Below are positions 1 through 64,000 of a stretch of DNA of 64,000 nt, piece by piece. Positions within the stretch are counted from its first letter, which is position 1; the number at the start of each line of letters is the position of its first letter. The notes below the pieces were generated by a model. It worked only from the letters and a program-made list of their open reading frames with translations, did not search any database and was not told the origin of the DNA. A program made the position numbers and the translations under genes. Source of the DNA: Aulosira sp. ZfuVER01 (GTDB lineage Bacteria; Cyanobacteriota; Cyanobacteriia; Cyanobacteriales; Nostocaceae). The DNA is taken from assembly GCA_034530615.2 (NCBI GenBank), contig JAVRCV020000025.1, positions 128,001 to 192,000 of the forward strand. The letters run 5' to 3'.

Positions 1-398
1 TGTTCTAGGCGATCACTCAGTTGCTTAAGTTGTAAATGCGATCGCACTCTCGCAATTACTTCTGCTTGTTCAAAAGGCTTGGGAATGTAATCAACAGCTC
101 CTAAAGAGAATCCTTTCACCTTGTTTTCCGCATCCGTCAGCGCTGTCATAAAAATTATCGGGATTGTTTGCGTTAAAGGATCGGCTTTGAGTTTCTGGCA
201 GGTTTCAAACCCATCAATTCCCGGCATTTGTACATCTAAAAGAATCAAAGCAGGTGGTTTATGCTGCACCAATTCGATTGCACTTTCGCCATCTTCAGCA
301 ACGCGAACCGCAAAACCTGCACCTTTTAAAGCTTGTGATAGCACTGCCAAATTAGTTGGATTGTCATCAACAATCAAAACAAAATCAGAGTCTTTCAT
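1..398 (-). CDS. Response regulator receiver-domain protein, probably a REC-histidine kinase hybrid; 3' part runs off the window
   Basis: Not in the ORF track. Manual translation from ATG at 398 gives MKDSDFVLIVDDNPTNLAVLSQAL...LILLDVQMPGIDGFETC...IPIIFMTAL...GAVDYIPKPF..., with the canonical REC motifs (DD, phospho-D, T, KP). The frame is open to the window edge. Confidence 0.9.
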   Translation of the reverse strand, partial: MKDSDFVLIVDDNPTNLAVLSQALKGAGFAVRVAEDGESAIELVQHKPPALILLDVQMPGIDGFETCQKLKADPLTQTIPIIFMTALTDAENKVKGFSLGAVDYIPKPFEQAEVIARVRSHLQLKQLSDRLE

Positions 399-445
399 CG
401 GTTTAAATTCTAAAGATTATTTTTTATCAAATAAATTCAAATGCT

Positions 446-2827
446 TCAGTTAGCTTGATTAATCCATTGATTTAATAGCTCACGCAGCTTTTTAAGTTGG
501 AAATTTTCGGCAAGCTGGATTACTTGTTGGGTAAAGTTAAAATAAGCCGGATCGCTTGCTTTCAAATTCTTCGCTTCATTCACCACACCATCGACATCGC
601 CCTGTTTTGCCAATTCTTGCAAATGAGTTAATACCTTAATAGGAGGTAAACAAATCTCATTTGTTTCTTGCTGATTGGCAGCAATTTGTGATTTTGTTGT
701 ATAAACCCATTCCAGATTTAGGTGAAGTTTGAGTAGTTCCAACAGAGTTTCCGTTGCCACAGGTTTGGGTAAGAAAGCATTCGCCCCAGCATCTAAACTC
801 TGATTTTGATCGCTTTCAAATACACTGGCGGAGGAAGCAATAATCGCCACATCTTTCAATTGAGCAGATTGTTTTACCTGTTGAATCAGCGCCAAACCAT
901 CCATAACAGGCATTATTAAATCAGTGATGATCAAGTCTGGGGGAGTAGCAACAGCTCGCTCAATTCCCTCTTGTCCATCATTAGCTTCCATCACTTCAAA
1001 TCCAATCGGTTCCAGCAAATTGACAATTACCGAACGGTTTTCCCACTTGTCATCTACAACCAAGATAGTGCGTTTTTTACCCTGATAACCTGCGATCGCT
1101 CCCTCCGGCATCTCCCTAGAAGCCGCTGCCCATCCTGTAGCTTCTGGCACATCCACCTCAAACCAGAAAACACTCCCCTTACCCAATTGACTTTGAACTT
1201 CCAAAGCACTACCCATGAGGCGGACGATTTGTTGACTAATGGCTAATCCTAATCCAGTTCCTTCCGCTTGTCGCTTGAAGTCTCCAACTTGTTCAAAGGG
1301 AAGAAAGATTTTCTGTAATTGCTCTGATGTCATGCCAACTCCCGTATCTTCCACTTGGAAACGAATCTTGCAATTTTGGATTTTTTCCTCATTTAGCACT
1401 TGGACTTTCAAAGTCACTCCCCCGTTATCTGTAAACTTGATTGCGTTTCCCAGGAGATTAATTAAAACTTGCCGCAGTCGTTTCTCATCTGCATGAATCC
1501 CAACAGGGAGTTGAACGTCAGGTTGATAGTTGAAGGCAATCACTTTTTGTTCAGCTTTGATGCGGCAGATTTCCACGACTCCTTGCAGAAATGAAGGGAA
1601 ATGGAAATCAACCGGACGCAGTTCCATTTTGCGGGCTTCAATTTTAGACAAATCGAGTACATCGTTAATTAAAGTCAACAAATGAGAGCCGCATTGATGG
1701 ATAATTTCAATACCTTTATGTCCTTTTTCTGTGAGGGGTTCAGTCCGTTGGAGGATTTGCGTATAGCCCAGGATACCGTTGAGAGGCGTGCGTAACTCGT
1801 GGCTCATGTTGGCAAGAAATTCACTCTTGGCTTGATTGGCAACTTCAGCAATATTCTTCGCCTGCTTGAGTTCAATCGTCCGTTCTTCAACTCGTTGTTC
1901 TAGTTCATCGTTAGCTTGTCGGAGTCTTGTTTCTGCCTTTTGGTTTTCACTCGTCATCGCCGACAGCACAAATGTAGTGATAGCGATCACACAGATAAAT
2001 GATTGCAGCAGAATCAGTGATTCATTGGGTGAGGCTTGTTTAGCAAAAGAACCAAAGCCGCGAACAGTGCCAAAAATTGCGATCGCCGACACAATCATCA
2101 CAAGCAAAGTCGATTCCCGTGGTTGAAACCGAATTGCCGACCAAATTAGTGGGGGAATAATCATGTATTCAATTGGATATCCTCCCGAAAAAGCTACATG
2201 ATCGATTACCATCACCCAGAGTAAAACAATGACAAACTCGGTAATTTGGCGCCGTTCAAAGCTTTTTTGCGAATTTTGACACCATACCAGCAATAAAGGT
2301 GTCACAACCAAAAGACCCGTAACGTCTGAAGCCAGCCAAGTGCGAAACACATCACCAAAAGCTACCCAAGGAGCAATGCCGCTGACACAAAGCGTTAATG
2401 CCGCCAGTACCGAACTGATCAAAGGGGTAGGTATAGTTAAGACAATAAACTTTAAGACATCTTGCGATCGCTCTAAAAAATTGCGGCGTTTGATCCAGCG
2501 ATGAATCAAAAAAGTGCCGATAAAAGGAGTGAAGAGATTAACAGCGGGAATAATGCTACTAATTAACAAATTATGTTTGAAAAACAGAAGATAGCTAACA
2601 ATAAAATCACTCACAAATAATATCGGCCAAACACGATACCCTACCAGCAACATTGCCGCCAAAAATACACCAAGTGAAGGCCAAAATACTGATGCCCCAT
2701 TGACAAATGTCATGGATAAACCTATATATCCAAGGCAGAAGTGGACAATAGGAATAATTAGCGCAGCTATCAAAAAGGGGCGATCGAATTTAATTAAAGA
2801 TTTCTGCTTGATCGTAGTCTGCTGCAT
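446..2827 (-). CDS. Membrane (MASE1-type) hybrid sensor histidine kinase with C-terminal receiver domain
   Basis: About 300 aa multi-TM N-terminus; H-box EFLANMSHELRTPLN; N-box NLLGNAIKFT; G1/G2 DTGVG and GTGLGL; REC domain VVDD...DLIMP...KP. Confidence 0.92.
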   Translation of the reverse strand: MQQTTIKQKSLIKFDRPFLIAALIIPIVHFCLGYIGLSMTFVNGASVFWPSLGVFLAAMLLVGYRVWPILFVSDFIVSYLLFFKHNLLISSIIPAVNLFTPFIGTFLIHRWIKRRNFLERSQDVLKFIVLTIPTPLISSVLAALTLCVSGIAPWVAFGDVFRTWLASDVTGLLVVTPLLLVWCQNSQKSFERRQITEFVIVLLWVMVIDHVAFSGGYPIEYMIIPPLIWSAIRFQPRESTLLVMIVSAIAIFGTVRGFGSFAKQASPNESLILLQSFICVIAITTFVLSAMTSENQKAETRLRQANDELEQRVEERTIELKQAKNIAEVANQAKSEFLANMSHELRTPLNGILGYTQILQRTEPLTEKGHKGIEIIHQCGSHLLTLINDVLDLSKIEARKMELRPVDFHFPSFLQGVVEICRIKAEQKVIAFNYQPDVQLPVGIHADEKRLRQVLINLLGNAIKFTDNGGVTLKVQVLNEEKIQNCKIRFQVEDTGVGMTSEQLQKIFLPFEQVGDFKRQAEGTGLGLAISQQIVRLMGSALEVQSQLGKGSVFWFEVDVPEATGWAAASREMPEGAIAGYQGKKRTILVVDDKWENRSVIVNLLEPIGFEVMEANDGQEGIERAVATPPDLIITDLIMPVMDGLALIQQVKQSAQLKDVAIIASSASVFESDQNQSLDAGANAFLPKPVATETLLELLKLHLNLEWVYTTKSQIAANQQETNEICLPPIKVLTHLQELAKQGDVDGVVNEAKNLKASDPAYFNFTQQVIQLAENFQLKKLRELLNQWINQAN

Positions 2828-2946
2828 TTCTTATCTCCATATAGATATTTGAAGGACAGTAACCCTCAAAAAGGCTATCAAGCTTATAGTTCCCAGCCGT
2901 GGATGAAAAAGCAGGGGCTAGGGAGCAGGCGGAGAAATAAATAACT

Positions 2947-2980
2947 AATGACCAATGCCCCATTCCCCATTCCCATTTCC
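2947..2980. repeat. Short tandem heptamer-like repeat (STRR type; AATGACC/AATGCCC/CATTCCC)
   Basis: Sequence aatgaccaatgccccattccccattcccatttcc in the intergenic region. Confidence 0.6.
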
Positions 2981-3312
2981 GTATATAGGTAAATCAAATA
3001 AAAATTCGGAATAAAATATATATTGCAAATAGAACAGAATAACTGAGGTAATTTAGGCAATGGGTAATTATTGCCAAAAAGCCTAAACACCACTCTTCGA
3101 GCCATCACAGTTGACCGACACCTTCAAGCCAAGAATGCTATACAGATAGATAGACAGGTTGACCGAAAAAGTCTACAATCTGAACTTATTGCAGTAAATT
3201 TACCTATTGTCCAATCAACCTAGGCATAGTAAAGATTTTCTAGCGTTTCCGGCGTGATGCCAAAGCGCCCTATTAATATGGTGAAAGTCTTTTAGTAAAG
3301 GGCAGCAAACCG

Positions 3313-3435
3313 ATGGATGTAAAGCTGATTTTAGCGGGATTAACAGTCGTATTTACGATTTCGTGCTTGTTTTTTGGCACGAAAAACGGATTTTATGACT
3401 CCGATAACTATCACGGCAATGGCTCTGCACATTGA
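3313..3435 (+). CDS. ndhP: NDH-1L complex small subunit NdhP
   Basis: Below the ORF-track cutoff. Translates to MDVKLILAGLTVVFTISCLFFGTKNGFYDSDNYHGNGSAH*: one TM helix plus the C-terminal GFYD.D.YHGNGSAH signature of NdhP. Confidence 0.9.
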   Translation: MDVKLILAGLTVVFTISCLFFGTKNGFYDSDNYHGNGSAH

Positions 3436-3693
3436 AAAAGGTCTGAAGGTCGGCTTGTGACCCTCAGAACTTCGGAAAGGAAAACTCCCTTAATCCCTAG
3501 TTTGAGGGCTTGTCGTTACTCAACTTTTCCGAACCTGGGCGGGTTCGGCGGAGGTGTCCTCCCCCATTAAAAATCCGCATTTTCAAGGTGAAGGGGCGCA
3601 AAATGAAACTTACCCCTAGGTCACAAAACCAAAACACCCACAGTTTTTGGCTTTTGGGATATTTCCATGACTATGAGGTTTGAGGGGGAGAAC

Positions 3694-5361
3694 ATGAGAG
3701 ATAATCTTTCATCGTCCTCTCGTATTGATGCTGATGAGGCAGCTAGCCAATTAGAATGTTTGCCTTATGGTGTCCAGCATAATGATGAGGGCGTATGTTT
3801 ATTAGTACGGATGGGCCCGTACCGAGTTTTGCTGGATTGTGGTTTGGGAGATATTTCATCGTTGGTGAAGGGGCTAAAACAGTCGGCACACCGACGAAAT
3901 TCTCCCTTACCAGCAGATTTAGTGTTAATCAGTCACGCTCACCCCGATCACGCTAGGGGATTGCTGGCACTGCATAAAGCTTTCCCACATTTACCCATAT
4001 ATGCCAGCGAAGTAACCAGTAAGTTATTGTCATTAAACTGGTTAGACCAAGACCTAAAAGAAATTCCCCAATTTTGTCAAGCCTTACCACTGCGATCGCC
4101 TGTAGAATTTCAAGAGGGTTTAGTAGCGGAGTTGTTTCCCGCTGGGCATCTACCAGGGGCTGTGGCGATTCTACTTACCTACACAACTCCCCAACGTTCT
4201 TACAAGCTACTGTATACAGGAGACTTTTTCTTATCTAACTCGCGGCTAGTAGAAGGCTTGCGTTTAGAAGAATTACGGGGTTTAGAGCTAGATGCTCTAG
4301 TTATTGAAGGCACTTATGGGACATCGCGGCATACCCACCGCCGCAACCAAGAAAATCAACTAGCAGAAAGAATTCATCGCGCGATCGCAGATCGTTGCTC
4401 GGTGCTACTCCCCACACCCGCTTTAGGGTTGGGGCAAGAACTGCTGATGCTTTTACGCAGCCACCACCACTTCACAGGTAGAGATTTAGATATTTGGGTG
4501 GATGGTGCTGTCGCCAAGGGCTGCGATGCCTATCTGGAACTACTGCCCCACCTCCCGGCATCAGTACAAAACTTCGCCCGTCATCAACCCTTATTTTGGG
4601 ATGAGAGAGTACGTCCTCGCGTGCGCCGTTTGCAAGCAGAACATCGTGCCAATATCGGCAAATCCCCCTGTATTGTCCTCACTGACTCAACAGCGGATTT
4701 TAGCCAATACTGCCAAAGCGAAACCGGTCCCTGGCTCATTCTTCTGCCAGAAAAAATAGATATAAAAGTTAACAAACAATATCCAGCACCCACGACCATT
4801 GAAGGGTATCTTCTCGCCCAACACAGTGATGGCCCCGGTACTACCCAACTAATTCATAACTTGCGACCCCAGCACGTAATTTTTATTCACGGTTCCCCTA
4901 CGTACTTAGCAGACCTGACCGCCTTAGAAGAGTTACAAAACCGCTACCACCTGCATTCACCATCTGCTGGGATGTTAGTAGAACTGCCCATTGGGGATAC
5001 ATTTATACAGCCTGCTGCACCAGAAACTAATTATGAAGGCGAACTCACAGAAGTGGGAACCGTCATCACAATTACCCTCCCAGAGTCCATTACAGCCGAT
5101 CCCCGCTGGCGATCTTTTGCTGATACAGGTTTAATCGAAGCCCGTTGGCAAGGTGAGGAACTAGTATTACGGGGCTTATCGCAACGAGAACTACTCAGCC
5201 AAAATAGCGATCGCTATACCTGGACTGACATAGAATGTTGTGGAACCTGCCGACATCAACGAGGTCAGCGCTGTTGGAACCCCAATTCTCCCCTGTATAA
5301 TTTCAAAGTAACCCTTGAAGGCTATTGTCCCGCATACGAACGTTTAATTGAGAACGAATAG
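3694..5361 (+). CDS. Metallo-beta-lactamase/beta-CASP family hydrolase (putative ribonuclease) with C-terminal Cys cluster
   Basis: LLDCG, SHAHPDH, AGHLPGA, YTGDF, IEGTYG and late H motifs (QHSD, IHGS); C-terminal CCGTC...C...C. Start placed at ATG 3694 after GGGGGAG; the ORF track starts at 3667. Confidence 0.85.
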   Translation: MRDNLSSSSRIDADEAASQLECLPYGVQHNDEGVCLLVRMGPYRVLLDCGLGDISSLVKGLKQSAHRRNSPLPADLVLISHAHPDHARGLLALHKAFPHLPIYASEVTSKLLSLNWLDQDLKEIPQFCQALPLRSPVEFQEGLVAELFPAGHLPGAVAILLTYTTPQRSYKLLYTGDFFLSNSRLVEGLRLEELRGLELDALVIEGTYGTSRHTHRRNQENQLAERIHRAIADRCSVLLPTPALGLGQELLMLLRSHHHFTGRDLDIWVDGAVAKGCDAYLELLPHLPASVQNFARHQPLFWDERVRPRVRRLQAEHRANIGKSPCIVLTDSTADFSQYCQSETGPWLILLPEKIDIKVNKQYPAPTTIEGYLLAQHSDGPGTTQLIHNLRPQHVIFIHGSPTYLADLTALEELQNRYHLHSPSAGMLVELPIGDTFIQPAAPETNYEGELTEVGTVITITLPESITADPRWRSFADTGLIEARWQGEELVLRGLSQRELLSQNSDRYTWTDIECCGTCRHQRGQRCWNPNSPLYNFKVTLEGYCPAYERLIENE

Positions 5362-5381
5362 GGGATGAGGGGGACAAGGAA

Positions 5382-5475
5382 GAAATGTCCAATGCCCAAT
5401 GCCCTATGCCCTATGCCCAAAAAGTTAAGAGTCCAGAGTGGAAACATTGACCCTGGACTCTTGACTCTCGACTAT
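5382..5475. repeat. STRR-type heptamer repeats (ATGCCC[A/T]) plus GAGTCCAG/CTGGACTC hairpin between convergent genes
   Basis: aatgcccaatgccctatgccctatgccc followed by gagtccag...ctggactc; a likely bidirectional terminator region. Confidence 0.65.
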
Positions 5476-5481
5476 TTTGAT

Positions 5482-5793
5482 TTATTCAGGATTCGAGTCT
5501 GTGTAACGGTTGCGGATACGTTCAGCTTCCGGACAGTCTTCGGTCATGAGAGGTTCTACATTACCGCGTGGTACTGAGGCTAGCTTTTGCGTTACAGCAC
5601 CAATGCTTTCCAGCCGAACCATCTCTTCCCAAGAACAGACTTCATCCTCTTCTTCTGTTTCATAGCGTAGGGTCACTAAATCTCCCTCGATATCAATGAT
5701 GCGGGCGCGTTCTATCCAGCGTTGCTGGTCCCGCAAGAATACACATACCTCCCGCCCATCGCAACACAATTGATAAATCTTGCGGTGTAGCAT
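5482..5793 (-). CDS. Conserved cyanobacterial hypothetical protein (possibly DUF6679 family)
   Basis: 103 aa ORF MLHRKIYQLCCDGREVCVFLRDQQRWIE..., recalled as a conserved cyanobacterial family; the DUF label is tentative. Confidence 0.75.
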   Translation of the reverse strand: MLHRKIYQLCCDGREVCVFLRDQQRWIERARIIDIEGDLVTLRYETEEEDEVCSWEEMVRLESIGAVTQKLASVPRGNVEPLMTEDCPEAERIRNRYTDSNPE

Positions 5794-6360
5794 GTACTGC
5801 TTCTGCCTTTTTAAACAACGTAGTTAAACCTTTCAAAATCTGGGCTTTACCCCAGTTGCATAATACCCTTAAGAAGCCAGTTTTACAGTTACGAGTAACT
5901 ACGTATTTTGACCCAAACCAAAGACTTGCGTGTAGTTGTCAGAATCTCAGGAAATTTTGGGTCATCACCTCATAGTCGCTACGTTGGTGAAACTAAAACT
6001 CCTTCAGGTTCCTTCAGTGAATGTATTCTTCATAGAAGTCATACAATTCGGGATTTATCCTAACTAGGTTAATCCTTGCTGATGAGTTCTTCCTACCATT
6101 ATGTAATAATAGATACTCCGAAACAAGCGTTGATTGCGGTTGTTTGAGTTGCCTACTTGTAATCATTGGCATTGCTGGGAAGTCCGGGAACTCGGCTGTA
6201 CTTTTACCCCTATGTATTTGATCTTAACTCATTCTCTGGCTGTCCTGAATGGTTTTAGACAATAACACCAGAAGAGTTTTGAGTTTAGGGTTTTTGACTG
6301 ATGTGACACGTCCCGTTTACGAGCAACTATGCAACGCCAAAGTCAATTGTTGTAGGGGTA

Positions 6361-6576
6361 TTAGCAAGATTTATTCCCTAAGGGAAAATCCATGAGTAGT
6401 TTCGAGGATGCTTCTCGTTTAATTTGACCTGCACGAACTGCATCATAAAGCGCGCCAAGAGCTAGCAAATCATCTGACTGATAACACTTCGTCGCTAAAA
6501 CTTGATGGAGTAGACCCTCAGATTCAACACTAAGACATCCAGTTTGGAAAGCAGATTCAACAATTGTGCGAATCAT
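6361..6576 (-). CDS. Small conserved cyanobacterial hypothetical protein
   Basis: 71 aa helical ORF MIRTIVESAFQTGCLSVESEGLLHQVL...AVRAGQIKRE; the pattern resembles a common small cyanobacterial family. Confidence 0.7.
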   Translation of the reverse strand: MIRTIVESAFQTGCLSVESEGLLHQVLATKCYQSDDLLALGALYDAVRAGQIKREASSKLLMDFPLGNKSC

Positions 6577-6661
6577 GTTGATTAGGGCTTAGTAAGCAAT
6601 TTGTTACCTCCAGTATGAAATAATTTTTAATTTTACCAACTGATATGAGACGGTGAGAGCT

Positions 6662-6699
6662 AGTGATTATAATTACATTAATTTGTGATCTCCATCATA
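6662..6699. promoter_or_regulatory. Two adjacent CRP-like boxes (TGTGA-N6-TCACA consensus)
   Basis: AGTGA-TTATAA-TTACA (6662-6677) and TGTGA-TCTCCA-TCATA (6684-6699), upstream of the 6576 start. Confidence 0.45.
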
Positions 6700-6894
6700 G
6701 GGAACGTTTATACTGTCTGACTCTTGAATTGCCGATATATTAAGATATTTAGGAAATCAATTATCTACAATTCTCAAGTGCAAAGTAGAAACTAGACATA
6801 CAGATTTGATAGTTAAATATACACCAATTTTAAGTAAATGCCGCAGAATCTTTAGAAGTTTCAATTCTCCAAAGGAATAATAATATACACATAA

Positions 6895-7683
6895 TTAAGG
6901 CAAAACCTGGCGGAAATCCTCATCTCGATCGCTCAATTGCACCCAATCCAGATTTAAAGACCGTAATTTTTGCACCAAGCGATCGCAAGCGGGGCGTTCG
7001 GTAGCATAGTGTCCCGCATCAATCAAAACCAAACCGCGATCGCGGCTTTCTTGGAACTGATGAAACTTACAATCAGAAGTTAGATAAGCAGCAGCACCAG
7101 TTTTCACTACCGCCGAAATATAACTAGCACCAGAACCGCCTAAAACTGCCACTTTAGAAATTTCTTGGTGTAAATCGGCAGTTGGTGACACAATCAAATT
7201 TGGAGGAGCAAGGCAGGTGTGGATTACCGCCAATAATTCCTTTAATGTCATCAAAGGCTGTAATATGCCAACCCGACCATATCCTAATCCATTTTGTGTA
7301 GGAACGATGGGAGTAACGTCCTTCAGTTCTAAAAGTTGAGCCAAAACATCAGCAGTTCCATCTTGCACTTGGTCGAAATTGGTATGGGCGCTGTATATGC
7401 CGATTTTTTTGGTAAAAGCTAACCGCACCATTTCTGCGATCGCTTCACCACTACGTAGAGATTTGGGAGGGTTAAATATTAAAGGATGATGAGCAAAAAT
7501 TAGATTAGCGTTGCAGGCGATCGCTTCTTGCATCACCGCCAAAGTAGGCGTTAAACACACCAAAACCCTAGCAGATTCTTGTAAAATTCCCGGCTCTACC
7601 TGCCAACCACAATTATCCCAACTTTCACTCCAAGCAGGATTTGCCCATTCTTCAAACCATGTAATTAAGTCAGCAATTTTCAT
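6895..7683 (-). CDS. Nif3-like dinuclear metal centre protein (YbgI/GTP cyclohydrolase I type 2 homolog)
   Basis: WDNCG, AHHPLIF, HTNFD, GGSG and DAGHYATE motifs. Confidence 0.93.
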   Translation of the reverse strand: MKIADLITWFEEWANPAWSESWDNCGWQVEPGILQESARVLVCLTPTLAVMQEAIACNANLIFAHHPLIFNPPKSLRSGEAIAEMVRLAFTKKIGIYSAHTNFDQVQDGTADVLAQLLELKDVTPIVPTQNGLGYGRVGILQPLMTLKELLAVIHTCLAPPNLIVSPTADLHQEISKVAVLGGSGASYISAVVKTGAAAYLTSDCKFHQFQESRDRGLVLIDAGHYATERPACDRLVQKLRSLNLDWVQLSDRDEDFRQVLP

Positions 7684-7789
7684 TAAATTTCAGCAGCTAC
7701 CAAGCGAGCTAATTATTTTATGCCCAATTAAGCCTACAGAAAACTGTGGCTTAAGTAATATTTAATGATTAGGCAACTTTTGAGAAATT

Positions 7790-8203
7790 CTATCCAGAGA
7801 TATGGACAACTAACTCTCTAACATGACTGCGCTGACGATGTTCCCAAACATAAATTCCTTGCCAAGTACCCAAAACCAAATGACCTCGATTAATGGGGAT
7901 ATGTTCGGACGTGTGGGTAAGGGCTGTACGGATATGTGCGGGCATATCATCAGGGCCTTCCGCATCATGAATGTACTTGCCTGATTCTGGTACAAGTTTC
8001 GCCATAAAATTAGCCAGATCCACCAGCACATCGGGGTCGGCATTTTCTTGAATCACCAAGCTAGCTGAAGTGTGGCGCAAAAATAGAGTACACAGTCCAA
8101 TTTCCACCCCCGACTCGGCAACGATCGCTTCAATTTTTGAGGTGATATTTTGAAAAGATTTGCCAGTAGTGGAAACTCTGAGTAGCTTTTGGTAATGAGT
8201 CAC
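7790..8203 (-). CDS. yjbQ: YjbQ (UPF0047) family protein
   Basis: HTSASL..QENADPDV..DL, HDAEGPDDMPAHI and LGTWQGI motifs; GTG start at 8203. Confidence 0.9.
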   Translation of the reverse strand: MTHYQKLLRVSTTGKSFQNITSKIEAIVAESGVEIGLCTLFLRHTSASLVIQENADPDVLVDLANFMAKLVPESGKYIHDAEGPDDMPAHIRTALTHTSEHIPINRGHLVLGTWQGIYVWEHRQRSHVRELVVHISG

Positions 8204-8216
8204 GTCGCTTTGCTCC

Positions 8217-8244
8217 AAATTCAAAATCAAAATTCAAAATTCAA
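8217..8244. repeat. TCAAAAT heptamer tandem repeat
   Basis: caaattcaaaatcaaaattcaaaattcaa; similar tracts occur at about 27182 and 41300-41374. Confidence 0.6.
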
Positions 8245-8419
8245 GACACCCATAAATAAATTGTGTAGCGCCGCGAGTGAAGCTTGGCGGTTTGGGGCTG
8301 GAATTCTTTTCGTTTTCAGTCATCTGGAATCAGTTAAAAGTCCACTGAGCATTAGAATTCGCTTGCTGATTGAGAATATATCACACAACATATAGGTTAA
8401 TTGATGTAGGAATTGAACT

Positions 8420-8529
8420 ATGGATAAAAAAGAGCTTCTCAAGCGTTATGCAGCCGGACAACGGAACTTCTGTGGTATTGAAATCAGAACACCATTATGC
8501 CCGATGGTAGTATTCAAACTAATTCCTAG
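8420..8529 (+). pseudogene. Internally deleted pentapeptide-repeat protein gene remnant
   Basis: N-cap MDKKELLKRYAAGQRNFCGIEI is joined out of frame to C-cap NTIMPDGSIQTNS*; the repeat core is absent. Confidence 0.75.
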
Positions 8530-8538
8530 TGCGATCGC

Positions 8539-9636
8539 TCATCGCTCGGAACTTGAGTTAACTTGAAAATATTTGAGAACATCATCTGCGATCGCTTCAT
8601 TGCCATCTTTAGCAATTGGTTGGGATAGCTTTGGTTGCAGGAGAGATTGATGCAGAAAATCCCAATCACCTGCAAAAAACTCAGATGGGCTAAGGATTTG
8701 ATGCTGATTATAATTAGTCAACCCTTCTATCAAAAAAGCTGCTTCTGCAAAGCCTTCACGAGTAACGGTAACAATAGGTACTTGCAAACGGGTAGCTTCC
8801 GCAAAAGTACCATAACCAGGTTTAGACACAACTCGCCCACAAATCGGCATAAAGTCTACAGGACGGTGTTGTCGGTCAGTAATTTTCACTAAATTAGGTA
8901 AATCTGGCGCAGATGGATCGAAAACGATGAATTGCCAATCGGGGAAAAGGCGCAGGTTATCATAGGGAAGCTGCTGTAAACCCAAGCCGCCGAAAGTCAG
9001 CAGAATTGTTTTTTCTAGGGGTGCGGTAATCCCCCAACGCGATCGCAAATCATCAGCAGCGTAGCGGGGCGAACCACCTGTTAAGCCTACATCTATAATA
9101 TTGGTAAAAGCTGACATCGGTTCATGAAAAGGGAGACGATAGAGGCGATCGCATTTGGAATAACAATCACTAATCCAGTCAGCAACTTCCAAAAATTCCC
9201 CACTCCAATCTCGATAGATAAAATCCCAGCCGAAGTTACTACTCATCCAGCAGGGAATATTCGCGGCTTTGGCAATTAGGGAAGCGAGAAAGGGAATATC
9301 TGCCAAAATCAAATGGACACGGTTTTGACGGATAAAATTGACTTCTGAAGCAATCAAAGAATGCTGATTTTTCTTAATTTCTAATAACTTTGCTAAAGTG
9401 GCTTCTCGATCCATTGTCAAGCTATCTGCTTGCACCACACCCAAATCATAAGCCCTAGGGCGATGGATAAAATCGCCTTCGATATAGCACTCTAGTAACC
9501 AGCGTGGTGCAGTAGTCACCATAATTAACAGCACTTCGGGACACAACTTTTGAATAGTTGCGGCGACTGATGCCATGCGAGTAGCATGACCAAAACCGTG
9601 GTTAGTAATGGCTATGTATAAAATAGGGCGTTCCAT
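8539..9636 (-). CDS. Glycosyltransferase (GT-B fold; resembles the GT domain of L-arabinokinase-type proteins)
   Basis: ITNHGFGHATR N-terminal motif, TFGGLG, SKPGYGTFAEA. Confidence 0.85.
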   Translation of the reverse strand: MERPILYIAITNHGFGHATRMASVAATIQKLCPEVLLIMVTTAPRWLLECYIEGDFIHRPRAYDLGVVQADSLTMDREATLAKLLEIKKNQHSLIASEVNFIRQNRVHLILADIPFLASLIAKAANIPCWMSSNFGWDFIYRDWSGEFLEVADWISDCYSKCDRLYRLPFHEPMSAFTNIIDVGLTGGSPRYAADDLRSRWGITAPLEKTILLTFGGLGLQQLPYDNLRLFPDWQFIVFDPSAPDLPNLVKITDRQHRPVDFMPICGRVVSKPGYGTFAEATRLQVPIVTVTREGFAEAAFLIEGLTNYNQHQILSPSEFFAGDWDFLHQSLLQPKLSQPIAKDGNEAIADDVLKYFQVNSSSER

Positions 9637-10669
9637 CATAGATAATAGAGCATAGCAACAGGCCACAATCAATTTACCGGGTCTTGGTAACTTTTGGTGA
9701 GGATTTGGGAAACTGAGATGGGAAGATGAAGGCGATCGCTCTTACTAGTCCACCACTCCACTCAGAATAGGATGAGTGATGCACAAGAGTAATCATGGTT
9801 TTAAGCGTGAATTAAATGCGTTATAACTCAACGTTGTGGTTTAGTGCTTTATGGCAAAATCATCTCTCCTCAAGTTTTTAGATAGTTTGGCGATCTCAAG
9901 ACAATCTATTTAATATTTCTTTTATAAATAGTCTCTAAAACCCGTGTTTAAAGTAGGTTATCATCAAAGAAAATTCAGGTTTCACAAATAAAATATCAGC
10001 ATTGCCATTACTCAAGCACAAATAGCAGAAATATCAAAAGAGCCGTCAAATAGAAGCAACAGGATTAAAACTGGCTATTAACCGTCCATTAGTTAAGCTT
10101 ATGGGCAAAGGAGTGTTTTATAACTAACCTTCACTAACTGCGTACACCAAGACGCATAAAAAACTGCTTTACTCATGCTGTGGCTTTTCTCAGTTTTCAT
10201 GACCTTAGTAATCTCTGTAATATCAGGCTCTTAAGCCACTCATAGTTCAGGACAATCTAAAAAGTAGAAGGGGTTATAGTAATTGCTGTGTCACCAATTA
10301 TAGTCAAGAAATTGGTTGTAACGGTTTTCTACCCAAACCTGTTCGGTAAGTGAACCTTGAAGAGAACTGAAAAATGCGTTTAGGCTGGGAATGGGTTAAT
10401 CGAGAAAACAAGCGGAAGAATTCACTTTCCACTTCAGACTTAGTACTGCCAACTACTCTTATAGTTATTTTTAGTGAGAAGATTGCCAACTTCATTGATT
10501 TGGCAGTGATTTACTATCTGCAAGCTATTGTCAATTACATCTACTAGACTAGAAGATAGAGATTGACAATAGATGCTGTTTGCTATTCACATCTGTCAAC
10601 TTCTGTCAACTTGCTAAAGTTTTAAAAACAAAGAAATTCGCAATTTTTAAACATTTTTTAGAGGTATTA

Positions 10670-12640
10670 ATGAGTGATAATCCTACTAAACAAGGTGTCA
10701 TCTTAATCGTAGATGATAATCCTACGAATTTAGAATTATTGCTCGATTTTCTAGAAGAATCAGGGTTTAAAGTCTTAGTAGCTGAAGATGGTATAAGTGC
10801 GGTGGAAATGGCAGAATATGCCTCACCAGACTTAATTTTATTGGACGTGTTGATGCCAGAAATCGACGGTTTTGAAACTTGCCGAAGGTTGAAAAGCAAT
10901 CTAGCAACTCAGAATATTCCGGTAATTTTCTTAACTGCGCTTGCAGACAAGCTTGATAAAGTTACAGGGTTAAATTTGGGAGCAGTAGATTATATAACTA
11001 AACCATTAGCACATGACGAGGTTTTAGCTCGAGTTAAGATTCATCTGCGCCTGCAAAATCTCACGAAGAAACTCACCGAGCAAAATGAACTTTTAGAAGC
11101 GGAAATATCTGAACGCAAGCAAGCAGAACAAAAAATCCGCGAACAAGCAGCTTTATTAGATATCACAACAGATGCAATTCTTGTGCAAGATTTGAATAAC
11201 CAAATCCGCTTTTGGAATCAAGGCTCTGAAAATCTGTATGGTTGGAATCTAGAAGAAGCGATCGCCAAAAATTCTAATAAACTGCTTTATCATCCAGATA
11301 CATTATATCAATTGGAAGACATCCAAGAAAGTTTAATGAACTGTGGTTTGTGGCAAGGTGATTTATATCAAATTAACAAAGCAGGTAAAGAAATTATCGT
11401 TTCCAGTCGTTGGACAGTGATGCCCGATTTGGAGGGACAACCCAAATCTATATTAATTGTTAATACTGATATTACCGAGAAAAAACAACTCGAATCGCAG
11501 TTTCTCCGCACACAGCGCATGGAGAGTATTGGTACTTTAGCTAGTGGTATTGCCCATGACTTAAATAATGCGCTCACACCCATGTTGATGATAGTTCAAC
11601 TCTTAGAGATAAAACTTGCCGATGAAAATAGCAAACAATGGCTAGCAATACTAGAAACAAATATTAAACGAGCAGCAGATTTAGTCAAACACGTGCTATG
11701 TTTTTCCCGAGGATTGGAAGGTAAATTTAGCACATTACAGCTAAAAGATGTAATTTTAGAAGTTGAACAAATTGTTAAACAGACATTTTCCAAATCTATT
11801 ACCATAAATGTCGATATTCCCAAGCAAAGCCTTTGGAGTATCTCAGGTGATGCTAATCAGCTGCACCAAGTGCTATTGAACCTTTGCATTAATGCTCGTG
11901 ATGCCATGTCAGATGGCGGTATTATCAAAATTTCTGCCAAAAATGTCTGGATTGACAGTGAATGTGCCCGCAGGAATATTGATGCTCAGGTTGGCCCTTA
12001 TATTTTACTGACCGTAACCGATACAGGAACAGGGATTCCAAAGGAAATAATAGATCGGATTTTTGAGCCTTTTTTCACCACAAAAGAAGTTGGTCAAGGC
12101 ACAGGATTGGGACTGTCAACAGTTATGGGAATTGTCAAAAGTCACAATGGTTTTGTAAAAGTAGTCAGTGAAGTCGGAAAAGGAACTGAGTTTCAGATAT
12201 ATTTGTTAGCTACCCAAACAATTGAAACCGAGGATACATTCACAGACTATGATGACTTCCCCCCAGGAAATGGAGAATTAATTCTGGTTGTTGATGATGA
12301 AGACTCAATTCGTGAGATTACTAAAACTGCTTTAGAAAAAAATGCTTACAAAGTTTTAGTTGCCAGAGATGGAATTGAGGCAGTCGCCTTATATACAAAA
12401 CATAAAGCAGAGATTAGTGTTGTCTTAATTGATATGATGATGCCATCTATGGATGGGCCAATGGCTATCCGGGTACTGAAAAAAATTAATCCCGAAGTCA
12501 AAATTGTAGTAGTTAGTGGTTTGACTTCTAATCATGAATTAATAGCAAATTTAGATAATAGCATTACAACATTTTTACCAAAACCATATACATCACAAGA
12601 ATTATTAAAAAATTTACAGGTTGTACTGCACGCCAGCTAA
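10670..12640 (+). CDS. Hybrid sensor kinase REC-PAS-HisKA-HATPase-REC
   Basis: GAGG RBS then ATG 10670; REC domain (VDDN, LLDVLMP, KP); PAS domain (WNQGSE..YG, DITE); GIAHDLNN, NARDAM, PFFTTK, GTGLGL; terminal REC domain. Confidence 0.93.
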   Translation: MSDNPTKQGVILIVDDNPTNLELLLDFLEESGFKVLVAEDGISAVEMAEYASPDLILLDVLMPEIDGFETCRRLKSNLATQNIPVIFLTALADKLDKVTGLNLGAVDYITKPLAHDEVLARVKIHLRLQNLTKKLTEQNELLEAEISERKQAEQKIREQAALLDITTDAILVQDLNNQIRFWNQGSENLYGWNLEEAIAKNSNKLLYHPDTLYQLEDIQESLMNCGLWQGDLYQINKAGKEIIVSSRWTVMPDLEGQPKSILIVNTDITEKKQLESQFLRTQRMESIGTLASGIAHDLNNALTPMLMIVQLLEIKLADENSKQWLAILETNIKRAADLVKHVLCFSRGLEGKFSTLQLKDVILEVEQIVKQTFSKSITINVDIPKQSLWSISGDANQLHQVLLNLCINARDAMSDGGIIKISAKNVWIDSECARRNIDAQVGPYILLTVTDTGTGIPKEIIDRIFEPFFTTKEVGQGTGLGLSTVMGIVKSHNGFVKVVSEVGKGTEFQIYLLATQTIETEDTFTDYDDFPPGNGELILVVDDEDSIREITKTALEKNAYKVLVARDGIEAVALYTKHKAEISVVLIDMMMPSMDGPMAIRVLKKINPEVKIVVVSGLTSNHELIANLDNSITTFLPKPYTSQELLKNLQVVLHAS

Positions 12641-12933
12641 TTCCAATCCTGTTCTTCTTTTTTGCCGCGACTTTTATAAATTCCCCCAACATCGTGGATT
12701 TGGCGAGTTTTCTCAAATAATTGAGCTTCCGTCAAACCCCAACGCTGCAAAACTTTATCCAAGTCTTGTTGAATGTCGCGCGCTCCGGGAAAGCCTTGAT
12801 AACGAATCTTTAGCCGAGCCAGTTCTGCTAAATTGTAGTCTGTCGCCTCTTGAGCTAGTAAAATATCAATAGTAGGGCGATCGCGGTTGTGCAGAGGATG
12901 TTGTTGGTCTTTACTTCTGGCTGCTTCAGCCAT
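12637..12933 (-). CDS. DUF3288 family protein
   Basis: KDQQHPL...DYNLAELARLKIRYQGFPGARDIQ..L..VLQRWGLTE..LF.KTR signature; start set at MAEAA (12933). Confidence 0.8.
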   Translation of the reverse strand: MAEAARSKDQQHPLHNRDRPTIDILLAQEATDYNLAELARLKIRYQGFPGARDIQQDLDKVLQRWGLTEAQLFEKTRQIHDVGGIYKSRGKKEEQDWN

Positions 12934-13224
12934 ATTGAGTCCTAAGTTACGAGTCCTGAGTTTTAAGTGTAGCTGAGAGATGAGGCACAGAGAAGCCAAA
13001 CATAAACACTGAAGAATTAACAGTAATTTATATAACTTCTCGCATTCTCGGTATCCCACTCAGCAAGTTAGCAACGGCAACCACACCTGAAATCTTACGG
13101 CTCTCACTACTGTCATTCAACTTTAAATAAAGATACATTGTCATTAAGAAAATACATGAAACTTTAGATAAGGGTGAATCGTATCTCACCCAAAGTCCAA
13201 GCAGCAAGGGAGCAAGAACCCGCT

Positions 13225-15675
13225 ATGTTTGAACACTTCACTTCCGAAGCAATTAAAGTAATTATGCTAGCTCAGGAGGAAGCACGTCGCCTGGGACACA
13301 ACTTTGTAGGAACAGAGCAAATTCTCCTTGGGCTGATGGGAGAAGGAACTGGGGTTGCTGCTAAAGTGCTGACCGATTTGGGCGTTACTCTTAAAGACGC
13401 ACGTCGCGAGGTCGAAAAAATTATTGGTAGGGGTTCTGGCTTTGTACCACCGGAAATTCCTTTTACTCCTAAAGTAAAAAGCCTCTTTGAGCAATCGTTT
13501 AAAGAAGCTCATGGTCTGGGGCACAACTACATTAATACAGAACACTTACTCTTAGGTTTAACTGAGGCTGGTGAAGGTGTAGCTGCCAAAGTATTGCAAA
13601 ATCTGGGCGTTGACCTCAAGATCGTCCGCACGGCGGTGATCCGTTATTTAGGTGAAAACGCCACAGTTTACGCTGCGGGTGGTAATCAAAAGCGCACCCA
13701 AGCACTCAGTCTAGAAGAGTTTGGCAGAAATCTTACCAAACTAGCACAAGAAGGTAAGCTTGACCCAATTGTGGGTCGAGAAAAAGAAATTGAACGTGCA
13801 GTTCAAATTCTCGGTCGCCGGACGAAGAGCAATCCCGTGTTGATTGGCGAACCGGGAGTTGGGAAAACAGCGATCGCTGAAGGTTTGGCGCAACGGATAA
13901 TCAACCAAGATGTTCCTGAAGTTTTACTAGACAAGCAAGTAATCAGCCTCGATATGGGCTTGCTAGTCGCCGGAACTCGCTTTCGGGGCGATTTTGAAGA
14001 ACGTATCAAGAAAATCGTGGATGAAATTCGCTCCGTCGGCAATATCATCCTAGTGATTGACGAAATTCATACCTTAGTCGGTGCTGGGGGCACAGAAGGC
14101 GGCTTAGATGCAGCCAATATCCTCAAACCTGCCTTAGCTAGAGGTGAACTCCAGTGCGTCGGTGCAACTACCTTAGATGAGTACCGTCAGCACATTGAGC
14201 GCGATGCAGCCCTAGAGCGGCGTTTCCAACCAATTATGGTAGGCGAACCCACAGTTCCCGAAACCATTGAGATTCTCTACGGCTTGCGGGGAGCATACGA
14301 GCAACATCATAAAGTAACAATTTCTGATGCTGCTGTAGTCGCCGCTGCGCAATTGTCAGACCGCTACATTAGCGATCGCTTTTTGCCAGATAAAGCCATA
14401 GACTTGATTGATGAAGCAGGTTCCCGCGTGCGTCTGCGCAATTCCCAGAGTTCTCCTAACAAAGAACTGAAACAGGAACTCGTTGGTGTCACCAAAGCCA
14501 AAGAAGAAGCAGTCCGACTCCAAAACTTTGACAAAGCAGGTAAGCTGCGCGATCGTGAATTAGAACTGCAAGCAAAACTCAACGGCGATGCTGAAACTGG
14601 CACACCTGCTAAAACTCCCGTTGTAGATGAAGAAGACATCGCCCAAATTGTTGCTTCCTGGACTGGCGTCCCCGTCAACAAGCTTACAGAATCAGAATCC
14701 GAGCTACTGTTACACCTGGAAGACACACTTCATCAACGACTTATCGGTCAAGAACAAGCAGTTACCTCTGTATCTCGTGCTATCCGTCGCGCCCGCGTCG
14801 GCTTAAAGAACCCCAATCGTCCCATCGCCAGCTTTATCTTCTCCGGCCCCACTGGAGTTGGTAAAACAGAATTGGCCAAAGCACTAGCCGCCTACTTCTT
14901 CGGCTCAGAAGAAGCCATGATTCGCCTCGATATGTCCGAGTACATGGAAAGCCACACCGTCTCCAAGCTGATTGGTTCGCCTCCTGGTTACGTAGGCTAC
15001 GACGAAGGCGGGCAACTTACAGAAGCCGTGCGGCGCAAACCATACACAGTGCTGCTATTCGATGAAATCGAAAAAGCACACCCCGATGTATTCAATATGC
15101 TGCTGCAATTGTTGGATGATGGTCAACTCACCGACGCCAAAGGTCGGAAAGTAGACTTCAAGAACACCTTAATTATCTTGACATCTAATATTGGTTCCAA
15201 GGTAATTGAAAAAGGTGGCGGTGGTTTAGGCTTCGATTTCGACAGCCAAGCCGATGCTAGTTACAACCGCATCCGCAACTTGGTAAATGAAGAACTCAAA
15301 GCTTACTTCCGTCCCGAGTTTCTCAACCGTCTGGATGAGATTATCGTCTTCACCCAACTTTCTAAAGATGAAGTCAAGCGAATTGCTGACATTCTCTTAC
15401 GTGAAGTTGCTGGTCGCTTGACAGAAAAAGGAATTACCTTAGAAGTCACAGAACGCTTTAAAGAACGTGTAGTTCAAGAAGGTTACAACCCCAGCTACGG
15501 TGCTAGACCATTACGTCGCGCAATTATGCGCCTGTTAGAAGATTCTCTAGCCGAAGCTTTGCTATCTGGTCACATCATCAGTGGAGATACAGCCATTGCT
15601 GATGTTGACGATGATGGTCAAGTGCAAATCCAAAAATCGGAAAAACGGGAATTACTGTTAGCAAACGTTGGCTAA
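13225..15675 (+). CDS. clpC: ATP-dependent Clp protease ATP-binding subunit ClpC (paralogous copy)
   Basis: Double Clp-N repeats; AAA1 [16 protein letters not shown]-like segment; AAA2 [20 protein letters not shown] ClpP-docking loop; YGARPLRR. Confidence 0.95.
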
Positions 15676-15797
15676 TTTTATACCATGTCACTTTTGCGGT
15701 AACATATGAAAACCATTCCACATCCTGCCTGCCATATAAGAGCAAGAGAGGAGTATCCTTGATAGAACTGAAGTGAAATGGTAATAGCTCTTTTAAA

Positions 15798-15825
15798 CCC
15801 TGGTAGAAATACCAGGGATTTTTTT
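15798..15825 (+). terminator. Rho-independent terminator downstream of clpC
   Basis: CCCTGGTA-GAAA-TACCAGGG hairpin followed by A and a T-run. Confidence 0.75.
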
Positions 15826-16016
15826 AGGCAGGAATTTTTCACAGCAAGGTTTTCTCCTTGTGCCTCCGGTGTACGGAGGAAGCCTCCGCTCAGACTTCTC
15901 TCCTTGTCCCATTTCTCCCCACACTCCCTTCTCCGCCCCTTACCCGTTGCGTATAAAACTTACATCACATCCCCTAAAATTTGGGTATGTTTGGGGATTC
16001 TTATTTAGCTATAAGT

Positions 16017-16030
16017 AGTACAATTGTTCT
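16017..16030. promoter_or_regulatory. Cyanobacterial LexA box
   Basis: AGTAC-AAT-TGTTCT matches RGTACNNNDGTWCB exactly, about 115 bp upstream of the gene at 16145. Confidence 0.65.
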
Positions 16031-16144
16031 AGTAGCAAACTTTATTTCCCAACTTCCAGCAACTTGAGTGCGATCGCCTTCTAGGAAGAACCTAAGGCGA
16101 TGGATTTGTTGTGCATATTGGGGATTTTTTTGGAGGTCAACATT

Positions 16145-16822
16145 ATGATCGCACAAGTGCAGAGTGTAATTCCCGTCCAAGTTGACTCTAAAGGCATTAC
16201 AAAATCAGAGTTTGAGCAACACGCCCAAGACAAAGCCAATAACCTCAAAAGTGTTAGTGGAGAAAAATTTTCCTTACTTTCACTGGGTGATGTTACCAAA
16301 ACAATCTTACATCATGCCTTTTGGTTAGCTGAACAAAAACAGCAGCTGTCACTCAAGCAGTACAAAAAACTACTTATTGACCAAGGCTGGAAGGGTGAAG
16401 AAAAAAGGTATCTGAAGATTGCGGCGGTATTTGGTGAGTTTTCGCCTCAAGATTTAGCACAAATTGAACCTTTGACTGTATATCAATTAGCAAATAATAG
16501 TAATAAATACAAGCAAGTTATAGACGCGCTTTTAGATTTGAGTACCATTACTCAAGAAACTGTGCGTTCTTTAGTTAAAGAACATCGAACTCCCAAAGCT
16601 GCAAAACCAAAAAAACCAAGTATTTGGCGACGGACTAAGAATGGCGGCAGGTATTGCCAAATTCCCGCTATTCATGAGGAAGATGAGCGCACAGGCGTAA
16701 CTCTGCAACGCATGATGGATACAGAAGGTTTGAGCGCCCAACAAATCGTAGCAGAAGCCATAGCCTTACGACAGGCATATCAGGAAGGACAGCTAGCTTT
16801 GGTAAACGAAGAAAAAAATTAA
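16145..16822 (+). CDS. Hypothetical protein (basic, possibly DNA-binding), putatively LexA-regulated
   Basis: GGAGG RBS before ATG 16145; 225 aa open frame. Confidence 0.75.
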   Translation: MIAQVQSVIPVQVDSKGITKSEFEQHAQDKANNLKSVSGEKFSLLSLGDVTKTILHHAFWLAEQKQQLSLKQYKKLLIDQGWKGEEKRYLKIAAVFGEFSPQDLAQIEPLTVYQLANNSNKYKQVIDALLDLSTITQETVRSLVKEHRTPKAAKPKKPSIWRRTKNGGRYCQIPAIHEEDERTGVTLQRMMDTEGLSAQQIVAEAIALRQAYQEGQLALVNEEKN

Positions 16823-16904
16823 CCAATGGTAGAAGCAGAATTTTGGTTTCATCCCTACTATTAAGACCATAGAAATAAATCGCAGTCTAACTGCTGTGGA
16901 ACTT

Positions 16905-17120
16905 ATGGACTTTAAATACAGGTGGAAGAATGGCACCTCGCCAAGTCGAGATGAAGCAGCACGGAATCGCTATTTACTAGATGAGAGCCAGTTTAAGAAT
17001 GAGCAAGACCGCAGGTTAGCTGAGGAAATGGCAAGAAAACATTTAAATGTACCTCTAACAACCCTAGATGAAGACCATTCTGTATTGCCACAAGTTAGGC
17101 CCTCTGAAGAGTCTTGGTAA
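16905..17120 (+). CDS. Small hypothetical protein
   Basis: 71 aa charged ORF MDFKYRWKNG...; no motif recognised. Confidence 0.5.
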   Translation: MDFKYRWKNGTSPSRDEAARNRYLLDESQFKNEQDRRLAEEMARKHLNVPLTTLDEDHSVLPQVRPSEESW

Positions 17121-17214
17121 GTAGTAACGAATTCTGAATTAATTCTCCTATTCAGCCTCGTATCTCATCGCAGCTAGTGGTTCATCGCAAAAATTTTAAT
17201 AAGTTTGTAGTGAG

Positions 17215-17470
17215 TTAGCGCGGTGAGGCAGTGTGTTGGGTGGGTTCCCCGATTTGTAGCAACTGCCGAACCCGAAGGATTTGGGGGTTCTCCCCCATGC
17301 CCATAATCCTCAGAGGAGACCCTGAGTCCCACATGAGCGACGTTCGCGTTAGCAAAGCGGTAACGACGAAGGAGCGTCAGCGTCTCCCCTTGGGAGAAGG
17401 AGCGTCACTTGTGAACAAGTCTGGCGACCAAACGGAGTTCCTTGGAAACCCGCGCAACGCACTAGCTCCT
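17215..17470. repeat. Nested cluster of Nostocales small dispersed repeats (SDR-like)
   Basis: GC-rich intergenic mosaic with units such as gcagtgtgttgggtgggttccccgatttgtagcaactgcc, gcgttagcaaagcggtaacgacgaaggagcgtc and gcgtctccccttgggagaag. Confidence 0.65.
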
Positions 17471-17491
17471 TTGGAGTTCTGCACAGCGGAA

Positions 17492-17758
17492 CTAGTTTTC
17501 AGATGAAACGTTCCCTTTAATTAAACGGTGAAGCAGACGACAAGGCCAAAAGCAGGCTCCACAAATACTGACAGAGGCAATAGCAACAAAAACACGCCAT
17601 TTCTCCTGAAGCGGATTAGTAGACTCTGATATTTGGTCTTGCGTATCTTTGGTTAGTTCCGGCAGAGAATGAGATAGCTGACCAGCAGTACTTACCCCTT
17701 CAATCGCTGCTCCAATTAGATAAGCTATAAGGGCAATACCTAGCCAGTGATTCGTCAT
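17492..17758 (-). CDS. Small membrane hypothetical protein (2 TM)
   Basis: 88 aa with two hydrophobic segments and a WPCRL motif. Confidence 0.65.
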   Translation of the reverse strand: MTNHWLGIALIAYLIGAAIEGVSTAGQLSHSLPELTKDTQDQISESTNPLQEKWRVFVAIASVSICGACFWPCRLLHRLIKGNVSSEN

Positions 17759-17780
17759 ATTGTCTTGGTGAACTTTTGTG

Positions 17781-18017
17781 TTATTGATTCTCTTGCCCTA
17801 TAGATAATCTGCCCTCAGCAGTGTCGCGAATTAAAGGTAGTTTAGATTTTATGTAATTATCAAGGCTGCTATCTGCCTGTTCATCGATTTCTTGCTTGGC
17901 TTTTAATTGTTGAAGGAGCAATTGTACTAAAGCTACATCATCAAACTGGAGTAAGCTGCTGACGTTAGTAGACTCGATTACAGCCCATAGCTGTCGCATC
18001 AATTTGGCAGTGATCAT
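17781..18017 (-). CDS. Conserved cyanobacterial hypothetical protein
   Basis: MITAKLMRQLWAVIE...LLQFDD..LVQ.LL...YIKSKLPLIRD pattern; GAGG RBS upstream. Confidence 0.75.
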   Translation of the reverse strand: MITAKLMRQLWAVIESTNVSSLLQFDDVALVQLLLQQLKAKQEIDEQADSSLDNYIKSKLPLIRDTAEGRLSIGQENQ

Positions 18018-18159
18018 GAGTCTCTAACCTCTTAAGCTTTTCTTTATATTTGCACGGTTTCCTTGTTTGTGTCGAATTTTTGCGGAAGAATTAATTATTC
18101 AACACAATTACAAACAATCCAGCAATTTCAATAGCTGTAAAAAATATTTACAGTCATTG

Positions 18160-18505
18160 CGTCAAGCGTAAAGCCTCTGGTATTGCTTTCCTTATGGCAC
18201 AGCCTCTCCTAGAGAAGCCATGTCCGAAGGAATTGATCAAGCGTACCGCTACGAGTTCTCCGTACTCCGATGGAGAAGCAAACTACGTGTAGCGTTCCTA
18301 AGGGAAAGAGTAGGCTTCACTGGTAATGACACGATCTAATTAATTCTGTCCAAGTGCTTATATCAGTGTGAAAAAGAATGCGACAAATACATGAATTAGG
18401 AGAGCAAAGCTTTGCTACGTCGCTACCGCTGCGCTAACACCGCTTTGCGTCTACGTTGTACTCGCGGCGGACATATCATAACTAATTTGCCGGACATGAT
18501 ATCAA
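18160..18505. repeat. Small dispersed repeat mosaic ending in a MITE-like terminus
   Basis: Units gcgtaaagcctc, gcctctcctagagaag, gctacgtcgctaccgctgcgctaac and gcgtctacg. Ends in taatttgccggacatgatatcaa, which recurs at 30240. Confidence 0.55.
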
Positions 18506-18863
18506 TCACCGCACATTTACGCAGAAATATCTAGCTAATTAATGGCAACGATTATGTCTAATTACCGAGTTTATAGTGTAATGAGGTGTCATACCCCTGA
18601 TAACAAATAAGGGAAATTACTGTATTATGAGTCAGACAGAAATATTTTCTGGCAAAAATAACTAGTAAATACAAGTAGCCGACTAATAAGGTTACAACTC
18701 TTGACCGCAGGTTTTCATCTCTACTTAGTGGTTAGAGGTTATACGCCATAATATTAAGTAGGTAAGGCACAAGCCCTACCTATTATGAATATGTATTTCA
18801 ATGAATTGTAAAGTTCTAGATTTTTGCCAACCTCGACTTTAGTGTCGGGTAAAAATAAACTTC

Positions 18864-20138
18864 TTACAGCTTCTGTCCTGTGTAAATCGATCGCACTTCG
18901 CCATTACGACGAACGATCGCTTCACCGTTATTGACATCTACTAGCGTCCAACCACTTGAGCCAATGCTTTCACCAATCTGAAAGCGGCGTGTGACGCCAT
19001 CAATTTTAAACAAAGCCGCAGATTTAGTTCCTAACTCTAGTATTCCTTCTAGGGTATGGCTAGGTGCGACAGCCTCTGCAACAGTTGCGGCATACACTGA
19101 AGTTGTAGTAGGGAGTTGTGGTGGTGCAGCGCGGAATGGCACAACTGGTAAGGTTGGCAGCAGGTTGGAGGATTGCCCAATAACAATTGGTGTAGTTCGC
19201 ACATTCACAGGTTTGAGATCTGTACGTACAGCAGCAGCAAACATATTGACATTCACAGGCTTGGCTGGCTTGCGCACAGAATTTAAGGCGTTTTTCACAG
19301 CATTAGGCTGGGATGCAGTTTTTACTGGTGATAGAGGTTTAGGAATACCAGGCAGCAGCGGTGCATAGCGCATTGGGGAAGGTGCTTGATAAACAGGTAT
19401 GTATATGCGCTCAACAATGTTTTTCGGGACGCTAGGGGATGGTAATGTATTGTTGGCTGTCAGAGGTGTTGGTAAGAGCAGATTTTTTTGATTGCTAGCC
19501 AAAGCTAAGGCGGGTGACTTGGGAGTTGCGCTGATGGCGATTCCTGGGTTGGCGTAGCTTTGATTATTTCTGTTTTGTTGCTGCTCAATGACTGACAATG
19601 CGCCTAACATATAGTCAACCAACTCAGCTTGGGCATCAACTTTTTGAGGTAACTGAGTCTGCGGTACTTGAAAATATGCGGCTGTGATTGGCTGGAAAGT
19701 AAGGAAAGTTAGCACCTTGGAGTTTAGCAGGTAGATAATGCCAGCGATCGCCACGCCGACAATGGTTGTGCCAACAATCAGCAATCTCCCCAAAGGACGC
19801 CTGTTTTTCTTCAGCTTGCGAGTAACTGCTTTTTTCACAGGCGTATTAACTACAACCTTATTCAAAGGCTTTTCCCTGATTTGGGAAACTCCTTGTATAG
19901 TTTGGTGCAGTTCATTTGGCAAGACAATCTGCGGGACTTTCACTGTTTGTAGAGGCACATAGTCTACATTCACAGTTTGGGAAGCAAAATTCCCACTAGC
20001 ATCTAGAACATTGTCGAGATCCGCAAAGATTTCATCCATCAAGCCATCAGCATAGAAATCTATCGTCCAAGGCTCGTTGGCGATCAAGTCTTCTGATGGT
20101 TCTGGAATAATCACATGAGTGCTGGCTTCTTTTAACAT
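18864..20138 (-). CDS. Single-TM Pro-rich protein with C-terminal GspC/PilP-like beta domain
   Basis: TM helix near aa 120-140; long Pro-rich linker; C-terminus LEGILELGTKSAALF.IDG...GESIGSSGWTLV.V.NGEAIVRRNGEVRSI. Confidence 0.75.
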   Translation of the reverse strand: MLKEASTHVIIPEPSEDLIANEPWTIDFYADGLMDEIFADLDNVLDASGNFASQTVNVDYVPLQTVKVPQIVLPNELHQTIQGVSQIREKPLNKVVVNTPVKKAVTRKLKKNRRPLGRLLIVGTTIVGVAIAGIIYLLNSKVLTFLTFQPITAAYFQVPQTQLPQKVDAQAELVDYMLGALSVIEQQQNRNNQSYANPGIAISATPKSPALALASNQKNLLLPTPLTANNTLPSPSVPKNIVERIYIPVYQAPSPMRYAPLLPGIPKPLSPVKTASQPNAVKNALNSVRKPAKPVNVNMFAAAVRTDLKPVNVRTTPIVIGQSSNLLPTLPVVPFRAAPPQLPTTTSVYAATVAEAVAPSHTLEGILELGTKSAALFKIDGVTRRFQIGESIGSSGWTLVDVNNGEAIVRRNGEVRSIYTGQKL

Positions 20139-20349
20139 AAGGCTTTTGGGTGGTAGCTGCGAGGACGGATAAATACCTCCTCTACTGCCTGGGAATCAGG
20201 ATTTTCTGTGAAATTTGCCATCTTCCATCTCAGTAGATCGGTTGAGGGCGCTGTGGTATTAAATTCAACTTAGAATCCAGAGACTGCTGATGATGCCAGT
20301 TCTTAATTCATGTCATCTATCATACCCAATCTCTTCCCTACTACTATAC

Positions 20350-22293
20350 TCATGCTTCATGAAGTTTTTTTGAAGCTAACGCTGAAAACTCTGACTGGCT
20401 CTTTGTTTTACGTAATTCTAGATATATTAATAAAGCATTAATATCTGCTGGGTTCACGCCACCAATACGTGCTGCTTGACCGAGAGTCAGTGGTTTTACT
20501 TTACTTAACTTTTCTCGCGCTTCCTTAGAAAGGGTATCAATTTTTGTGTAATCTAAATCCGCAGGCAACTGGCGGTGCGCTTGACGGGCTATCTGCTCAA
20601 TTTGATTTTGTTGCCGCGCCAGATAGCCAGAATACTTAATATCAATTTCTGCGCCTTCTTTTTCTACAGAGTTAAGGCTGGGGTTGCCCAATCCATATCT
20701 GTCGAGGTGGAGGTAATGGAATCCTGGACGCCGCAGCAAGTCAGCTAGAGTAATTGAGCCTTTAATTGCTTGTTGCGTATCAGCTGCGATCGCTATTCCA
20801 ATTTCATCATGTTCTTTCACTCTGGTGGCGTGCAGCCGTTCTTTTTCGGCAATAATCTGTGCTTGTTTGCGGGTGAATAAATCCCAACGGCGATCGTCAA
20901 TTAAGCCAATTTCTCGTCCCAAAGGCGTTAATCGCTGGTCGGCATTATCAGAACGTAGTATTAAGCGGTACTCAGAGCGACTAGTGAGCATACGGTAAGG
21001 TTCGCGTAAATCCTTGGTACATAGGTCATCGAGTAAAGTACCTATGTAACTTTGCTCGCGGGGGAACACAATCATCTCCTGGCCACGTGCAAAGCGTGCC
21101 GCGTTTACACCTGCCACAAATCCTTGGGCAGCAGCTTCTTCATAACCTGTTGTGCCGTTAATCTGTCCCGCACAAAATAGCCCCGCAATCTTTTTCGTCA
21201 TCAGTGTGGGATAACACTGAGTTGCAGGTAAATAGTCGTATTCCACCGCATAAGCCGGACGCAGCATCACACAATTTTCCAAACCAGGCAAACTACGTAA
21301 CATTTGCAGTTGCAAATTTTCTGGCAACCCTGTGGAAAACCCTTGGATGTAAAGTTCGGGAATATCCCTGCCTTCTGGTTCAATAAATATTTGATGGCTT
21401 TCCTTATCGGCAAAGCGGACAATCTTATCTTCAATGCTGGGGCAATAACGCGGGCCTTTCGCTTCTACCCAACCACCATACACAGGCGATAAATGTAAAT
21501 TTTCTTGAATCAGGCGATGGGTTTCAGGTGTTGTGCGGGTGATGTAGCAAGGCATTTGCTCCCGTTCTACCCAAACTTCCGGGTCAAAGCTAAACCAATG
21601 CACTTCTTCATCTCCCGGTTGGAGAGACATTTTACTGTAATCCACCGATCGCTTGTCTACCCTAGCTGGCGTACCAGTTTTCAGTCTTCCGGTTTCAAAT
21701 CCTAGACGATTTAAAGTATCAGTTAATCCCTCAGCCGCGAATTCTCCCGCCCGTCCCGCCGCCATTGACTTGTTACCAACCCAAATCTTTCCGCCTAAGA
21801 ACGTACCTGTCGTTAAGATAACTGCTTTACATTGGAATGCCACACCAAAGTAAGTCTGAACGCCAATTACTTCATCATTAGCGCCCAACACCAAGTCTGT
21901 TGCCATCCCCTCACGGATAACCAAGTTTTCTTGATTCTCCACAATATTCTTCATCACAGCAGCATATTCTCGCTTATCCGTTTGGGCGCGTAATGCCCAT
22001 ACTGCCGGTCCTCGTGAAGAATTGAGAATTCGCTTTTGCAGGTAAGTACGGTCTGCCATCTTACCAATTTCCCCACCCAAAGCATCAACCTCATGGGTTA
22101 ATTGGGATTTAGCTGGCCCACCCACTGCTGGGTTGCATGGTTGCCAAGCGATTTTATCTAAATTCAGCGTCAACAGCAGAGTCCGACAACCGAGGCGGGC
22201 AGTAGCAAGGGCTGCTTCACAACCGGAGTGACCTGCACCGACGACAATGACATCAAAAGCGTCTTGGAATTCAATAGAATTGTGCATGGTCAT
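20350..22293 (-). CDS. mnmG: tRNA uridine-5-carboxymethylaminomethyl(34) synthesis enzyme MnmG (GidA)
   Basis: [66 protein letters not shown]. Confidence 0.97.
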
Positions 22294-22493
22294 ACTTACA
22301 AATGGGAAAAGCTGAGAGTTATTTTCAATTTTAACCGATACCGTAGTTTCATGGATGTGCTTTTACAAGCGATAAGTTAATACATTGAAAATCCAAAATT
22401 CACAAGAAAAACCTAAAAACTAATATTAAGAATTATACTGGCTAGTAACTTTGCGTAAGTTGAATATGAAGCAGTTAAGCCAGAATAATAGGT

Positions 22494-23399
22494 ATGAAAT
22501 TATCAAATAAGCGTTCTAGTATTGTAGGAATTATCTTCAATAAGATCCAACGAAATCTCCGGAAGATAGTTTTTCTTATTATTCTTTTCTTTGTTTCTGT
22601 TGTTTTAGTTGCTAGTAATGGGATTACTCACCACCAAGCAGTTATTAACACTGCACAATTCAATAGTTGCGCAAGTGCTAGTTCAATTCCATGTATAGAT
22701 ACTCCTCAACCAATAACCTTACCCACGCCAACTACACCATTTACTCCTAATCCACAGTTAAACGAGCAGCAGCGTTTTTTGTCTGTAATTGCAAATAAAT
22801 TAGCGACAATTCCCCAACCTGGCACTTTTGAATATATATTGCTGCGTAAATATGGAGCAGCATTTGTCAATCAAGCACCAGAACTTAAACTACCTCAAAA
22901 AGTTATTTTTACTAACGAGCAGGAAACTAAAGAATTTCAATCTACTCTGACAATGGTTAAAGTTGATGGGACTAATAACTGTTACTTACAACAAGCCGCA
23001 GGATTAGCTTTAAATAAAGCAAAAGCCATCCAAAAAATTCCTTTGAAATCTGGTTATGGTAGCGGTGATTGTACTCGCACCTTCACCACTAATTTAAGAT
23101 TTTGGCAAAAATACGCTAACGATAGAACTTTAGAGAAAGTACGCCAAGGTAAAGAAACAGCAATTCTAGGGATAGTTGCACCACCTGGAACATCACAACA
23201 TCTCTGGGGGTTAGCCATTGATTTAGGCATATCCAGTCAAAAGCAGAGACAGGCTTTAAATCAAAATGGCTGGTTTCAAACTGTAGAAAGCGATATTCCT
23301 CATTGGACTTATTTAGGTTTGACCGAAGAACAATTACCTCTGTTTGGTTTTAAGAAAAAAGTTGTGAGGGGAATTACCTATTGGTTAACACCAATCTAA
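22494..23399 (+). CDS. D-alanyl-D-alanine carboxypeptidase family protein (M15B/VanY-like)
   Basis: N-terminal TM/signal; APPGTSQHLWGLAID (SxHxxGxAxD) and PHW motifs. Confidence 0.85.
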   Translation: MKLSNKRSSIVGIIFNKIQRNLRKIVFLIILFFVSVVLVASNGITHHQAVINTAQFNSCASASSIPCIDTPQPITLPTPTTPFTPNPQLNEQQRFLSVIANKLATIPQPGTFEYILLRKYGAAFVNQAPELKLPQKVIFTNEQETKEFQSTLTMVKVDGTNNCYLQQAAGLALNKAKAIQKIPLKSGYGSGDCTRTFTTNLRFWQKYANDRTLEKVRQGKETAILGIVAPPGTSQHLWGLAIDLGISSQKQRQALNQNGWFQTVESDIPHWTYLGLTEEQLPLFGFKKKVVRGITYWLTPI

Positions 23400-23417
23400 T
23401 CAATTTAAATTTAAAGC

Positions 23418-23612
23418 TTATCTGACTTCCACATAACGTAACTCTGCATTTTGAGTTACTTCTTCCACAGTTTCTAGATAGGCTTTAATTGCATCTTTGA
23501 TATTTTCTAAAGCCTCTTCTTCAGTTTCACCCAAAGTCCAACATCCTGGTAAAGCAGGGCACCAGATAGCATATCCTAACTTTGTTTTATTTAACTTGAC
23601 TTTGTAACGCAT
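23418..23612 (-). CDS. hicB: HicB family antitoxin (orphan)
   Basis: CPALPGCWTLGETEEEALENIKDAIKAYL signature. Confidence 0.85.
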   Translation of the reverse strand: MRYKVKLNKTKLGYAIWCPALPGCWTLGETEEEALENIKDAIKAYLETVEEVTQNAELRYVEVR

Positions 23613-23762
23613 ATCTAAATAACCGCTTTTGTCTGTTATTTTATATCGTTAAATTAAACAAAAATTGATCGTATGATACTGCAAAAACTGAAAGTATTGG
23701 TTTACAAGAATATAATTGAGGATTTGTTGACACAAATCCCAGTTACAACGAAAAAATCAGCT

Positions 23763-24326
23763 CTATTGAGATTTATAGGGTGAAGCTACAAATTGCAGAA
23801 ATTTTAAGTGATTATTTTCCCATTTATAGTAAAAACGCCCAATTCCTTGTTCTCCGTCTTTACCTCCTGCTTGACCAACAATGATGAGTAACTTACTATT
23901 GGCTCGATAGTGTAACCCACCATCAGGTCTAGGAGGATTATATCCAGCACCGCGTTGGTCGTGATAGCCATAAAGTTGTGTAGGTAGATAAACCTGACCA
24001 GTTTTGAGATCGACGATCGCAGATGTATCTACACCACCCATAGCACGATTGAGATGAGGAGCGATCGCATAATGACCTGCAAAATTTGCACCTTTGTTAA
24101 CAGTCGCGTTTAGTTGCGGTTCGTAATCTTTGATGTCTTGCGTACTAACGGCTAGTGCAGCTGGTTTTCCTTGAAATACTGGTTTTGCTGGATAATTTTT
24201 AAAATGCGGTTGTTGAACGCGAGACGTTTGCTGCAAGGATGCTGCCATTATCGATCCACTTTCTTGGACTACAGTTAAGCCTATGACTGTAGCCAATGCA
24301 GCAATAATAAAGCTACTTTTTAACAT
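23763..24326 (-). CDS. Secreted hypothetical protein
   Basis: Signal peptide; NFAGHY, IVDLKTG.VY, SKLLII.G and YYKW motifs. Confidence 0.75.
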   Translation of the reverse strand: MLKSSFIIAALATVIGLTVVQESGSIMAASLQQTSRVQQPHFKNYPAKPVFQGKPAALAVSTQDIKDYEPQLNATVNKGANFAGHYAIAPHLNRAMGGVDTSAIVDLKTGQVYLPTQLYGYHDQRGAGYNPPRPDGGLHYRANSKLLIIVGQAGGKDGEQGIGRFYYKWENNHLKFLQFVASPYKSQ

Positions 24327-24532
24327 TAAATGCGTGCTCTACTAATGATTATAATTAACTTGTTGAGACTAGCTACAAGCTCAAGTTATAAAATTCCTAA
24401 AAATTATCTTTAGTCTGTTATGATTTTGTAGATGGATTATAATTTGCTTATGTAAATTTTACCTATATCTTTAGTTATATTTTGGCTAGTTGAAGAGCAT
24501 ATTTCTGGATAAAACCCGCTCAAAGGATAAAG

Positions 24533-24895
24533 CTACTTTAAGGCGGGAAACTTTCCTAGTAAATCATCAAGTTTACGATTACCTTCAGCGTTCATGTTCT
24601 CCGCTCCACCTAGTTTCTGCTTAATCTGTTCAAATTCAGCACGGGTTACTTCTTTGGTGTTAGTTCCCGTTGTTGTTGGGTTTTTAATTTGTTATTTGAT
24701 GTCATCAATCTGAGGGCCAATTTCGCCCTGTTTTTGCTTGACTTGATTGAATGCAGTTTTAGCAAGTGATTTTGTATCGTGAACTTCAGCGCTTAGAGTG
24801 CCAGTGATTTTTAATAGATCGTTAACCCCAGTTTGCGCTGTATCCGCCTTGCCTTCAGCACGAACAGCTATATTTTTTACTCCAGTAATTGATTG
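24533..24895 (-). pseudogene. Fragment of a coiled-coil protein gene with an internal stop (possibly phage-derived)
   Basis: 121-codon frame QSITGVKNIAVRAEGKADTAQ...IDDIK*QIKNP...NAEGNRKLDDLLGKFPALK* with one TAA (24692-24694) and no start codon. Confidence 0.55.
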
Positions 24896-25154
24896 TTAAT
24901 TTTTTATAAATTTTCTAGTGAGTAGGATTTGAGTAGCATGATCGCAACGAGCGATCGCTAAAAATTGAAGAAAAAATAGTGTTTTTGAGTAGCGAATGAG
25001 TAGCCATTTAAGCGCTAAGAGCTACAAAGCATACACCGTCGAGTTTACATCATACTGGATAGTAAACTTCATGATTTTAACCTTAATTAAGTAATCGAAC
25101 GGCTCAGGGAATTTCGGGGTACAAAAGAAAAAATGGTGTTGGGTGTTGCAATTT

Positions 25155-25934
25155 ATGAATCAGCCTTTACGGTCATTGGGAGTTGCACCAAATGCTTGGA
25201 CAGTGAATCAGGCGATCGCAGACATTACTCGTCCTCCAAAGACCCCACAACCCGCTATCTTATCAACTGAAACCAAAACCCTGCGACTGGATTGGGCAAA
25301 AGCTATCATTATCGTCATTGATATGCAAAATGACTTTTGCCATCCCGATGGCTGGTTAGCGCATATTGGCGTAGATGTAACCCCAGCCCGCAAGCCAATC
25401 GAACCTTTACAAAACTTACTACCACAACTGCGTGGGGCTGGTGTGCCTGTAATGTGGCTCAATTGGGGAAATCGTCCCGATTTACTCAATATCAGTGCTG
25501 GGTTGCATCATGTTTACAACCCGACAGGGGACGGCGTGGGATTGGGCGATCCTCTACCGAGTAATGGTGCTCAAGTACTTATGGCAGGTAGTTGGGCAGC
25601 AGCAGTAGTAGACGAACTCCAACAGTTACCGTCAGATATTCTGATTGATAAATACCGCATGAGTGGATTTTGGGATACTCCCTTAGATAGTATCTTGCGA
25701 AACCTGGGAAAGACGACACTATTTTTTGCTGGCGTTAATGCCGACCAATGTGTGATGGCAACTCTATGTGATGCCAACTTTTTAGGATATGACTGCATTT
25801 TAGTCAAAGATTGTACCGCTACAACTTCCCCCGATTATTGTTGGCTGGCGACGTTGTACAACGTAAAACAATGCTTTGGTTTTGTTACTGGCTCACAAGA
25901 GATTTTAACAGCATTACAAAATGCTGATTCTTGA
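25155..25934 (+). CDS. Cysteine hydrolase (isochorismatase family; RutB/biuret hydrolase-like)
   Basis: IDMQNDF, KYRMSGF and GVNADQCV supply the D-K-C catalytic triad. Confidence 0.9.
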   Translation: MNQPLRSLGVAPNAWTVNQAIADITRPPKTPQPAILSTETKTLRLDWAKAIIIVIDMQNDFCHPDGWLAHIGVDVTPARKPIEPLQNLLPQLRGAGVPVMWLNWGNRPDLLNISAGLHHVYNPTGDGVGLGDPLPSNGAQVLMAGSWAAAVVDELQQLPSDILIDKYRMSGFWDTPLDSILRNLGKTTLFFAGVNADQCVMATLCDANFLGYDCILVKDCTATTSPDYCWLATLYNVKQCFGFVTGSQEILTALQNADS

Positions 25935-25971
25935 GTTTTGCATCTTGTAATTATTCAGAGGAGATACATAA

Positions 25972-26427
25972 ATGCACGCTACTCGTTGTGTGATTCCTGT
26001 GATTAAATCTCCCAAAGATTATCAAGTTTACCGCATTAGTCCTCATGATTCTAATCGGTTAGCGATTATCTTCGATACAGCAAATGCTAATACTTCCTTG
26101 ACTTGCTGTGTGGAAATTTTTGATGTCGGTGGGCAAACTCCACCTAATCGTCATCAATGGGCAGTAGAAATGTTTTTTATTCTGAAAGGGGAAGGTATGG
26201 CTATTTGTGATGGCAAGAAAGTTGCTATTAAAGCAGGAGATAGTTTATTAGTACCGCCTACAGGCACTCATTTGATTAAGAATACAGGTTTTACTCGCTT
26301 GTATACGTTAACAATTATGGTGCCTAATGAAGATTTTTCGGAATTGATTCGTAGTGGTACGCCAATGGAGTTAGATGCAGAAGATATGGCGGTGCTAGGG
26401 AGATTAGATGCTTTGATGCCTTGTTAA
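25972..26427 (+). CDS. Cupin domain protein
   Basis: TPPNRH..AVEMFFILKGEG...AGDSLLVPP.GTH.IKN; GGAG RBS. Confidence 0.9.
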   Translation: MHATRCVIPVIKSPKDYQVYRISPHDSNRLAIIFDTANANTSLTCCVEIFDVGGQTPPNRHQWAVEMFFILKGEGMAICDGKKVAIKAGDSLLVPPTGTHLIKNTGFTRLYTLTIMVPNEDFSELIRSGTPMELDAEDMAVLGRLDALMPC

Positions 26428-26472
26428 ATAAAGCTCACATAATTTTAGCTTTTAGATTTTAGTTTGCTGCCA

Positions 26473-26496
26473 AGGGCGGGAAAATCCCGCCCCTAC
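26473..26496. terminator. GC hairpin (REP-like/terminator) between convergent genes
   Basis: GGGCGGGA-AAA-TCCCGCCC followed by CTAC. Confidence 0.55.
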
Positions 26497-26508
26497 AGAT
26501 TCAAAAAT

Positions 26509-27021
26509 TCAATCCCACCAATAGCAAACTATTACTGCATCAATGTCTTGTTGAAAATCTTTACCCCACAACCCACCTTCTAAGCGAGTTCTCAATCTTC
26601 GTTTTAGCCGCAAAGCGTACTCCTCATTTGTTCCATCAATTATTTCTACTGAATCAGCTTGCCACTTTTTACCTAAGTCTAAAAGTTCAGATACTGTTGT
26701 ATCTTGATTCTCACTCAATATGTAGAGCGTATCGGCAGGATAAGCAACAAAATGGATGATGCTAGTTTCCGGCATAGGACGGTAGTTTGCCATTGCCAAG
26801 AGAGTATCGAGCGCACCACCAAAGCTAAGACCGTGTTCATCTGGCGCAAAAATAGGTTTTGTAAACAGAAAGCTTGCCCATAAATCTGTGCGCGCAGCCA
26901 GGTCACTAATCACTTGTTCTCCATCAAACTGATTAAATTGACGCTACCAAACTAAGGCAGCAAAGAGTTCTTGTGGAGAATAAGATTGAGCTATTGATTG
27001 AATTTTGGTTAAGTCTAGCAT
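26509..27021 (-). pseudogene. Hypothetical protein gene interrupted by an in-frame amber codon
   Basis: ATG 27021 gives MLDLTKIQSIAQSYSPQELFAALVW-TAG(26946-26944)-RQFNQFDGEQ, continuing in frame into the 134 aa ORF ending CYWWD*. Confidence 0.65.
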
Positions 27022-27242
27022 CACTTTTAGTTAAGTTGAAAGGCGCAAAAGAACCAAAATATGCAAGGAAAAGTAAAGTTAACGTGAGTTCGATAGAATT
27101 AAAAAATGGCAGGAGGTAGTGCAGGCAAATCTTTTGGGTAAATATCAATCGACGGTTTTTTGGGCAAATAGGTGTAATACCAATTCAAAATTCAAAATTA
27201 AGAAATTGAGACTCAGCAAAGGTTCCAGGGTTTGCGTCTGCA

Positions 27243-27430
27243 TCATATTTTTGGTGAAATGGTGTAAGCAGCTAAACCAGCCATCAAGTTAACCAAAAAA
27301 TTAAATGGGCTACGATGGCGGAAGTGTTCTATTTGACAGATATTTTTGAGATGGTCATTGACAGACTCAATGACAGCATGTTTGCGTAACAGAATCTTAT
27401 CAATCAGTTTGACCAAGTGATTTATTAACT
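27243..27430 (-). mobile_element. IS982-family transposase C-terminal fragment
   Basis: [46 protein letters not shown] resembles the IS982 DDE C-terminus; the rest of the element is absent. Confidence 0.85.
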
Positions 27431-27593
27431 TTGATGAATTGCTGCTCCTATCAAAGTTGCCGAAATCGAACTTTTTTACAAGAGATACTTTCATTACTTT
27501 TGCATTACTGAAGTTAGTAAATTCTGAACTATATATCTGCTCAACTTAAGTATTAAATAAAATGATTACCAATAAACTAGGAAAAGCAAAAAC

Positions 27594-27956
27594 GTGAACC
27601 GTTTCAAAAAGCTATCCTCAATAGTGTTCCTGTTATTAGCCTTCATGTATCCACCTGCTTTGGCTGAAGCTAAGGATACTACTCTCAATCATGTGTTCAA
27701 TGAACAGAGTCTTAACGCACAGACAAAATTAGTTGAAGAGCAAAGTGAAGAGCTTTTGTTAGCTCACCGAAGGACTCGACGACGTTATCATAGACGGCAA
27801 CGGACTGGAAAATATTATCAACGCCAGGGAAATCTACAACATTATTATAGACGACGCTATCGCTCTATACGTTATCACGGACAAGCATATCGTCATGGAC
27901 AATGGGAACTTGTGCGCGATCGTCATGGACGATTAATGTATGATTGGCAGCGTTAA
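27594..27956 (+). CDS. Secreted Arg/Tyr/His-rich hypothetical protein
   Basis: Signal peptide ending in ALA-EA; C-terminal half extremely rich in R, Y and H. Confidence 0.7.
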   Translation: MNRFKKLSSIVFLLLAFMYPPALAEAKDTTLNHVFNEQSLNAQTKLVEEQSEELLLAHRRTRRRYHRRQRTGKYYQRQGNLQHYYRRRYRSIRYHGQAYRHGQWELVRDRHGRLMYDWQR

Positions 27957-28162
27957 TAGTAAACTTTACCCCTAATTTTCCCAGGCATAACGATGCCCTG
28001 ATGCTTTTTGTTGCTTTTTTTTAGTATCGCTGAGACGGTTCGATCTAATAATTATAGGTATGTTCTTCTCACTACAGTCTCAGCCTTTTTTTGTAGCTAA
28101 ATCAATCCGTCGAACTCACGTAGAATTAGAATAAAGATGACGTACATTCACCAGTAGCTAAA

Positions 28163-30007
28163 GTGTCAGACTCTCTACCTTTGCGCGATCGCTACCTTGC
28201 TTTAATCGATGAAATTGTGGACACCACCCTCAAGGGCAAGATTAGCTCTGTAGAGCAGGTGTATCAAATGTTGCTCAAAGGGGTGAATTCCGGCACAGGA
28301 GAAGTGTTTGAACTCGTTTTGAGCGATCGCCTCGATGCTATCCAAAATCAAGTGGATAGTGAAAAGGATGAACTCAAGAAAGCTAAGGCTACCCGCAGTT
28401 TAAGAGCCATCAAGACAATTCAGAGTCAATGGCAAAGGTGGCAAGAAAATAATAAAGCTACAGAAGCGATCGTCTCTGGTGTGAAAGAAATTACCACAGC
28501 CTCAGATGATGAACGTTTAGCAACATTTCTCCGATTTACCGACCCCAATCAAAAGTATCCCCTAAATTCGCAACAGCTACAGCAGTTGTCAAAATCTTTA
28601 CAGCAATTTGCTCAAGCAGATTCTGATTTACAGCAAATATCAGTAGGAATTAACCGGGGTTTGGCTGCTTGGCAGCGATTGCAAGACCATTTAGTTAGCT
28701 GGATGTACGAGCAAAATCAAGCACTGGGGTTTGGGGGTGTACCTGGTGAAAGCGGCCCTTGGGCAACTTGGGCAAAGCAAGTTAATAGTCAAGTACCCCA
28801 AGCATTACTGCGTACCTTGGCAATGGAGCAATCTGCCATTGAATTTGCCGCCCAGCAGCGCAGTATTACCCTAAGTGATTGGGTAGAAATGGCATTAATT
28901 CTGCAATACTTGCAAAGAGGTTTAGTCAACTGGTTTGACCAACAGGCTTATAATGTGCAAGCAGGTTCAAAGTTATCTATTTCCACATACTTAACCTTTG
29001 CAGTACTGTGGAGTCAGTTAGCAAGTGGTTTTCATAGCATTGCCGCAGTGTACAGCGAAGGCGCTGCGCAAATCATGCTCCAGATTCTCCGCAACTTTGC
29101 CTTGCGTCCCTATTTTCCGCTTTACGGTGGGATTTTCGCTTCGTTTTCTGGTAACTATTTGCGGGATACCTTAGATTATTTAGATGAACCGTTGCGGCAA
29201 GTCGAGGGAACCCAAGAAAAGGCTAGAATTCTGACAATTTTAGGCTATTCACAGCGTGCTTTAGGGCAATATGAACGTTCTAGAACCTTTCATCAACAAG
29301 CATTAGAGATAGCTAGGAATGCAGGCGATCGCCCTTGTGAAATTGCCAATCTCAACCACCTTAGCCGTACCTACGTCCAAGAACAAGATTATGTCGAGGC
29401 CATTAACCATAGTCAACGCGCCTTAATCCTCAGCCGTCAAGTAGGCGATCGCACAGGCGAAGCCAATGCCTTGATTAATTTAGGCTACAGCGAAGTGATG
29501 CACGCCCAAGAACTAGAACAACTAGAGCCAGAAACCTATGAAATGGCAATTAACTATCTGCAACAAGGCTTAAAGTTATCAGAACAATTAGGCGATATTC
29601 AAAGCAAAGCTTTGTGTTTTAGTAGCTTAGGAATTGCCTATTTAGTGATTGGGCAACCACAAGATGCAATAAAATATCTGGAAGAGGGTTTTAAAACAGC
29701 GCAGATTTCCGGGGATTTATATCTTCAAGGACGCAATTTAGCTTACCTAGCTGAAGCTTATTATCATTTACAAAACTCAGAAAAAGCGATTTACACTGGC
29801 AGCTTAGGTATGTATCTTCTGGAGCAAATTGCTTCCCGTGAATGGCGACAACCAGCAGGACTACTGACAATTTTACAAGGTCAAATAGGAACAGAAGCTT
29901 TCCAAAATTTCTTACAACAACATCGTTCTAAAATTATTGCCATTATCGGTGTAGATGGATACGACCACATTCCGCAGTTATTAGCAACATACAAAGGAGA
30001 TATGTAG
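28163..30007 (+). CDS. Tetratricopeptide repeat protein
   Basis: C-terminal TPRs (ALEIARNAGDRPCEIANLNHL, GDRTGEANALINLG, GDIQSKALCFSSLG). Confidence 0.88.
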   Translation: MSDSLPLRDRYLALIDEIVDTTLKGKISSVEQVYQMLLKGVNSGTGEVFELVLSDRLDAIQNQVDSEKDELKKAKATRSLRAIKTIQSQWQRWQENNKATEAIVSGVKEITTASDDERLATFLRFTDPNQKYPLNSQQLQQLSKSLQQFAQADSDLQQISVGINRGLAAWQRLQDHLVSWMYEQNQALGFGGVPGESGPWATWAKQVNSQVPQALLRTLAMEQSAIEFAAQQRSITLSDWVEMALILQYLQRGLVNWFDQQAYNVQAGSKLSISTYLTFAVLWSQLASGFHSIAAVYSEGAAQIMLQILRNFALRPYFPLYGGIFASFSGNYLRDTLDYLDEPLRQVEGTQEKARILTILGYSQRALGQYERSRTFHQQALEIARNAGDRPCEIANLNHLSRTYVQEQDYVEAINHSQRALILSRQVGDRTGEANALINLGYSEVMHAQELEQLEPETYEMAINYLQQGLKLSEQLGDIQSKALCFSSLGIAYLVIGQPQDAIKYLEEGFKTAQISGDLYLQGRNLAYLAEAYYHLQNSEKAIYTGSLGMYLLEQIASREWRQPAGLLTILQGQIGTEAFQNFLQQHRSKIIAIIGVDGYDHIPQLLATYKGDM

Positions 30008-30067
30008 TCTCGATAGTTATTCAAGAAATTATCCTTTTTCTCTAAAATCTGGCTACACATAAATCTC

Positions 30068-30262
30068 CTTCGGGTACTCTTCGAGAAGCCGCTGTTTGAG
30101 CGTCTACGGAAGTTCGGACTCGACGAAAAGCTAAGTCACTGCAGGACGGGTCTCCCGGCATAAAAAAGCCAGCGCTGTGGGCGGGGAAATCCCGCCCGTT
30201 ACGATAATCGGTATGTCACAACCATTGATTGAATCGGCATAATTTGCCGAACATGATATCAA
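30068..30262. repeat. Small dispersed repeats, GC hairpin and MITE-like end between the TPR gene and wzc
   Basis: gggtactcttcgagaagccgct...gcgtctacgg; GGGCGGG-GAAAT-CCCGCCC hairpin; taatttgccgaacatgatatcaa. Confidence 0.55.
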
Positions 30263-30351
30263 AAAGCACAAGCGACCAGCGATTGATAACAAATCATGGT
30301 CTTTCTCAAAATGTGCAATTTTAACGGTCATTTTGCTATTAGCTCAACATC

Positions 30352-32544
30352 TTACCTGCGAGTTGTAGCAAGAGATGTCCTTGGTACATCAGATTCTTCG
30401 TTGAAATAGTAGTAACTATGGCTTTCATATTGAGGAATAACTGCGTTTACCACTTGTCCTAAGACATTCTGACCAGATTTTTCTAAAATATCATAAGCCA
30501 TAGCGGCGTTAACAGAATCAACTACTCCAGGACGAACTACAAACAAAACACCATCAGCCATTTGTCCCAATGTAGCTGCATCAGCTGCAACGTTTAATGC
30601 AGGAGCATCAATAATCACAAAATCGTAGTTGGCTGCAAAATTCTGCATTAAGGAAGCCATGCGTTTTGAGTCAAGTAGGGATGCTGGTGAGGGAGGTACG
30701 ACTCCAGCAGTCAAAACATCCAAATTATCCATATTATCCATAACTTTGTTGGTGGCTGTCTTGATTTCAGCCTCTCCCACAATCACATTGCTGAGACCTT
30801 GACTATTAGTTAAGTCCCAAATTAGATGCTGAACTGGACGGTGCAAATCTCCATCTACGAGTAAGACTTTACGTTCCATCTGCGCCATTGCTAAAGCTAA
30901 ATTAGCAGCTATTGTTGACTTACCTTCTCCTGGAACAGAACTGGTAACAACAATCACCTTTAATTCTTTATCAGCACTCATGAACTTTAAGTTTGCCCGC
31001 AACATTCGATAAGCTTCACTAATTGGTGAGCGAGGCATATCTCTTACAACCAGCCTAGAACTATATAGTTCGCCCTCTTCTTGACTTAGAGAACTTAGTC
31101 TAGACTGATTAAACAAAGGAATTACACCCAAAAGAGTAAATCCTAGTAATTCCTTAGCCTCATCAACCGTCTTAATAGATTTATCCCTGAGTTCTAAAAT
31201 ATACATAGTTACTAAAGCAGCCAAAGTAGCTAGTAAGCCTGCACTTAGGTATGAAAACATAGGAGAAAAAAGAGGCTTGTCAGGAACTAGGGCTGCGGAA
31301 ACCAAACTGGCGTTACCTATGTTCTGATTTTCTGCTATTTGGCTCTCTTGTAGTTTTTGTAGCATTAGTAAATAGGTAGATTGGGATGCTTGAACTTTGC
31401 GTTCTAGCTGGCGCTGTTGTTGTTCCAATCTAGGAAGGGTTTGGAGCCGTTGTCTATAGTCTGCTTGTAATTTGGATAAGGTTGCAACTTGATTCATTAA
31501 ACCCAGACGGGTTGACTGTAATCTGACAAGGTCTCCGCTAAGTTGTTGTTGCAGTGCTCCAATCTGTAAATTGCCATTTACTAGTGGTTGATTTGTTCCT
31601 GCAACCTGTTGGATTCGTTGTTGTAGTATCTTTTTTAAGGCTGCTAACCTATCTTGTGAACTAATGATTTCTGGATGGTCATCTCGCAAAACAGTTCGCC
31701 TAGCTGCAAGTTGAGACTCTAGCTGTTGTATTTCTTTAAGAAGATCTTGAACCCCAGAAGATTGGCTAATAGAGGTCATCACTACTGCTCGTTGGGAATT
31801 CATACTCAATTGCTGGCGTAAATCCTCAGACTGAGCATTGATATTGGCAATTTGAGATTTAGAGCCATCAATTTGCTTTTGTAAGTCTGTAACGACTCCT
31901 ATTGCTTGAGTTGCTTCTTCCTGTAAAGAAACAACTTTGTTTCTATCTTTAAAGATTGCTAACTCAGCTTCTGCTTTCCTAACAATTGATTCAGCATTTG
32001 GTAGTTCCTTTTGCAGAAACTGCCGGGCGGATGCTGCTTCTTTGCGCCGAGATGCTACGTTGTGTTCTAAATAAACATCCGTCATCGTATTAACAACCTG
32101 TGCAGCTATTTCAGGGTTGCTATCTTTGTAAGTAATTTGGATGATATCTGAACCTTTAATATCTTTGACAGTAAGATTCTTCAAGAAGTCATTGACATTT
32201 AAGGGCTTCCCTTGCGCATCTTTCAACTCAAGTTTATCTATGGTTTGTTGTGCAAGGGGTGCAGAACGTAGAATTTCTGCCTCTGTATTTAAAGGACTCG
32301 TTTTATTATCTTCTGTTAGTGCTTCTAACTTACCTATCTCTGCACCTACTCCTGTTAATGAAGGGATAGTATTTGTTCTTTGAAGCAATATCTTTGCCTC
32401 TGATTCATAAGTAGGTTTTTTCAAAGATAAAGCCACTACAGAAATCAGAAAAACTGGGACAAAAACTTTGAGGCCAGGTTGCCAACGGCGCTTCAGTATT
32501 TGCCAATATTTATCAAAGGTAAAAAAAGTTGCTTGTGTTTGCAT
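30352..32544 (-). CDS. wzc: Polysaccharide co-polymerase/tyrosine autokinase (Wzc/GumC family)
   Basis: Wzz-like N-terminus with two TMs and coiled coil; EAYRMLRANL; Walker A SSVPGEGKS; DGDLHRP; IIDAP; Tyr-rich tail (YESHSYYY). Confidence 0.93.
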   Translation of the reverse strand: MQTQATFFTFDKYWQILKRRWQPGLKVFVPVFLISVVALSLKKPTYESEAKILLQRTNTIPSLTGVGAEIGKLEALTEDNKTSPLNTEAEILRSAPLAQQTIDKLELKDAQGKPLNVNDFLKNLTVKDIKGSDIIQITYKDSNPEIAAQVVNTMTDVYLEHNVASRRKEAASARQFLQKELPNAESIVRKAEAELAIFKDRNKVVSLQEEATQAIGVVTDLQKQIDGSKSQIANINAQSEDLRQQLSMNSQRAVVMTSISQSSGVQDLLKEIQQLESQLAARRTVLRDDHPEIISSQDRLAALKKILQQRIQQVAGTNQPLVNGNLQIGALQQQLSGDLVRLQSTRLGLMNQVATLSKLQADYRQRLQTLPRLEQQQRQLERKVQASQSTYLLMLQKLQESQIAENQNIGNASLVSAALVPDKPLFSPMFSYLSAGLLATLAALVTMYILELRDKSIKTVDEAKELLGFTLLGVIPLFNQSRLSSLSQEEGELYSSRLVVRDMPRSPISEAYRMLRANLKFMSADKELKVIVVTSSVPGEGKSTIAANLALAMAQMERKVLLVDGDLHRPVQHLIWDLTNSQGLSNVIVGEAEIKTATNKVMDNMDNLDVLTAGVVPPSPASLLDSKRMASLMQNFAANYDFVIIDAPALNVAADAATLGQMADGVLFVVRPGVVDSVNAAMAYDILEKSGQNVLGQVVNAVIPQYESHSYYYFNEESDVPRTSLATTRR

Positions 32545-32646
32545 AAATCTAGTTTTTATGTTTTCAATATTGTAAAAAACTATGCAGTTAATATCAAACC
32601 GTTAAATATTATTACTTACGATTGTGGATATAAAGCATAGTTAGCA

Positions 32647-33807
32647 TCAAATCTGTTTAGTCAGATGAGTTTTTCTAGCGCTATAGTGAATTGCGGCGAT
32701 CGCTTCAATTACCCGAGCTAAGTCTTCGCCTGTAAGATTAGATCCAGAAGGCAAGCACAAGCCACGTGAGAATAAATCTACCGCTACAGCATCGCCAATA
32801 TATTCACAACCAGCAAACACAGGCTGTAGATGTAAGGGTTTCCATACTGGACGCGCTTCAATTTGCTTTTCGACCAGTGCTAATCTGACTTGTTCTCGAT
32901 CTGCACCAAATTTCTGAGGATCTATCGTTAAGCAGGTTAACCAGCGAGTAGCACGGCCAAAGCTAGCTTCTGGCATAAATTCTATTCCCGGAAGATGTGC
33001 TAAAGCCTGTTGATAAATCTCAAAGTTACGTCGTCTAGCAGCCACTCGCTCGCTCAGAACTTGTAATTGACCGCGACCAATACCTGCCAAAACATTGCTG
33101 AGGCGGTAGTTATAACCTATTTCTGAGTGTTGATAATGGGGAGCCGGATCGCGGGCTTGAGTTGCTAGAAAGCGGGCTTTTTTGACTAAATCTGGGTCAT
33201 CTGACACTAACATCCCGCCGCCAGATGTGGTGATGATTTTATTGCCGTTGAAGGAGTAAATCCCAATTTTCCCAAAAGTTCCCGGAGTTTGGCCTTTATA
33301 GGTAGCACCTAAAGCTTCCGCCGCATCTTCAATTAAAGGAATTTCATAGCGATCGCAAGCTTTGAGAATCGGCTCGATATCTGCACTTTGCCCGTATAAA
33401 TGTACCAGCACGACTGCTTTGGGTAATTTGCCAATGCGAGTGCGGTGTTCTAAGGCTTCTTGCAACAAATCGGGATTCATGTTCCAAGAAGTGCGATCGC
33501 TATCGATAAAGACTGGTTTTGCACCCAAATAAGTAATCGGATTAGCGCTAGCAGCAAACGTCAAGGTCGAACAAAAAACATCATCCCCATAGCCAACACC
33601 AACTAATTGCAAAGCTAAATGCAGTGCTGCGGTTCCAGAACTGACGGCGGCTGCATGGCCTGCACCGACTACTTGACAAAATTCTTGTTCAAAAGCATCT
33701 ACATGAGGGCCTACAGGGGCGATCCAGTTAGTTTCAAAGGCTTGTTTGACGAATTCTAGTTCGCGATCGCCCATGTGGGGAGTTGAAAGAAGAATTTGTT
33801 TAGTCAC
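32647..33807 (-). CDS. DegT/DnrJ/EryC1/StrS aminotransferase (PglE/EpsN-like)
   Basis: SSGTAALHL, IEDAAEALG, SFNGNKIITTSGGG (PLP lysine), GYNYRLSN, LCLPSG. Confidence 0.93.
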   Translation of the reverse strand: MTKQILLSTPHMGDRELEFVKQAFETNWIAPVGPHVDAFEQEFCQVVGAGHAAAVSSGTAALHLALQLVGVGYGDDVFCSTLTFAASANPITYLGAKPVFIDSDRTSWNMNPDLLQEALEHRTRIGKLPKAVVLVHLYGQSADIEPILKACDRYEIPLIEDAAEALGATYKGQTPGTFGKIGIYSFNGNKIITTSGGGMLVSDDPDLVKKARFLATQARDPAPHYQHSEIGYNYRLSNVLAGIGRGQLQVLSERVAARRRNFEIYQQALAHLPGIEFMPEASFGRATRWLTCLTIDPQKFGADREQVRLALVEKQIEARPVWKPLHLQPVFAGCEYIGDAVAVDLFSRGLCLPSGSNLTGEDLARVIEAIAAIHYSARKTHLTKQI

Positions 33808-33882
33808 GATTTTAATTGCATCAAAAATAATTTCTGGGAACAGATCTTCCGGCTCTGCAACTTGAGCCTATTGGTCTATCGA

Positions 33883-34503
33883 CTAAGAAACTTCTCTAAT
33901 CACTCGGGCAGGCACTCCTGCGACGATGGTTTTGGGTGGAACATCTTTCCTGGCTATTGCCCCCGCACCAACAGTAGACCAAGCTCCAACGCGAACACCA
34001 GGAAACACAACGCTACCCAGTGCCAGAAATGCACCCTCTTCAGCAGCTGCACCCCCTGCTAGATGGGACACAGCTATATGTACATAATCTCCGACAAAGC
34101 AGTCATGATCGACGCTTGCCTTAGTATTAAGAATTACATGAGAACCAATTTGCGCATAAGGCTGGACTATTGCACCAGCACAAACAACTGTACCTACACC
34201 TAATGAAACTTCCGGGTGAACCCAAGCAAACGGATGAACCACGGTCATCCACTCAAAATCGAGCTTTTCTGCTAGATGCTTGCGTACTGCGTTAGATCCT
34301 ATGCCCAGGATTGCATGAGAGCAGCTTTGAGAGGTCAACTCACTTACTGCTCCAATAACGGGGATGTTAAAAATCTGGCTACCCCACGTTGTTGGGTTAT
34401 CGTCATAAAAACCTACTACCTTGTGTCCCGCAGCAATCAGCGTACTTGCTACAACTTTGGCATGACCTCCCGCTCCAATTACCCCTATTCTTGAGTTACT
34501 CAT
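33883..34503 (-). CDS. Sugar N/O-acetyltransferase, PglD/NeuD family (left-handed beta-helix)
   Basis: GAGGHAKVV, hexapeptide repeats, VDHDC, VGAGA...GVPARV; start at MSNSR (34503). Confidence 0.9.
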   Translation of the reverse strand: MSNSRIGVIGAGGHAKVVASTLIAAGHKVVGFYDDNPTTWGSQIFNIPVIGAVSELTSQSCSHAILGIGSNAVRKHLAEKLDFEWMTVVHPFAWVHPEVSLGVGTVVCAGAIVQPYAQIGSHVILNTKASVDHDCFVGDYVHIAVSHLAGGAAAEEGAFLALGSVVFPGVRVGAWSTVGAGAIARKDVPPKTIVAGVPARVIREVS

Positions 34504-35194
34504 ATACTTTTTTCTTTTTGCTCCTAGTTGCTGCATTACTTGAGAACAAATTTTCTTATAGCGGCGATTACGATCTTCGCTCTTACTTTAGATAGATATT
34601 TACCAGAATTTTGTAGTTTTGATATTTCTCTATTCAATAAAATTGAATGAGTTTTCTCATTTTCTCTTCATCATATTGATCTGAAGGCTGAACTACAGCC
34701 ATACTAGATTCTCTGCAATTGCCAGGGGTTCCCCAAATAGTGTTACTTCTTCAATTTCAGGCAGATGTCTCGATCGAGACGATGCTTAAGATTATTTATT
34801 GCAGAAAACCTACTATATAAGCTGCATTAGCTGCCAGCGTACCGATGATTTATTGGAGTTTAGATTCTGTTTTGCAGTTTTTTCAATAATTATAAATTGA
34901 TAGGGGATATTATGAAAATTCTTAAAGAATCATATATGTCCCCTATCAAATTTATCATAGTGCTGTTCAGAATCATTAAAAAAAACTTACTGATGACTCA
35001 TTTACTATTAAAAATTAGACTCCTTCAATCATTACCATTGATGATACACACATGTAATTTTTTACTCTCTAGAGTAGCATTTTATGGACTATGGCTGCTA
35101 AGAGTGAAATTTTATGGTTAGTATTTGGTTACTAATAGCCTCAGCAGCCGTGGCAACAAAGCTCTTGTGCGTATTTGAGCTATATGCCTTGGTC

Positions 35195-38100
35195 TTAAAT
35201 GGCAAGATGCGTTTGTCTTGGTATCAGCTCTAATAGATTATTAGGAGCAGCTTGCTCAATTTGAAACTTCTCAATCTCCTGGGCAATTCCCGGTACGGTG
35301 GGAGATCGGAACAAGCTAATCAAGGGTAAGTTGACATTAAACGCCGATCGCAATTCCGCAATTAATGTGACTGCAACTAGGGAATTGCCCCCCAAATCAA
35401 AGAAGTTGTCTGTAGTTCTCACTTCCGAGACTTGAAGCACTTTCTGCCAGATTTCAATTAGGGTTTGCTCAATTTGGTTTTGAGGTGTTGTTGTCTTCAA
35501 AGCCTCGTCATCCTGGCGTACCATGATGGGAGCAGGCAATGCCTTGCGGTCAACTTTATTGTTGGGGGTAAGTGGAAATGCTTCCAAGAAGACGAAGTTA
35601 GAGGGCACCATATACTCCGGCAATTGGGAGAGTAAATATTCTCGCAAGTTGGCATTGGCGGTTTGATTCCCTGGTTGTGGGAGTAGATAGGCGACAAGGC
35701 GCTTGTCTCCAGGCACATCTTCACGAACCACAATCACGGCTTCCCGGACTGCCTCGTGTCGGCTTAAAATCGTCTCAATTTCTCCCAGTTCAATCCGATA
35801 ACCCCGCACTTTTACCTGAAAGTCCATGCGTCCCAGAAACTCCACATTGCCATCCATGCGGTAAAGAGCCAAGTCTCCAGTACGGTAAAGGCGTTCTTGG
35901 GGATTCGTGCTGAAGGGGCTGGGGATAAACCTCTCCTGGGTTAACTCCGGTCTGTTGAGATAGCCGCGAGTCACTCCTTTACCACCGATGAGTAGTTCAC
36001 CTGCTACCCCAATGGGAACAGGTTGCTGGTTCTTATCCAGGATATATAATTCGGTGTTGGCGATCGCTTTCCCAATGGGAACCACCCCATTCACTTCGGC
36101 CAGGGTATGGGTTGCAGACCAGATGGTGGTTTCTGTGGGGCCGTACATATTATGAACTTGCCCGGGAATAATCTGTTGGAGTTGGTTGGCTAGGGCTTCG
36201 GTAAAGGCTTCACCGCCAACCATCATGGTATGGATCTGTCCGATTGCCTCTCTCGTCGTGCTATCGGCAATCAGCATACTAGCCATTGATGGGGTGCATT
36301 GCAGATGAGTAACTTGATGCCGCTTGATGAGTGCAGCTACAGAGTTATCTTGTGTCTGTGCTTGATTTGCGATTTGGCCATTGGCTTGTGCTTTCAACTG
36401 ATTCAGCAGTGGCAATTGCGCTAATACTTTTTCTGTCTCCACGCCATAATCAATTAGACAGGCAATTTCATCGACATCAATGCCTTTGATGCGATCGACC
36501 ATCTGCAAACAGGTTTCAACTGTGCCAAACAAACCGCTGGTTTCAAAGTAGCGTTCAAAGGAGAAGTCCAACACCTCATCCATATCTTGCTCAGACAGAT
36601 GAGATACGGAAAATTGACCGTTGTTGTTGGTAGTCTTCTGCTTGAAGGTAGGGAATGACCAAGCTGCTTTTTTAATCAGATCGAGGGAACTGCCCAGGTA
36701 ATGCCGCATCGGCTGACGGACAATCTCTTTGACTGTATCATTATTTTCCCCGACGAAAGTGTGCAGCATCAGGCTGACAGTTCCCTTGCCGGGATGACCA
36801 TTTTCTGTCCATGCTTGCCGATAAATGGCAATTTTGGCGGCTAACTCCTCAAGACTTTGTCCTAGCAGGTGGGTCAAAATATGATAGCCTTTGGCTCCTG
36901 CCATTTGGAATGTTTCCGGATTGCCCGCCGCTGTCACCCAAACTGGGAGTTCGGGTTGAATGGGACGAGGAAGTGTCTGCACTGCCACAATTTCTCCCTT
37001 ACCGTTGGGATAGTTGACAGTTTCCCCACGCCAGAGTGCCCTGACCTCCTCAATTTGCTTGAACATGATGTCTTTCCGGTTCCCAAAGGTTTCCGGGCGC
37101 AGCACAAAGTCATTGGGTTGCCAACCAGCAGCGAAGGAGATACCAACTCGACCGCCGGAGAAGTTGTCTACTACAGACCAATCTTCGGCAATGCGTACTG
37201 AGCTATGTAATGGAGAAACACAACTACCAGCGCGCAGCTGAATCTGGTTGGTGACTGTGGCGATCGCCGCGTTGGTTAGGGCTGGGTTTGGGAATAAGCC
37301 ACCAAAGGCATGGAAGTGGCGTTCGGGAGTCCAGATGGCTTTAAATCCATTGGTATCAGCAAACTTGCTACCTTCAAATAACAGACGATACTTTGCGGCG
37401 GCATCTTCTCCTTGTTCGTGGCTGGAGAAGTAAAACAAACTAAAATCTACAGTTTTTGATTCATTTTGCAGCTTTAGCGTTGGCGAAGTAGAGCGAGCGC
37501 GTTCTTCCTTGGCATTATAGATGACAACCTTAAATCCTCGTGCCAGAGTCCAGAAGAGTTCCAGTACGGAAATATCGAAGGATAAACTGGTGACAGCCAA
37601 CCATACTCCTGGTGGGTCGTGGGCAATTACACTATCCATCCCGGTAAAGAAATTGACCACATTGCCATGCTCTACCATTACCCCCTTAGGCTTGCCAGTC
37701 GAGCCGGAAGTGTAGATGATGTAGCTCAAATTCTCAGGTTTGACCCCACTCTTGGGATTGGTGGTTGGTTGTTGGGCAATTTCTCCCCACATTGTATCTA
37801 TGGGAATGATGCGGGCATCATGTTCAACAACTAAATTGGGAATCAACTTCTGCTGCGTCACAATGACTGGAGTTTGAGAATCTTGCAGCATGAAGGCCAG
37901 CCGATCTTGGGGAAAATCAGGATCGAGGGGCAGATATGCTCCGCCTGCTTTGTGGATTGCCAGTAAAGCGACCATCATTTGGTGCGATCGCTCTATGTGC
38001 AGACCTACCAGGACATCGGGGCCAACTCCACACAGCCGCAGATAGTGGGCTAGTTGATTGGCTTGTGCATTCAATTCGCGGTAGGTGAGTTGGCGATCGG

Positions 38101-39868
38101 CAAAAGCAATAGCGATCGCGTCCGGCGTACGGGCTACTTGCTGCTCAAATAGCTCATGAATACAGAGCTCGCTAGGGAAGGGTTGTGCTGTCTGGTTCCA
38201 CTCCAGCAAAATTTGCTGCTGTTCGGCAACCGAAAGTAGTGGGAGTTGCTCTAAAGATTGTTCGGGATGCTCTATGCACGCAGCGATTAAACTCTGAAGT
38301 TGCTGGACAATCGCACCACTGTAAAACTCATTAATGGCCCCAGTATGTACCAATTCTGGTAGGCTACCATCTTCGTAAGCAACGAAGGCAATGGATGCAT
38401 TGAGATGCTGCCAATCCAGTTGATCGGGACTTGGCGCTAGAGCGATCGCTACTGGCAGAAAATTATGGCGATCGTCATCTTGTAGTTCTGGATAACGTCT
38501 CAAGAGGCTATTTCTAAAGCTACCCAGCCGCGATGTCCGCTTTAGATCTGCTTCTAGGCGTTCTTGGAATTGATTGAATGTCTCCTCCGCCTTCACGTGA
38601 ATGCGGATCGGCACTCGTTGGGCAAATATTTCTGGGGCAATGCTTCGCTGTGCGTTAGTTTGCAGCCCCAAGTCAAATTCTGGCTCTGTTGTTAGTCGCG
38701 CACAGTAGGTGGCAAACATCGTTAACAGAGATTTCGGCTCTACCTGTTGAGTTGGCAGCGAGATGGAATAACGTTGCAGCGAACTATCTACCATTTGACT
38801 AGATAGTTCAACTGGTAAATAAGGATGCTGAAACGGAGCTAATTTCATCAACCGTTCTGCCCATACCGACTCATGACGACAAATGGCCGCATTCCGCTTG
38901 GTAATTGCATCTCTGGTTTCGGCATCAATTATAGGTAAAACATTCCCGACTTGCACGCCATAGTCTTCGATCAAGCTGTCTTCAGAAAGGTCTTTGCCAT
39001 TTAAAGTAGTTAAATTACTCAACTGCACAGCACCATCTACGGTGGCAACATACAGCCCATCTGCATCGAGTTTCAGCACCTGTCCGGGAATGCCGTGGGA
39101 AGTTTTGATTAAACGAGCAGATCCTACAGCAACCACTCCTCCTGGCAACCAGATTTTGGGCAGACCTAGTTGGTTGCGAACTGGCCCAAACTCTAGTGCC
39201 CTTACCAAGTTACAAATATCTTTGCTATTGACATCAAATGATATCAGTGCGGCTGAAGGTGGGCGATGGCTGGGGCCAAAATAACTCCGTTGAGATAGAT
39301 CTTGGGAGTAAGGCTGTACCAGATCCATTGTTAGTTCCGTTAACAGTTCCGCAAAAGAGCTGACGGCGGCATCGAAACAGCGAGTATTCAGATTAAATAC
39401 GGTATCATCTGCTAAAATTGGCACTTCTTTCTGTTTGAAGATGCGCCCCCCATCAATTTCGCAGGTAACTTCATGCCAGGTAACAGCATGATTAGTTTCA
39501 CCATTTAGTAAAGCCCAAGAAGTTGCATACAAACCGGCATACTTTGGCAATGGTGAGTCGTGGTAGTTAATGGTTGCTTTGCGTGCCTTGGCAATAACGT
39601 CAGCTGGTACGATCCACTTGACGTTATTAATGCTGAAAAGATAATCGTACTCGCTACCCAAAAGCTGTTCTTGAAAAATAGATCGAGAAGCCGCGTGGTT
39701 GATGCCATGTTCCTCAGCCCACTTTTGTAAGGAATTATCTGTTGAATAAACTCCCAGCACTTGGCAACCTTTCTGTAACAGGATTTCCAAGCAACTTAAT
39801 GGCAAAGCACCATCACCGACTACAAAACAGGAAAAGCTGGAGATTGGTATTTCTTTCACCAAGTTCAT
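35195..39868 (-). CDS. Stand-alone NRPS-like protein: formyltransferase - truncated condensation domain - adenylation domain interrupted by a luciferase-like (MupA/Atu3671-type) monooxygenase - PCP
   Basis: Formyltransferase INYHDSPLPKYAG, TWH, DGG; A-domain cores LTYREL, YTSGSTGKPKG, FDISV, NMYGPTE, GELLIGG, YRTGD, GRMDFQVKVRGYRIELGEIE, NNKVDR; LLM insert FSLFYF...WTPERHFHAFGG...PNP between A4 and A5; PCP FFDLGGNSL; no thioesterase. Confidence 0.92.
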   Translation of the reverse strand: MNLVKEIPISSFSCFVVGDGALPLSCLEILLQKGCQVLGVYSTDNSLQKWAEEHGINHAASRSIFQEQLLGSEYDYLFSINNVKWIVPADVIAKARKATINYHDSPLPKYAGLYATSWALLNGETNHAVTWHEVTCEIDGGRIFKQKEVPILADDTVFNLNTRCFDAAVSSFAELLTELTMDLVQPYSQDLSQRSYFGPSHRPPSAALISFDVNSKDICNLVRALEFGPVRNQLGLPKIWLPGGVVAVGSARLIKTSHGIPGQVLKLDADGLYVATVDGAVQLSNLTTLNGKDLSEDSLIEDYGVQVGNVLPIIDAETRDAITKRNAAICRHESVWAERLMKLAPFQHPYLPVELSSQMVDSSLQRYSISLPTQQVEPKSLLTMFATYCARLTTEPEFDLGLQTNAQRSIAPEIFAQRVPIRIHVKAEETFNQFQERLEADLKRTSRLGSFRNSLLRRYPELQDDDRHNFLPVAIALAPSPDQLDWQHLNASIAFVAYEDGSLPELVHTGAINEFYSGAIVQQLQSLIAACIEHPEQSLEQLPLLSVAEQQQILLEWNQTAQPFPSELCIHELFEQQVARTPDAIAIAFADRQLTYRELNAQANQLAHYLRLCGVGPDVLVGLHIERSHQMMVALLAIHKAGGAYLPLDPDFPQDRLAFMLQDSQTPVIVTQQKLIPNLVVEHDARIIPIDTMWGEIAQQPTTNPKSGVKPENLSYIIYTSGSTGKPKGVMVEHGNVVNFFTGMDSVIAHDPPGVWLAVTSLSFDISVLELFWTLARGFKVVIYNAKEERARSTSPTLKLQNESKTVDFSLFYFSSHEQGEDAAAKYRLLFEGSKFADTNGFKAIWTPERHFHAFGGLFPNPALTNAAIATVTNQIQLRAGSCVSPLHSSVRIAEDWSVVDNFSGGRVGISFAAGWQPNDFVLRPETFGNRKDIMFKQIEEVRALWRGETVNYPNGKGEIVAVQTLPRPIQPELPVWVTAAGNPETFQMAGAKGYHILTHLLGQSLEELAAKIAIYRQAWTENGHPGKGTVSLMLHTFVGENNDTVKEIVRQPMRHYLGSSLDLIKKAAWSFPTFKQKTTNNNGQFSVSHLSEQDMDEVLDFSFERYFETSGLFGTVETCLQMVDRIKGIDVDEIACLIDYGVETEKVLAQLPLLNQLKAQANGQIANQAQTQDNSVAALIKRHQVTHLQCTPSMASMLIADSTTREAIGQIHTMMVGGEAFTEALANQLQQIIPGQVHNMYGPTETTIWSATHTLAEVNGVVPIGKAIANTELYILDKNQQPVPIGVAGELLIGGKGVTRGYLNRPELTQERFIPSPFSTNPQERLYRTGDLALYRMDGNVEFLGRMDFQVKVRGYRIELGEIETILSRHEAVREAVIVVREDVPGDKRLVAYLLPQPGNQTANANLREYLLSQLPEYMVPSNFVFLEAFPLTPNNKVDRKALPAPIMVRQDDEALKTTTPQNQIEQTLIEIWQKVLQVSEVRTTDNFFDLGGNSLVAVTLIAELRSAFNVNLPLISLFRSPTVPGIAQEIEKFQIEQAAPNNLLELIPRQTHLAI

Positions 39869-39995
39869 AATTTATTTATCCTCGTAAATATAAAAAAACT
39901 TTTTAGATATACATTGAAAATTTAGGATAGTTAAAAAAACGATACACAGGTATCAGCGTTAGATGGCATCTAGGTTTCAGGTTGGCGGATTGGGA

Positions 39996-41123
39996 TTATG
40001 CCAATATGTATTGCCGAATGCGATCGGCAATTTTTTGGCTAGCACTGTCAGCTGCCACTAGTTCAATCTGTTCTGAGGTAGACACCCCTAAACCCAATTC
40101 CACTGCTTTGCGAATCTGTTCTAACTGCCAAATAGATCCTTGCGTCACTCGATCTGTTGTTCCCAGAGAGCGCAACATTCCCAAAGCAACGACATCAATG
40201 GCTATCCGATCTGTACTTGCCAGAATCACATTTGCAGCAACCTTTTTCCCAGAATCCGGCCCTCCGTCTACAAAGGCTTCGACACCATCCATTAACACCA
40301 GAGTAGGCTGATAGACGGCATTGATTTCCGCGATCATCGGTTGCATGTGCGAGGAAGTATGGAGATCGCGCATATAGTTAAATGGATCGCCGGGAACATA
40401 CTTCGCTACCATGCCTACAGTATTTTTCAGGGACAAGGTATAATGCGCTCCCCGATGAGTTTTCAGACAACAGGTATTGACAACTGCTTCTGCCTCTAGA
40501 ACTGGCCGCGCAAAGGCGAAACCTTCCTTCCAGTGGGTTCCTTTTGCGGAAAAGTATTGCCACTGCTCGGTAGACAGCTCATCAAACACGATCGCCTCTA
40601 GCCCATAGCGATCTGCCAGTTGAAACACTCCTTTGAGTTCCATTGCTTGACGGGTGTTTGCCATGCCGGCGCGATCGCCCACAGTAATTTTCCCAGCGCC
40701 AGCATTTTGTAGCTCTTGCACCAAGGCTTCTAACATTTTGCTATCTGTGGCTGCCGGAGCTGGATCGGCAGTATTAAAGTTAGGCTTGAGGAAAACTTTT
40801 TTTCCCTGAATACCGCTTGGCTGCAACAAGTCAAGAGCGCGGCGGGTTCCAGATACCCGATCTTCACTGTGGACTATGACAACTTTCCTAATGCCAGTAG
40901 GTTGTGGTAAGGGCACTACTCTCATGGCATCGGTTTGCTTTGCATGAGCAGCATCCAGAATCGATCCAGATGTTTTCAGCGTGTGAATAACGGAGCTAGG
41001 AGAAAAACCAGATGTTTTCAGGTTGGAAAAAATATAGGGAGAAATTACTGCTCCCGCTGTCAGTCCAGCCAAGCGAAGGAAATTACGCCTTTTTTGTTTG
41101 AGATTGAGAGAGTGAATATGCAT
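39996..41123 (-). CDS. DUF362 domain protein with twin-arginine signal
   Basis: KRRNFLRLAG Tat motif; LKPNFN, CLKTH, TLSLKN.VG, GGP, D..AID motifs. Confidence 0.82.
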   Translation of the reverse strand: MHIHSLNLKQKRRNFLRLAGLTAGAVISPYIFSNLKTSGFSPSSVIHTLKTSGSILDAAHAKQTDAMRVVPLPQPTGIRKVVIVHSEDRVSGTRRALDLLQPSGIQGKKVFLKPNFNTADPAPAATDSKMLEALVQELQNAGAGKITVGDRAGMANTRQAMELKGVFQLADRYGLEAIVFDELSTEQWQYFSAKGTHWKEGFAFARPVLEAEAVVNTCCLKTHRGAHYTLSLKNTVGMVAKYVPGDPFNYMRDLHTSSHMQPMIAEINAVYQPTLVLMDGVEAFVDGGPDSGKKVAANVILASTDRIAIDVVALGMLRSLGTTDRVTQGSIWQLEQIRKAVELGLGVSTSEQIELVAADSASQKIADRIRQYILA

Positions 41124-41376
41124 AACACTGCTTGTGAAGGAAATGCTTTCTGTCTAGTTATTATGAGGAATCTGATTTGCTCCCGGCCAATACTCGCAAA
41201 GTAGGCGATTCGATTAGTGCCTAGATTCGCAAACATCAAATCTTATGCCTCTAGCAGAATTTAATCACCGAATTTTAGATTTTCAATTAAGAGAATTGAA
41301 AGTTCAAAATTTAAAATTTTAAAATGCCACAAAGCTAGCAAATCTACTTATGTAAAAAATCTAAAATCTAAAATTG

Positions 41377-42033
41377 TTAAATGCGTATGAAATTGCTTGG
41401 CACGTCAAACTTTGCAGTTTCTCCTGGAGAGTAGACTGCCCGATCTTCTGTATGACTAAGAACGATCGCGCCTGCACCAATAATATTTTCTTTACCGATA
41501 TTAATATAATTGCGGATAGTAGCATTCAAACCAATAAAAGTATATTCTCCTATGGTTGCTCCACCACCAATCACGACATCAGAGGTTAGAAAGCAATGAT
41601 CCTCGATCGTACAGTGATGACCGATATGATTTGCTCCTAAGAGCAGACAGTTGTTGCCAATCGAAGAGAAAGGTTGAATAATGCTATGTTCAAGAATGAA
41701 GGAGTTTTCGCCCAATTGCGTACCGTGATAAGATGCTTTAGAACTGATGTATGAAATACAGCTATAGCCACGCTTTTTGGCATTAAAATATTTTTCTGCT
41801 CGTAATTTGTTGACATTTTTATAACTAATTGCAATGAACAATTTGTACTCAGAAGGTGGATAATACTTCTCAAGTTTCTCATAAGGGACAAGTGGTAGAC
41901 CATTGAAGCTCTCTGCTTGAAGGTAAGCTTCATCAACAGTAAATCCAACTACCTCATGTTCAGAATCATGTTTGAGATAGTAGTGAACTATTTCTGCAAT
42001 CTCACTAGTTCCAAAAATAACAACTTGCGCCAT
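41377..42033 (-). CDS. Acetyl/acyltransferase, NeuD/PglD family (left-handed beta-helix)
   Basis: VIFGTS, IQPF..IGNN, HIGHH..IEDHCF, IGAGA; start at MAQVV (42033). Confidence 0.88.
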   Translation of the reverse strand: MAQVVIFGTSEIAEIVHYYLKHDSEHEVVGFTVDEAYLQAESFNGLPLVPYEKLEKYYPPSEYKLFIAISYKNVNKLRAEKYFNAKKRGYSCISYISSKASYHGTQLGENSFILEHSIIQPFSSIGNNCLLLGANHIGHHCTIEDHCFLTSDVVIGGGATIGEYTFIGLNATIRNYINIGKENIIGAGAIVLSHTEDRAVYSPGETAKFDVPSNFIRI

Positions 42034-42047
42034 AAGACAATTTTCTC

Positions 42048-43061
42048 CTACTGTTGATGAACGATTAAGCGATCGCACTTGGAACTTATAACGTTAGCTG
42101 CGAACATCTGCCAACTTGGCTCTGGTTCTACACCATTAGCCCAAGCTATTAACATTGCTGGCAGATTTGCTCCAGCACAATGTGAAAATGGATATCCTCC
42201 ACCAAAGCGGGGGTTCATTTCTAGAACATAGCAACCTCTAGAATTGACAATTACATCACAGTCAAGATTGCCAATATGACTGAGTTTACGGGCTATTTCT
42301 TGACCAATATTTTGAAGTTTTTGCTCTGCGACTGTGACTGCGCGATCGGTCTCTCCCGCACGCATACCCAGTTTACGTTTCACAAAAGTTGTCACATATT
42401 CGCCATCCAAATTATTAATGATATCTAGACCGTATTCTTCACCTAATACTCGCTCTTGGATTAGAATACAATTCTCGATATCACATGCACTAACATCCGC
42501 GAGAATTGTGCGACATATTTTTTTCTGTACATACCGATATGCTAATTCTAATTCTTCATCATCTTCGGGATATTCAATTCCAATTGAGGCGCTTCCCCAG
42601 CGAGGTTTGACTACTAAAGGAAAAGTTATTTCTCCTTGTTGAATAGCTTCTTGTACTGCTCTGACAGAAAGATAAGTTTTTGGAGAAGAAAGACCGATAT
42701 TCTCTAAAAATTGAAATGTGGCAAACTTATCAAAACAGATATTGATAACTTCTGGAGAGGAAACAACTGGAATAGTGCCGATTGTCAGAAAGCGATCGCG
42801 TTGTTCTGCTAGGTACGGTAATTCTAAATCGTTCAACGGAATTAACAAGCGTACCTGTTTTTGCTGACAGATATCCAACAAGTTATCGAAATAATCGCTG
42901 TGATGGATAGGCGGTAACAAAAAATATTCATCTGCTTCTTGTAACGCTGGTGCTTCCAGATTAGAATCAGTAGCAAACACTTGTCCTCGATTTCCTAGCG
43001 CTTCTTGGAAGAATTTCACTAGATAGTTGCGTCTTCCCGCACAAGTCAATATGACATTCAT
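42048..43061 (-). CDS. ATP-grasp ligase (carbamoyl-phosphate synthase-like/PylC-like)
   Basis: TCAGRR, CFDK, VKPRWGSAS, IQE...EY, LEMNPRFGGGYP. Confidence 0.9.
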   Translation of the reverse strand: MNVILTCAGRRNYLVKFFQEALGNRGQVFATDSNLEAPALQEADEYFLLPPIHHSDYFDNLLDICQQKQVRLLIPLNDLELPYLAEQRDRFLTIGTIPVVSSPEVINICFDKFATFQFLENIGLSSPKTYLSVRAVQEAIQQGEITFPLVVKPRWGSASIGIEYPEDDEELELAYRYVQKKICRTILADVSACDIENCILIQERVLGEEYGLDIINNLDGEYVTTFVKRKLGMRAGETDRAVTVAEQKLQNIGQEIARKLSHIGNLDCDVIVNSRGCYVLEMNPRFGGGYPFSHCAGANLPAMLIAWANGVEPEPSWQMFAANVISSKCDRLIVHQQ

Positions 43062-43076
43062 ATCAGGTTTTACCTC

Positions 43077-44315
43077 TTAGAGGACATAAGTAGAAAACAC
43101 ATCCTGAGAAGTTTCTCGCCGTCTGATTAGTGTGTACTCGTCCTGGATATAGTCGTAGCTAATAATGGGGGGATTGGGGCGAATAAATGGTGGTTTAAAG
43201 ACGACAGTATAAGCACCCATATTCTCAAAAACTATATAATCTCCTATACCTATTTCCCCAGGATATTCTTTGTATAAACAATCATGTTCCATACAAGTAT
43301 ATCCAACTATATCGATACTTCCTGAGAGTTTTTTGTGGTTGGTAATTTCTTCATTTTTGTAAACTTTTAAAGACAGAGTTTTATCAGTTCCGGTTGGTTT
43401 GATGTTGTGAATACTACCCACTACTAGAGCAATTTGGCGCGATCGCACTGTTTTTAAACCTACAACTTTAGCTGCAAATTTCAACACATCGGAAACTACA
43501 GCTACTCCTGGCTCAATAATCAGTTCTGGGACAGAATTGGGATATCTACTTTTTAATTGTGGTGCAACTGCTGCGGCGTATTCCTGATAATTAGGAATAT
43601 AAAAATCAAATTGATTTCTTAAATCGTCAGTCATCTTGCCAAAGAAACCACCACCGATATCAAGAAATCTTGGCTGTTTATCCTGGAAATAATAATCAGT
43701 TAATTCCAAAATTTTCTGAGTACGGCGAGAGTATGATTCGGTGCTTCTTTCGGATGTAGAAATGTGGCAATGTAGTCCAGCAACAGTACAATTATTTAAT
43801 TGTGTCAAGGTTTTGAATGCGCGATCGAGTTCGCCTGCTTCGACATCAAAGCCAAATCGAGATATCCGGCTGTTCCCGATATCAAAATTACACCTCAATC
43901 CTACAGCTATGTTCTGTTCTGGTAATCTTTTTGCCAAAGCTGTAACTATTTCAACTTCTTCTAAACAATCCAAGTTGACTATAGAACCAGCCAAGATGGC
44001 TTTTTCGATATCTTGCTGATGCTTCAGCGGGCCATTAAAAATAATTCTGGTTGGTGGTACGCCGATCGCGATCGCTAAATCATACTCCATTTGGGAAACA
44101 ACTTCGGCATACCCTCCCATAGAATGCACTGTTTGGCATATCTTGGGAATATAGTTAGTTTTGTAAGAATATCCCAAGTTGGTATTGGGATAAATTGAAC
44201 GGAAACTCTGGAGAAACTCTTTATAGTTATGTTCAAATTGTCTGAGATCCAGAATAAAAAAAGAATCTCCGTATTCTTTTTCTAAGTGATGCAGTGTTTG
44301 CCAAGAAAGTGCCAT
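43077..44315 (-). CDS. PLP-dependent fold-type III decarboxylase (LysA/BtrK-like)
   Basis: YSYKTN (PLP lysine), FNGPLK, SRFG, GLHCH, DIGGGF, IEPG, CMEHD, GAYT. Confidence 0.9.
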   Translation of the reverse strand: MALSWQTLHHLEKEYGDSFFILDLRQFEHNYKEFLQSFRSIYPNTNLGYSYKTNYIPKICQTVHSMGGYAEVVSQMEYDLAIAIGVPPTRIIFNGPLKHQQDIEKAILAGSIVNLDCLEEVEIVTALAKRLPEQNIAVGLRCNFDIGNSRISRFGFDVEAGELDRAFKTLTQLNNCTVAGLHCHISTSERSTESYSRRTQKILELTDYYFQDKQPRFLDIGGGFFGKMTDDLRNQFDFYIPNYQEYAAAVAPQLKSRYPNSVPELIIEPGVAVVSDVLKFAAKVVGLKTVRSRQIALVVGSIHNIKPTGTDKTLSLKVYKNEEITNHKKLSGSIDIVGYTCMEHDCLYKEYPGEIGIGDYIVFENMGAYTVVFKPPFIRPNPPIISYDYIQDEYTLIRRRETSQDVFSTYVL

Positions 44316-44381
44316 TTTTTAACTGTTTTTTACTAAAGACAACCCATCTTCATCAAAAGCATCCAGCGAAATCTTTGGCTT

Positions 44382-45407
44382 TTATACAGTTGCCATACTC
44401 TTGATTTCCTCCAGAGCATCAAACTTTGCTGCCATGAAGTTTGGTCGAACTTTCAGCCAATTTGGATCGGCTTCTTTACCACTTGCCCAAGCAATTAGTG
44501 CGGCGGGTAGATTAGCTCCTGCTTGATGAGAAAAAGGATAGCCTCCACCCAAACGCGGATTCATATCTATGACAAAACAACCGTCTGCTGTTACAATTAC
44601 ATCGCAGTCGAGGCTACTAATATGACCAAGCTGCTGACCAATAGATGCACCTAAATCTTTTAACCGTTTATCATCAACTACGATCGCAGCATCTGTACTA
44701 CCAGCTAGCATAGAAAGCTTACGTTTAGCAAAAGTAGTTATATAAGAACCTGTTAAGTTATTAATGATATCAAGACTGTACTCTTGTCCATACAGCTTTT
44801 CTTGAATGAGAACGCATCTTTGAGGATCTTTTGCACTTACGTCTGCCAAGGATGTGCCAAAAATAAGCTTTTTAGCAAACTGATAGGCCATCTCCATTTC
44901 CTCATCGTCCTGAACGGAGAAAATACCAACTGAAGCACTTCCCCACCGAGGTTTAATAACTAAAGGGAATTTAATCTCTCCTTGGCTAAGTGCTTGCCGT
45001 GCGTCTGACAATGAAATATAGGTTTTTGGGACTGAAATACCCCAGTTTGTTAATAATTCAAAGGTTGCCCACTTGTCAAAGCAAGTATCGATTACTTCTG
45101 GAGATGAAATGACTGGAAAAGTCCCAACTTCGAGAAAGCGATCGCGCTGTCTTGCCAACAAGGGAAGTTCGAGATCGAGCAAAGGAATTAACAGACGTAC
45201 CTGATGTTGCTTACATATATTGACAATTATGTCAAAATAATCGCTATGTTTAACAGACGGTACAACAAAACCCTTGTCAGCTTTTTGTAGTGCTGCTGCA
45301 TTGGGATTAGCATCACAAGCCAGCACATATCCATTTTTAGCAAGTGCATCTTTGAAAAAGTTAATTAAGTCAATCCGACGACCGGCACAGGTAATTACGA
45401 TATTCAT
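44382..45407 (-). CDS. ATP-grasp ligase, paralog of 42048-43061
   Basis: TCAGRR, CFDK, IKPRWGSAS, IDMNPRLGGGYPFSH. Confidence 0.9.
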   Translation of the reverse strand: MNIVITCAGRRIDLINFFKDALAKNGYVLACDANPNAAALQKADKGFVVPSVKHSDYFDIIVNICKQHQVRLLIPLLDLELPLLARQRDRFLEVGTFPVISSPEVIDTCFDKWATFELLTNWGISVPKTYISLSDARQALSQGEIKFPLVIKPRWGSASVGIFSVQDDEEMEMAYQFAKKLIFGTSLADVSAKDPQRCVLIQEKLYGQEYSLDIINNLTGSYITTFAKRKLSMLAGSTDAAIVVDDKRLKDLGASIGQQLGHISSLDCDVIVTADGCFVIDMNPRLGGGYPFSHQAGANLPAALIAWASGKEADPNWLKVRPNFMAAKFDALEEIKSMATV

Positions 45408-45645
45408 AATCGATAGCCCTTTTGCGAAAACTTTTTGGTTTACTGCTTTTTACCTTCTTTCATCACTTTGAGAAAAATTGATGATTTTACGTTACTGAGC
45501 TAACGAAAAATCAAGGTTTCAACCCAGTTGATGAAATAGGGGGTAAACCTCCAACATTGGTTAAATCAAAGTCTCATAATTTGGCTTCGATTATTATTTT
45601 TCGATAGTGACAAAATAGGGATATATTTTAAGTATTTTCTGGAGA

Positions 45646-46314
45646 CTAATTGCCCAGAAACTCTTCCATAGTGTCATGATTAGCTTGGCTAATCCCTTCT
45701 TTTTTAACTACTTTCCATGCCGTCAGGAAAAGTATTTTCAGGTCAAGCCACCAACTCCAATTATCGACATACCAAACATCTAGTTTAAATTTTTCTGGCC
45801 AAGAAATAGAATTGCGACCGTTAACTTGTGCCCAACCAGTAATCCCCGGCTTGACTTCATGACGGCGTGCTTGTTCAGGAGTGTAGCGCTCCAGATACCT
45901 GACCATTAAAGGACGCGGGCCAACGAAACTCATATCACCCTTGAGAACATTCCACAGTTGGGGAAGTTCATCCAAACTCGTTTTGCGCAGAAATTTACCG
46001 AAAGATGTTAGGCGTTTTGCATCAGGCAGAAGATTACCCTTGGCATCGCGCTCATCGGTCATAGTGCGAAACTTATAGAATTTGAAAATACGTCCGTTTT
46101 TACCAGGACGGGGTTGGGCGAAAATCACTGGACTACCCATACGGTAATAAATAGCGATCGCCACAAGCAACAGTACAGGAAAACATAAAATTAAAGCGAT
46201 CGCAGCTATGAACCTATCTAATATAGATTTGATTAATCTGCTTTGTTTGTTAGGGCAATTGCCATAAAATTTTTGAGTTTTCATAGATGTATCCACAGAT
46301 TGAAGATTTGTCAT
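45646..46314 (-). CDS. Undecaprenyl-phosphate sugar phosphotransferase (PglC/EpsL-like priming enzyme)
   Basis: [49 protein letters not shown]; exact start uncertain. Confidence 0.93.
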
Positions 46315-46401
46315 AACGCACGAGTCCAAAAAATTTCACAAAAACCACTATTTTTACTGCCTTGTATCTTTTGCGTAGCTGTTGTCTGAGCCAAGTCATA
46401 A

Positions 46402-47619
46402 TTACCTGGCTTCTTTCAGATTGGAAATCGGTTTGGGAACGGCCAACCCTTTCTCTAATAAAAGTCGTACATACTCTTGATAAAGCGCATCCCAAATCCT
46501 TTCTTGGTTAAAGCTCTGCACAACGCGAGAGTGCCCTGCTTGACCATGTTGCTGGCGTAACTCTTGGCTATTCAAATACATCCGAATTGCTGCTGTTAAT
46601 GCCTCTACATTACGCGGTGGTACTAGTGTTCCTGTGATGCCATCTTGTACAGCATCTATACAGCCTGGAATGGCTGTAGCTACAACTGGTAATTGCATTG
46701 CTGCCCCTTCTAAAGGTGTGTTTGGAAATCCCTCCCGATATGTTGGTAAGGTCAAGATATCCATAGCAGCATAGAAGGCTGGTGTATTGTTGCTGTCTCC
46801 AGTCAGATGGATGCGAGCATCGCTCTTCAGCCACTCTTCTACGTCTGACGGTACTGGATCTTGGGGTTCAAACGAACCAACCATTAGTAGATGGAGATTA
46901 GGAAATTCGTCCCTTAAGATTTTCCAGGCGTTGACCAATTCTGTAATGCCTTTATCACGAACGATACGACCAACAAAGCCAACTACTAAAGCATCAATAG
47001 GAATTCCGTATTTTTGGCGCGTTGCGTGACCGACATCTGCACCTACACGTATAGGATTAAATCGCTCTTTAGTATCTACACCATTGCTACTGCCTTCGAG
47101 CAAGACTTTGATTTTGCTTGGCGGGCAAAGATTTTCCGACACTGCTACTTCTCGTAGGGAATGGCTGACACAAAATACTTGGTGAGCCAACAGGCAAGAT
47201 ATTTTTTCGCTCCACCACAGCAGCCAGCGTTTGAAGCCCTTAGCAGTCATCAAAGGCAAGCCGCGCATCAAGTAAATCCGAATCGGTGAGCCTGCTAACC
47301 ATGAACTAACTATTCCCAACAGCCCTCCTTTAGGAGTGCTGGCATGAACTACCTGCGGGCGAATGTGACGCAAACACTGCCAGAGATGGAAAATGGCTAC
47401 TAAGTCTTGTAAGGGGGTAATTCGCCGAGGCATATCAACGGCGTATACCGTCACTTGTTCGCGTTCCGCAAATTTATGCAAGGCTTTTCCGGGAGAAGAT
47501 AGAGCATGTACTTCAAAGCCTTGCTGTTTCATATATCCAACCTGACCACTCAAGAAGCTAAGTGTTTCTGGTACGGTTGTGATGTAAAGCAGTTTTAATG
47601 CTGGTGCATAGTCAGGCAT
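46402..47619 (-). CDS. Glycosyltransferase family 4 (PglA-like)
   Basis: HASTPKGGLLG, GRIVRDKG, PTYREGFP..PLE, DGITG.LV. Confidence 0.92.
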   Translation of the reverse strand: MPDYAPALKLLYITTVPETLSFLSGQVGYMKQQGFEVHALSSPGKALHKFAEREQVTVYAVDMPRRITPLQDLVAIFHLWQCLRHIRPQVVHASTPKGGLLGIVSSWLAGSPIRIYLMRGLPLMTAKGFKRWLLWWSEKISCLLAHQVFCVSHSLREVAVSENLCPPSKIKVLLEGSSNGVDTKERFNPIRVGADVGHATRQKYGIPIDALVVGFVGRIVRDKGITELVNAWKILRDEFPNLHLLMVGSFEPQDPVPSDVEEWLKSDARIHLTGDSNNTPAFYAAMDILTLPTYREGFPNTPLEGAAMQLPVVATAIPGCIDAVQDGITGTLVPPRNVEALTAAIRMYLNSQELRQQHGQAGHSRVVQSFNQERIWDALYQEYVRLLLEKGLAVPKPISNLKEAR

Positions 47620-47654
47620 ATATTTGGGTTACTATTTATGTGGAAATTTAGCTG

Positions 47655-48665
47655 TTAGATTTGGTAGTAAGACCGATACCAAGCGACAAATCGCTCAACC
47701 CCATCTTCAATTGAAGTGCTAGGCTTAAATCCCACATCTTTTACTAAATCATCTACATCTGCATAAGTCGCAGGAACATCACCTAGTTGAATTGGTAACA
47801 TCTTCTTTTCAGCTTGTTTTCCTAAACAGCTTTCCAAGACTTCAATCAAGTGCATTAACTCCACTGGTTGATTGTTACCAATGTTGTAAATTTTATAGGG
47901 AGCTTTGCTAGTACCTGGGTCGGGAGCGTCTCCAGACCAGTTAGGATTTGCTTGGGGAATATTATCTGCTACACGAATCACACCTTCTACAATGTCATCA
48001 ATGTAGGTAAAGTCGCGTCGCATTTTGCCATAGTTAAAAACATCTATGGGTTGGCCTGCTAAAATCGCTTGGGTAAATATAAACAGCGCCATGTCTGGGC
48101 GACCCCACGGGCCGTAAACAGTAAAGAAACGCAACCCAGTTGTCGGCAAACCATATAAATGGCTGTAGGAGTGAGCCATCAGTTCGTTAGCTTTTTTAGT
48201 GACAGCATACAGACTGACGGGGTGATCTACATTGTCGTGAACAGAAAAGGGCATTTTGGTATTAGCACCATAGACAGAACTAGAAGATGCAAATACCAGG
48301 TGTTGTACGCCTGAGTGGCGACAACCTTCCAAAATGTTGATAAAGCCAACGAGGTTGCTGTCTACATAAGCATGGGGATTTTTCAGGGAGTAACGCACAC
48401 CAGCCTGAGCTGCTAGGTTGATGACAACATCAAATTTTTGCTGTGTAAATAATTGGGCTATGCCTTGGCGATCTGCTAAGTCTAGTTGATGAAAACTAAA
48501 ACCTGGTTTTCCCTCTAGCTGGGCTAAACGGTCTTTCTTGAGAAAGACATCGTAGTAATCATTCAGGTTATCTAACCCAACAACTTCGTCTCCTCTATTT
48601 AGCAAGCGTTGGCACACATGAAAGCCAATAAAGCCAGCAGCACCAGTAACTAAAAATCTGACCAT
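47655..48665 (-). CDS. NAD-dependent epimerase (UDP-glucuronate 4-epimerase-like)
   Basis: [42 protein letters not shown]. Confidence 0.93.
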
Positions 48666-48674
48666 AAGATTTTC

Positions 48675-49955
48675 CTATAAGCTTGAGTAATAAATGTTTG
48701 CTGGCACAGTCGCAGGGTCAATCACAGATTTGACATCCATCAAAACTCCACCGGGACGAAGTTGACCAAGCAACTGTTGGTAAGGCATATCCAAATAGGC
48801 TTGATGAGGAACACCTAAGACAATCCCATCTAGATTAGTTAATTCCTGCCAGTCCGCAAGTTGAATCCCGTATTCATGTTGAGTTTCATGCCGATCAGCT
48901 AAGGGATCGTGGATGAGAGGATAAATCCCAAATTGCTGCAACTCGACAACGATATCTGGAATGCGGCTATTTCTGACATCGGGTACGTTTTCTTTAAAGG
49001 TTAATCCGAGAATTGCTATCCGTGCGCCTTTAATAGATTGGTCAGCTTTCACTAAAAGTTTCACAAGGCGTTGAGCAATATGAATTCCCATCAGGTCATT
49101 GATCCGACGACCAGCGAGCATAACTTCAGGATGATATCCTAATTCTTCTGCCTTGGTCGTGAGATAGTAAGGATCGACGCCAATGCAGTGACCACCGACT
49201 AGTCCTGGGGTAAAGGGCAAAAAGTTCCATTTGGTCTTTGCTGCTGCTAGAACATCATGGGTGCGGATACTTAGGCGATCGCAAATCAGGGCTAATTCAT
49301 TCATCAAAGCAATGTTTAAGTCCCGTTGGGTATTCTCAATTGCTTTGGCTGTCTCTGCTACCTTGATCGAAGAGGCGCGGTAAACACCGGCGTCCACAAT
49401 AGTTGCGTAAACTCTCGCTACCCTTTCTAAGGTTTCAGCATCTTCCCCAGCCACTACTTTGACAATTTTTTCCAATGTGTGATTTTTATCACCGGGATTA
49501 ATTCGTTCTGGAGAGTAGCCCAATTTGAAATCAACACCTTGCTTTAAACCGGATACTTTCTCCAAGGTCGGCCCGCAAATTTCCTCTGTCACCCCTGGAT
49601 AAACTGTGGATTCATACACCACTACTGCCCCAGGCTGTAATACTTTGCCAATCAGTTCCGATGCCTTCACTAGAAAGGATAGGTCTGGGCGATGGTTGCG
49701 ATCGACTGGCGTTGGTACAGCCACAACGAAAAAGTTAATATCTTCTAAATCGTAGAGATCGGCAGTGATCCTCAGATTAGTGTGCTTCAACTCATCGCTA
49801 GATACTTCCCCCGTAGTATCAATGCCTTGCTTCAGTCTTGTCACTTTTTCGATGTTGACATCAAACCCAACAGTGTGAGGGAATTTCTTAGCAAATGCTA
49901 AGGCAACAGGTAAGCCAACATAACCAAGACCAATAACTGCTATTTTTTCGCTCAT
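48675..49955 (-). CDS. UDP-N-acetylhexosamine 6-dehydrogenase (TviB/WbpO-like)
   Basis: GLGYVGLP, ESTVYPG, SPERINPGD, ENTQRD.NIA..NE, GLVGGHCIGVDPYYL, FKEN.PD.RNS. Confidence 0.93.
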   Translation of the reverse strand: MSEKIAVIGLGYVGLPVALAFAKKFPHTVGFDVNIEKVTRLKQGIDTTGEVSSDELKHTNLRITADLYDLEDINFFVVAVPTPVDRNHRPDLSFLVKASELIGKVLQPGAVVVYESTVYPGVTEEICGPTLEKVSGLKQGVDFKLGYSPERINPGDKNHTLEKIVKVVAGEDAETLERVARVYATIVDAGVYRASSIKVAETAKAIENTQRDLNIALMNELALICDRLSIRTHDVLAAAKTKWNFLPFTPGLVGGHCIGVDPYYLTTKAEELGYHPEVMLAGRRINDLMGIHIAQRLVKLLVKADQSIKGARIAILGLTFKENVPDVRNSRIPDIVVELQQFGIYPLIHDPLADRHETQHEYGIQLADWQELTNLDGIVLGVPHQAYLDMPYQQLLGQLRPGGVLMDVKSVIDPATVPANIYYSSL

Positions 49956-50129
49956 ATATTTCCTCACAAATCACTAAGTTATTTAACATTTTTCATAAAT
50001 GAAAAATGTATTACAAAAAAATTAAAGTATGATTGAAATTGCCTTGGGCACTGCGCCAATCAAAATCTAGAAACCACTCAAATATTCATTTCTATTCAGA
50101 GTGGACTATTATAAAAATGAGCTAATCGC

Positions 50130-50354
50130 CTACTTCCTCTGCATCAAAGGAATATCAGTTCTTGACCGCGCCAGATGATTGCGTTGATATTCTGGCTGTA
50201 AACAAAAGCGCCAATAGTCATTTCCATCATCACTAACGTCAAAGAGACGATGGTGTAAAACTGCCTCAGCACCGTCAAGGCTACAAATAACACCAGTAAT
50301 ATCCTGAAATACTTCTAAGATTAATATGTCTTCATTCGTGGTAGATGCTTGCAT
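50130..50354 (-). CDS. Small hypothetical protein
   Basis: 74 aa ORF co-oriented with the cluster, AAGGA upstream; no motif recognised. Confidence 0.35.
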   Translation of the reverse strand: MQASTTNEDILILEVFQDITGVICSLDGAEAVLHHRLFDVSDDGNDYWRFCLQPEYQRNHLARSRTDIPLMQRK

Positions 50355-50755
50355 ACGTCTTGGCTATCCTTTGCTGCTGTTGTTGGTTTGGAAGTCTGTT
50401 GTGATTACCCTGATACTCTGTTTTTATCTTGCATAACCAGGCTCAAATTTGTAATACTTACGCATTGGCTGGATTTTTTAATATAGACTTTGAATTTTAT
50501 AGTTAACATTTCGAGTCATAATAGATTTTTGATTTCGAGATATTTCTTTACAATCTTGATGAATTAGCACTTAAATTTAAGTGACGAAACTATTAAAATT
50601 AACAGCAAGATTTAGTAATTGTTATTTTAGTTGTTCATGATTTAACCTAGCTAGCAGTTTCTTAAAAATTTTGCAAAGATATCATATTTTTTCCTCATAC
50701 AAATTTAACAAATTTTGGTACCATAATAATTTCCTTAACTTCCTGCTGTTGAGGT

Positions 50756-52384
50756 TTATTTCCGCGAAAGCCTTTCTATCTCTTCGCCCAATTGCCTTCG
50801 GACAGATTCCAAGACGTTTGGATCGCGTGTCCAATTCTTCCAATCACGACCGACTTTTTGAGTTACTCCGAGTACCCATTTCTGGCGGCCAAGTTTTTTA
50901 AGTATCTCGATATATTCGTAATCTTCTACCCCTTCCCTCACCCACTTGAGTCGCATGGAAGGTACAACGCCTTTGACACCTACCTGTTTGCCAGGATAGA
51001 CTAACATTCCTTCACCAGGATAATAGTCATCCTTGTCAGAATGAGTTTGAACATCTTTCCAGGGTTGTTTTGTCCACAAATCAACTTGCCAGTATAAAAC
51101 TCCTGTTAACCCAAGACTTTGATTAATAAAGCCGTGAGGAATTCTATAATTTATGGGTTGAAAATCTATTTGCCATTTAGGAGAGTAACCCTCTTGTACC
51201 AAAGCGTTGTAAAACCAGACTTTATCTCCTTTTTGTAAAACCTCAGATATTCGCTTGGGAGCCGCATTGTACATCGCTGGCAATACTACCCAGATGTCTA
51301 CAGCAGAACGTCCAGTACCAGAACCATCATCATACAGAGCAGGTTTTGGGGCCATTGCTATAACAGTTGAAATTCCTGCTTTGTGAAAATTTCGTGCCCA
51401 CTGCTTGACTGGTTCAATCAGATTTGAGCATTTATCAATCTCATCGGCATACCTAGCGAACAGCAACAGATCTGATTGATGTATGCTGGCAGATTTGCGG
51501 ATCTCATCTACAGAAGGAGGTGGCTTCATTGCGCACTGCTTGAGATCGGCTCCACTCCAGAAAGGAAGACGCAGGGAGCGTAATCCCCATTTATCAATCA
51601 GCTCGCGCTGATCTTGTGGATCTACCCTTGAAGGCATGATTTTGTGTTTTAGCAGTTCCACCATAGCGCTCTTAGTTTTTTCTTCCCAGAAAGCAAAGGA
51701 AGAATTGAGTGATGGCTTAAGAGGTAACTGAAAATTCCAAACCTGCAACAGAATTTTGCCTGTCGTCACTCCTCGATTGCTGCTAATCGTGAAAGTACCC
51801 TGATATTTACCAGGGCTAGCATTGCGGGGTACAAACACATCTACCCAAATTGGTTGGTTATTCCCAGCTTTCAGGTTGAATGGAACTGCGTCTAACTCAA
51901 AACCTTTGAGATTGGCTTGAGTTTCAGGATTAACAAATGGAATTAGTCCATCAGCATACCATCCCGAACCCAAAGGTTGGTTGTTACTGCCTCTCTGCTT
52001 AGGACTCGACTGACTAACGTAAACGTAATGTTCTCGGTAGAGAGTAATGTTGTTCTTGGCAATTATTTGATTGTTGGGGCCAGACAAATCTGAGACTGAA
52101 ACATTCACATTTGTGAGATCGCTATTTGATGCTCGAATACCAATCTGAAATGGTTCGTATTCACCTCGAGCTGCATAAAGCTGAATCTCGGTTGAACTCC
52201 CTGGCCGCTCGTCTTTTCCTATCCTTTGTAGACCTGAAGTCACCCAGACTATAGGAGTTGTTGAAGAGTTTGCTAATAGCTTTACACTTGAACAAGCATA
52301 TAAAGCCAATACTGTTCCTAGTAGGCAGATGATAATTTTATATTTGCTAATTGCTCTTGTATTTATTTTAAAAATAAGAGACAT
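50756..52384 (-). CDS. DUF4091/GH123-like glycoside hydrolase domain protein, probable lipoprotein
   Basis: Lipobox-like LYAC; AARGEYEPFQ, QPIWVDV.VP, ADE, GEGMLVYPG, SMRL..VREGVEDYEY. Confidence 0.8.
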   Translation of the reverse strand: MSLIFKINTRAISKYKIIICLLGTVLALYACSSVKLLANSSTTPIVWVTSGLQRIGKDERPGSSTEIQLYAARGEYEPFQIGIRASNSDLTNVNVSVSDLSGPNNQIIAKNNITLYREHYVYVSQSSPKQRGSNNQPLGSGWYADGLIPFVNPETQANLKGFELDAVPFNLKAGNNQPIWVDVFVPRNASPGKYQGTFTISSNRGVTTGKILLQVWNFQLPLKPSLNSSFAFWEEKTKSAMVELLKHKIMPSRVDPQDQRELIDKWGLRSLRLPFWSGADLKQCAMKPPPSVDEIRKSASIHQSDLLLFARYADEIDKCSNLIEPVKQWARNFHKAGISTVIAMAPKPALYDDGSGTGRSAVDIWVVLPAMYNAAPKRISEVLQKGDKVWFYNALVQEGYSPKWQIDFQPINYRIPHGFINQSLGLTGVLYWQVDLWTKQPWKDVQTHSDKDDYYPGEGMLVYPGKQVGVKGVVPSMRLKWVREGVEDYEYIEILKKLGRQKWVLGVTQKVGRDWKNWTRDPNVLESVRRQLGEEIERLSRK

Positions 52385-52473
52385 TTTAAATTATCCTAAT
52401 GATGCTTCAAGAAACTAGAATCAGTAAAAATGTTGTAAAAAGGTTTATTTTTATAAGTTGCTAATTTTTTCAG

Positions 52474-54423
52474 TTAATAGTTTGTTTCTAACCAAGATTG
52501 GAACATCAACGCATTCCATAAACAGGATTTCCAACGCCGATCGCCTGCAAGATATTCTGCCCACTTCTGCCTAATTAGTTGTGGATTTAAAAAACCTTCT
52601 TGCTGCAACCGATGTTCATCCAACAGACTTTCTGCCCAGTCTTGCAAAGAACCATGCAACCAGCTATCAATCGGCACACCAAAGCCTTTTTTGGGGCGCT
52701 CAATCAATTCTTGCGGCACATACTTATACAAAATTTGACGTAATAGCCACTTACTTTGACCGTTACGGATTTTCATCGACATCGGCATACGCCAAGCTAA
52801 TTCCACCACCCGATGATCTAGCAACGGTACTCGAGCTTCCAAACTCACGCCCATACTAGCCCTGTCTACTTTGACGAGGATATCATCTGGTAGGTAAGTC
52901 ACCATGTCTAGATACATCATGCGTTGAGTGCAGTCTGGTATCTGTACCCAAGATTGGCGATCGCTAAAAGCCGTCATAGGTTCTGAGCTACCGATCACCA
53001 AGGCTTCTGGTTGTTGCCAGTCAGAAGCCAAATATTTATGCAAGGCTTCAGGATTGGCAGCTGCCAAAAAATTGGCGAGTAGGTGTACTTTAGTGCCAGG
53101 GGTGGGTTGTTTAAGTTTAGCTGGCAGTAAATCAGCAAAGTGACTCAAGCCTCGATCCCAAGTTTCGGGCGATAAGCTAGTCAATATATGGGCAGCAGTC
53201 TGTCGCAGTCTTGAGGGTATCCAGCCGATCTTCTGCCAAATCTGGGAGCCTTTAAAATAGTGAGAGTATCCAGCAAATAGTTCATCGCCTCCGTCGCCAG
53301 AAAGACTTACGGTTACATGCTGTCTAGTCAGCTGAGATAAGAGAAAAGTCGGAATGTGAGAAAGGTCGCAGAAGGGTTCATCGTAGATAATAGGCAGTTT
53401 GGGAATGACAGCAAGCGCGTCTTTTAGAGTCACATAAAGTTCTGTGTGATCTGTGCCCAAGTGCTGTGCTACAGCTTTGGCCTGCGGTGCTTCATTGTAA
53501 CCATCCTCATAAAAACCAATAGTGAACGTTTTCACAGGTTGGCTACTTTGAGCCTGCATCAGAGCTATCACTGTAGAAGAGTCAATACCTCCCGAAAGAA
53601 AACCTCCTAGAGGAACATCGGCAACCATTCGCAGTCCTACTGCTTCCTGGAGTAACTCCTCTAGTTGTGCTACTGCTTCTACGTCAGAGCCAGTGAAGGG
53701 TTCAGCCGCGCCCGATTCTACAATTTTTTTAGCAGACCAATAAGCGACTGGTTTTGGATGAACATCTTTGCCATCCCAAGTTAAAGTTGTTCCTGGCGGT
53801 AATTTGTAAAGACCTTGGTAGATGGAATAGGGAGCAGGAATGTAATTGTAGCGGAAAAACAATCCCAAAGCATCGCGGTTGATTTCCCCCCGAAAATGAG
53901 GATGGGCTTTCAAAGCTTTTAACTCTGAACCGAACAAAAAAGTTTTACCGTTCCAACCGTAATAAAGGGGCTTTTCTCCCAAGCGATCGCGTCCCAAATG
54001 TAAAACTCGCTCTTTGCGGTCCCATAGGGCAAAAGCAAACATACCATTGAAGCGCTCAACAGCCCCATCCAGACCCCACTGGCTAAAGCTGGCTAGCATC
54101 ACCTCAGTATCGGAATGACCTCGAAAATGGTACCCAACGTCTTTAAGTTGATACCGCAGTTCTAAAAAGTTGTAAATCTCACCATTGAATACAATCACAT
54201 AGCGGCCATCGGTAGACACCATCGGTTGATGTCCTTCTGGTGAAAGATCCACAATTGCCAATCGCCGATGACCGAAGGCAATACCAGCCTCAGCATCTAC
54301 CCAAATGCCGCCATCATCCGGCCCTCGATGTACTAAGGTGTTTGACATGCGCTTGGCGATCGACTGTAGCTCTTCTAAACTGAATTGTTGAGATATATTC
54401 CAAAAACCGTTAATTCCACACAC
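52474..54423 (-). CDS. asnB: Asparagine synthase (glutamine-hydrolysing) family amidotransferase (WbpS-like uronamide synthase)
   Basis: N-terminal Cys (MCGING), HRGPD, HRRLAI.DLS, FNGEIYN, LSGGIDSS, SGDGGDELFAGY, KVDRASM. Confidence 0.93.
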   Translation of the reverse strand: MCGINGFWNISQQFSLEELQSIAKRMSNTLVHRGPDDGGIWVDAEAGIAFGHRRLAIVDLSPEGHQPMVSTDGRYVIVFNGEIYNFLELRYQLKDVGYHFRGHSDTEVMLASFSQWGLDGAVERFNGMFAFALWDRKERVLHLGRDRLGEKPLYYGWNGKTFLFGSELKALKAHPHFRGEINRDALGLFFRYNYIPAPYSIYQGLYKLPPGTTLTWDGKDVHPKPVAYWSAKKIVESGAAEPFTGSDVEAVAQLEELLQEAVGLRMVADVPLGGFLSGGIDSSTVIALMQAQSSQPVKTFTIGFYEDGYNEAPQAKAVAQHLGTDHTELYVTLKDALAVIPKLPIIYDEPFCDLSHIPTFLLSQLTRQHVTVSLSGDGGDELFAGYSHYFKGSQIWQKIGWIPSRLRQTAAHILTSLSPETWDRGLSHFADLLPAKLKQPTPGTKVHLLANFLAAANPEALHKYLASDWQQPEALVIGSSEPMTAFSDRQSWVQIPDCTQRMMYLDMVTYLPDDILVKVDRASMGVSLEARVPLLDHRVVELAWRMPMSMKIRNGQSKWLLRQILYKYVPQELIERPKKGFGVPIDSWLHGSLQDWAESLLDEHRLQQEGFLNPQLIRQKWAEYLAGDRRWKSCLWNALMFQSWLETNY

Positions 54424-54488
54424 ACTTGGTTTACCTCTTTTGTAATTACAACTACTTAAGTTTCTGTTAGCAAAGTTAGAAATATTGT

Positions 54489-56231
54489 TTATTTTGTAGG
54501 GTTTAAATTCAGTTTACTCATTTCTAATTGCATAGCATCTTCTACAAGAATTTGATTCATTTCACAAATGATTAAGGCACGCAATGCTAATCTATTGATA
54601 TTTATGGGAAGAGATTTCGCTGGAAATAAGGTTTTAATATAACATTTGAGTTCCTCTGGCATCATCATTCTAATTTTGGACTTCCAGCTATTTTTGGCAG
54701 GTTTACTATTGGATACTTGCAGATTCTCGAAAATGTAGTCTATAAATTCAGAAGTTAAAATTTTTCTAGCAGAATCTGTCTTTAATTTCCTTGATAAGAA
54801 ATTTACATATTCTTGAGTTGCTAATAAATCTTCTAACTTTTGCGTTGACATTTGTTGGGCAAATGGTATTCCTTTAGGGCTTAGGGAAATAATAATACTT
54901 TTAAACAGTTTTTTCTGTATGCGTAAATAACTAGGCATCTGTCTCACTTGTTCAATAATTTCCCTTGAAAGTAAAGGATTAATTATTTCAACATAAGAAC
55001 ACTTTAAATCAGTTAATGCTGCCAATATATAAGGAATACGAAATTCATGATAAAGTCGGTCTCGCCAATCCGCAAAAGACTCTCTATTTTTTCTGAGTAA
55101 CCTTTCTGGGAAAATCTGCGATTCAAATCCAAATTTGGCAATGATATTGTAGTTATAGTAGTCTGATAATAAGTTATTATTCATAACTCTTCTTACATCT
55201 AAAGATGTAAAAGCTGACAATATAGGAAACCCAAACGCTTCATCTCCTCTAATAATTCCTAATACTCCTTGTTCAAATAATTCTTTCCAGACTTTAAAGC
55301 CATCCATATAGCCTGAAATATGGTCTATTCTTCCTTCACCAGCAACCAAAAATCTCTGGAAAATGTTTTCCCATGATTCAGATGATGAATCTAATTCAAA
55401 GTATTTATTTTCGACACCAATATGTGTTGCTAATTTATTAGCCACATAAGCATCACTATTTGGCTCGGACAAAGAAGATTTCAAGCCCCATGTTACAGTT
55501 TTCAGTCCAGTTCGATTTTTTAACAGTAAAAGAATCGCTCTACTATCGAAACCACCAGAAAGGGGTAAAATCCAATTTGAATAATCAAAGTCATATTTGG
55601 TAAATGTATTTTCCAAACTATTCAATAACTGCTTTTTATGTTGTTTTTTAGATAAGTTTTGGCTTTGGAATACTACATCTTTCTTCTTTATTTCTAACTC
55701 CCACGATGAACGATTCAGTAAAACACTAGAATCTGCTTCTACAGACTTTATCCTCGTATCCCAAGACAAACCAAAACCAAGTGAACCAGAAGACAACATC
55801 CACGAAACTGTAGTTTTGTTTGGTTGAAAACTCTTGAGGAAAAATACAATAGCGCGTTGTGATGTAGAAGCAATAAATTCTTGCTCAGTTTTCACATACC
55901 AAATTGTTCGGGAAGCCAATACATCAGTTACTAATTCAACAAAATTATCATCGCTACGAAATAATGCAAATGAGCCATCTGCAATACATGTTTTTGGCTG
56001 CCACCAATGCTCTTGTTCTGTAATAATTTGCCCTAAATAAACACTGGTATTATAAGTACCTACAGTTTTATTTGGATTAAATATGCCGATCAAAACTCCA
56101 TCTTGGCAGATTGTTTTAGGTGGATTTGGTGAAAAGTTATCTGGCATCAGTCTGTTAGATAACCTTTCAATATCTGCCTGAGTATATTTATTTTTTTTAT
56201 CTCTTCGGCATACTAGTACGACTTTTGACAT
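54489..56231 (-). CDS. Divergent asparagine-synthase-related protein
   Basis: PLSGGFDSR PP-loop and RGDEAFG are present; the N-terminal catalytic Cys is absent. Confidence 0.78.
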   Translation of the reverse strand: MSKVVLVCRRDKKNKYTQADIERLSNRLMPDNFSPNPPKTICQDGVLIGIFNPNKTVGTYNTSVYLGQIITEQEHWWQPKTCIADGSFALFRSDDNFVELVTDVLASRTIWYVKTEQEFIASTSQRAIVFFLKSFQPNKTTVSWMLSSGSLGFGLSWDTRIKSVEADSSVLLNRSSWELEIKKKDVVFQSQNLSKKQHKKQLLNSLENTFTKYDFDYSNWILPLSGGFDSRAILLLLKNRTGLKTVTWGLKSSLSEPNSDAYVANKLATHIGVENKYFELDSSSESWENIFQRFLVAGEGRIDHISGYMDGFKVWKELFEQGVLGIIRGDEAFGFPILSAFTSLDVRRVMNNNLLSDYYNYNIIAKFGFESQIFPERLLRKNRESFADWRDRLYHEFRIPYILAALTDLKCSYVEIINPLLSREIIEQVRQMPSYLRIQKKLFKSIIISLSPKGIPFAQQMSTQKLEDLLATQEYVNFLSRKLKTDSARKILTSEFIDYIFENLQVSNSKPAKNSWKSKIRMMMPEELKCYIKTLFPAKSLPININRLALRALIICEMNQILVEDAMQLEMSKLNLNPTK

Positions 56232-56410
56232 TTTACACTTCCTTATAGTAATAGTATTTGATGTGAGTTTTACGTTTAATTCTGTTCTTCAACAAAATGT
56301 ATAACTTGAAAATCTTTTTTACATCCCTGACTTGAAAGTGCTGAGTTAACAGTAATTAATCATCCTCCTTGTCCTTGTTACTTTTTTCATTGGCAATACG
56401 TTTTTGTTGC

Positions 56411-57538
56411 CTAAGCCGTTTCATACAATGCCTCATACTTAGCGGTAATAGAGTCTAAAGCACAGTATTCAATTGCTCTTTCTCGTGCCGCTTTTCCTAA
56501 AATTGCTCTGCCTTCTACACCTAAAGTAATTAACTCTTTCCAAGCATCAGCAAGTGCCTGTGGATTTTTCGGAGGCACAACTCTACCCGTTTTGTCTATA
56601 ACCCAGCCTGAGTCTCCCACGTCTGTTACTGTACAAGGCACCCCGGCAGCCATCGCCTCTGCAACTATTAAAGGAAATGCCTCACCATAGGCGGATGCAG
56701 AAGCAGCAATATCGAGTGCAGCAGTCAGCTGAGCAATATCTTTACGTTCCCCCAACAAATGAATGCGATTAGCAATCCCTAGCTTTTGAATTAACTCAGA
56801 CAATTCCTGATTTGTTTGTTCAACATCTGTTCCAACTAAAACAAAATGAACATCTGGATAATCTTTTAACAAAATTGCAGCAGCTTGCAAAAAATTCGCA
56901 TGATCCTTCATTGGATGATAACGACAAATTAAGCCAATCAAAAAAGCGTTATCAGTTAAACCTAACTCTTGACGAACAGCTAATCTGGCTTCAACTGATG
57001 GCATAAATAGCGAAGTATCAGCTGCATTTGGAATCACATAGCCTTTATCAACACAATATCCCAAACCTTCGTGCTGTGATCTACCAATCCTAGATACATA
57101 AATAATTTTGCTAGAAAATTTTGAGAGTGCGGCACCTAACTTAATAACATTCGCCGTCATGCTTTTTTCATAAGCCAGAGAGTATACTGAGTGCTGAATA
57201 TTCCAAAAAACAGGGATTTTTTTGGAATAAAAAATACTTGCTATCTGGGCTGCTAAATTGCCGTGATACATCCAACCTTGAATTAAATCAGGTTTAAGAG
57301 TGTTTATTGTACTAATTAACCGCAAAACCACAGCTGGTGTTGCTAGCATTCCAGCTTTTATATTCAGTGTATAAATAGGTATATTTAATGCAGCAACAAG
57401 CTCACCAACTGTACCACAATCCATAAGAGAGATAACAGCTACAGAAAACCGATTTCTATCTATTCGAGACAGTAATCGATAAAGCATCATTTGAGCGCCG
57501 CCAGTAGAAAGGTTAGTAGTAACATAAACAATTTTCAT
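56411..57538 (-). CDS. Glycosyltransferase family 4
   Basis: GGAQMML, WMYH, RYHPMKDH, EAFP....EAMAAGVP...TDVGD. Confidence 0.92.
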   Translation of the reverse strand: MKIVYVTTNLSTGGAQMMLYRLLSRIDRNRFSVAVISLMDCGTVGELVAALNIPIYTLNIKAGMLATPAVVLRLISTINTLKPDLIQGWMYHGNLAAQIASIFYSKKIPVFWNIQHSVYSLAYEKSMTANVIKLGAALSKFSSKIIYVSRIGRSQHEGLGYCVDKGYVIPNAADTSLFMPSVEARLAVRQELGLTDNAFLIGLICRYHPMKDHANFLQAAAILLKDYPDVHFVLVGTDVEQTNQELSELIQKLGIANRIHLLGERKDIAQLTAALDIAASASAYGEAFPLIVAEAMAAGVPCTVTDVGDSGWVIDKTGRVVPPKNPQALADAWKELITLGVEGRAILGKAARERAIEYCALDSITAKYEALYETA

Positions 57539-57578
57539 GACTTTATACACCAATTATTTACTATTAATGTTTTGTTTT

Positions 57579-58805
57579 TTAAATTAATTTCTGTTGTTCT
57601 AACTGGCTTCTCCAATTCATAGAAGCCATTAAAGAAAACATCAATAAAATATTGCGCTCTTCAAACACATTATGGCTAAACAATCCCCACATTAAAATAA
57701 AAACCGCGAAAATCGAACCAATATCTTTTACCTCACCCCGTGCATTTACAGTGGTTAAAAAAACTAGTAATGGTAAAAGCGTAATTCCTAAAAATCCATG
57801 TTCAACTATTAACATTAAATACATATTATGAGGTCGAATCTGACCCCAAATTTCGGTATAGCCAATGCCATGGCCTAAAATTGGGCTTTCGACGAATTTG
57901 CTCCAAGCAAAAGGAATTATATCTAATCTGGAAGTATCATCATTAACAGGTTGTAACGAAGGATTCAACAAAAATTGTAGTCTTGCCAGCGCATTATCAT
58001 CTAAGTTCAAGTTAGAGCTTAGCTGATTCACCAGCAAACTTGATGAAATACCAAAAGCAATAACAATGCCCAACAAAAATAAAATTGTATACAGTGATTG
58101 ACGGCGAGGAATTATCTGTCTATGTATAAAAAATACAGTTATCATTAGCCAGCCAATCAGTCCTCCTCTGGAGAAAGTTAGAAAGACTCCTAGACCACAT
58201 ACGGCGAGAAAAATTAATCGAAATTGAAGTGGCAAAATACCAATACTGAAAATTAGACCAAGGATCACAGCACAAGCTGCCGTATTGGGATTTCCATAAA
58301 ATCCTGCTGGTCGACCTGATTCATTTAAGCCACCAAACATTGAAGGATCTATTAATTCATTGAAAATGTTAATAATACTAATAATTGTGACAATAAAGAT
58401 TGCCCGCCTCACCCAAATTTCAATATTTTTATTTGGAGAAGATATCAGAAATAAATTTATTACCAAAAAAGCCGTTGAGAGAAATCTATTTCTGAATATC
58501 TGAACAATAACTTCAGACTGAGCCGATAACAAAAAAGAAAATGCCGAAAATCCTAAATATAGTGCACACCAAGCAATTAAGTTTATAGGTAAATATTTAC
58601 ATCTAGCAGAAAATGCAATAATTAAGGGAATTGTTGCTATTCCAAAAACGATGACCCATGTAGTAGGGGCAGGACCAATGCCAATATCAAATAAATATGT
58701 AGCTAAATTTGTGCCGAAAGCCAAGGTAGAGGCTACAGCTAGAGCCAACTGATAAGACAACAGCCAATCTATTTTTTGATTTTTTTTATTTACAGCTTGA
58801 TTCAT
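57579..58805 (-). CDS. O-antigen ligase/Wzy polymerase family membrane protein
   Basis: About 11 TM segments; R.AGFYGNPN, TFSRGG, PILGHG.G, PHNMYL..IVEHG..G. Confidence 0.85.
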   Translation of the reverse strand: MNQAVNKKNQKIDWLLSYQLALAVASTLAFGTNLATYLFDIGIGPAPTTWVIVFGIATIPLIIAFSARCKYLPINLIAWCALYLGFSAFSFLLSAQSEVIVQIFRNRFLSTAFLVINLFLISSPNKNIEIWVRRAIFIVTIISIINIFNELIDPSMFGGLNESGRPAGFYGNPNTAACAVILGLIFSIGILPLQFRLIFLAVCGLGVFLTFSRGGLIGWLMITVFFIHRQIIPRRQSLYTILFLLGIVIAFGISSSLLVNQLSSNLNLDDNALARLQFLLNPSLQPVNDDTSRLDIIPFAWSKFVESPILGHGIGYTEIWGQIRPHNMYLMLIVEHGFLGITLLPLLVFLTTVNARGEVKDIGSIFAVFILMWGLFSHNVFEERNILLMFSLMASMNWRSQLEQQKLI

Positions 58806-59940
58806 GAGATAAACGCAAAAAAACTGCTTCTGTTTTAAGAACTAATTGAAATACAGAGAAATTCTCCGTTATTTGTTGGCGAATTTTTTCTTTAGAGTAA
58901 TTATTTGTGCCTAAATTTTCGATCAAGCTATGGATGCACTTTTTCAAGGCTTCTGGATCTCTGGGAGCAACTATGAGGCTGCTATCACCAACAATCCAAG
59001 CTGAATCACCCACATCCGTAACTACGCAAGGAACGCCACAGGACATGGCTTCTCCGATTACATTAGGAAATCCTTCAGTATAAGAAGACGAAACAGATAT
59101 ATCTAGAGCATTATGTACAGCAGGCATATCTGCACGTGCTCCGGCCCAAATCACTCTCTCAGAAATACCTAACTCTTCGGTCAGCTGATATAATTCCTGC
59201 TGATATAACTCCTGTGCCTGGTTTTTTGTTCCACCCACACAGACGAAACGCAAATCCTGAATCTCCTGGCATAGTAAAGCAGCTGCTCTCAGAAATGTAG
59301 GATGGTCTTTCCTTGGATCTAGTCGCCCCACCAAACCGATCAAAATTGTGTTTTCTGGAATTCCCCATTCTAATCGTACTTTTGCCCTACTTTCTGGGTC
59401 AGGTTTAAAACATTCAGTATCAATACCATTGGGAATAACCATAATTTTATTGGCAGGAACTCCATGATCTAGGTAATAGTCTTTACCTGCATGAGAATTG
59501 AATACGATCAGGTCAGACCAGGGAGCTAAAATGTACTCTAACTGAGAAAGAAAACGCCCTAACCAACCATAAAGATTAGAGCTAGCATCGCCAGATTCGC
59601 GTACTCCCCAAATCATGCGAGTTGATGGAAAAAAGGGTTTTAAGAAAATAGTTAGTAAATTCGATTCGCCAAGATATCCATGCAAAACATCAGGCTGTAT
59701 GTGTTTAAGATGCTGGACAAGGCGCGAAAAAAAGCCGAACACATCCCAACGTTGCCGTTTTTCCAAACATATCAATTTAATCTCATTGTCTTTTAAGTCT
59801 TTCTCTAAAGCTCCACCAGAGTAAAAGTATAAAACTGTTACATCGAAATTTTGCTGATTAATCCCTTTTACTAAGGTCAATAATTGCTTTTGAGCACCAC
59901 CAAAGTTGAGATCGCGAATCAGAAAAGCAATTTTTAACAT
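58786..59940 (-). CDS. Glycosyltransferase family 4
   Basis: GGAQKQL, IPNGID, GRLDPRKDH, EGFPNVIGEAMSCG. Confidence 0.92.
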   Translation of the reverse strand: MLKIAFLIRDLNFGGAQKQLLTLVKGINQQNFDVTVLYFYSGGALEKDLKDNEIKLICLEKRQRWDVFGFFSRLVQHLKHIQPDVLHGYLGESNLLTIFLKPFFPSTRMIWGVRESGDASSNLYGWLGRFLSQLEYILAPWSDLIVFNSHAGKDYYLDHGVPANKIMVIPNGIDTECFKPDPESRAKVRLEWGIPENTILIGLVGRLDPRKDHPTFLRAAALLCQEIQDLRFVCVGGTKNQAQELYQQELYQLTEELGISERVIWAGARADMPAVHNALDISVSSSYTEGFPNVIGEAMSCGVPCVVTDVGDSAWIVGDSSLIVAPRDPEALKKCIHSLIENLGTNNYSKEKIRQQITENFSVFQLVLKTEAVFLRLSHESSCK

Positions 59941-59962
59941 AATTTATTCCTAATAAAAAATA

Positions 59963-61075
59963 TTAAATAGTAATCGTTTTTTTAATTGCTACTTCTTCAA
60001 GTAACGTTTCCCACATACCCATGATTTTTTCTAAACTAAAGCGTTCAATGATTTCTGGTGCACGAGCAGCTAAAGATTTTCTCTGTGACTCATCAGACAT
60101 GAGTTTGTCCATTGCTTGAGCTAATGCTGATACGTCTTCATTCGGCACTAAAATACCATCGATACCATTGCGGATAATCTCTTGAGGCCCACTAGGACAA
60201 TCCGTAGAGATGACTGGTAGACCACAAGCCATTGCTTCAGCAAGAGCATTGGGAAAACCCTCAAACCGAGAAGACATGATAAAAAGTTCAGCTTGCTTTA
60301 AAAAACCATAGACATTTTTTACTGGCCCAAGAAAATGGACGCGATCGCCTAGTTCTAACTGATTACGTAAAGCTTCTAGCTCTGGAAGTAGGCTTCCTTC
60401 TCCTAAAATAGTTAATTTCCATTCTGGATAAATATCTTTCAATTTTGCAAAAGCTTGTAGCAAAAGATCGAAGCCTTTTTGTTGATGCAAGCGTCCTACA
60501 GCAATGAGCGATCGCGGATCTAACAACTTGTCTGATGATGCTTGTGCTTTTGGTGGCGCTAAGACTGGATTAGGAATAATACAGACACGGCTTTGCAGCT
60601 GAGATGGAAAAAAATTCTTTATCCTCTGAGTTTGCACAACTATTCGCTCTGCAAATGGGTAAGTCAATTGGCGTAATTGTTGCCACCCCATACCTATAGA
60701 ATGTCTTAGAGGATAATTACGTTCTGATACTATTACTGGAATGCCTAACAATCGCGTTGCCAGTAAAGTAATTATATTTGTTTGAGTCATGAAGCTAATC
60801 ACGGTATGAGGTTTGTTTTGAGAAATTGCACTTCTTAGTGTTAAAATTCTCTGCAAATTACTCCAAATACCAATGAGCGCATTGGGAGATTTTTTATATA
60901 GATTTAAAGGAATGTAAGAAACACGGGAATCTAGATAGAAATCGGGTATTTTAGTATCATCTAGGGTTAATACAGTAATTTCCCATCCCTGCGCAGCCCA
61001 ATAATTCGCCATGATTGACATAACCCGTTCTGCACCACCAAAAGTAAGGGAAGAGATGACAAAAGTTACACGCAT
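59963..61075 (-). CDS. Glycosyltransferase family 4 (AmsD/PglH-like)
   Basis: GGAERV, IPNP, GRLHQQKGFD, SRFEGFPNAL.EAMACG. Confidence 0.92.
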   Translation of the reverse strand: MRVTFVISSLTFGGAERVMSIMANYWAAQGWEITVLTLDDTKIPDFYLDSRVSYIPLNLYKKSPNALIGIWSNLQRILTLRSAISQNKPHTVISFMTQTNIITLLATRLLGIPVIVSERNYPLRHSIGMGWQQLRQLTYPFAERIVVQTQRIKNFFPSQLQSRVCIIPNPVLAPPKAQASSDKLLDPRSLIAVGRLHQQKGFDLLLQAFAKLKDIYPEWKLTILGEGSLLPELEALRNQLELGDRVHFLGPVKNVYGFLKQAELFIMSSRFEGFPNALAEAMACGLPVISTDCPSGPQEIIRNGIDGILVPNEDVSALAQAMDKLMSDESQRKSLAARAPEIIERFSLEKIMGMWETLLEEVAIKKTITI

Positions 61076-61202
61076 TACTTTTTCCTAGCTGTTAACACAA
61101 TGTAAGCTGATAGAAGTTTGGCTGTTTTCAAAGGAGTTAAATCTTTTTCAACTGCACAAACTGTCTGAGATTCACTGTATGTTTTACCTGCTTGATGATT
61201 AT

Positions 61203-62570
61203 TCATGGGCTGTATTTCCTCGATAAAAGGCACCAATTATAAAATAAGTAGGAAAAAGATATTGCATATACACAACTAGTAGATAGTGCAATACCTGTAA
61301 TTCCCATCTTTTGCATAAAAATATAATTCAAGCTAATATTAGCTATTAAATTAATTGCCGATCCATACATTAATATATGATTAGCTTTGACAGCAGATAT
61401 AAGTCTGACAACCAAGATCCCAGCAACATAAAAAGGTATCTGTAAAGCGAAACAGGATTGAATTTGAGCTACTAAATGAGTATCGTTAGCTGTAAAAGAA
61501 CCTCTTTGGAAGAGTATCCTAACGATCAACTCAGAAAAGGCAAACAAAAATCCCCCCAGTACCACAGTGACAACAAAAATGATCCGCAGATAGTGGTTTA
61601 GCGTCCGACGTATCCCAGCCCAATCGTCAGAGGCAACCATCTTGGAAAAATAGGGAATCACAGCAGTACTTAATGCTGTTGTGGATAGACTAATTGGCAA
61701 TGCAATCACCTTGTTACCATAGTTTAGTGCTGCCACACTCCCAGAAGGCAACATTGCTGCCATTGCTTGATCCACGAGACTAGTACTACTCATCAACAAT
61801 GCTCCGGCGATCATTGGTAGATACTGCTTAGTTACCTGACGCAGATGAGAGTCAAAACCATACCACCTTGGTAGCAATGAAATACCTTGTCGATGTAGTG
61901 CTATTCCCAAAAAAGTTAATTCCAGTGCTGCACCGCAAATTAGCCCTGCTACTAACGCATAGATGCCCCAAGACTTAACAACTATCAATAGTAGTAAGAT
62001 GGTCACAATTGGAGTAATAATTGGCGACACAGCTGCTATAGCAAAACGCTCTCCTGCATTCAAAACAGCACTCCAGATGACAACAAATCCAGTCAGCATC
62101 ACCAGAGGTGCGATCGCACACAGAAGATGAAAAGTCAGATCTAATTTTTCTGGACTGAACCCCCTAGCCATCAGTGGTAGATACCAAGGTGCACTAGCTA
62201 CAGTCAGTATGGTTGTGATTCCTAGCAGTCCCAAGCTCCAAACAGTAGTTCCGGAGAACAGCTTTTGAGCAGCTTTCTTACCTTCTCGCTCTCGCACCTG
62301 AATATAGGTAGGTATGAGGGCAGCATTAAAAGAACCAGCCACCACACTGATGATAGAAGAAGGAATCAGAAAGGCAATGAAAAACGCATCTAGATCGTCT
62401 CCAGTGCCAAATTTCTGGGCAACTACTAATTCTTTAGCAACAGCCACTATTTTCACTAATATTGTGAATAAACCAACTGTTACCGCAGCACGAAAAATTT
62501 GGCGATTAACAGAGCCGATTGTCAGCCTTTTCCAATAATTCACTAATTTTTGTGATTGCCAAATCTTCAT
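61203..62570 (-). CDS. MurJ/MviN-like (MOP family) flippase, probable Wzx of the cluster
   Basis: FGTGDDLDAFFIAF, ALIP, VDQAMA..L..GSVAALNYG, LFQRGSF; about 12 TM segments. Confidence 0.87.
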   Translation of the reverse strand: MKIWQSQKLVNYWKRLTIGSVNRQIFRAAVTVGLFTILVKIVAVAKELVVAQKFGTGDDLDAFFIAFLIPSSIISVVAGSFNAALIPTYIQVREREGKKAAQKLFSGTTVWSLGLLGITTILTVASAPWYLPLMARGFSPEKLDLTFHLLCAIAPLVMLTGFVVIWSAVLNAGERFAIAAVSPIITPIVTILLLLIVVKSWGIYALVAGLICGAALELTFLGIALHRQGISLLPRWYGFDSHLRQVTKQYLPMIAGALLMSSTSLVDQAMAAMLPSGSVAALNYGNKVIALPISLSTTALSTAVIPYFSKMVASDDWAGIRRTLNHYLRIIFVVTVVLGGFLFAFSELIVRILFQRGSFTANDTHLVAQIQSCFALQIPFYVAGILVVRLISAVKANHILMYGSAINLIANISLNYIFMQKMGITGIALSTSCVYAISFSYLFYNWCLLSRKYSP

Positions 62571-62593
62571 ACTGCTTCCTTGGAAGTTAATTT

Positions 62594-63346
62594 CTACTTT
62601 CTTCTTAAGATTTTTATTAAAGATAAATATAGTTGTCCCTTCAGAGTTATAGGGCGAGCACAGTTATATCTTTTAACAACTTCTCCTCCGAACTTCTCTT
62701 TAAACTTATTAATTCCTAATTTTTGATTATCTGTATTTCCTGTATACCAACCTCCAAAATCATACTTAGAAATTCCTGCATTTTTGAATCGCAGAATATC
62801 TTGCCAGTGATGATAAAGATTTGCTCGTCCTAACATTGACTGATAAGAAGTATCGCTATCATTTTTAAGTGATGCTGAATGCAGAAGATAAGCGCATTCT
62901 TTATTACGATAATAAGTATGCCAAATTAGAGGATTACCATCGTTTGACTTGATCTGCGAAATGTCAATCAACCCAGAATCTGCACGACTTTTGAGTATAG
63001 TTCTATTAATCTTTTTTAGACCTTTTTGCACGGCAAATACATCATAAAAATCTGCAAATTCGTTGAGAATATTAGATTCGGGATTTTCCCAATATTCATA
63101 AATAACTCGATCTCTTTCACCTGCTCGCTTAATCTTATACTTGTCATTTTTACCAATATTGAGCCAGATTTCATCTTGAGTTTTTTGCAGATCTATCAAT
63201 CTTGTATGGCATTCTTCATAGGTAACGTTATTAATTGGATAAGTCCGTTGTTTGTATAAGAGTACATCTACATTTCCCATCTCTTGGGTTTCTGCGTCAA
63301 ACCAGACTTCTCCCATTAACAATAGTTTGTTTTTGAAAATATACAT
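62594..63346 (-). CDS. FemAB/GNAT-like acyltransferase
   Basis: IDL......IW....KN..YKIKRA, ANLYHHW..I..FK..G...YDFGG, GINKFKEKFGG. Confidence 0.7.
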   Translation of the reverse strand: MYIFKNKLLLMGEVWFDAETQEMGNVDVLLYKQRTYPINNVTYEECHTRLIDLQKTQDEIWLNIGKNDKYKIKRAGERDRVIYEYWENPESNILNEFADFYDVFAVQKGLKKINRTILKSRADSGLIDISQIKSNDGNPLIWHTYYRNKECAYLLHSASLKNDSDTSYQSMLGRANLYHHWQDILRFKNAGISKYDFGGWYTGNTDNQKLGINKFKEKFGGEVVKRYNCARPITLKGQLYLSLIKILRRK

Positions 63347-63391
63347 ATTGTTTATCTCATTTGTTGGAACATAATTAAACTGTATTTATGT

Positions 63392-64000
63392 CTACCATAT
63401 TTTCCATGTAGTATTACGACCATCTACACAGGCTATCCATTTTTTTGCGTCAATCTGGTGAGGGTCAATATGGTGCATCCCTACTTTATTCCAACCCGAA
63501 CCGCTGGCTTTGATGATTGGATTTTCTTTGACCTCTTTCTCTTCATAATGTGTCGTTGTTAGCTCAGTTATTTTAAATGCTCGAACTTGTTTACCATAGA
63601 CACGCTCACAATCTTGGGTATATCTAATAATTTGGTCATCGAATATGACAACTCTACCTGCTGGTCTTGCTATGGTTTTATTTCCCTTGATAACAGGACT
63701 TTTAGGATGCTCGATCCAGGGACCTGTAATCTCTTGGGAATAGTAGAGACGTAGAATGTTCCTATCCGCTGATGTTGCTGTAAACAACCACCACATATCG
63801 TTGTGTTGAAAAATAGAAGGATCTACAAAGTCATTTTTATCTAGTAAAGTTGCTACAAATGACCATTGTGTAGGAAAGCTAGTGGCTTTATATAAACGAA
63901 CAGAGCTTGCTTGAAAAGTCTCTGGAATCATGTAGTAGTCGTCTTGCCACTTAAATACATATGGGTAAGACAAATGGAAAGGTTCTTGAAGCACAATTTT
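63392..64000 (-). CDS. Five-bladed beta-propeller (GH43/32-like; GINT1 N-terminal-like) protein; 5' part lies outside the window
   Basis: EPFHLSYPYVF, YMIPE, VDPSI, GPW.EHP.SP, ARPAG, QDC...YG, HH.D, VDG; the frame is open to the window edge. Confidence 0.8.
   Translation of the reverse strand, partial: KIVLQEPFHLSYPYVFKWQDDYYMIPETFQASSVRLYKATSFPTQWSFVATLLDKNDFVDPSIFQHNDMWWLFTATSADRNILRLYYSQEITGPWIEHPKSPVIKGNKTIARPAGRVVIFDDQIIRYTQDCERVYGKQVRAFKITELTTTHYEEKEVKENPIIKASGSGWNKVGMHHIDPHQIDAKKWIACVDGRNTTWKIW

Follow-up and report, generated by a model that had tools for sequence, protein, structure and literature searches.

The window analysed here, a stretch of 64,000 nucleotides from a contig of Aulosira sp. 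ZfuVER01, contains a gene for a single-module nonribosomal peptide synthetase (NRPS) that lies inside a co-oriented Wzy-type exopolysaccharide cluster with PglF-, DegT-, PglD- and PglC-like genes (Table 1). The last part of the cluster in the window holds five GT4s, an epimerase, an NDP-sugar dehydrogenase, a GH123-like protein, two AsnB-like proteins, Wzy, a MurJ-type flippase and a FemAB-like GNAT, and the PglF-like dehydratase is encoded just beyond the window end (L001:2345-4381). The set of two ATP-grasp proteins and a LysA-like decarboxylase is likely to be a second, separate acyl-decoration module. Neither a flavin reductase nor a PPTase was found among the cluster ORFs scanned, the lone PPTase match being located on another contig. 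There was also no PKS ketosynthase on the NRPS contig, and no downstream elongation module (C or KS), as would follow an initiation module, in the 84 kb around the NRPS. A scan for promoters and terminators remained at the chance level (16 vs 14.1 and 4 vs 6.9, respectively).

Table 1. Features of the NRPS gene and of the surrounding polysaccharide cluster (positions in the window; aa, residues of the NRPS).
Feature	Position	Strand	Basis
Wzc-type polysaccharide co-polymerase/tyrosine kinase	30352..32544	(-)	Pfam, NCBIfam
DegT/PglE-like aminotransferase, likely to supply the NDP-amino sugar acceptor	32647..33807	(-)	Pfam, NCBIfam
PglD-like sugar N-acetyltransferase	33883..34536	(-)	Pfam, NCBIfam
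Single-module NRPS, F - half C - A(monooxygenase insert) - PCP, 1557 aa	35195..39868	(-)	Pfam, NCBIfam
PCP, aa 1468-1531, S1496; then a 26-aa tail	35276..35467	(-)	Pfam
Adenylation domain, C-terminal part, A5-A10, K1438	35534..36361	(-)	motif
MupA/Atu3671-family (TIGR04020) luciferase-like monooxygenase, aa 809-1159, A4-A5 insert	36392..37444	(-)	Pfam, TIGR04020
Adenylation domain, N-terminal part, A1-A4, FDISVLE aa 764-770	37499..38188	(-)	motif, Pfam
Condensation domain, C-terminal half, aa ~330-560, without HHxxxDG	38189..38881	(-)	Pfam, alignment
Formyltransferase domain, aa 1-312, Fmt/ArnA-type C-terminal subdomain	38933..39868	(-)	Pfam, homologue alignment
DUF362 protein, twin-arginine-like N-terminus; adjoins the NRPS in 6/16 cyanobacterial loci	39996..41123	(-)	Pfam
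Hexapeptide (left-handed beta-helix) acyltransferase, 218 aa, proposed offloading enzyme	41377..42033	(-)	NCBIfam, alignment
ATP-grasp, LysA-like decarboxylase, ATP-grasp	42048..45407	(-)	Pfam, NCBIfam
PglC-like initiating phosphoglycosyltransferase	45646..46329	(-)	Pfam, NCBIfam
Rest of the Wzy-type cluster	46402..63994	(-)	Pfam, NCBIfam

The Pfam and NCBIfam scan bore out the layout proposed in an earlier sequence-only reading, namely a formyltransferase (F), a monooxygenase-split adenylation (A) domain and a PCP with no release domain. Formyl_trans_N (aa 86-172) and Formyl_trans_C (206-299) were followed by AMP-binding split in two pieces, Bac_luciferase (809-1126), AMP-binding_C (1363-1438) and PP-binding, whose PCP serine lies within LGGNSL, and no thioesterase was detected by Pfam in the full 1557 aa, only the short tail extending beyond the PCP. 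The monooxygenase domain is flanked by FDISVLE and NMYGPTE (aa 1240-1246) and thus sits between A4 and A5, where a luciferase-like monooxygenase of about 350 aa had been read. The interval F764-N1240 comprises 477 residues, compared with 93-99 in 6/6 monooxygenase-less relatives, resulting in an insert of about 380 aa (a 351-aa core plus linkers). The earlier suggestion that half a C domain precedes the A domain also holds. A weak, sub-threshold Condensation match placed aa 415-483 at profile positions 293-362 of 456, the region aligned solely with the C-terminal part (~258-471) of full C domains, past HHxxxDG at 140-143, and a motif search found no HHxxxDG in the whole NRPS. This half-C domain is likely to be structural in its role. 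The domain features of the NRPS are above the chance level. When the F-halfC region was modelled by AlphaFold from its sequence alone, the mean pLDDT was 35.5, and the model was not used as evidence.

The specificity residues, for which we assume the numbering of PheA and the standard code for glycine, were re-extracted as DILQMGMIWK (D765, I766, L769, Q1190, M1216, G1218, M1241, I1249, W1250 and K1438), the same glycine-type residues that had been picked out manually. Across the NRPS family, the code reads DILQ(M/L/F/Y/I/C)G(M/V/L)(I/V)WK, with most of its residues invariant in 30/30 aligned homologues, and it differs in 6/6 monooxygenase-less F-halfC-A relatives. The code-bearing A segment had its best PDB matches in 5U89, 8WWW, 8XJZ and 4ZXH, of which 5U89 and 4ZXH are presumably glycine-activating. 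The A domain would thus very probably activate glycine, and it would do so as a stand-alone starter module that loads its own PCP.

In the F domain, N101, H103 and D139, which we take to be the Asn-His-Asp triad of formyltransferases, were invariant in the 30/30 aligned homologues (47-86% identity), and an N-terminal formyltransferase with this triad is also what characterises the formylating F-A-PCP initiation modules of LgrA, OzmO and CongA. Formylation of the nitrogen of PCP-bound glycine by 10-formyl-THF is, on these features, a likely second step. The nearest PDB matches of the F domain were sugar N-formyltransferases and ArnA (E ~1e-13 to 1e-11), closer than the LgrA F domain (E ~4e-4). 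The same F-halfC unit, meanwhile, opens ordinary NRPS lines at four loci where no sugar genes were seen (L035, L037, L044 and L046).

Over its full profile (1-341), TIGR04020 matched the insert with 511.7 bits (cut-off 244.45), and the closest solved structure was the monooxygenase domain of PuwE (6KET, E 2.9e-113); no second close monooxygenase domain was found in the genome. The insert therefore shares its family with MupA (mupirocin) and the Ox domain of PuwE (puwainaphycin), with the differences that it is embedded in an A domain and that it is predicted to act on an N-acylglycyl thioester lacking a beta-keto group. In the literature, the chain made by the PuwE Ox domain is proposed to be a 2-hydroxy-acyl chain (PMC4219810), and MupA, supplied in vitro with FMN and an external reductase, hydroxylates the alpha-carbon of a thioester on an ACP, for which it requires a beta-keto substrate (PMC10952193). 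PMC11411415 describes a proposed hydroxylation of the glycine alpha-carbon by MtaG/MelG, followed by cleavage to an amide and an alpha-keto acid, and PMC9057759 and PMC4504003 a proposed formation of N-formylglycyl-S-PCP by OzmO and CongA. From these precedents, alpha-hydroxylation of N-formylglycyl-S-PCP is the best inference, with real doubt. We consider it fairly probable that the insert would hydroxylate the alpha-carbon with FMNH2 and O2, the reductase being unlinked. Formylation would then be chemically sensible, as it would stabilise an otherwise labile 2-hydroxyglycine.

The sequence-only reading had left the choice between an alpha-hydroxy and an N-hydroxy product, and of these the former gains from the proximity of 6KET and from the MupA and PuwE precedents, whereas no evidence in support of N-hydroxylation was found. 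An N-formyl-N-hydroxyglycyl unit (a hydroxamate) would make the glycan metal-binding; N-formyl-N-hydroxy groups are frequent in siderophores, and a route independent of a beta-keto group would avoid the MupA caveat. However, the characterised or assigned relatives MupA, PuwE and MtaG all act at the alpha-carbon, and the N-hydroxylases known to us are FAD/NADPH enzymes of a different fold, which makes such a product highly improbable.

The MtaG/MelG terminal modules of myxothiazol and melithiazol (C-A(MOx)-T-TE) share with this NRPS the monooxygenase-split A domain, glycine and the proposed alpha-hydroxylation (PMC11411415). The analogy drawn earlier with MtaG thus stands for the split glycine-type A domain and fails for the remainder of the module, as MtaG combines an upstream C domain with a TE, whereas this NRPS is a starter with an F domain and a half C in place of an active, HHxxxDG-bearing C domain, no TE and a polysaccharide context. 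With the insert position being equal to that in MtaG/MelG, the hydroxylated intermediate might split as proposed for MtaG with loss of formamide, so that the same two enzymes, NRPS and acyltransferase, would deliver a glyoxylyl group, or after further oxidation one of the oxamoyl type, to the sugar. This outcome is unlikely, however, because it would be wasteful to spend formyl-THF merely to lose formamide, the formyltransferase triad is invariant, and alpha-hydroxy-acylglycine units survive in some natural products. Retention of the N-formyl-2-hydroxyglycyl unit is hence the reading that we carry forward.

OzmO (oxazolomycin, 1196 aa), CongA (conglobatin) and LgrA module 1 have the F-A-PCP layout in common with this NRPS, which without its 380-aa insert would be about as long as OzmO; OzmO and CongA, likened here by published description (PMC9057759 and PMC4504003), also share the predicted glycine and the proposed N-formylglycyl-S-PCP. 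The present NRPS differs in its monooxygenase insert and in having no PKS downstream, and no OzmP-like gene was noted here. It would function like OzmO plus MtaG and is a member of neither type. The same architecture and glycine code recur beside polysaccharide genes in an Alphaproteobacterial PKS - GT2 - NRPS - PPTase cassette on Ruegeria and Aminobacter plasmids, whose NRPS is 43-44% identical over ~1510 positions. In two plasmid loci, the PKS is a single module (KS-AT-KR-DH-ACP-TE) adjoining GT2, PPTase and polysaccharide genes, whereas the present NRPS has no adjacent PKS, GT2 or PPTase and no Arg-rich tail, with a hexapeptide acyltransferase instead. A Roseobacter cluster of this PKS - GT2 - NRPS - PPTase type is said to have been described by Martens et al. 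in 2007.

Among the best 120 database matches of the NRPS, there were about 50 proteins of nearly full length that were 65-86% identical, the named ones all from cyanobacteria, followed by another tier at around 48-51%; 16 plasmid records covered at least 80% of it at ~39-45% identity. We assembled 84 loci (80 metagenome, 2 plasmid and 2 genome), of which 47 encode F, monooxygenase and A in one ORF; a search of genome contigs with the F-halfC region gave two loci that were both repeats of genome-set loci and were counted once. The partners in the 47 loci were a nearby PKS (28), an own TE (2), a hexapeptide acyltransferase (5) or none (12, mostly on short contigs). An Arg-rich tail after the PCP, presumably a docking element, was present in 28/28 PKS-linked proteins and 0/13 acyltransferase-linked rows (one row a duplicate), when defined as at least 4 Arg in 12 residues, a threshold set after the tails had been inspected. 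The partnerless proteins with an intact tail were Arg-rich in 7/7 cases, which fits a PKS lying past the contig end. Among 401 cyanobacterial genomes, 15 matched the F-halfC region, eight with a monooxygenase-containing orthologue and seven with monooxygenase-less F-halfC-A modules of different codes, and no PKS ketosynthase was found in any of the 16 cyanobacterial loci that we collected in total (stretches of 9.6-84 kb). The NRPS thus represents the PKS-less form of an uncharacterised starter family with a wide distribution, an architecture that is common across bacteria and mostly found beside PKS and polysaccharide genes.

The acyltransferase encoded two genes upstream scored 170 bits with TIGR03570 (cut-off 160.8), with profile matches to 2NPO, 4EA7 and 7TXP. 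It aligned over its full length with the NDP-amino-sugar N-acyltransferases PglD, PerB and VioB and has their N-terminal nucleotide-sugar domain and left-handed beta-helix with the catalytic His (H139, invariant in 15/15), and its model (pLDDT 73.9) agrees with the fold expected for them. This alignment indicates an NDP-amino sugar as the acceptor, while the donor is not readable from the sequence. The acceptor may, with slightly favourable prospects, be the DegT/PglF product, a 4-amino-4,6-dideoxy-HexNAc of the bacillosamine type. The enzyme belongs to a subfamily, or clade, apart from its PglD-like neighbours. Next to 13 distant homologues, six loci had ACP-like, KSIII, SDR or AMP-ligase genes (L027 and L079-L083), three had WbqC-like genes (L072-L074) and four had neither; two ORFs and one fused carrier domain among the ACP-like calls reach Pfam PP-binding, and the others were called by size and motif. 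The WbqC-linked relatives could be plain acetyl-CoA enzymes. A parallel is offered by the viosamine island of P. syringae (VioA, VioB, VioS, VioR and ACP), in which an aminotransferase, a hexapeptide acyltransferase and carrier machinery lead to an unusual N-acyl amino sugar; 3-hydroxybutyryl-viosamine needs vioA, vioB and vioR of this island, whose gene set resembles that at the six loci, and VioB is called an acetyltransferase (PMC3927599). Here, in contrast, the PCP of the NRPS would serve as the carrier, and the acyl group would come from glycine.

The linkage of this acyltransferase to the NRPS was evaluated in the same 401 genomes. It had matches in 23 of them, with at least 65% identity in exactly eight and at most 52% in the remainder, and those eight, of which six represent one genus, were the same eight that carry the monooxygenase-containing NRPS, always within two genes. 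A PglD-like control gene was likewise confined to NRPS-bearing genomes (6/8), so that the co-occurrence partly reflects block inheritance, and the idea that exclusive co-occurrence proves coupling was weakened accordingly. In another sample of 401 genomes, eight further orthologues came to light, with the acyltransferase adjacent in three and absent nearby in five of one genus; this out-of-sample result (3/8) led us to reject the proposition that it always accompanies cyanobacterial orthologues. Overall, it flanks the NRPS in 11/16 cyanobacterial loci and is the one queried neighbour that recurs in every one of these 11, G650 having the pair with no other queried cluster gene on a 9.9-kb contig. 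Furthermore, in a soil lineage (L088-L090) whose NRPS is 46% identical, the acyltransferase gene follows that of the NRPS, its start codon overlapping the NRPS stop codon in a TTGA; these three loci are near-identical to one another, and no polysaccharide genes were seen at them. DUF362, present in 6/16 loci only and apparently exported, was set aside as a candidate offloading enzyme or flavin reductase.

At all five loci without the acyltransferase, a C-T-TE protein lies beside the NRPS, and in 4/5 a C-A-T-Ox (nitroreductase) NRPS follows downstream, one of them fragmented; the contig of the fifth locus breaks off within the gene. The module could, by analogy, supply a small-molecule starter that is unrelated to the glycan, having been inserted here or having lost its partner, with its product passing to an NRPS or PKS elsewhere. 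Such an origin would agree with the pairing of the starter (F domain 62-64% identical) with NRPSs in these five genomes of one genus, with the 658-bp gap downstream of the NRPS gene, with the further NRPS and PKS genes of the genome and with the GC content of the NRPS and DUF362 genes (0.479, vs 0.38-0.41 in the genes directly upstream). We nevertheless regard it as improbable, as neither the reading frame nor any of the motifs is disrupted, both the Arg-rich tail and the acidic tail of the NRPS-paired copies are missing, and three genera share the placement amid polysaccharide genes with the acyltransferase alongside.

Taken together, the sequence and its context support the prediction that the PCP is loaded with glycine, that this glycine is N-formylated there and that the product is offloaded in trans. 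It is somewhat probable, from gene linkage and enzyme family, that the acyltransferase offloads the NRPS PCP. In the complete scheme, the N-formyl-2-hydroxyglycyl-S-PCP unit would be moved by the neighbouring acyltransferase onto the amine of an NDP-amino sugar, and the acylated amino sugar would be built into the exopolysaccharide, a scheme that we judge plausible but slightly short of even. That the hexapeptide sugar N-acyltransferase draws the acyl group directly from an NRPS PCP and thereby installs N-formyl-2-hydroxyglycine on an amino sugar of the exopolysaccharide is put forward tentatively. The likelihoods that we attach to the glycine, formylation, hydroxylation, offloading and acceptor steps are not independent. 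A search of the open-access literature returned no paper that names a product of this NRPS family or reports an N-formyl-2-hydroxyglycine substituent or an NRPS-acyltransferase pairing, and PMC4062626 added nothing on the pairing.

The NRPS might also decorate the glycan with the roles of the enzymes distributed otherwise: the hexapeptide enzyme would be an ordinary acetyl-CoA acetyltransferase, an ATP-grasp, AsnB-like or GNAT protein would discharge the PCP, and formylation by the F domain may take place on a sugar amine instead of on PCP-bound glycine. The resemblance of the F domain to sugar N-formyltransferases rather than LgrA, the WbqC-linked acyltransferase relatives and the presence of several more amide-forming enzymes in the cluster all speak for this distribution. 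It appears rather unlikely, however, because the F-halfC unit occurs in NRPS lines at which no sugar genes were seen and also in PKS-linked copies, no alternative discharge enzyme is common to the loci, and the cluster already has a separate PglD-like acetyltransferase.

The first description passed over the setting within a polysaccharide cluster, the enzyme that is likely to do the offloading and the breadth of the NRPS family. In the PKS-less form, the system comes down to a pair of soluble proteins plus an NDP-amino sugar of a known type, and therefore direct reconstitution should be possible; this two-gene version is the simplest entry to the chemistry of an orphan NRPS family that is widespread. 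It would test the alpha-hydroxylation of an acylglycyl thioester by an A-embedded monooxygenase, which has so far only been proposed (MtaG). If the offloading onto the amino sugar is true, it would amount to an additional, NRPS-to-glycan route to non-carbohydrate substituents on cyanobacterial slime or capsule.

Fused NRPS-acyltransferase or longer forms were found in 0/942 candidates at E 1e-20 or better, a weak negative, and a hexapeptide domain after the second module of P0070 was not counted as support. Two independent recruitments of the acyltransferase were considered and not established, a single origin not being rejected (AU test, p = 0.25). In the tree, the nine cyanobacterial acyltransferases formed a clade (99/99), and those of the soil lineage joined an ACP/KSIII-linked enzyme (100/96).

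In place of the ATP-grasp and LysA-like decarboxylase genes that probably form an acyl-decoration module of the window, an ACP and KSIII module is present in related clusters (loci L021, L023, L027, L031 and L032), with an AMP-ligase and an SDR added in some. This exchange of modules between related clusters suggests that the N-acyl groups are interchangeable on the same amino sugar. One of the two AsnB-like genes of the window is strongly diverged (580 aa, with a weak Pfam match). The DUF362 gene accompanies the NRPS in 6 of the 16 cyanobacterial orthologue loci and is seen both where the hexapeptide acyltransferase is nearby and where a downstream NRPS takes its place.

Features in the window and in the loci (L) and genomes (G) compared with it (F, formyltransferase; LLM, luciferase-like monooxygenase)
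Feature	Location
DUF362 protein, twin-arginine-like N-terminus	window 39996-41123
ATP-grasp and LysA-like decarboxylase, probable acyl-decoration module	window 42048-45407
GH123-like gene and two AsnB-like genes, within polysaccharide cluster	window 50756-56231
Window-NRPS orthologue, additional complete C domain (HHAILDG) N-terminal to F domain	L028:1588-7494
Family members ending in own C-terminal thioesterase	L087, L153
F-halfC-A(LLM)-PCP starter, then C-A-T-nitroreductase NRPS	L168, L170, L172, L173 (G547, G639, G534, G592; one genus)
F-halfC-A-T-TE, without monooxygenase; FAAL-KS-AT-ACP-aminotransferase; C-A-T; C-T-TE	L039:5706-19260 and L040 (G290:C49)

The C-before-F layout of L028 may be common to several database matches of ~2000 aa with a Condensation hit. 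Next to the thioesterase-terminated members lie genes for exosortase and GNAT proteins, together with genes for a glycosyltransferase or a deacetylase.

In the single genus with a downstream NRPS, the C domain of this NRPS carries a heterocyclisation-like DxxxxDxxS motif, and a C-T-TE gene without HHxxxDG lies divergent to the starter; the G592 copy is in pieces. This arrangement suggests a thiazole or oxazole small molecule as the product. The G290 genes in the table lie immediately ahead of wzy, wzx and glycosyltransferase genes, and this locus is a second case of an NRPS within a polysaccharide cluster.

Follow-up and report, generated by a model that had tools for sequence, protein, structure and literature searches.

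Related acylation pathways and organization of the locus

Several described systems share components with the locus studied here. In the PglF-PglE-PglD-PglC pathway to diNAcBac, a PglF-like enzyme and PglE produce UDP-4-amino-6-deoxy-HexNAc. BtrH, BtrG and the flavin monooxygenase BtrO are parts of the butirosin AHBA pathway, in which an aminoacyl group is delivered to an amino sugar, and MOX-interrupted glycine adenylation (A) domains of the MtaG/MelG type occur in a terminal C-A(MOx)-T-TE layout. The butirosin pathway employs an ATP-grasp enzyme, a fold-III decarboxylase and a carrier (BtrJ, BtrK and BtrI; PMC11350588). The UDP-yelosamine pathway of B. cereus includes Pat and Pyl, the latter responsible for carrier-free amidation of a UDP-4-amino sugar (Hwang 2014, as cited in PMC11257628). 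In the literature searched, no characterised example of the arrangement described below was found.

The window is a 64,000-nucleotide stretch of Aulosira sp. ZfuVER01 (contig JAVRCV020000025.1, positions 128,001 to 192,000), to which all coordinates refer unless a contig is named. The first-pass annotation placed six co-oriented cassette genes between pglC and pglD/pglE, and this was confirmed, with every gene on the minus strand. The upstream edge of the slot is formed by a PglC-like phosphoglycosyl transferase (45646..46329, minus strand; PF02397, E 3e-70). The cassette itself consists of ATP-grasp 1 (44382..45407), a diverged PylC-N/PRK12767 paralogue scoring over the NF009404 cut-off; a fold-III PLP decarboxylase (43077..44315; PF02784 and PF00278); ATP-grasp 2 (42048..43061), of the canonical family type (NF009404, E 5e-143); an LbH acyltransferase of the NeuD/PglB/VioB family (41377..42078; TIGR03570 over cut-off), the true start of which is likely ATG 42033; a Tat-signal DUF362 protein (39996..41123; PF04015); and a single-module NRPS (35195..39868, from domain searches and a motif scan). 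The decarboxylase and ATP-grasp 2 are termed module A here, and the LbH protein and NRPS module B. On the same strand beyond the NRPS lie a gene remnant (34540..34824), in a gap of 658 bp, a PglD-like acyltransferase (33883..34536; PF17836 and TIGR03570), a PglE-like DegT aminotransferase (32647..33807; PF01041, E 9e-103) expected to make the 4-amino acceptor, and wzc (30352..32544). A pglF-like gene is located just beyond the window (G000:C25:192342-194381), and a FemAB-like protein, a candidate N-acylating enzyme, is encoded at 62594-63346. The cluster contains only one sugar aminotransferase and two Asn-synthase-like genes.

The scaffold genes of the diNAcBac pathway are present, but its acylation step is widened here into a variable multi-gene slot. 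With an ATP-grasp gene next to those for a sugar aminotransferase and a small PGT, the locus resembles the yelosamine pathway, to which it adds a fold-III decarboxylase and the NRPS/LbH module. The cassette is not marked out as a single block by GC content, which is 48% in the NRPS and DUF362 genes and 38-41% in the LbH, ATP-grasp and decarboxylase genes. A scan for promoters and terminators returned 36 and 14 sites, respectively, where chance alone would give 35.4 and 15.8, and such near-chance counts are uninformative on co-transcription.

Distribution of the two modules

The cassette is not one conserved six-gene unit but consists of two modules that can occur apart, and the slot they occupy is hypervariable. 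Among 389 genomes of the family, the NRPS with LbH was found in 15, the decarboxylase with ATP-grasp in 14, and both in six; the decarboxylase pair occurred without the NRPS at 8 of its 14 loci, and the NRPS without the pair at 9 of its 15. Minimal forms include pglC-decarboxylase-ATP-grasp-pglE-wzc with no carrier gene seen (G724 and G469) and pglC-LbH-NRPS...pglE, spread over two contigs (G020), while G271 and G479 carry both modules but lack pglD. The Tat-DUF362 protein and ATP-grasp 1 are optional, lineage-specific extras; none of the other loci examined has the second ATP-grasp gene, and 5 of the 15 family NRPS loci have DUF362. The cassette had also been described as interrupting the usual amino-sugar block. 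That block is rare in this clade: plain pglC-pglD-pglE occurs only in G036 among the 14 relatives' loci that show both pglC and pglE (20 stretches fetched). The tailoring genes with which relatives fill the slot include those for PglD, GNAT, WbqC and formyltransferase.

The proposed tie to polysaccharide clusters was borne out for both modules. Sixteen of 18 distinct cyanobacterial NRPS-orthologue loci have pglC and/or pglE/wzc, and pglC/E/F or wzc lies near 57 of 80 decarboxylase loci drawn from many phyla, the NRPS being seen at six of these 80. At two Chamaesiphon loci, one of them split over two contigs, pglD-LbH-NRPS is followed by decarboxylase-ATP-grasp, with no pglC/pglE in the DNA seen. 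G643 (67% match, LLM region only) and other weak matches were left out of the orthologue count; one of these, G186, proved on inspection to be a PKS/NRPS cluster, and L182, the one locus returned by a metagenome scan with the NRPS, was dropped as a probable duplicate because a G020 locus matches it in both content and identities. Sixteen plasmid records hold NRPS homologues of the same full architecture, with 39-45% identity across 93% or more of the length, and the three plasmid NRPS loci that were opened all have a polysaccharide context. The decarboxylase has no plasmid match at 1e-40.

The NRPS, its LbH partner and a lost third module

The NRPS has the domain order F-C*-A(LLM)-PCP: a formyltransferase (38972..39613; PF00551 and PF02911), a degenerate half C domain (38420..38626) that lacks HHxxxDG in the motif scan and matches PF00668 under the cut-off (E 9e-4), a glycine-type A domain split by a luciferase-like flavin monooxygenase (LLM; 36392..37444; TIGR04020, E 8e-154), and a PCP bearing Ser1496 (35276..35467; PF00550). 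Profile matches of the Pfam/TIGRFAM type place the A domain at aa 574-789, the LLM at 809-1159 and the resumption of the A domain at ~1169. The PCP (aa 1468-1531) is followed by a 26-aa tail, in keeping with the earlier description of a single module with a PCP and neither a thioesterase nor a downstream C domain. The N-terminal formyltransferase, the half C domain and the monooxygenase inside the A domain were not mentioned in that description. All NRPS catalytic motifs are intact, the formyltransferase retaining N101, H103 and D139, and this triad and the PCP serine are kept in 115 of 120 homologues.

The A-domain code, read from motif positions, is DILQMGMIWK; it is identical in 74 of the 120 homologues. 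It is one residue off DILQLGMIWK, the code reported for four MOX domains that activate Gly (PMC12283262). LgrA module 2, a Gly module, has a different code and so speaks neither for nor against the glycine assignment. All 17 cyanobacterial rows, with or without the decarboxylase, have an intact A domain of Gly type; gaps at formyltransferase residues in this alignment are truncated loci, not losses. The LLM is closest to PuwE (6KET, E 3e-113), a proposed acyl alpha-hydroxylase (PMC4219810). The module resembles MOX-interrupted glycine A domains in the position of its LLM, its near-identical code and its match to the PuwE Ox domain, but it is a formylating starter module with a degenerate C domain and no TE, and has neither their terminal layout nor the form of an amide-forming end module. 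The same full architecture is found in alphaproteobacterial and Chloroflexi F-A(LLM)-T NRPSs (MupA/Atu3671-annotated) that accompany a type I PKS; unlike these, the window has no adjacent PKS, GT2 or PPTase, and the partner is an LbH protein in the pglC-pglE slot. The best PDB match of this LbH protein is perosamine N-acetyltransferase, with the catalytic His aligned. At all 18 orthologue loci an LbH gene stands ahead of the NRPS, either next to it or with DUF362 in between.

The remnant at 34540..34824 shares 74% nucleotide identity over 227 bp, with indels, with the 3' end of the acyl-CoA ligase gene of G120 (E 7e-30), and by this similarity shows itself to be the trace of a lost third module of ACP-SDR-ligase-FabH type. 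A FabH-like gene lies downstream at 10 of the 15 family NRPS loci and in no NRPS-free genome of the 389; G003, G020, G271, G479 and G320 have no FabH at the locus and keep the NRPS and LbH. In relatives the PglD-like gene comes after FabH, and the PglD gene of the window was possibly orphaned by loss of this neighbour. Since the window retains only a relic of the FabH module, the product of its NRPS may be a different or an unfinished one.

The decarboxylase, the ATP-grasp proteins and the Tat-DUF362 protein

In a similarity search the decarboxylase matched FslC best among PDB entries (7KH2, E 3e-35), ahead of DAP decarboxylase (2e-24) and BtrK (E 3e-16), which has the same fold. Its C-MEHD motif is present in 93 of 120 homologues. 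ATP-grasp 2 has 2PN1 as its best PDB match (E 5e-51) and is 59% identical to ATP-grasp 1, which falls in a four-member clade (support 100/100) with changes at the family-conserved sites N12, Y13, R234, E237 and E281. The Tat-DUF362 protein carries the twin-arginine motif KRRNFL, identified by eye. Its structure model (pLDDT 98) is predicted to adopt the fold of the LarA nickel-pincer racemases/epimerases: the top five structural matches all have the LarA fold (209-221 residues aligned at rmsd 3.1-3.8, with Z 16.0-18.4), and the next has a Z of 5.6. DUF362 and LarA share the Pfam clan CL0471 (PMC11770544). Homologues of larC and larE score over cut-off in the genome, and likewise in cyanobacterial controls.

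The LbH protein varies with the presence of the decarboxylase. Its N-terminal loop reads G[TS]SEIAE in 8 of 8 decarboxylase-bearing loci and GNxxxAE in 9 of 9 decarboxylase-free loci, a match that holds in two gene orders, including one with the decarboxylase beyond the NRPS. The decarboxylase-free forms make up one LbH clade (support 87/94), which is rejected by the NRPS tree, built without an outgroup (AU p 0.000167); that tree has three mixed sister groups. That LbH type follows decarboxylase presence against the NRPS tree suggests that modules A and B are coupled where both occur; with a single decarboxylase-free clade of modest support and most loci from one genus, the data points are not independent.

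Proposed function and alternative readings

The two modules, one of them NRPS-based, probably add a side chain that contains nitrogen to the polymer's first sugar. More specifically, at a probability of about 0.5, the cassette builds the N-acyl group carried by a starter sugar of bacillosamine type in an exopolysaccharide made by a Wzy-dependent route, with the two modules acting in series. The PglF-like enzyme and PglE would supply UDP-4-amino-6-deoxy-HexNAc. In module A, ATP-grasp 2, in a role proposed by analogy with B. cereus Pyl (PMC11257628), would use no carrier and couple an acidic amino acid, through its side-chain carboxyl, to the 4-amine; the amino acid could be Glu or Asp, or else 2-oxoglutarate could be attached and then transaminated. 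The decarboxylase would then strip the alpha-carboxyl to leave an amine-ended 4-aminobutanoyl or beta-alanyl arm. In module B, the NRPS would load and N-formylate glycine to give N-formylglycyl-PCP, the alpha-carbon probably being hydroxylated. As the NRPS has no TE or C domain, it would be unloaded by the adjacent LbH protein, which would move the acyl group onto an amine, here probably that of the module A arm; at decarboxylase-free loci another acceptor would be used. PglC would start the repeat unit, and glycosyltransferases, flippase, Wzy and Wzc would export the polymer. Aspart-4-yl and N-acetylglycyl are known substituents on Qui4N (PMC10609480). A speculative extension, and an unlikely one in full, is a peptide-like chain on bacillosamine in which the carrier-free arm bears a formylated, alpha-hydroxylated NRPS acyl group added by LbH, a hexapeptide-repeat acyltransferase that would take an aminoacyl-PCP as donor, with the Tat-exported LarA-fold protein perhaps epimerising or cleaving the hydroxy-acyl group outside the cytoplasm.

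With PglD, LbH, two ATP-grasps and the FemAB-like protein, the window has more candidates for N-acylation than one 4-amine requires, and acylation may therefore be parallel or redundant. The modules might act side by side, A acylating the PglE sugar and B another amine or only a fraction of the repeat units to yield a heterogeneous polymer. Each module does occur alone, and the cluster has several acyltransferases besides its Asn-synthase-like genes, but the switch of LbH type with the decarboxylase against the NRPS tree and the single sugar aminotransferase make this unlikely. It is improbable that the NRPS normally feeds ketide extension, by a type I PKS in other phyla or by discrete ACP/FabH/SDR proteins in cyanobacteria, and that the loss of this partner has left module B vestigial in part, with acylation falling to PglD or module A. 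The ligase relic, the type I PKS adjoining the alphaproteobacterial and Chloroflexi homologues, and the restriction of FabH to NRPS-bearing genomes (10 of 389) are consistent with such a history; against it stand the intact catalytic motifs and the five loci that keep NRPS and LbH with no FabH.

Less probable still is a scheme that follows butirosin: an ATP-grasp enzyme would load Glu on the NRPS PCP, the decarboxylase and the LLM would convert it to 4-amino-2-hydroxybutyryl, and LbH would transfer this group. In its favour, the window has enzymes of these classes, the LLM is similar to an alpha-hydroxylase, and BtrJ/BtrK and CtaD/CtaF are established to decarboxylate Glu/Asp bound to an ACP (PMC11350588). 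The first-pass annotation had favoured an acyl or aminoacyl group on the amino sugar or uronate, with butirosin as the model. An acyl group on the amino sugar survives as the best reading, but a single butirosin-type carrier pathway is not supported: the modules are separable, the decarboxylase pair lacking the NRPS also at the majority of the 80 wider loci; the NRPS carries a formyltransferase and a Gly-type A domain of its own regardless of the decarboxylase; the decarboxylase scores closer to FslC than to BtrK in the similarity search; and in C25:157-196 kb a simple motif test for a BtrI-like stand-alone ACP found no carrier serine motif in any short ORF. None of the 23 cluster proteins was named as BtrJ, BtrH or BtrG in a Pfam scan. 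The likeness to butirosin lies in enzyme types and delivery to an amino sugar, and the differences in a carrier held within a Gly/formyl NRPS, separable modules, an LbH transferase and a predicted polysaccharide-precursor product. Equally doubtful is a free small molecule or a modified LPS or glycoprotein in place of exported EPS; the Chamaesiphon loci detached from pglC/pglE would fit it, but the NRPS has no release domain, and 16 of the 18 loci lie within a wzc/pglC/pglE cluster.

If the serial reading is correct, a defined product would be assigned both to a widespread orphan NRPS module and to a widespread orphan decarboxylase/ATP-grasp pair, and an LbH enzyme would be shown to release an NRPS product by transferring it to a nucleotide sugar. 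The natural minimal loci (A only, B only, and A with B) constitute a ready-made experimental series, and the cassette would represent a genetic source for the nitrogen-bearing substituents of cyanobacterial EPS.

Gene organization and NRPS architecture

ORF calling and family scans bear out the co-oriented block described in the first-pass annotation, with six intact genes lying between the PglC-like transferase (45646-46329) and the PglD-like (33883-34536) and PglE-like (32647-33807) genes, all three typed by family scan. The surroundings form a Wzy-type cluster with wzc, four GT4 genes, wzy and a MurJ-like flippase gene; the cluster also encodes a nucleotide-sugar dehydrogenase, an epimerase and two Asn-synthase-like proteins. 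Immediately beyond the window is a pglF-like gene, typed by likeness to a Pfam-typed relative. At 50756-56231 and 62594-63994 this cluster holds further tailoring candidates: a GH123-like protein, the two Asn-synthase-like amidotransferases, a FemAB-like protein and one with GINT1_N. No close paralogues of the fold-III PLP decarboxylase (DC), the LbH acyltransferase or DUF362 were detected in the source genome at 1e-8.

The NRPS (35195-39868) opens with a formyltransferase that retains N101/H103/D139. A remnant C domain lacking HHxxxDG follows, then an A domain interrupted at 809-1159 by a luciferase-like monooxygenase of the TIGR04020 family; a PCP (S1496) is the protein's last domain. The A-domain code taken from motif positions, DILQMGMIWK, is common to 74 of the 120 best homologues and is close to DILQLGMIWK, the code of four glycine-activating MOX domains described in PMC12283262. 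The best solved relative of the monooxygenase is PuwE (E 3e-113), put forward in PMC4219810 as the maker of a 2-hydroxy acyl chain. This near-glycine code and PuwE-like monooxygenase make N-formylglycyl-S-PCP, with oxidation of an alpha-carbon, the most likely product; the oxidised glycyl could either be retained as hydroxyglycyl or collapse to glyoxylyl. In ten of the 120 best homologues a further, full C domain with HHxxxDG is found at the N-terminus. Variants of this kind, in which the C domain ahead of the formyltransferase is complete and has its motif intact, include P0003-P0005, P0013, P0015, P0017, P0024, P0025, P0034 and P0036 as well as L067:3-3893.

Decarboxylase and ATP-grasp ligases

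The closest structure to DC is FslC (E 3e-35), an N-acyl-amino-acid decarboxylase, with DAP decarboxylase and BtrK ranking below. DC and FslC also share a Met following the catalytic Cys, and both features fit a DC that would decarboxylate an amino acid whose side chain is already tethered, in this case to a nucleotide sugar. Among the best 80 of 556 DC loci in GTDB genomes, a sample partly overlapping the family set, an ATP-grasp gene was present at 45, pglC at 46 and the NRPS at 6; an HpcH aldolase and a class IV aminotransferase were found instead at 27. The latter loci (L139-L181) also carry pglC and nearly always lack ATP-grasp, and look like pathways of aldol addition to a 4-keto sugar, transamination and decarboxylation to a branched amino sugar, in the manner of shewanellose-type chemistry.

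For the ligase step, the characterised precedent is Pyl of B. cereus (cited in PMC11257628). Plasmid homologues of ATP-grasp 2 (42048-43061) adjoin sugar aminotransferases in all three records opened. Aminotransferase-GNAT-PALP-ATP-grasp sugar modules occur on E. coli and Sphingobium plasmids (L186:8584-12030, L187:5920-10283), their ATP-grasps being 42-45% identical. The second ligase, ATP-grasp 1 (44382-45407), falls in a four-member clade that differs consistently at otherwise conserved positions, which marks it as a maintained, diverged paralogue by sequence; it was not found at the other loci read.

Distribution of the two modules

The interval between pglC and pglE is hypervariable. Only one of 14 relatives' loci showing both genes has plain pglC-pglD-pglE, the other 13 being filled by GNATs, WbqC, PIG-L, PhyH, HAD, methyltransferases, ATP-grasps or a Rieske protein. 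Beside pglE at L017:13952-15490, and likewise at L018, L078 and L098-L100, lies a protein of 512 aa that combines Rieske and Rv3818-like domains; we take it to be NamH-like, and it may make N-glycolyl sugars.

The six genes are not conserved together. Searching the DNA of 389 family genomes and then reading the loci located the NRPS orthologue in 15 genomes, DC with ATP-grasp 2 (module A) in 14, and both in 6; these counts include the window, and with only 1-2 candidates scored in each genome some copies may have been missed. G724 and G469 have pglC-DC-ATP-grasp-pglE alone, G020 has LbH-NRPS (module B) alone, spread over two contigs, and G271 and G479 have both modules without pglD. In four genomes ATP-grasp 2 occurs without DC, next to a PALP enzyme or a 445-aa protein. 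The 445-aa protein, in DC's place in three genomes (L093:10838-12175, L094, L095), has no Pfam match at 1e-4. An NRPS search of 401 phylum genomes gave 8 at 75% or more, and the distinct NRPS loci number 18 (15 from the family, G320 from the phylum search and two Chamaesiphon genomes; the G275 and G485 loci are bounded by contig ends). LbH precedes the NRPS in all 18. The suggested tie to polysaccharide clusters stood: pglC and/or pglE/wzc accompany the NRPS at 16 of 18 loci, and pglC/E/F or wzc accompany DC at 57 of the best 80 of 556. At the two Chamaesiphon loci, no pglC, pglE or wzc was found within the DNA examined.

Coupling of the modules and module decay

The N-terminal loop of the NRPS-adjacent LbH, which by analogy with PglD may take part in acceptor binding, reads G[TS]SEIAE at all eight DC-bearing loci and GNxxxAE at all nine DC-free loci. 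The GNxxxAE proteins form one clade (support 87/94), a grouping rejected by the NRPS tree built from those 17 genomes (AU p 0.000167), in which G020 pairs with G000 (the source genome) and G003, G120 with G480, and G240 with G420, G271 and G479. LbH type therefore travels with DC, even with the 4.6-kb NRPS between them, rather than with the NRPS, and few independent events are involved. This suggests that LbH recognises the product of module A.

DUF362 (39996-41123, with a Tat signal) is present at 5 of 15 family NRPS loci, all five with DC. By structure comparison its predicted model matches racemases of the LarA family (Z 16-18.4); PMC11770544 had already linked the two through their clan. 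The source genome also has larC and larE homologues (G000:C28:41269, C15:181491) and a second, more distant DUF362 gene (C41:34741), which raises the idea that cyanobacterial DUF362 proteins use the nickel-pincer cofactor.

Of the 389 genomes, 10 have a FabH-like gene; all belong to one genus and have the NRPS, and the gene is usually accompanied by ACP, SDR, acyl-CoA ligase and pglD genes. In the window, a decayed acyl-CoA ligase fragment (34540-34824) is a remnant of this ACP-SDR-ligase-FabH module, intact in relatives; judged from this fragment, the module was once present, and the window's pglD may be a leftover of it. The same fragment is the main reason for keeping open a reading in which module B of the window is partly vestigial after that loss. 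We put at about 0.75 the probability that the cassette acylates the PglE-derived sugar. A serial route, in which module A would place an aminoacyl arm on a UDP-4-amino sugar and LbH would then add the NRPS product, has an even chance.

Relationship to known systems

NRPSs of this architecture are found beside type I PKS in alphaproteobacterial plasmids, with 16 records reaching 80% coverage or more, and in one of the four Chloroflexi matches opened; on the three plasmids opened, the NRPS homologue lies within a polysaccharide locus. Literature searches, at the level of listings, surfaced no characterised example of the present arrangement. The earlier comparison with butirosin is apt for the outcome, although the cassette lies outside that pathway. 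The proposed ligase step resembles that of the B. cereus yelosamine pathway, whereas here it is combined with a decarboxylase and an NRPS that LbH would unload. The cassette probably decorates an amino sugar, and what would be new here is a PKS-free NRPS unloaded by LbH and joined to a yelosamine-like ligase and a decarboxylase.
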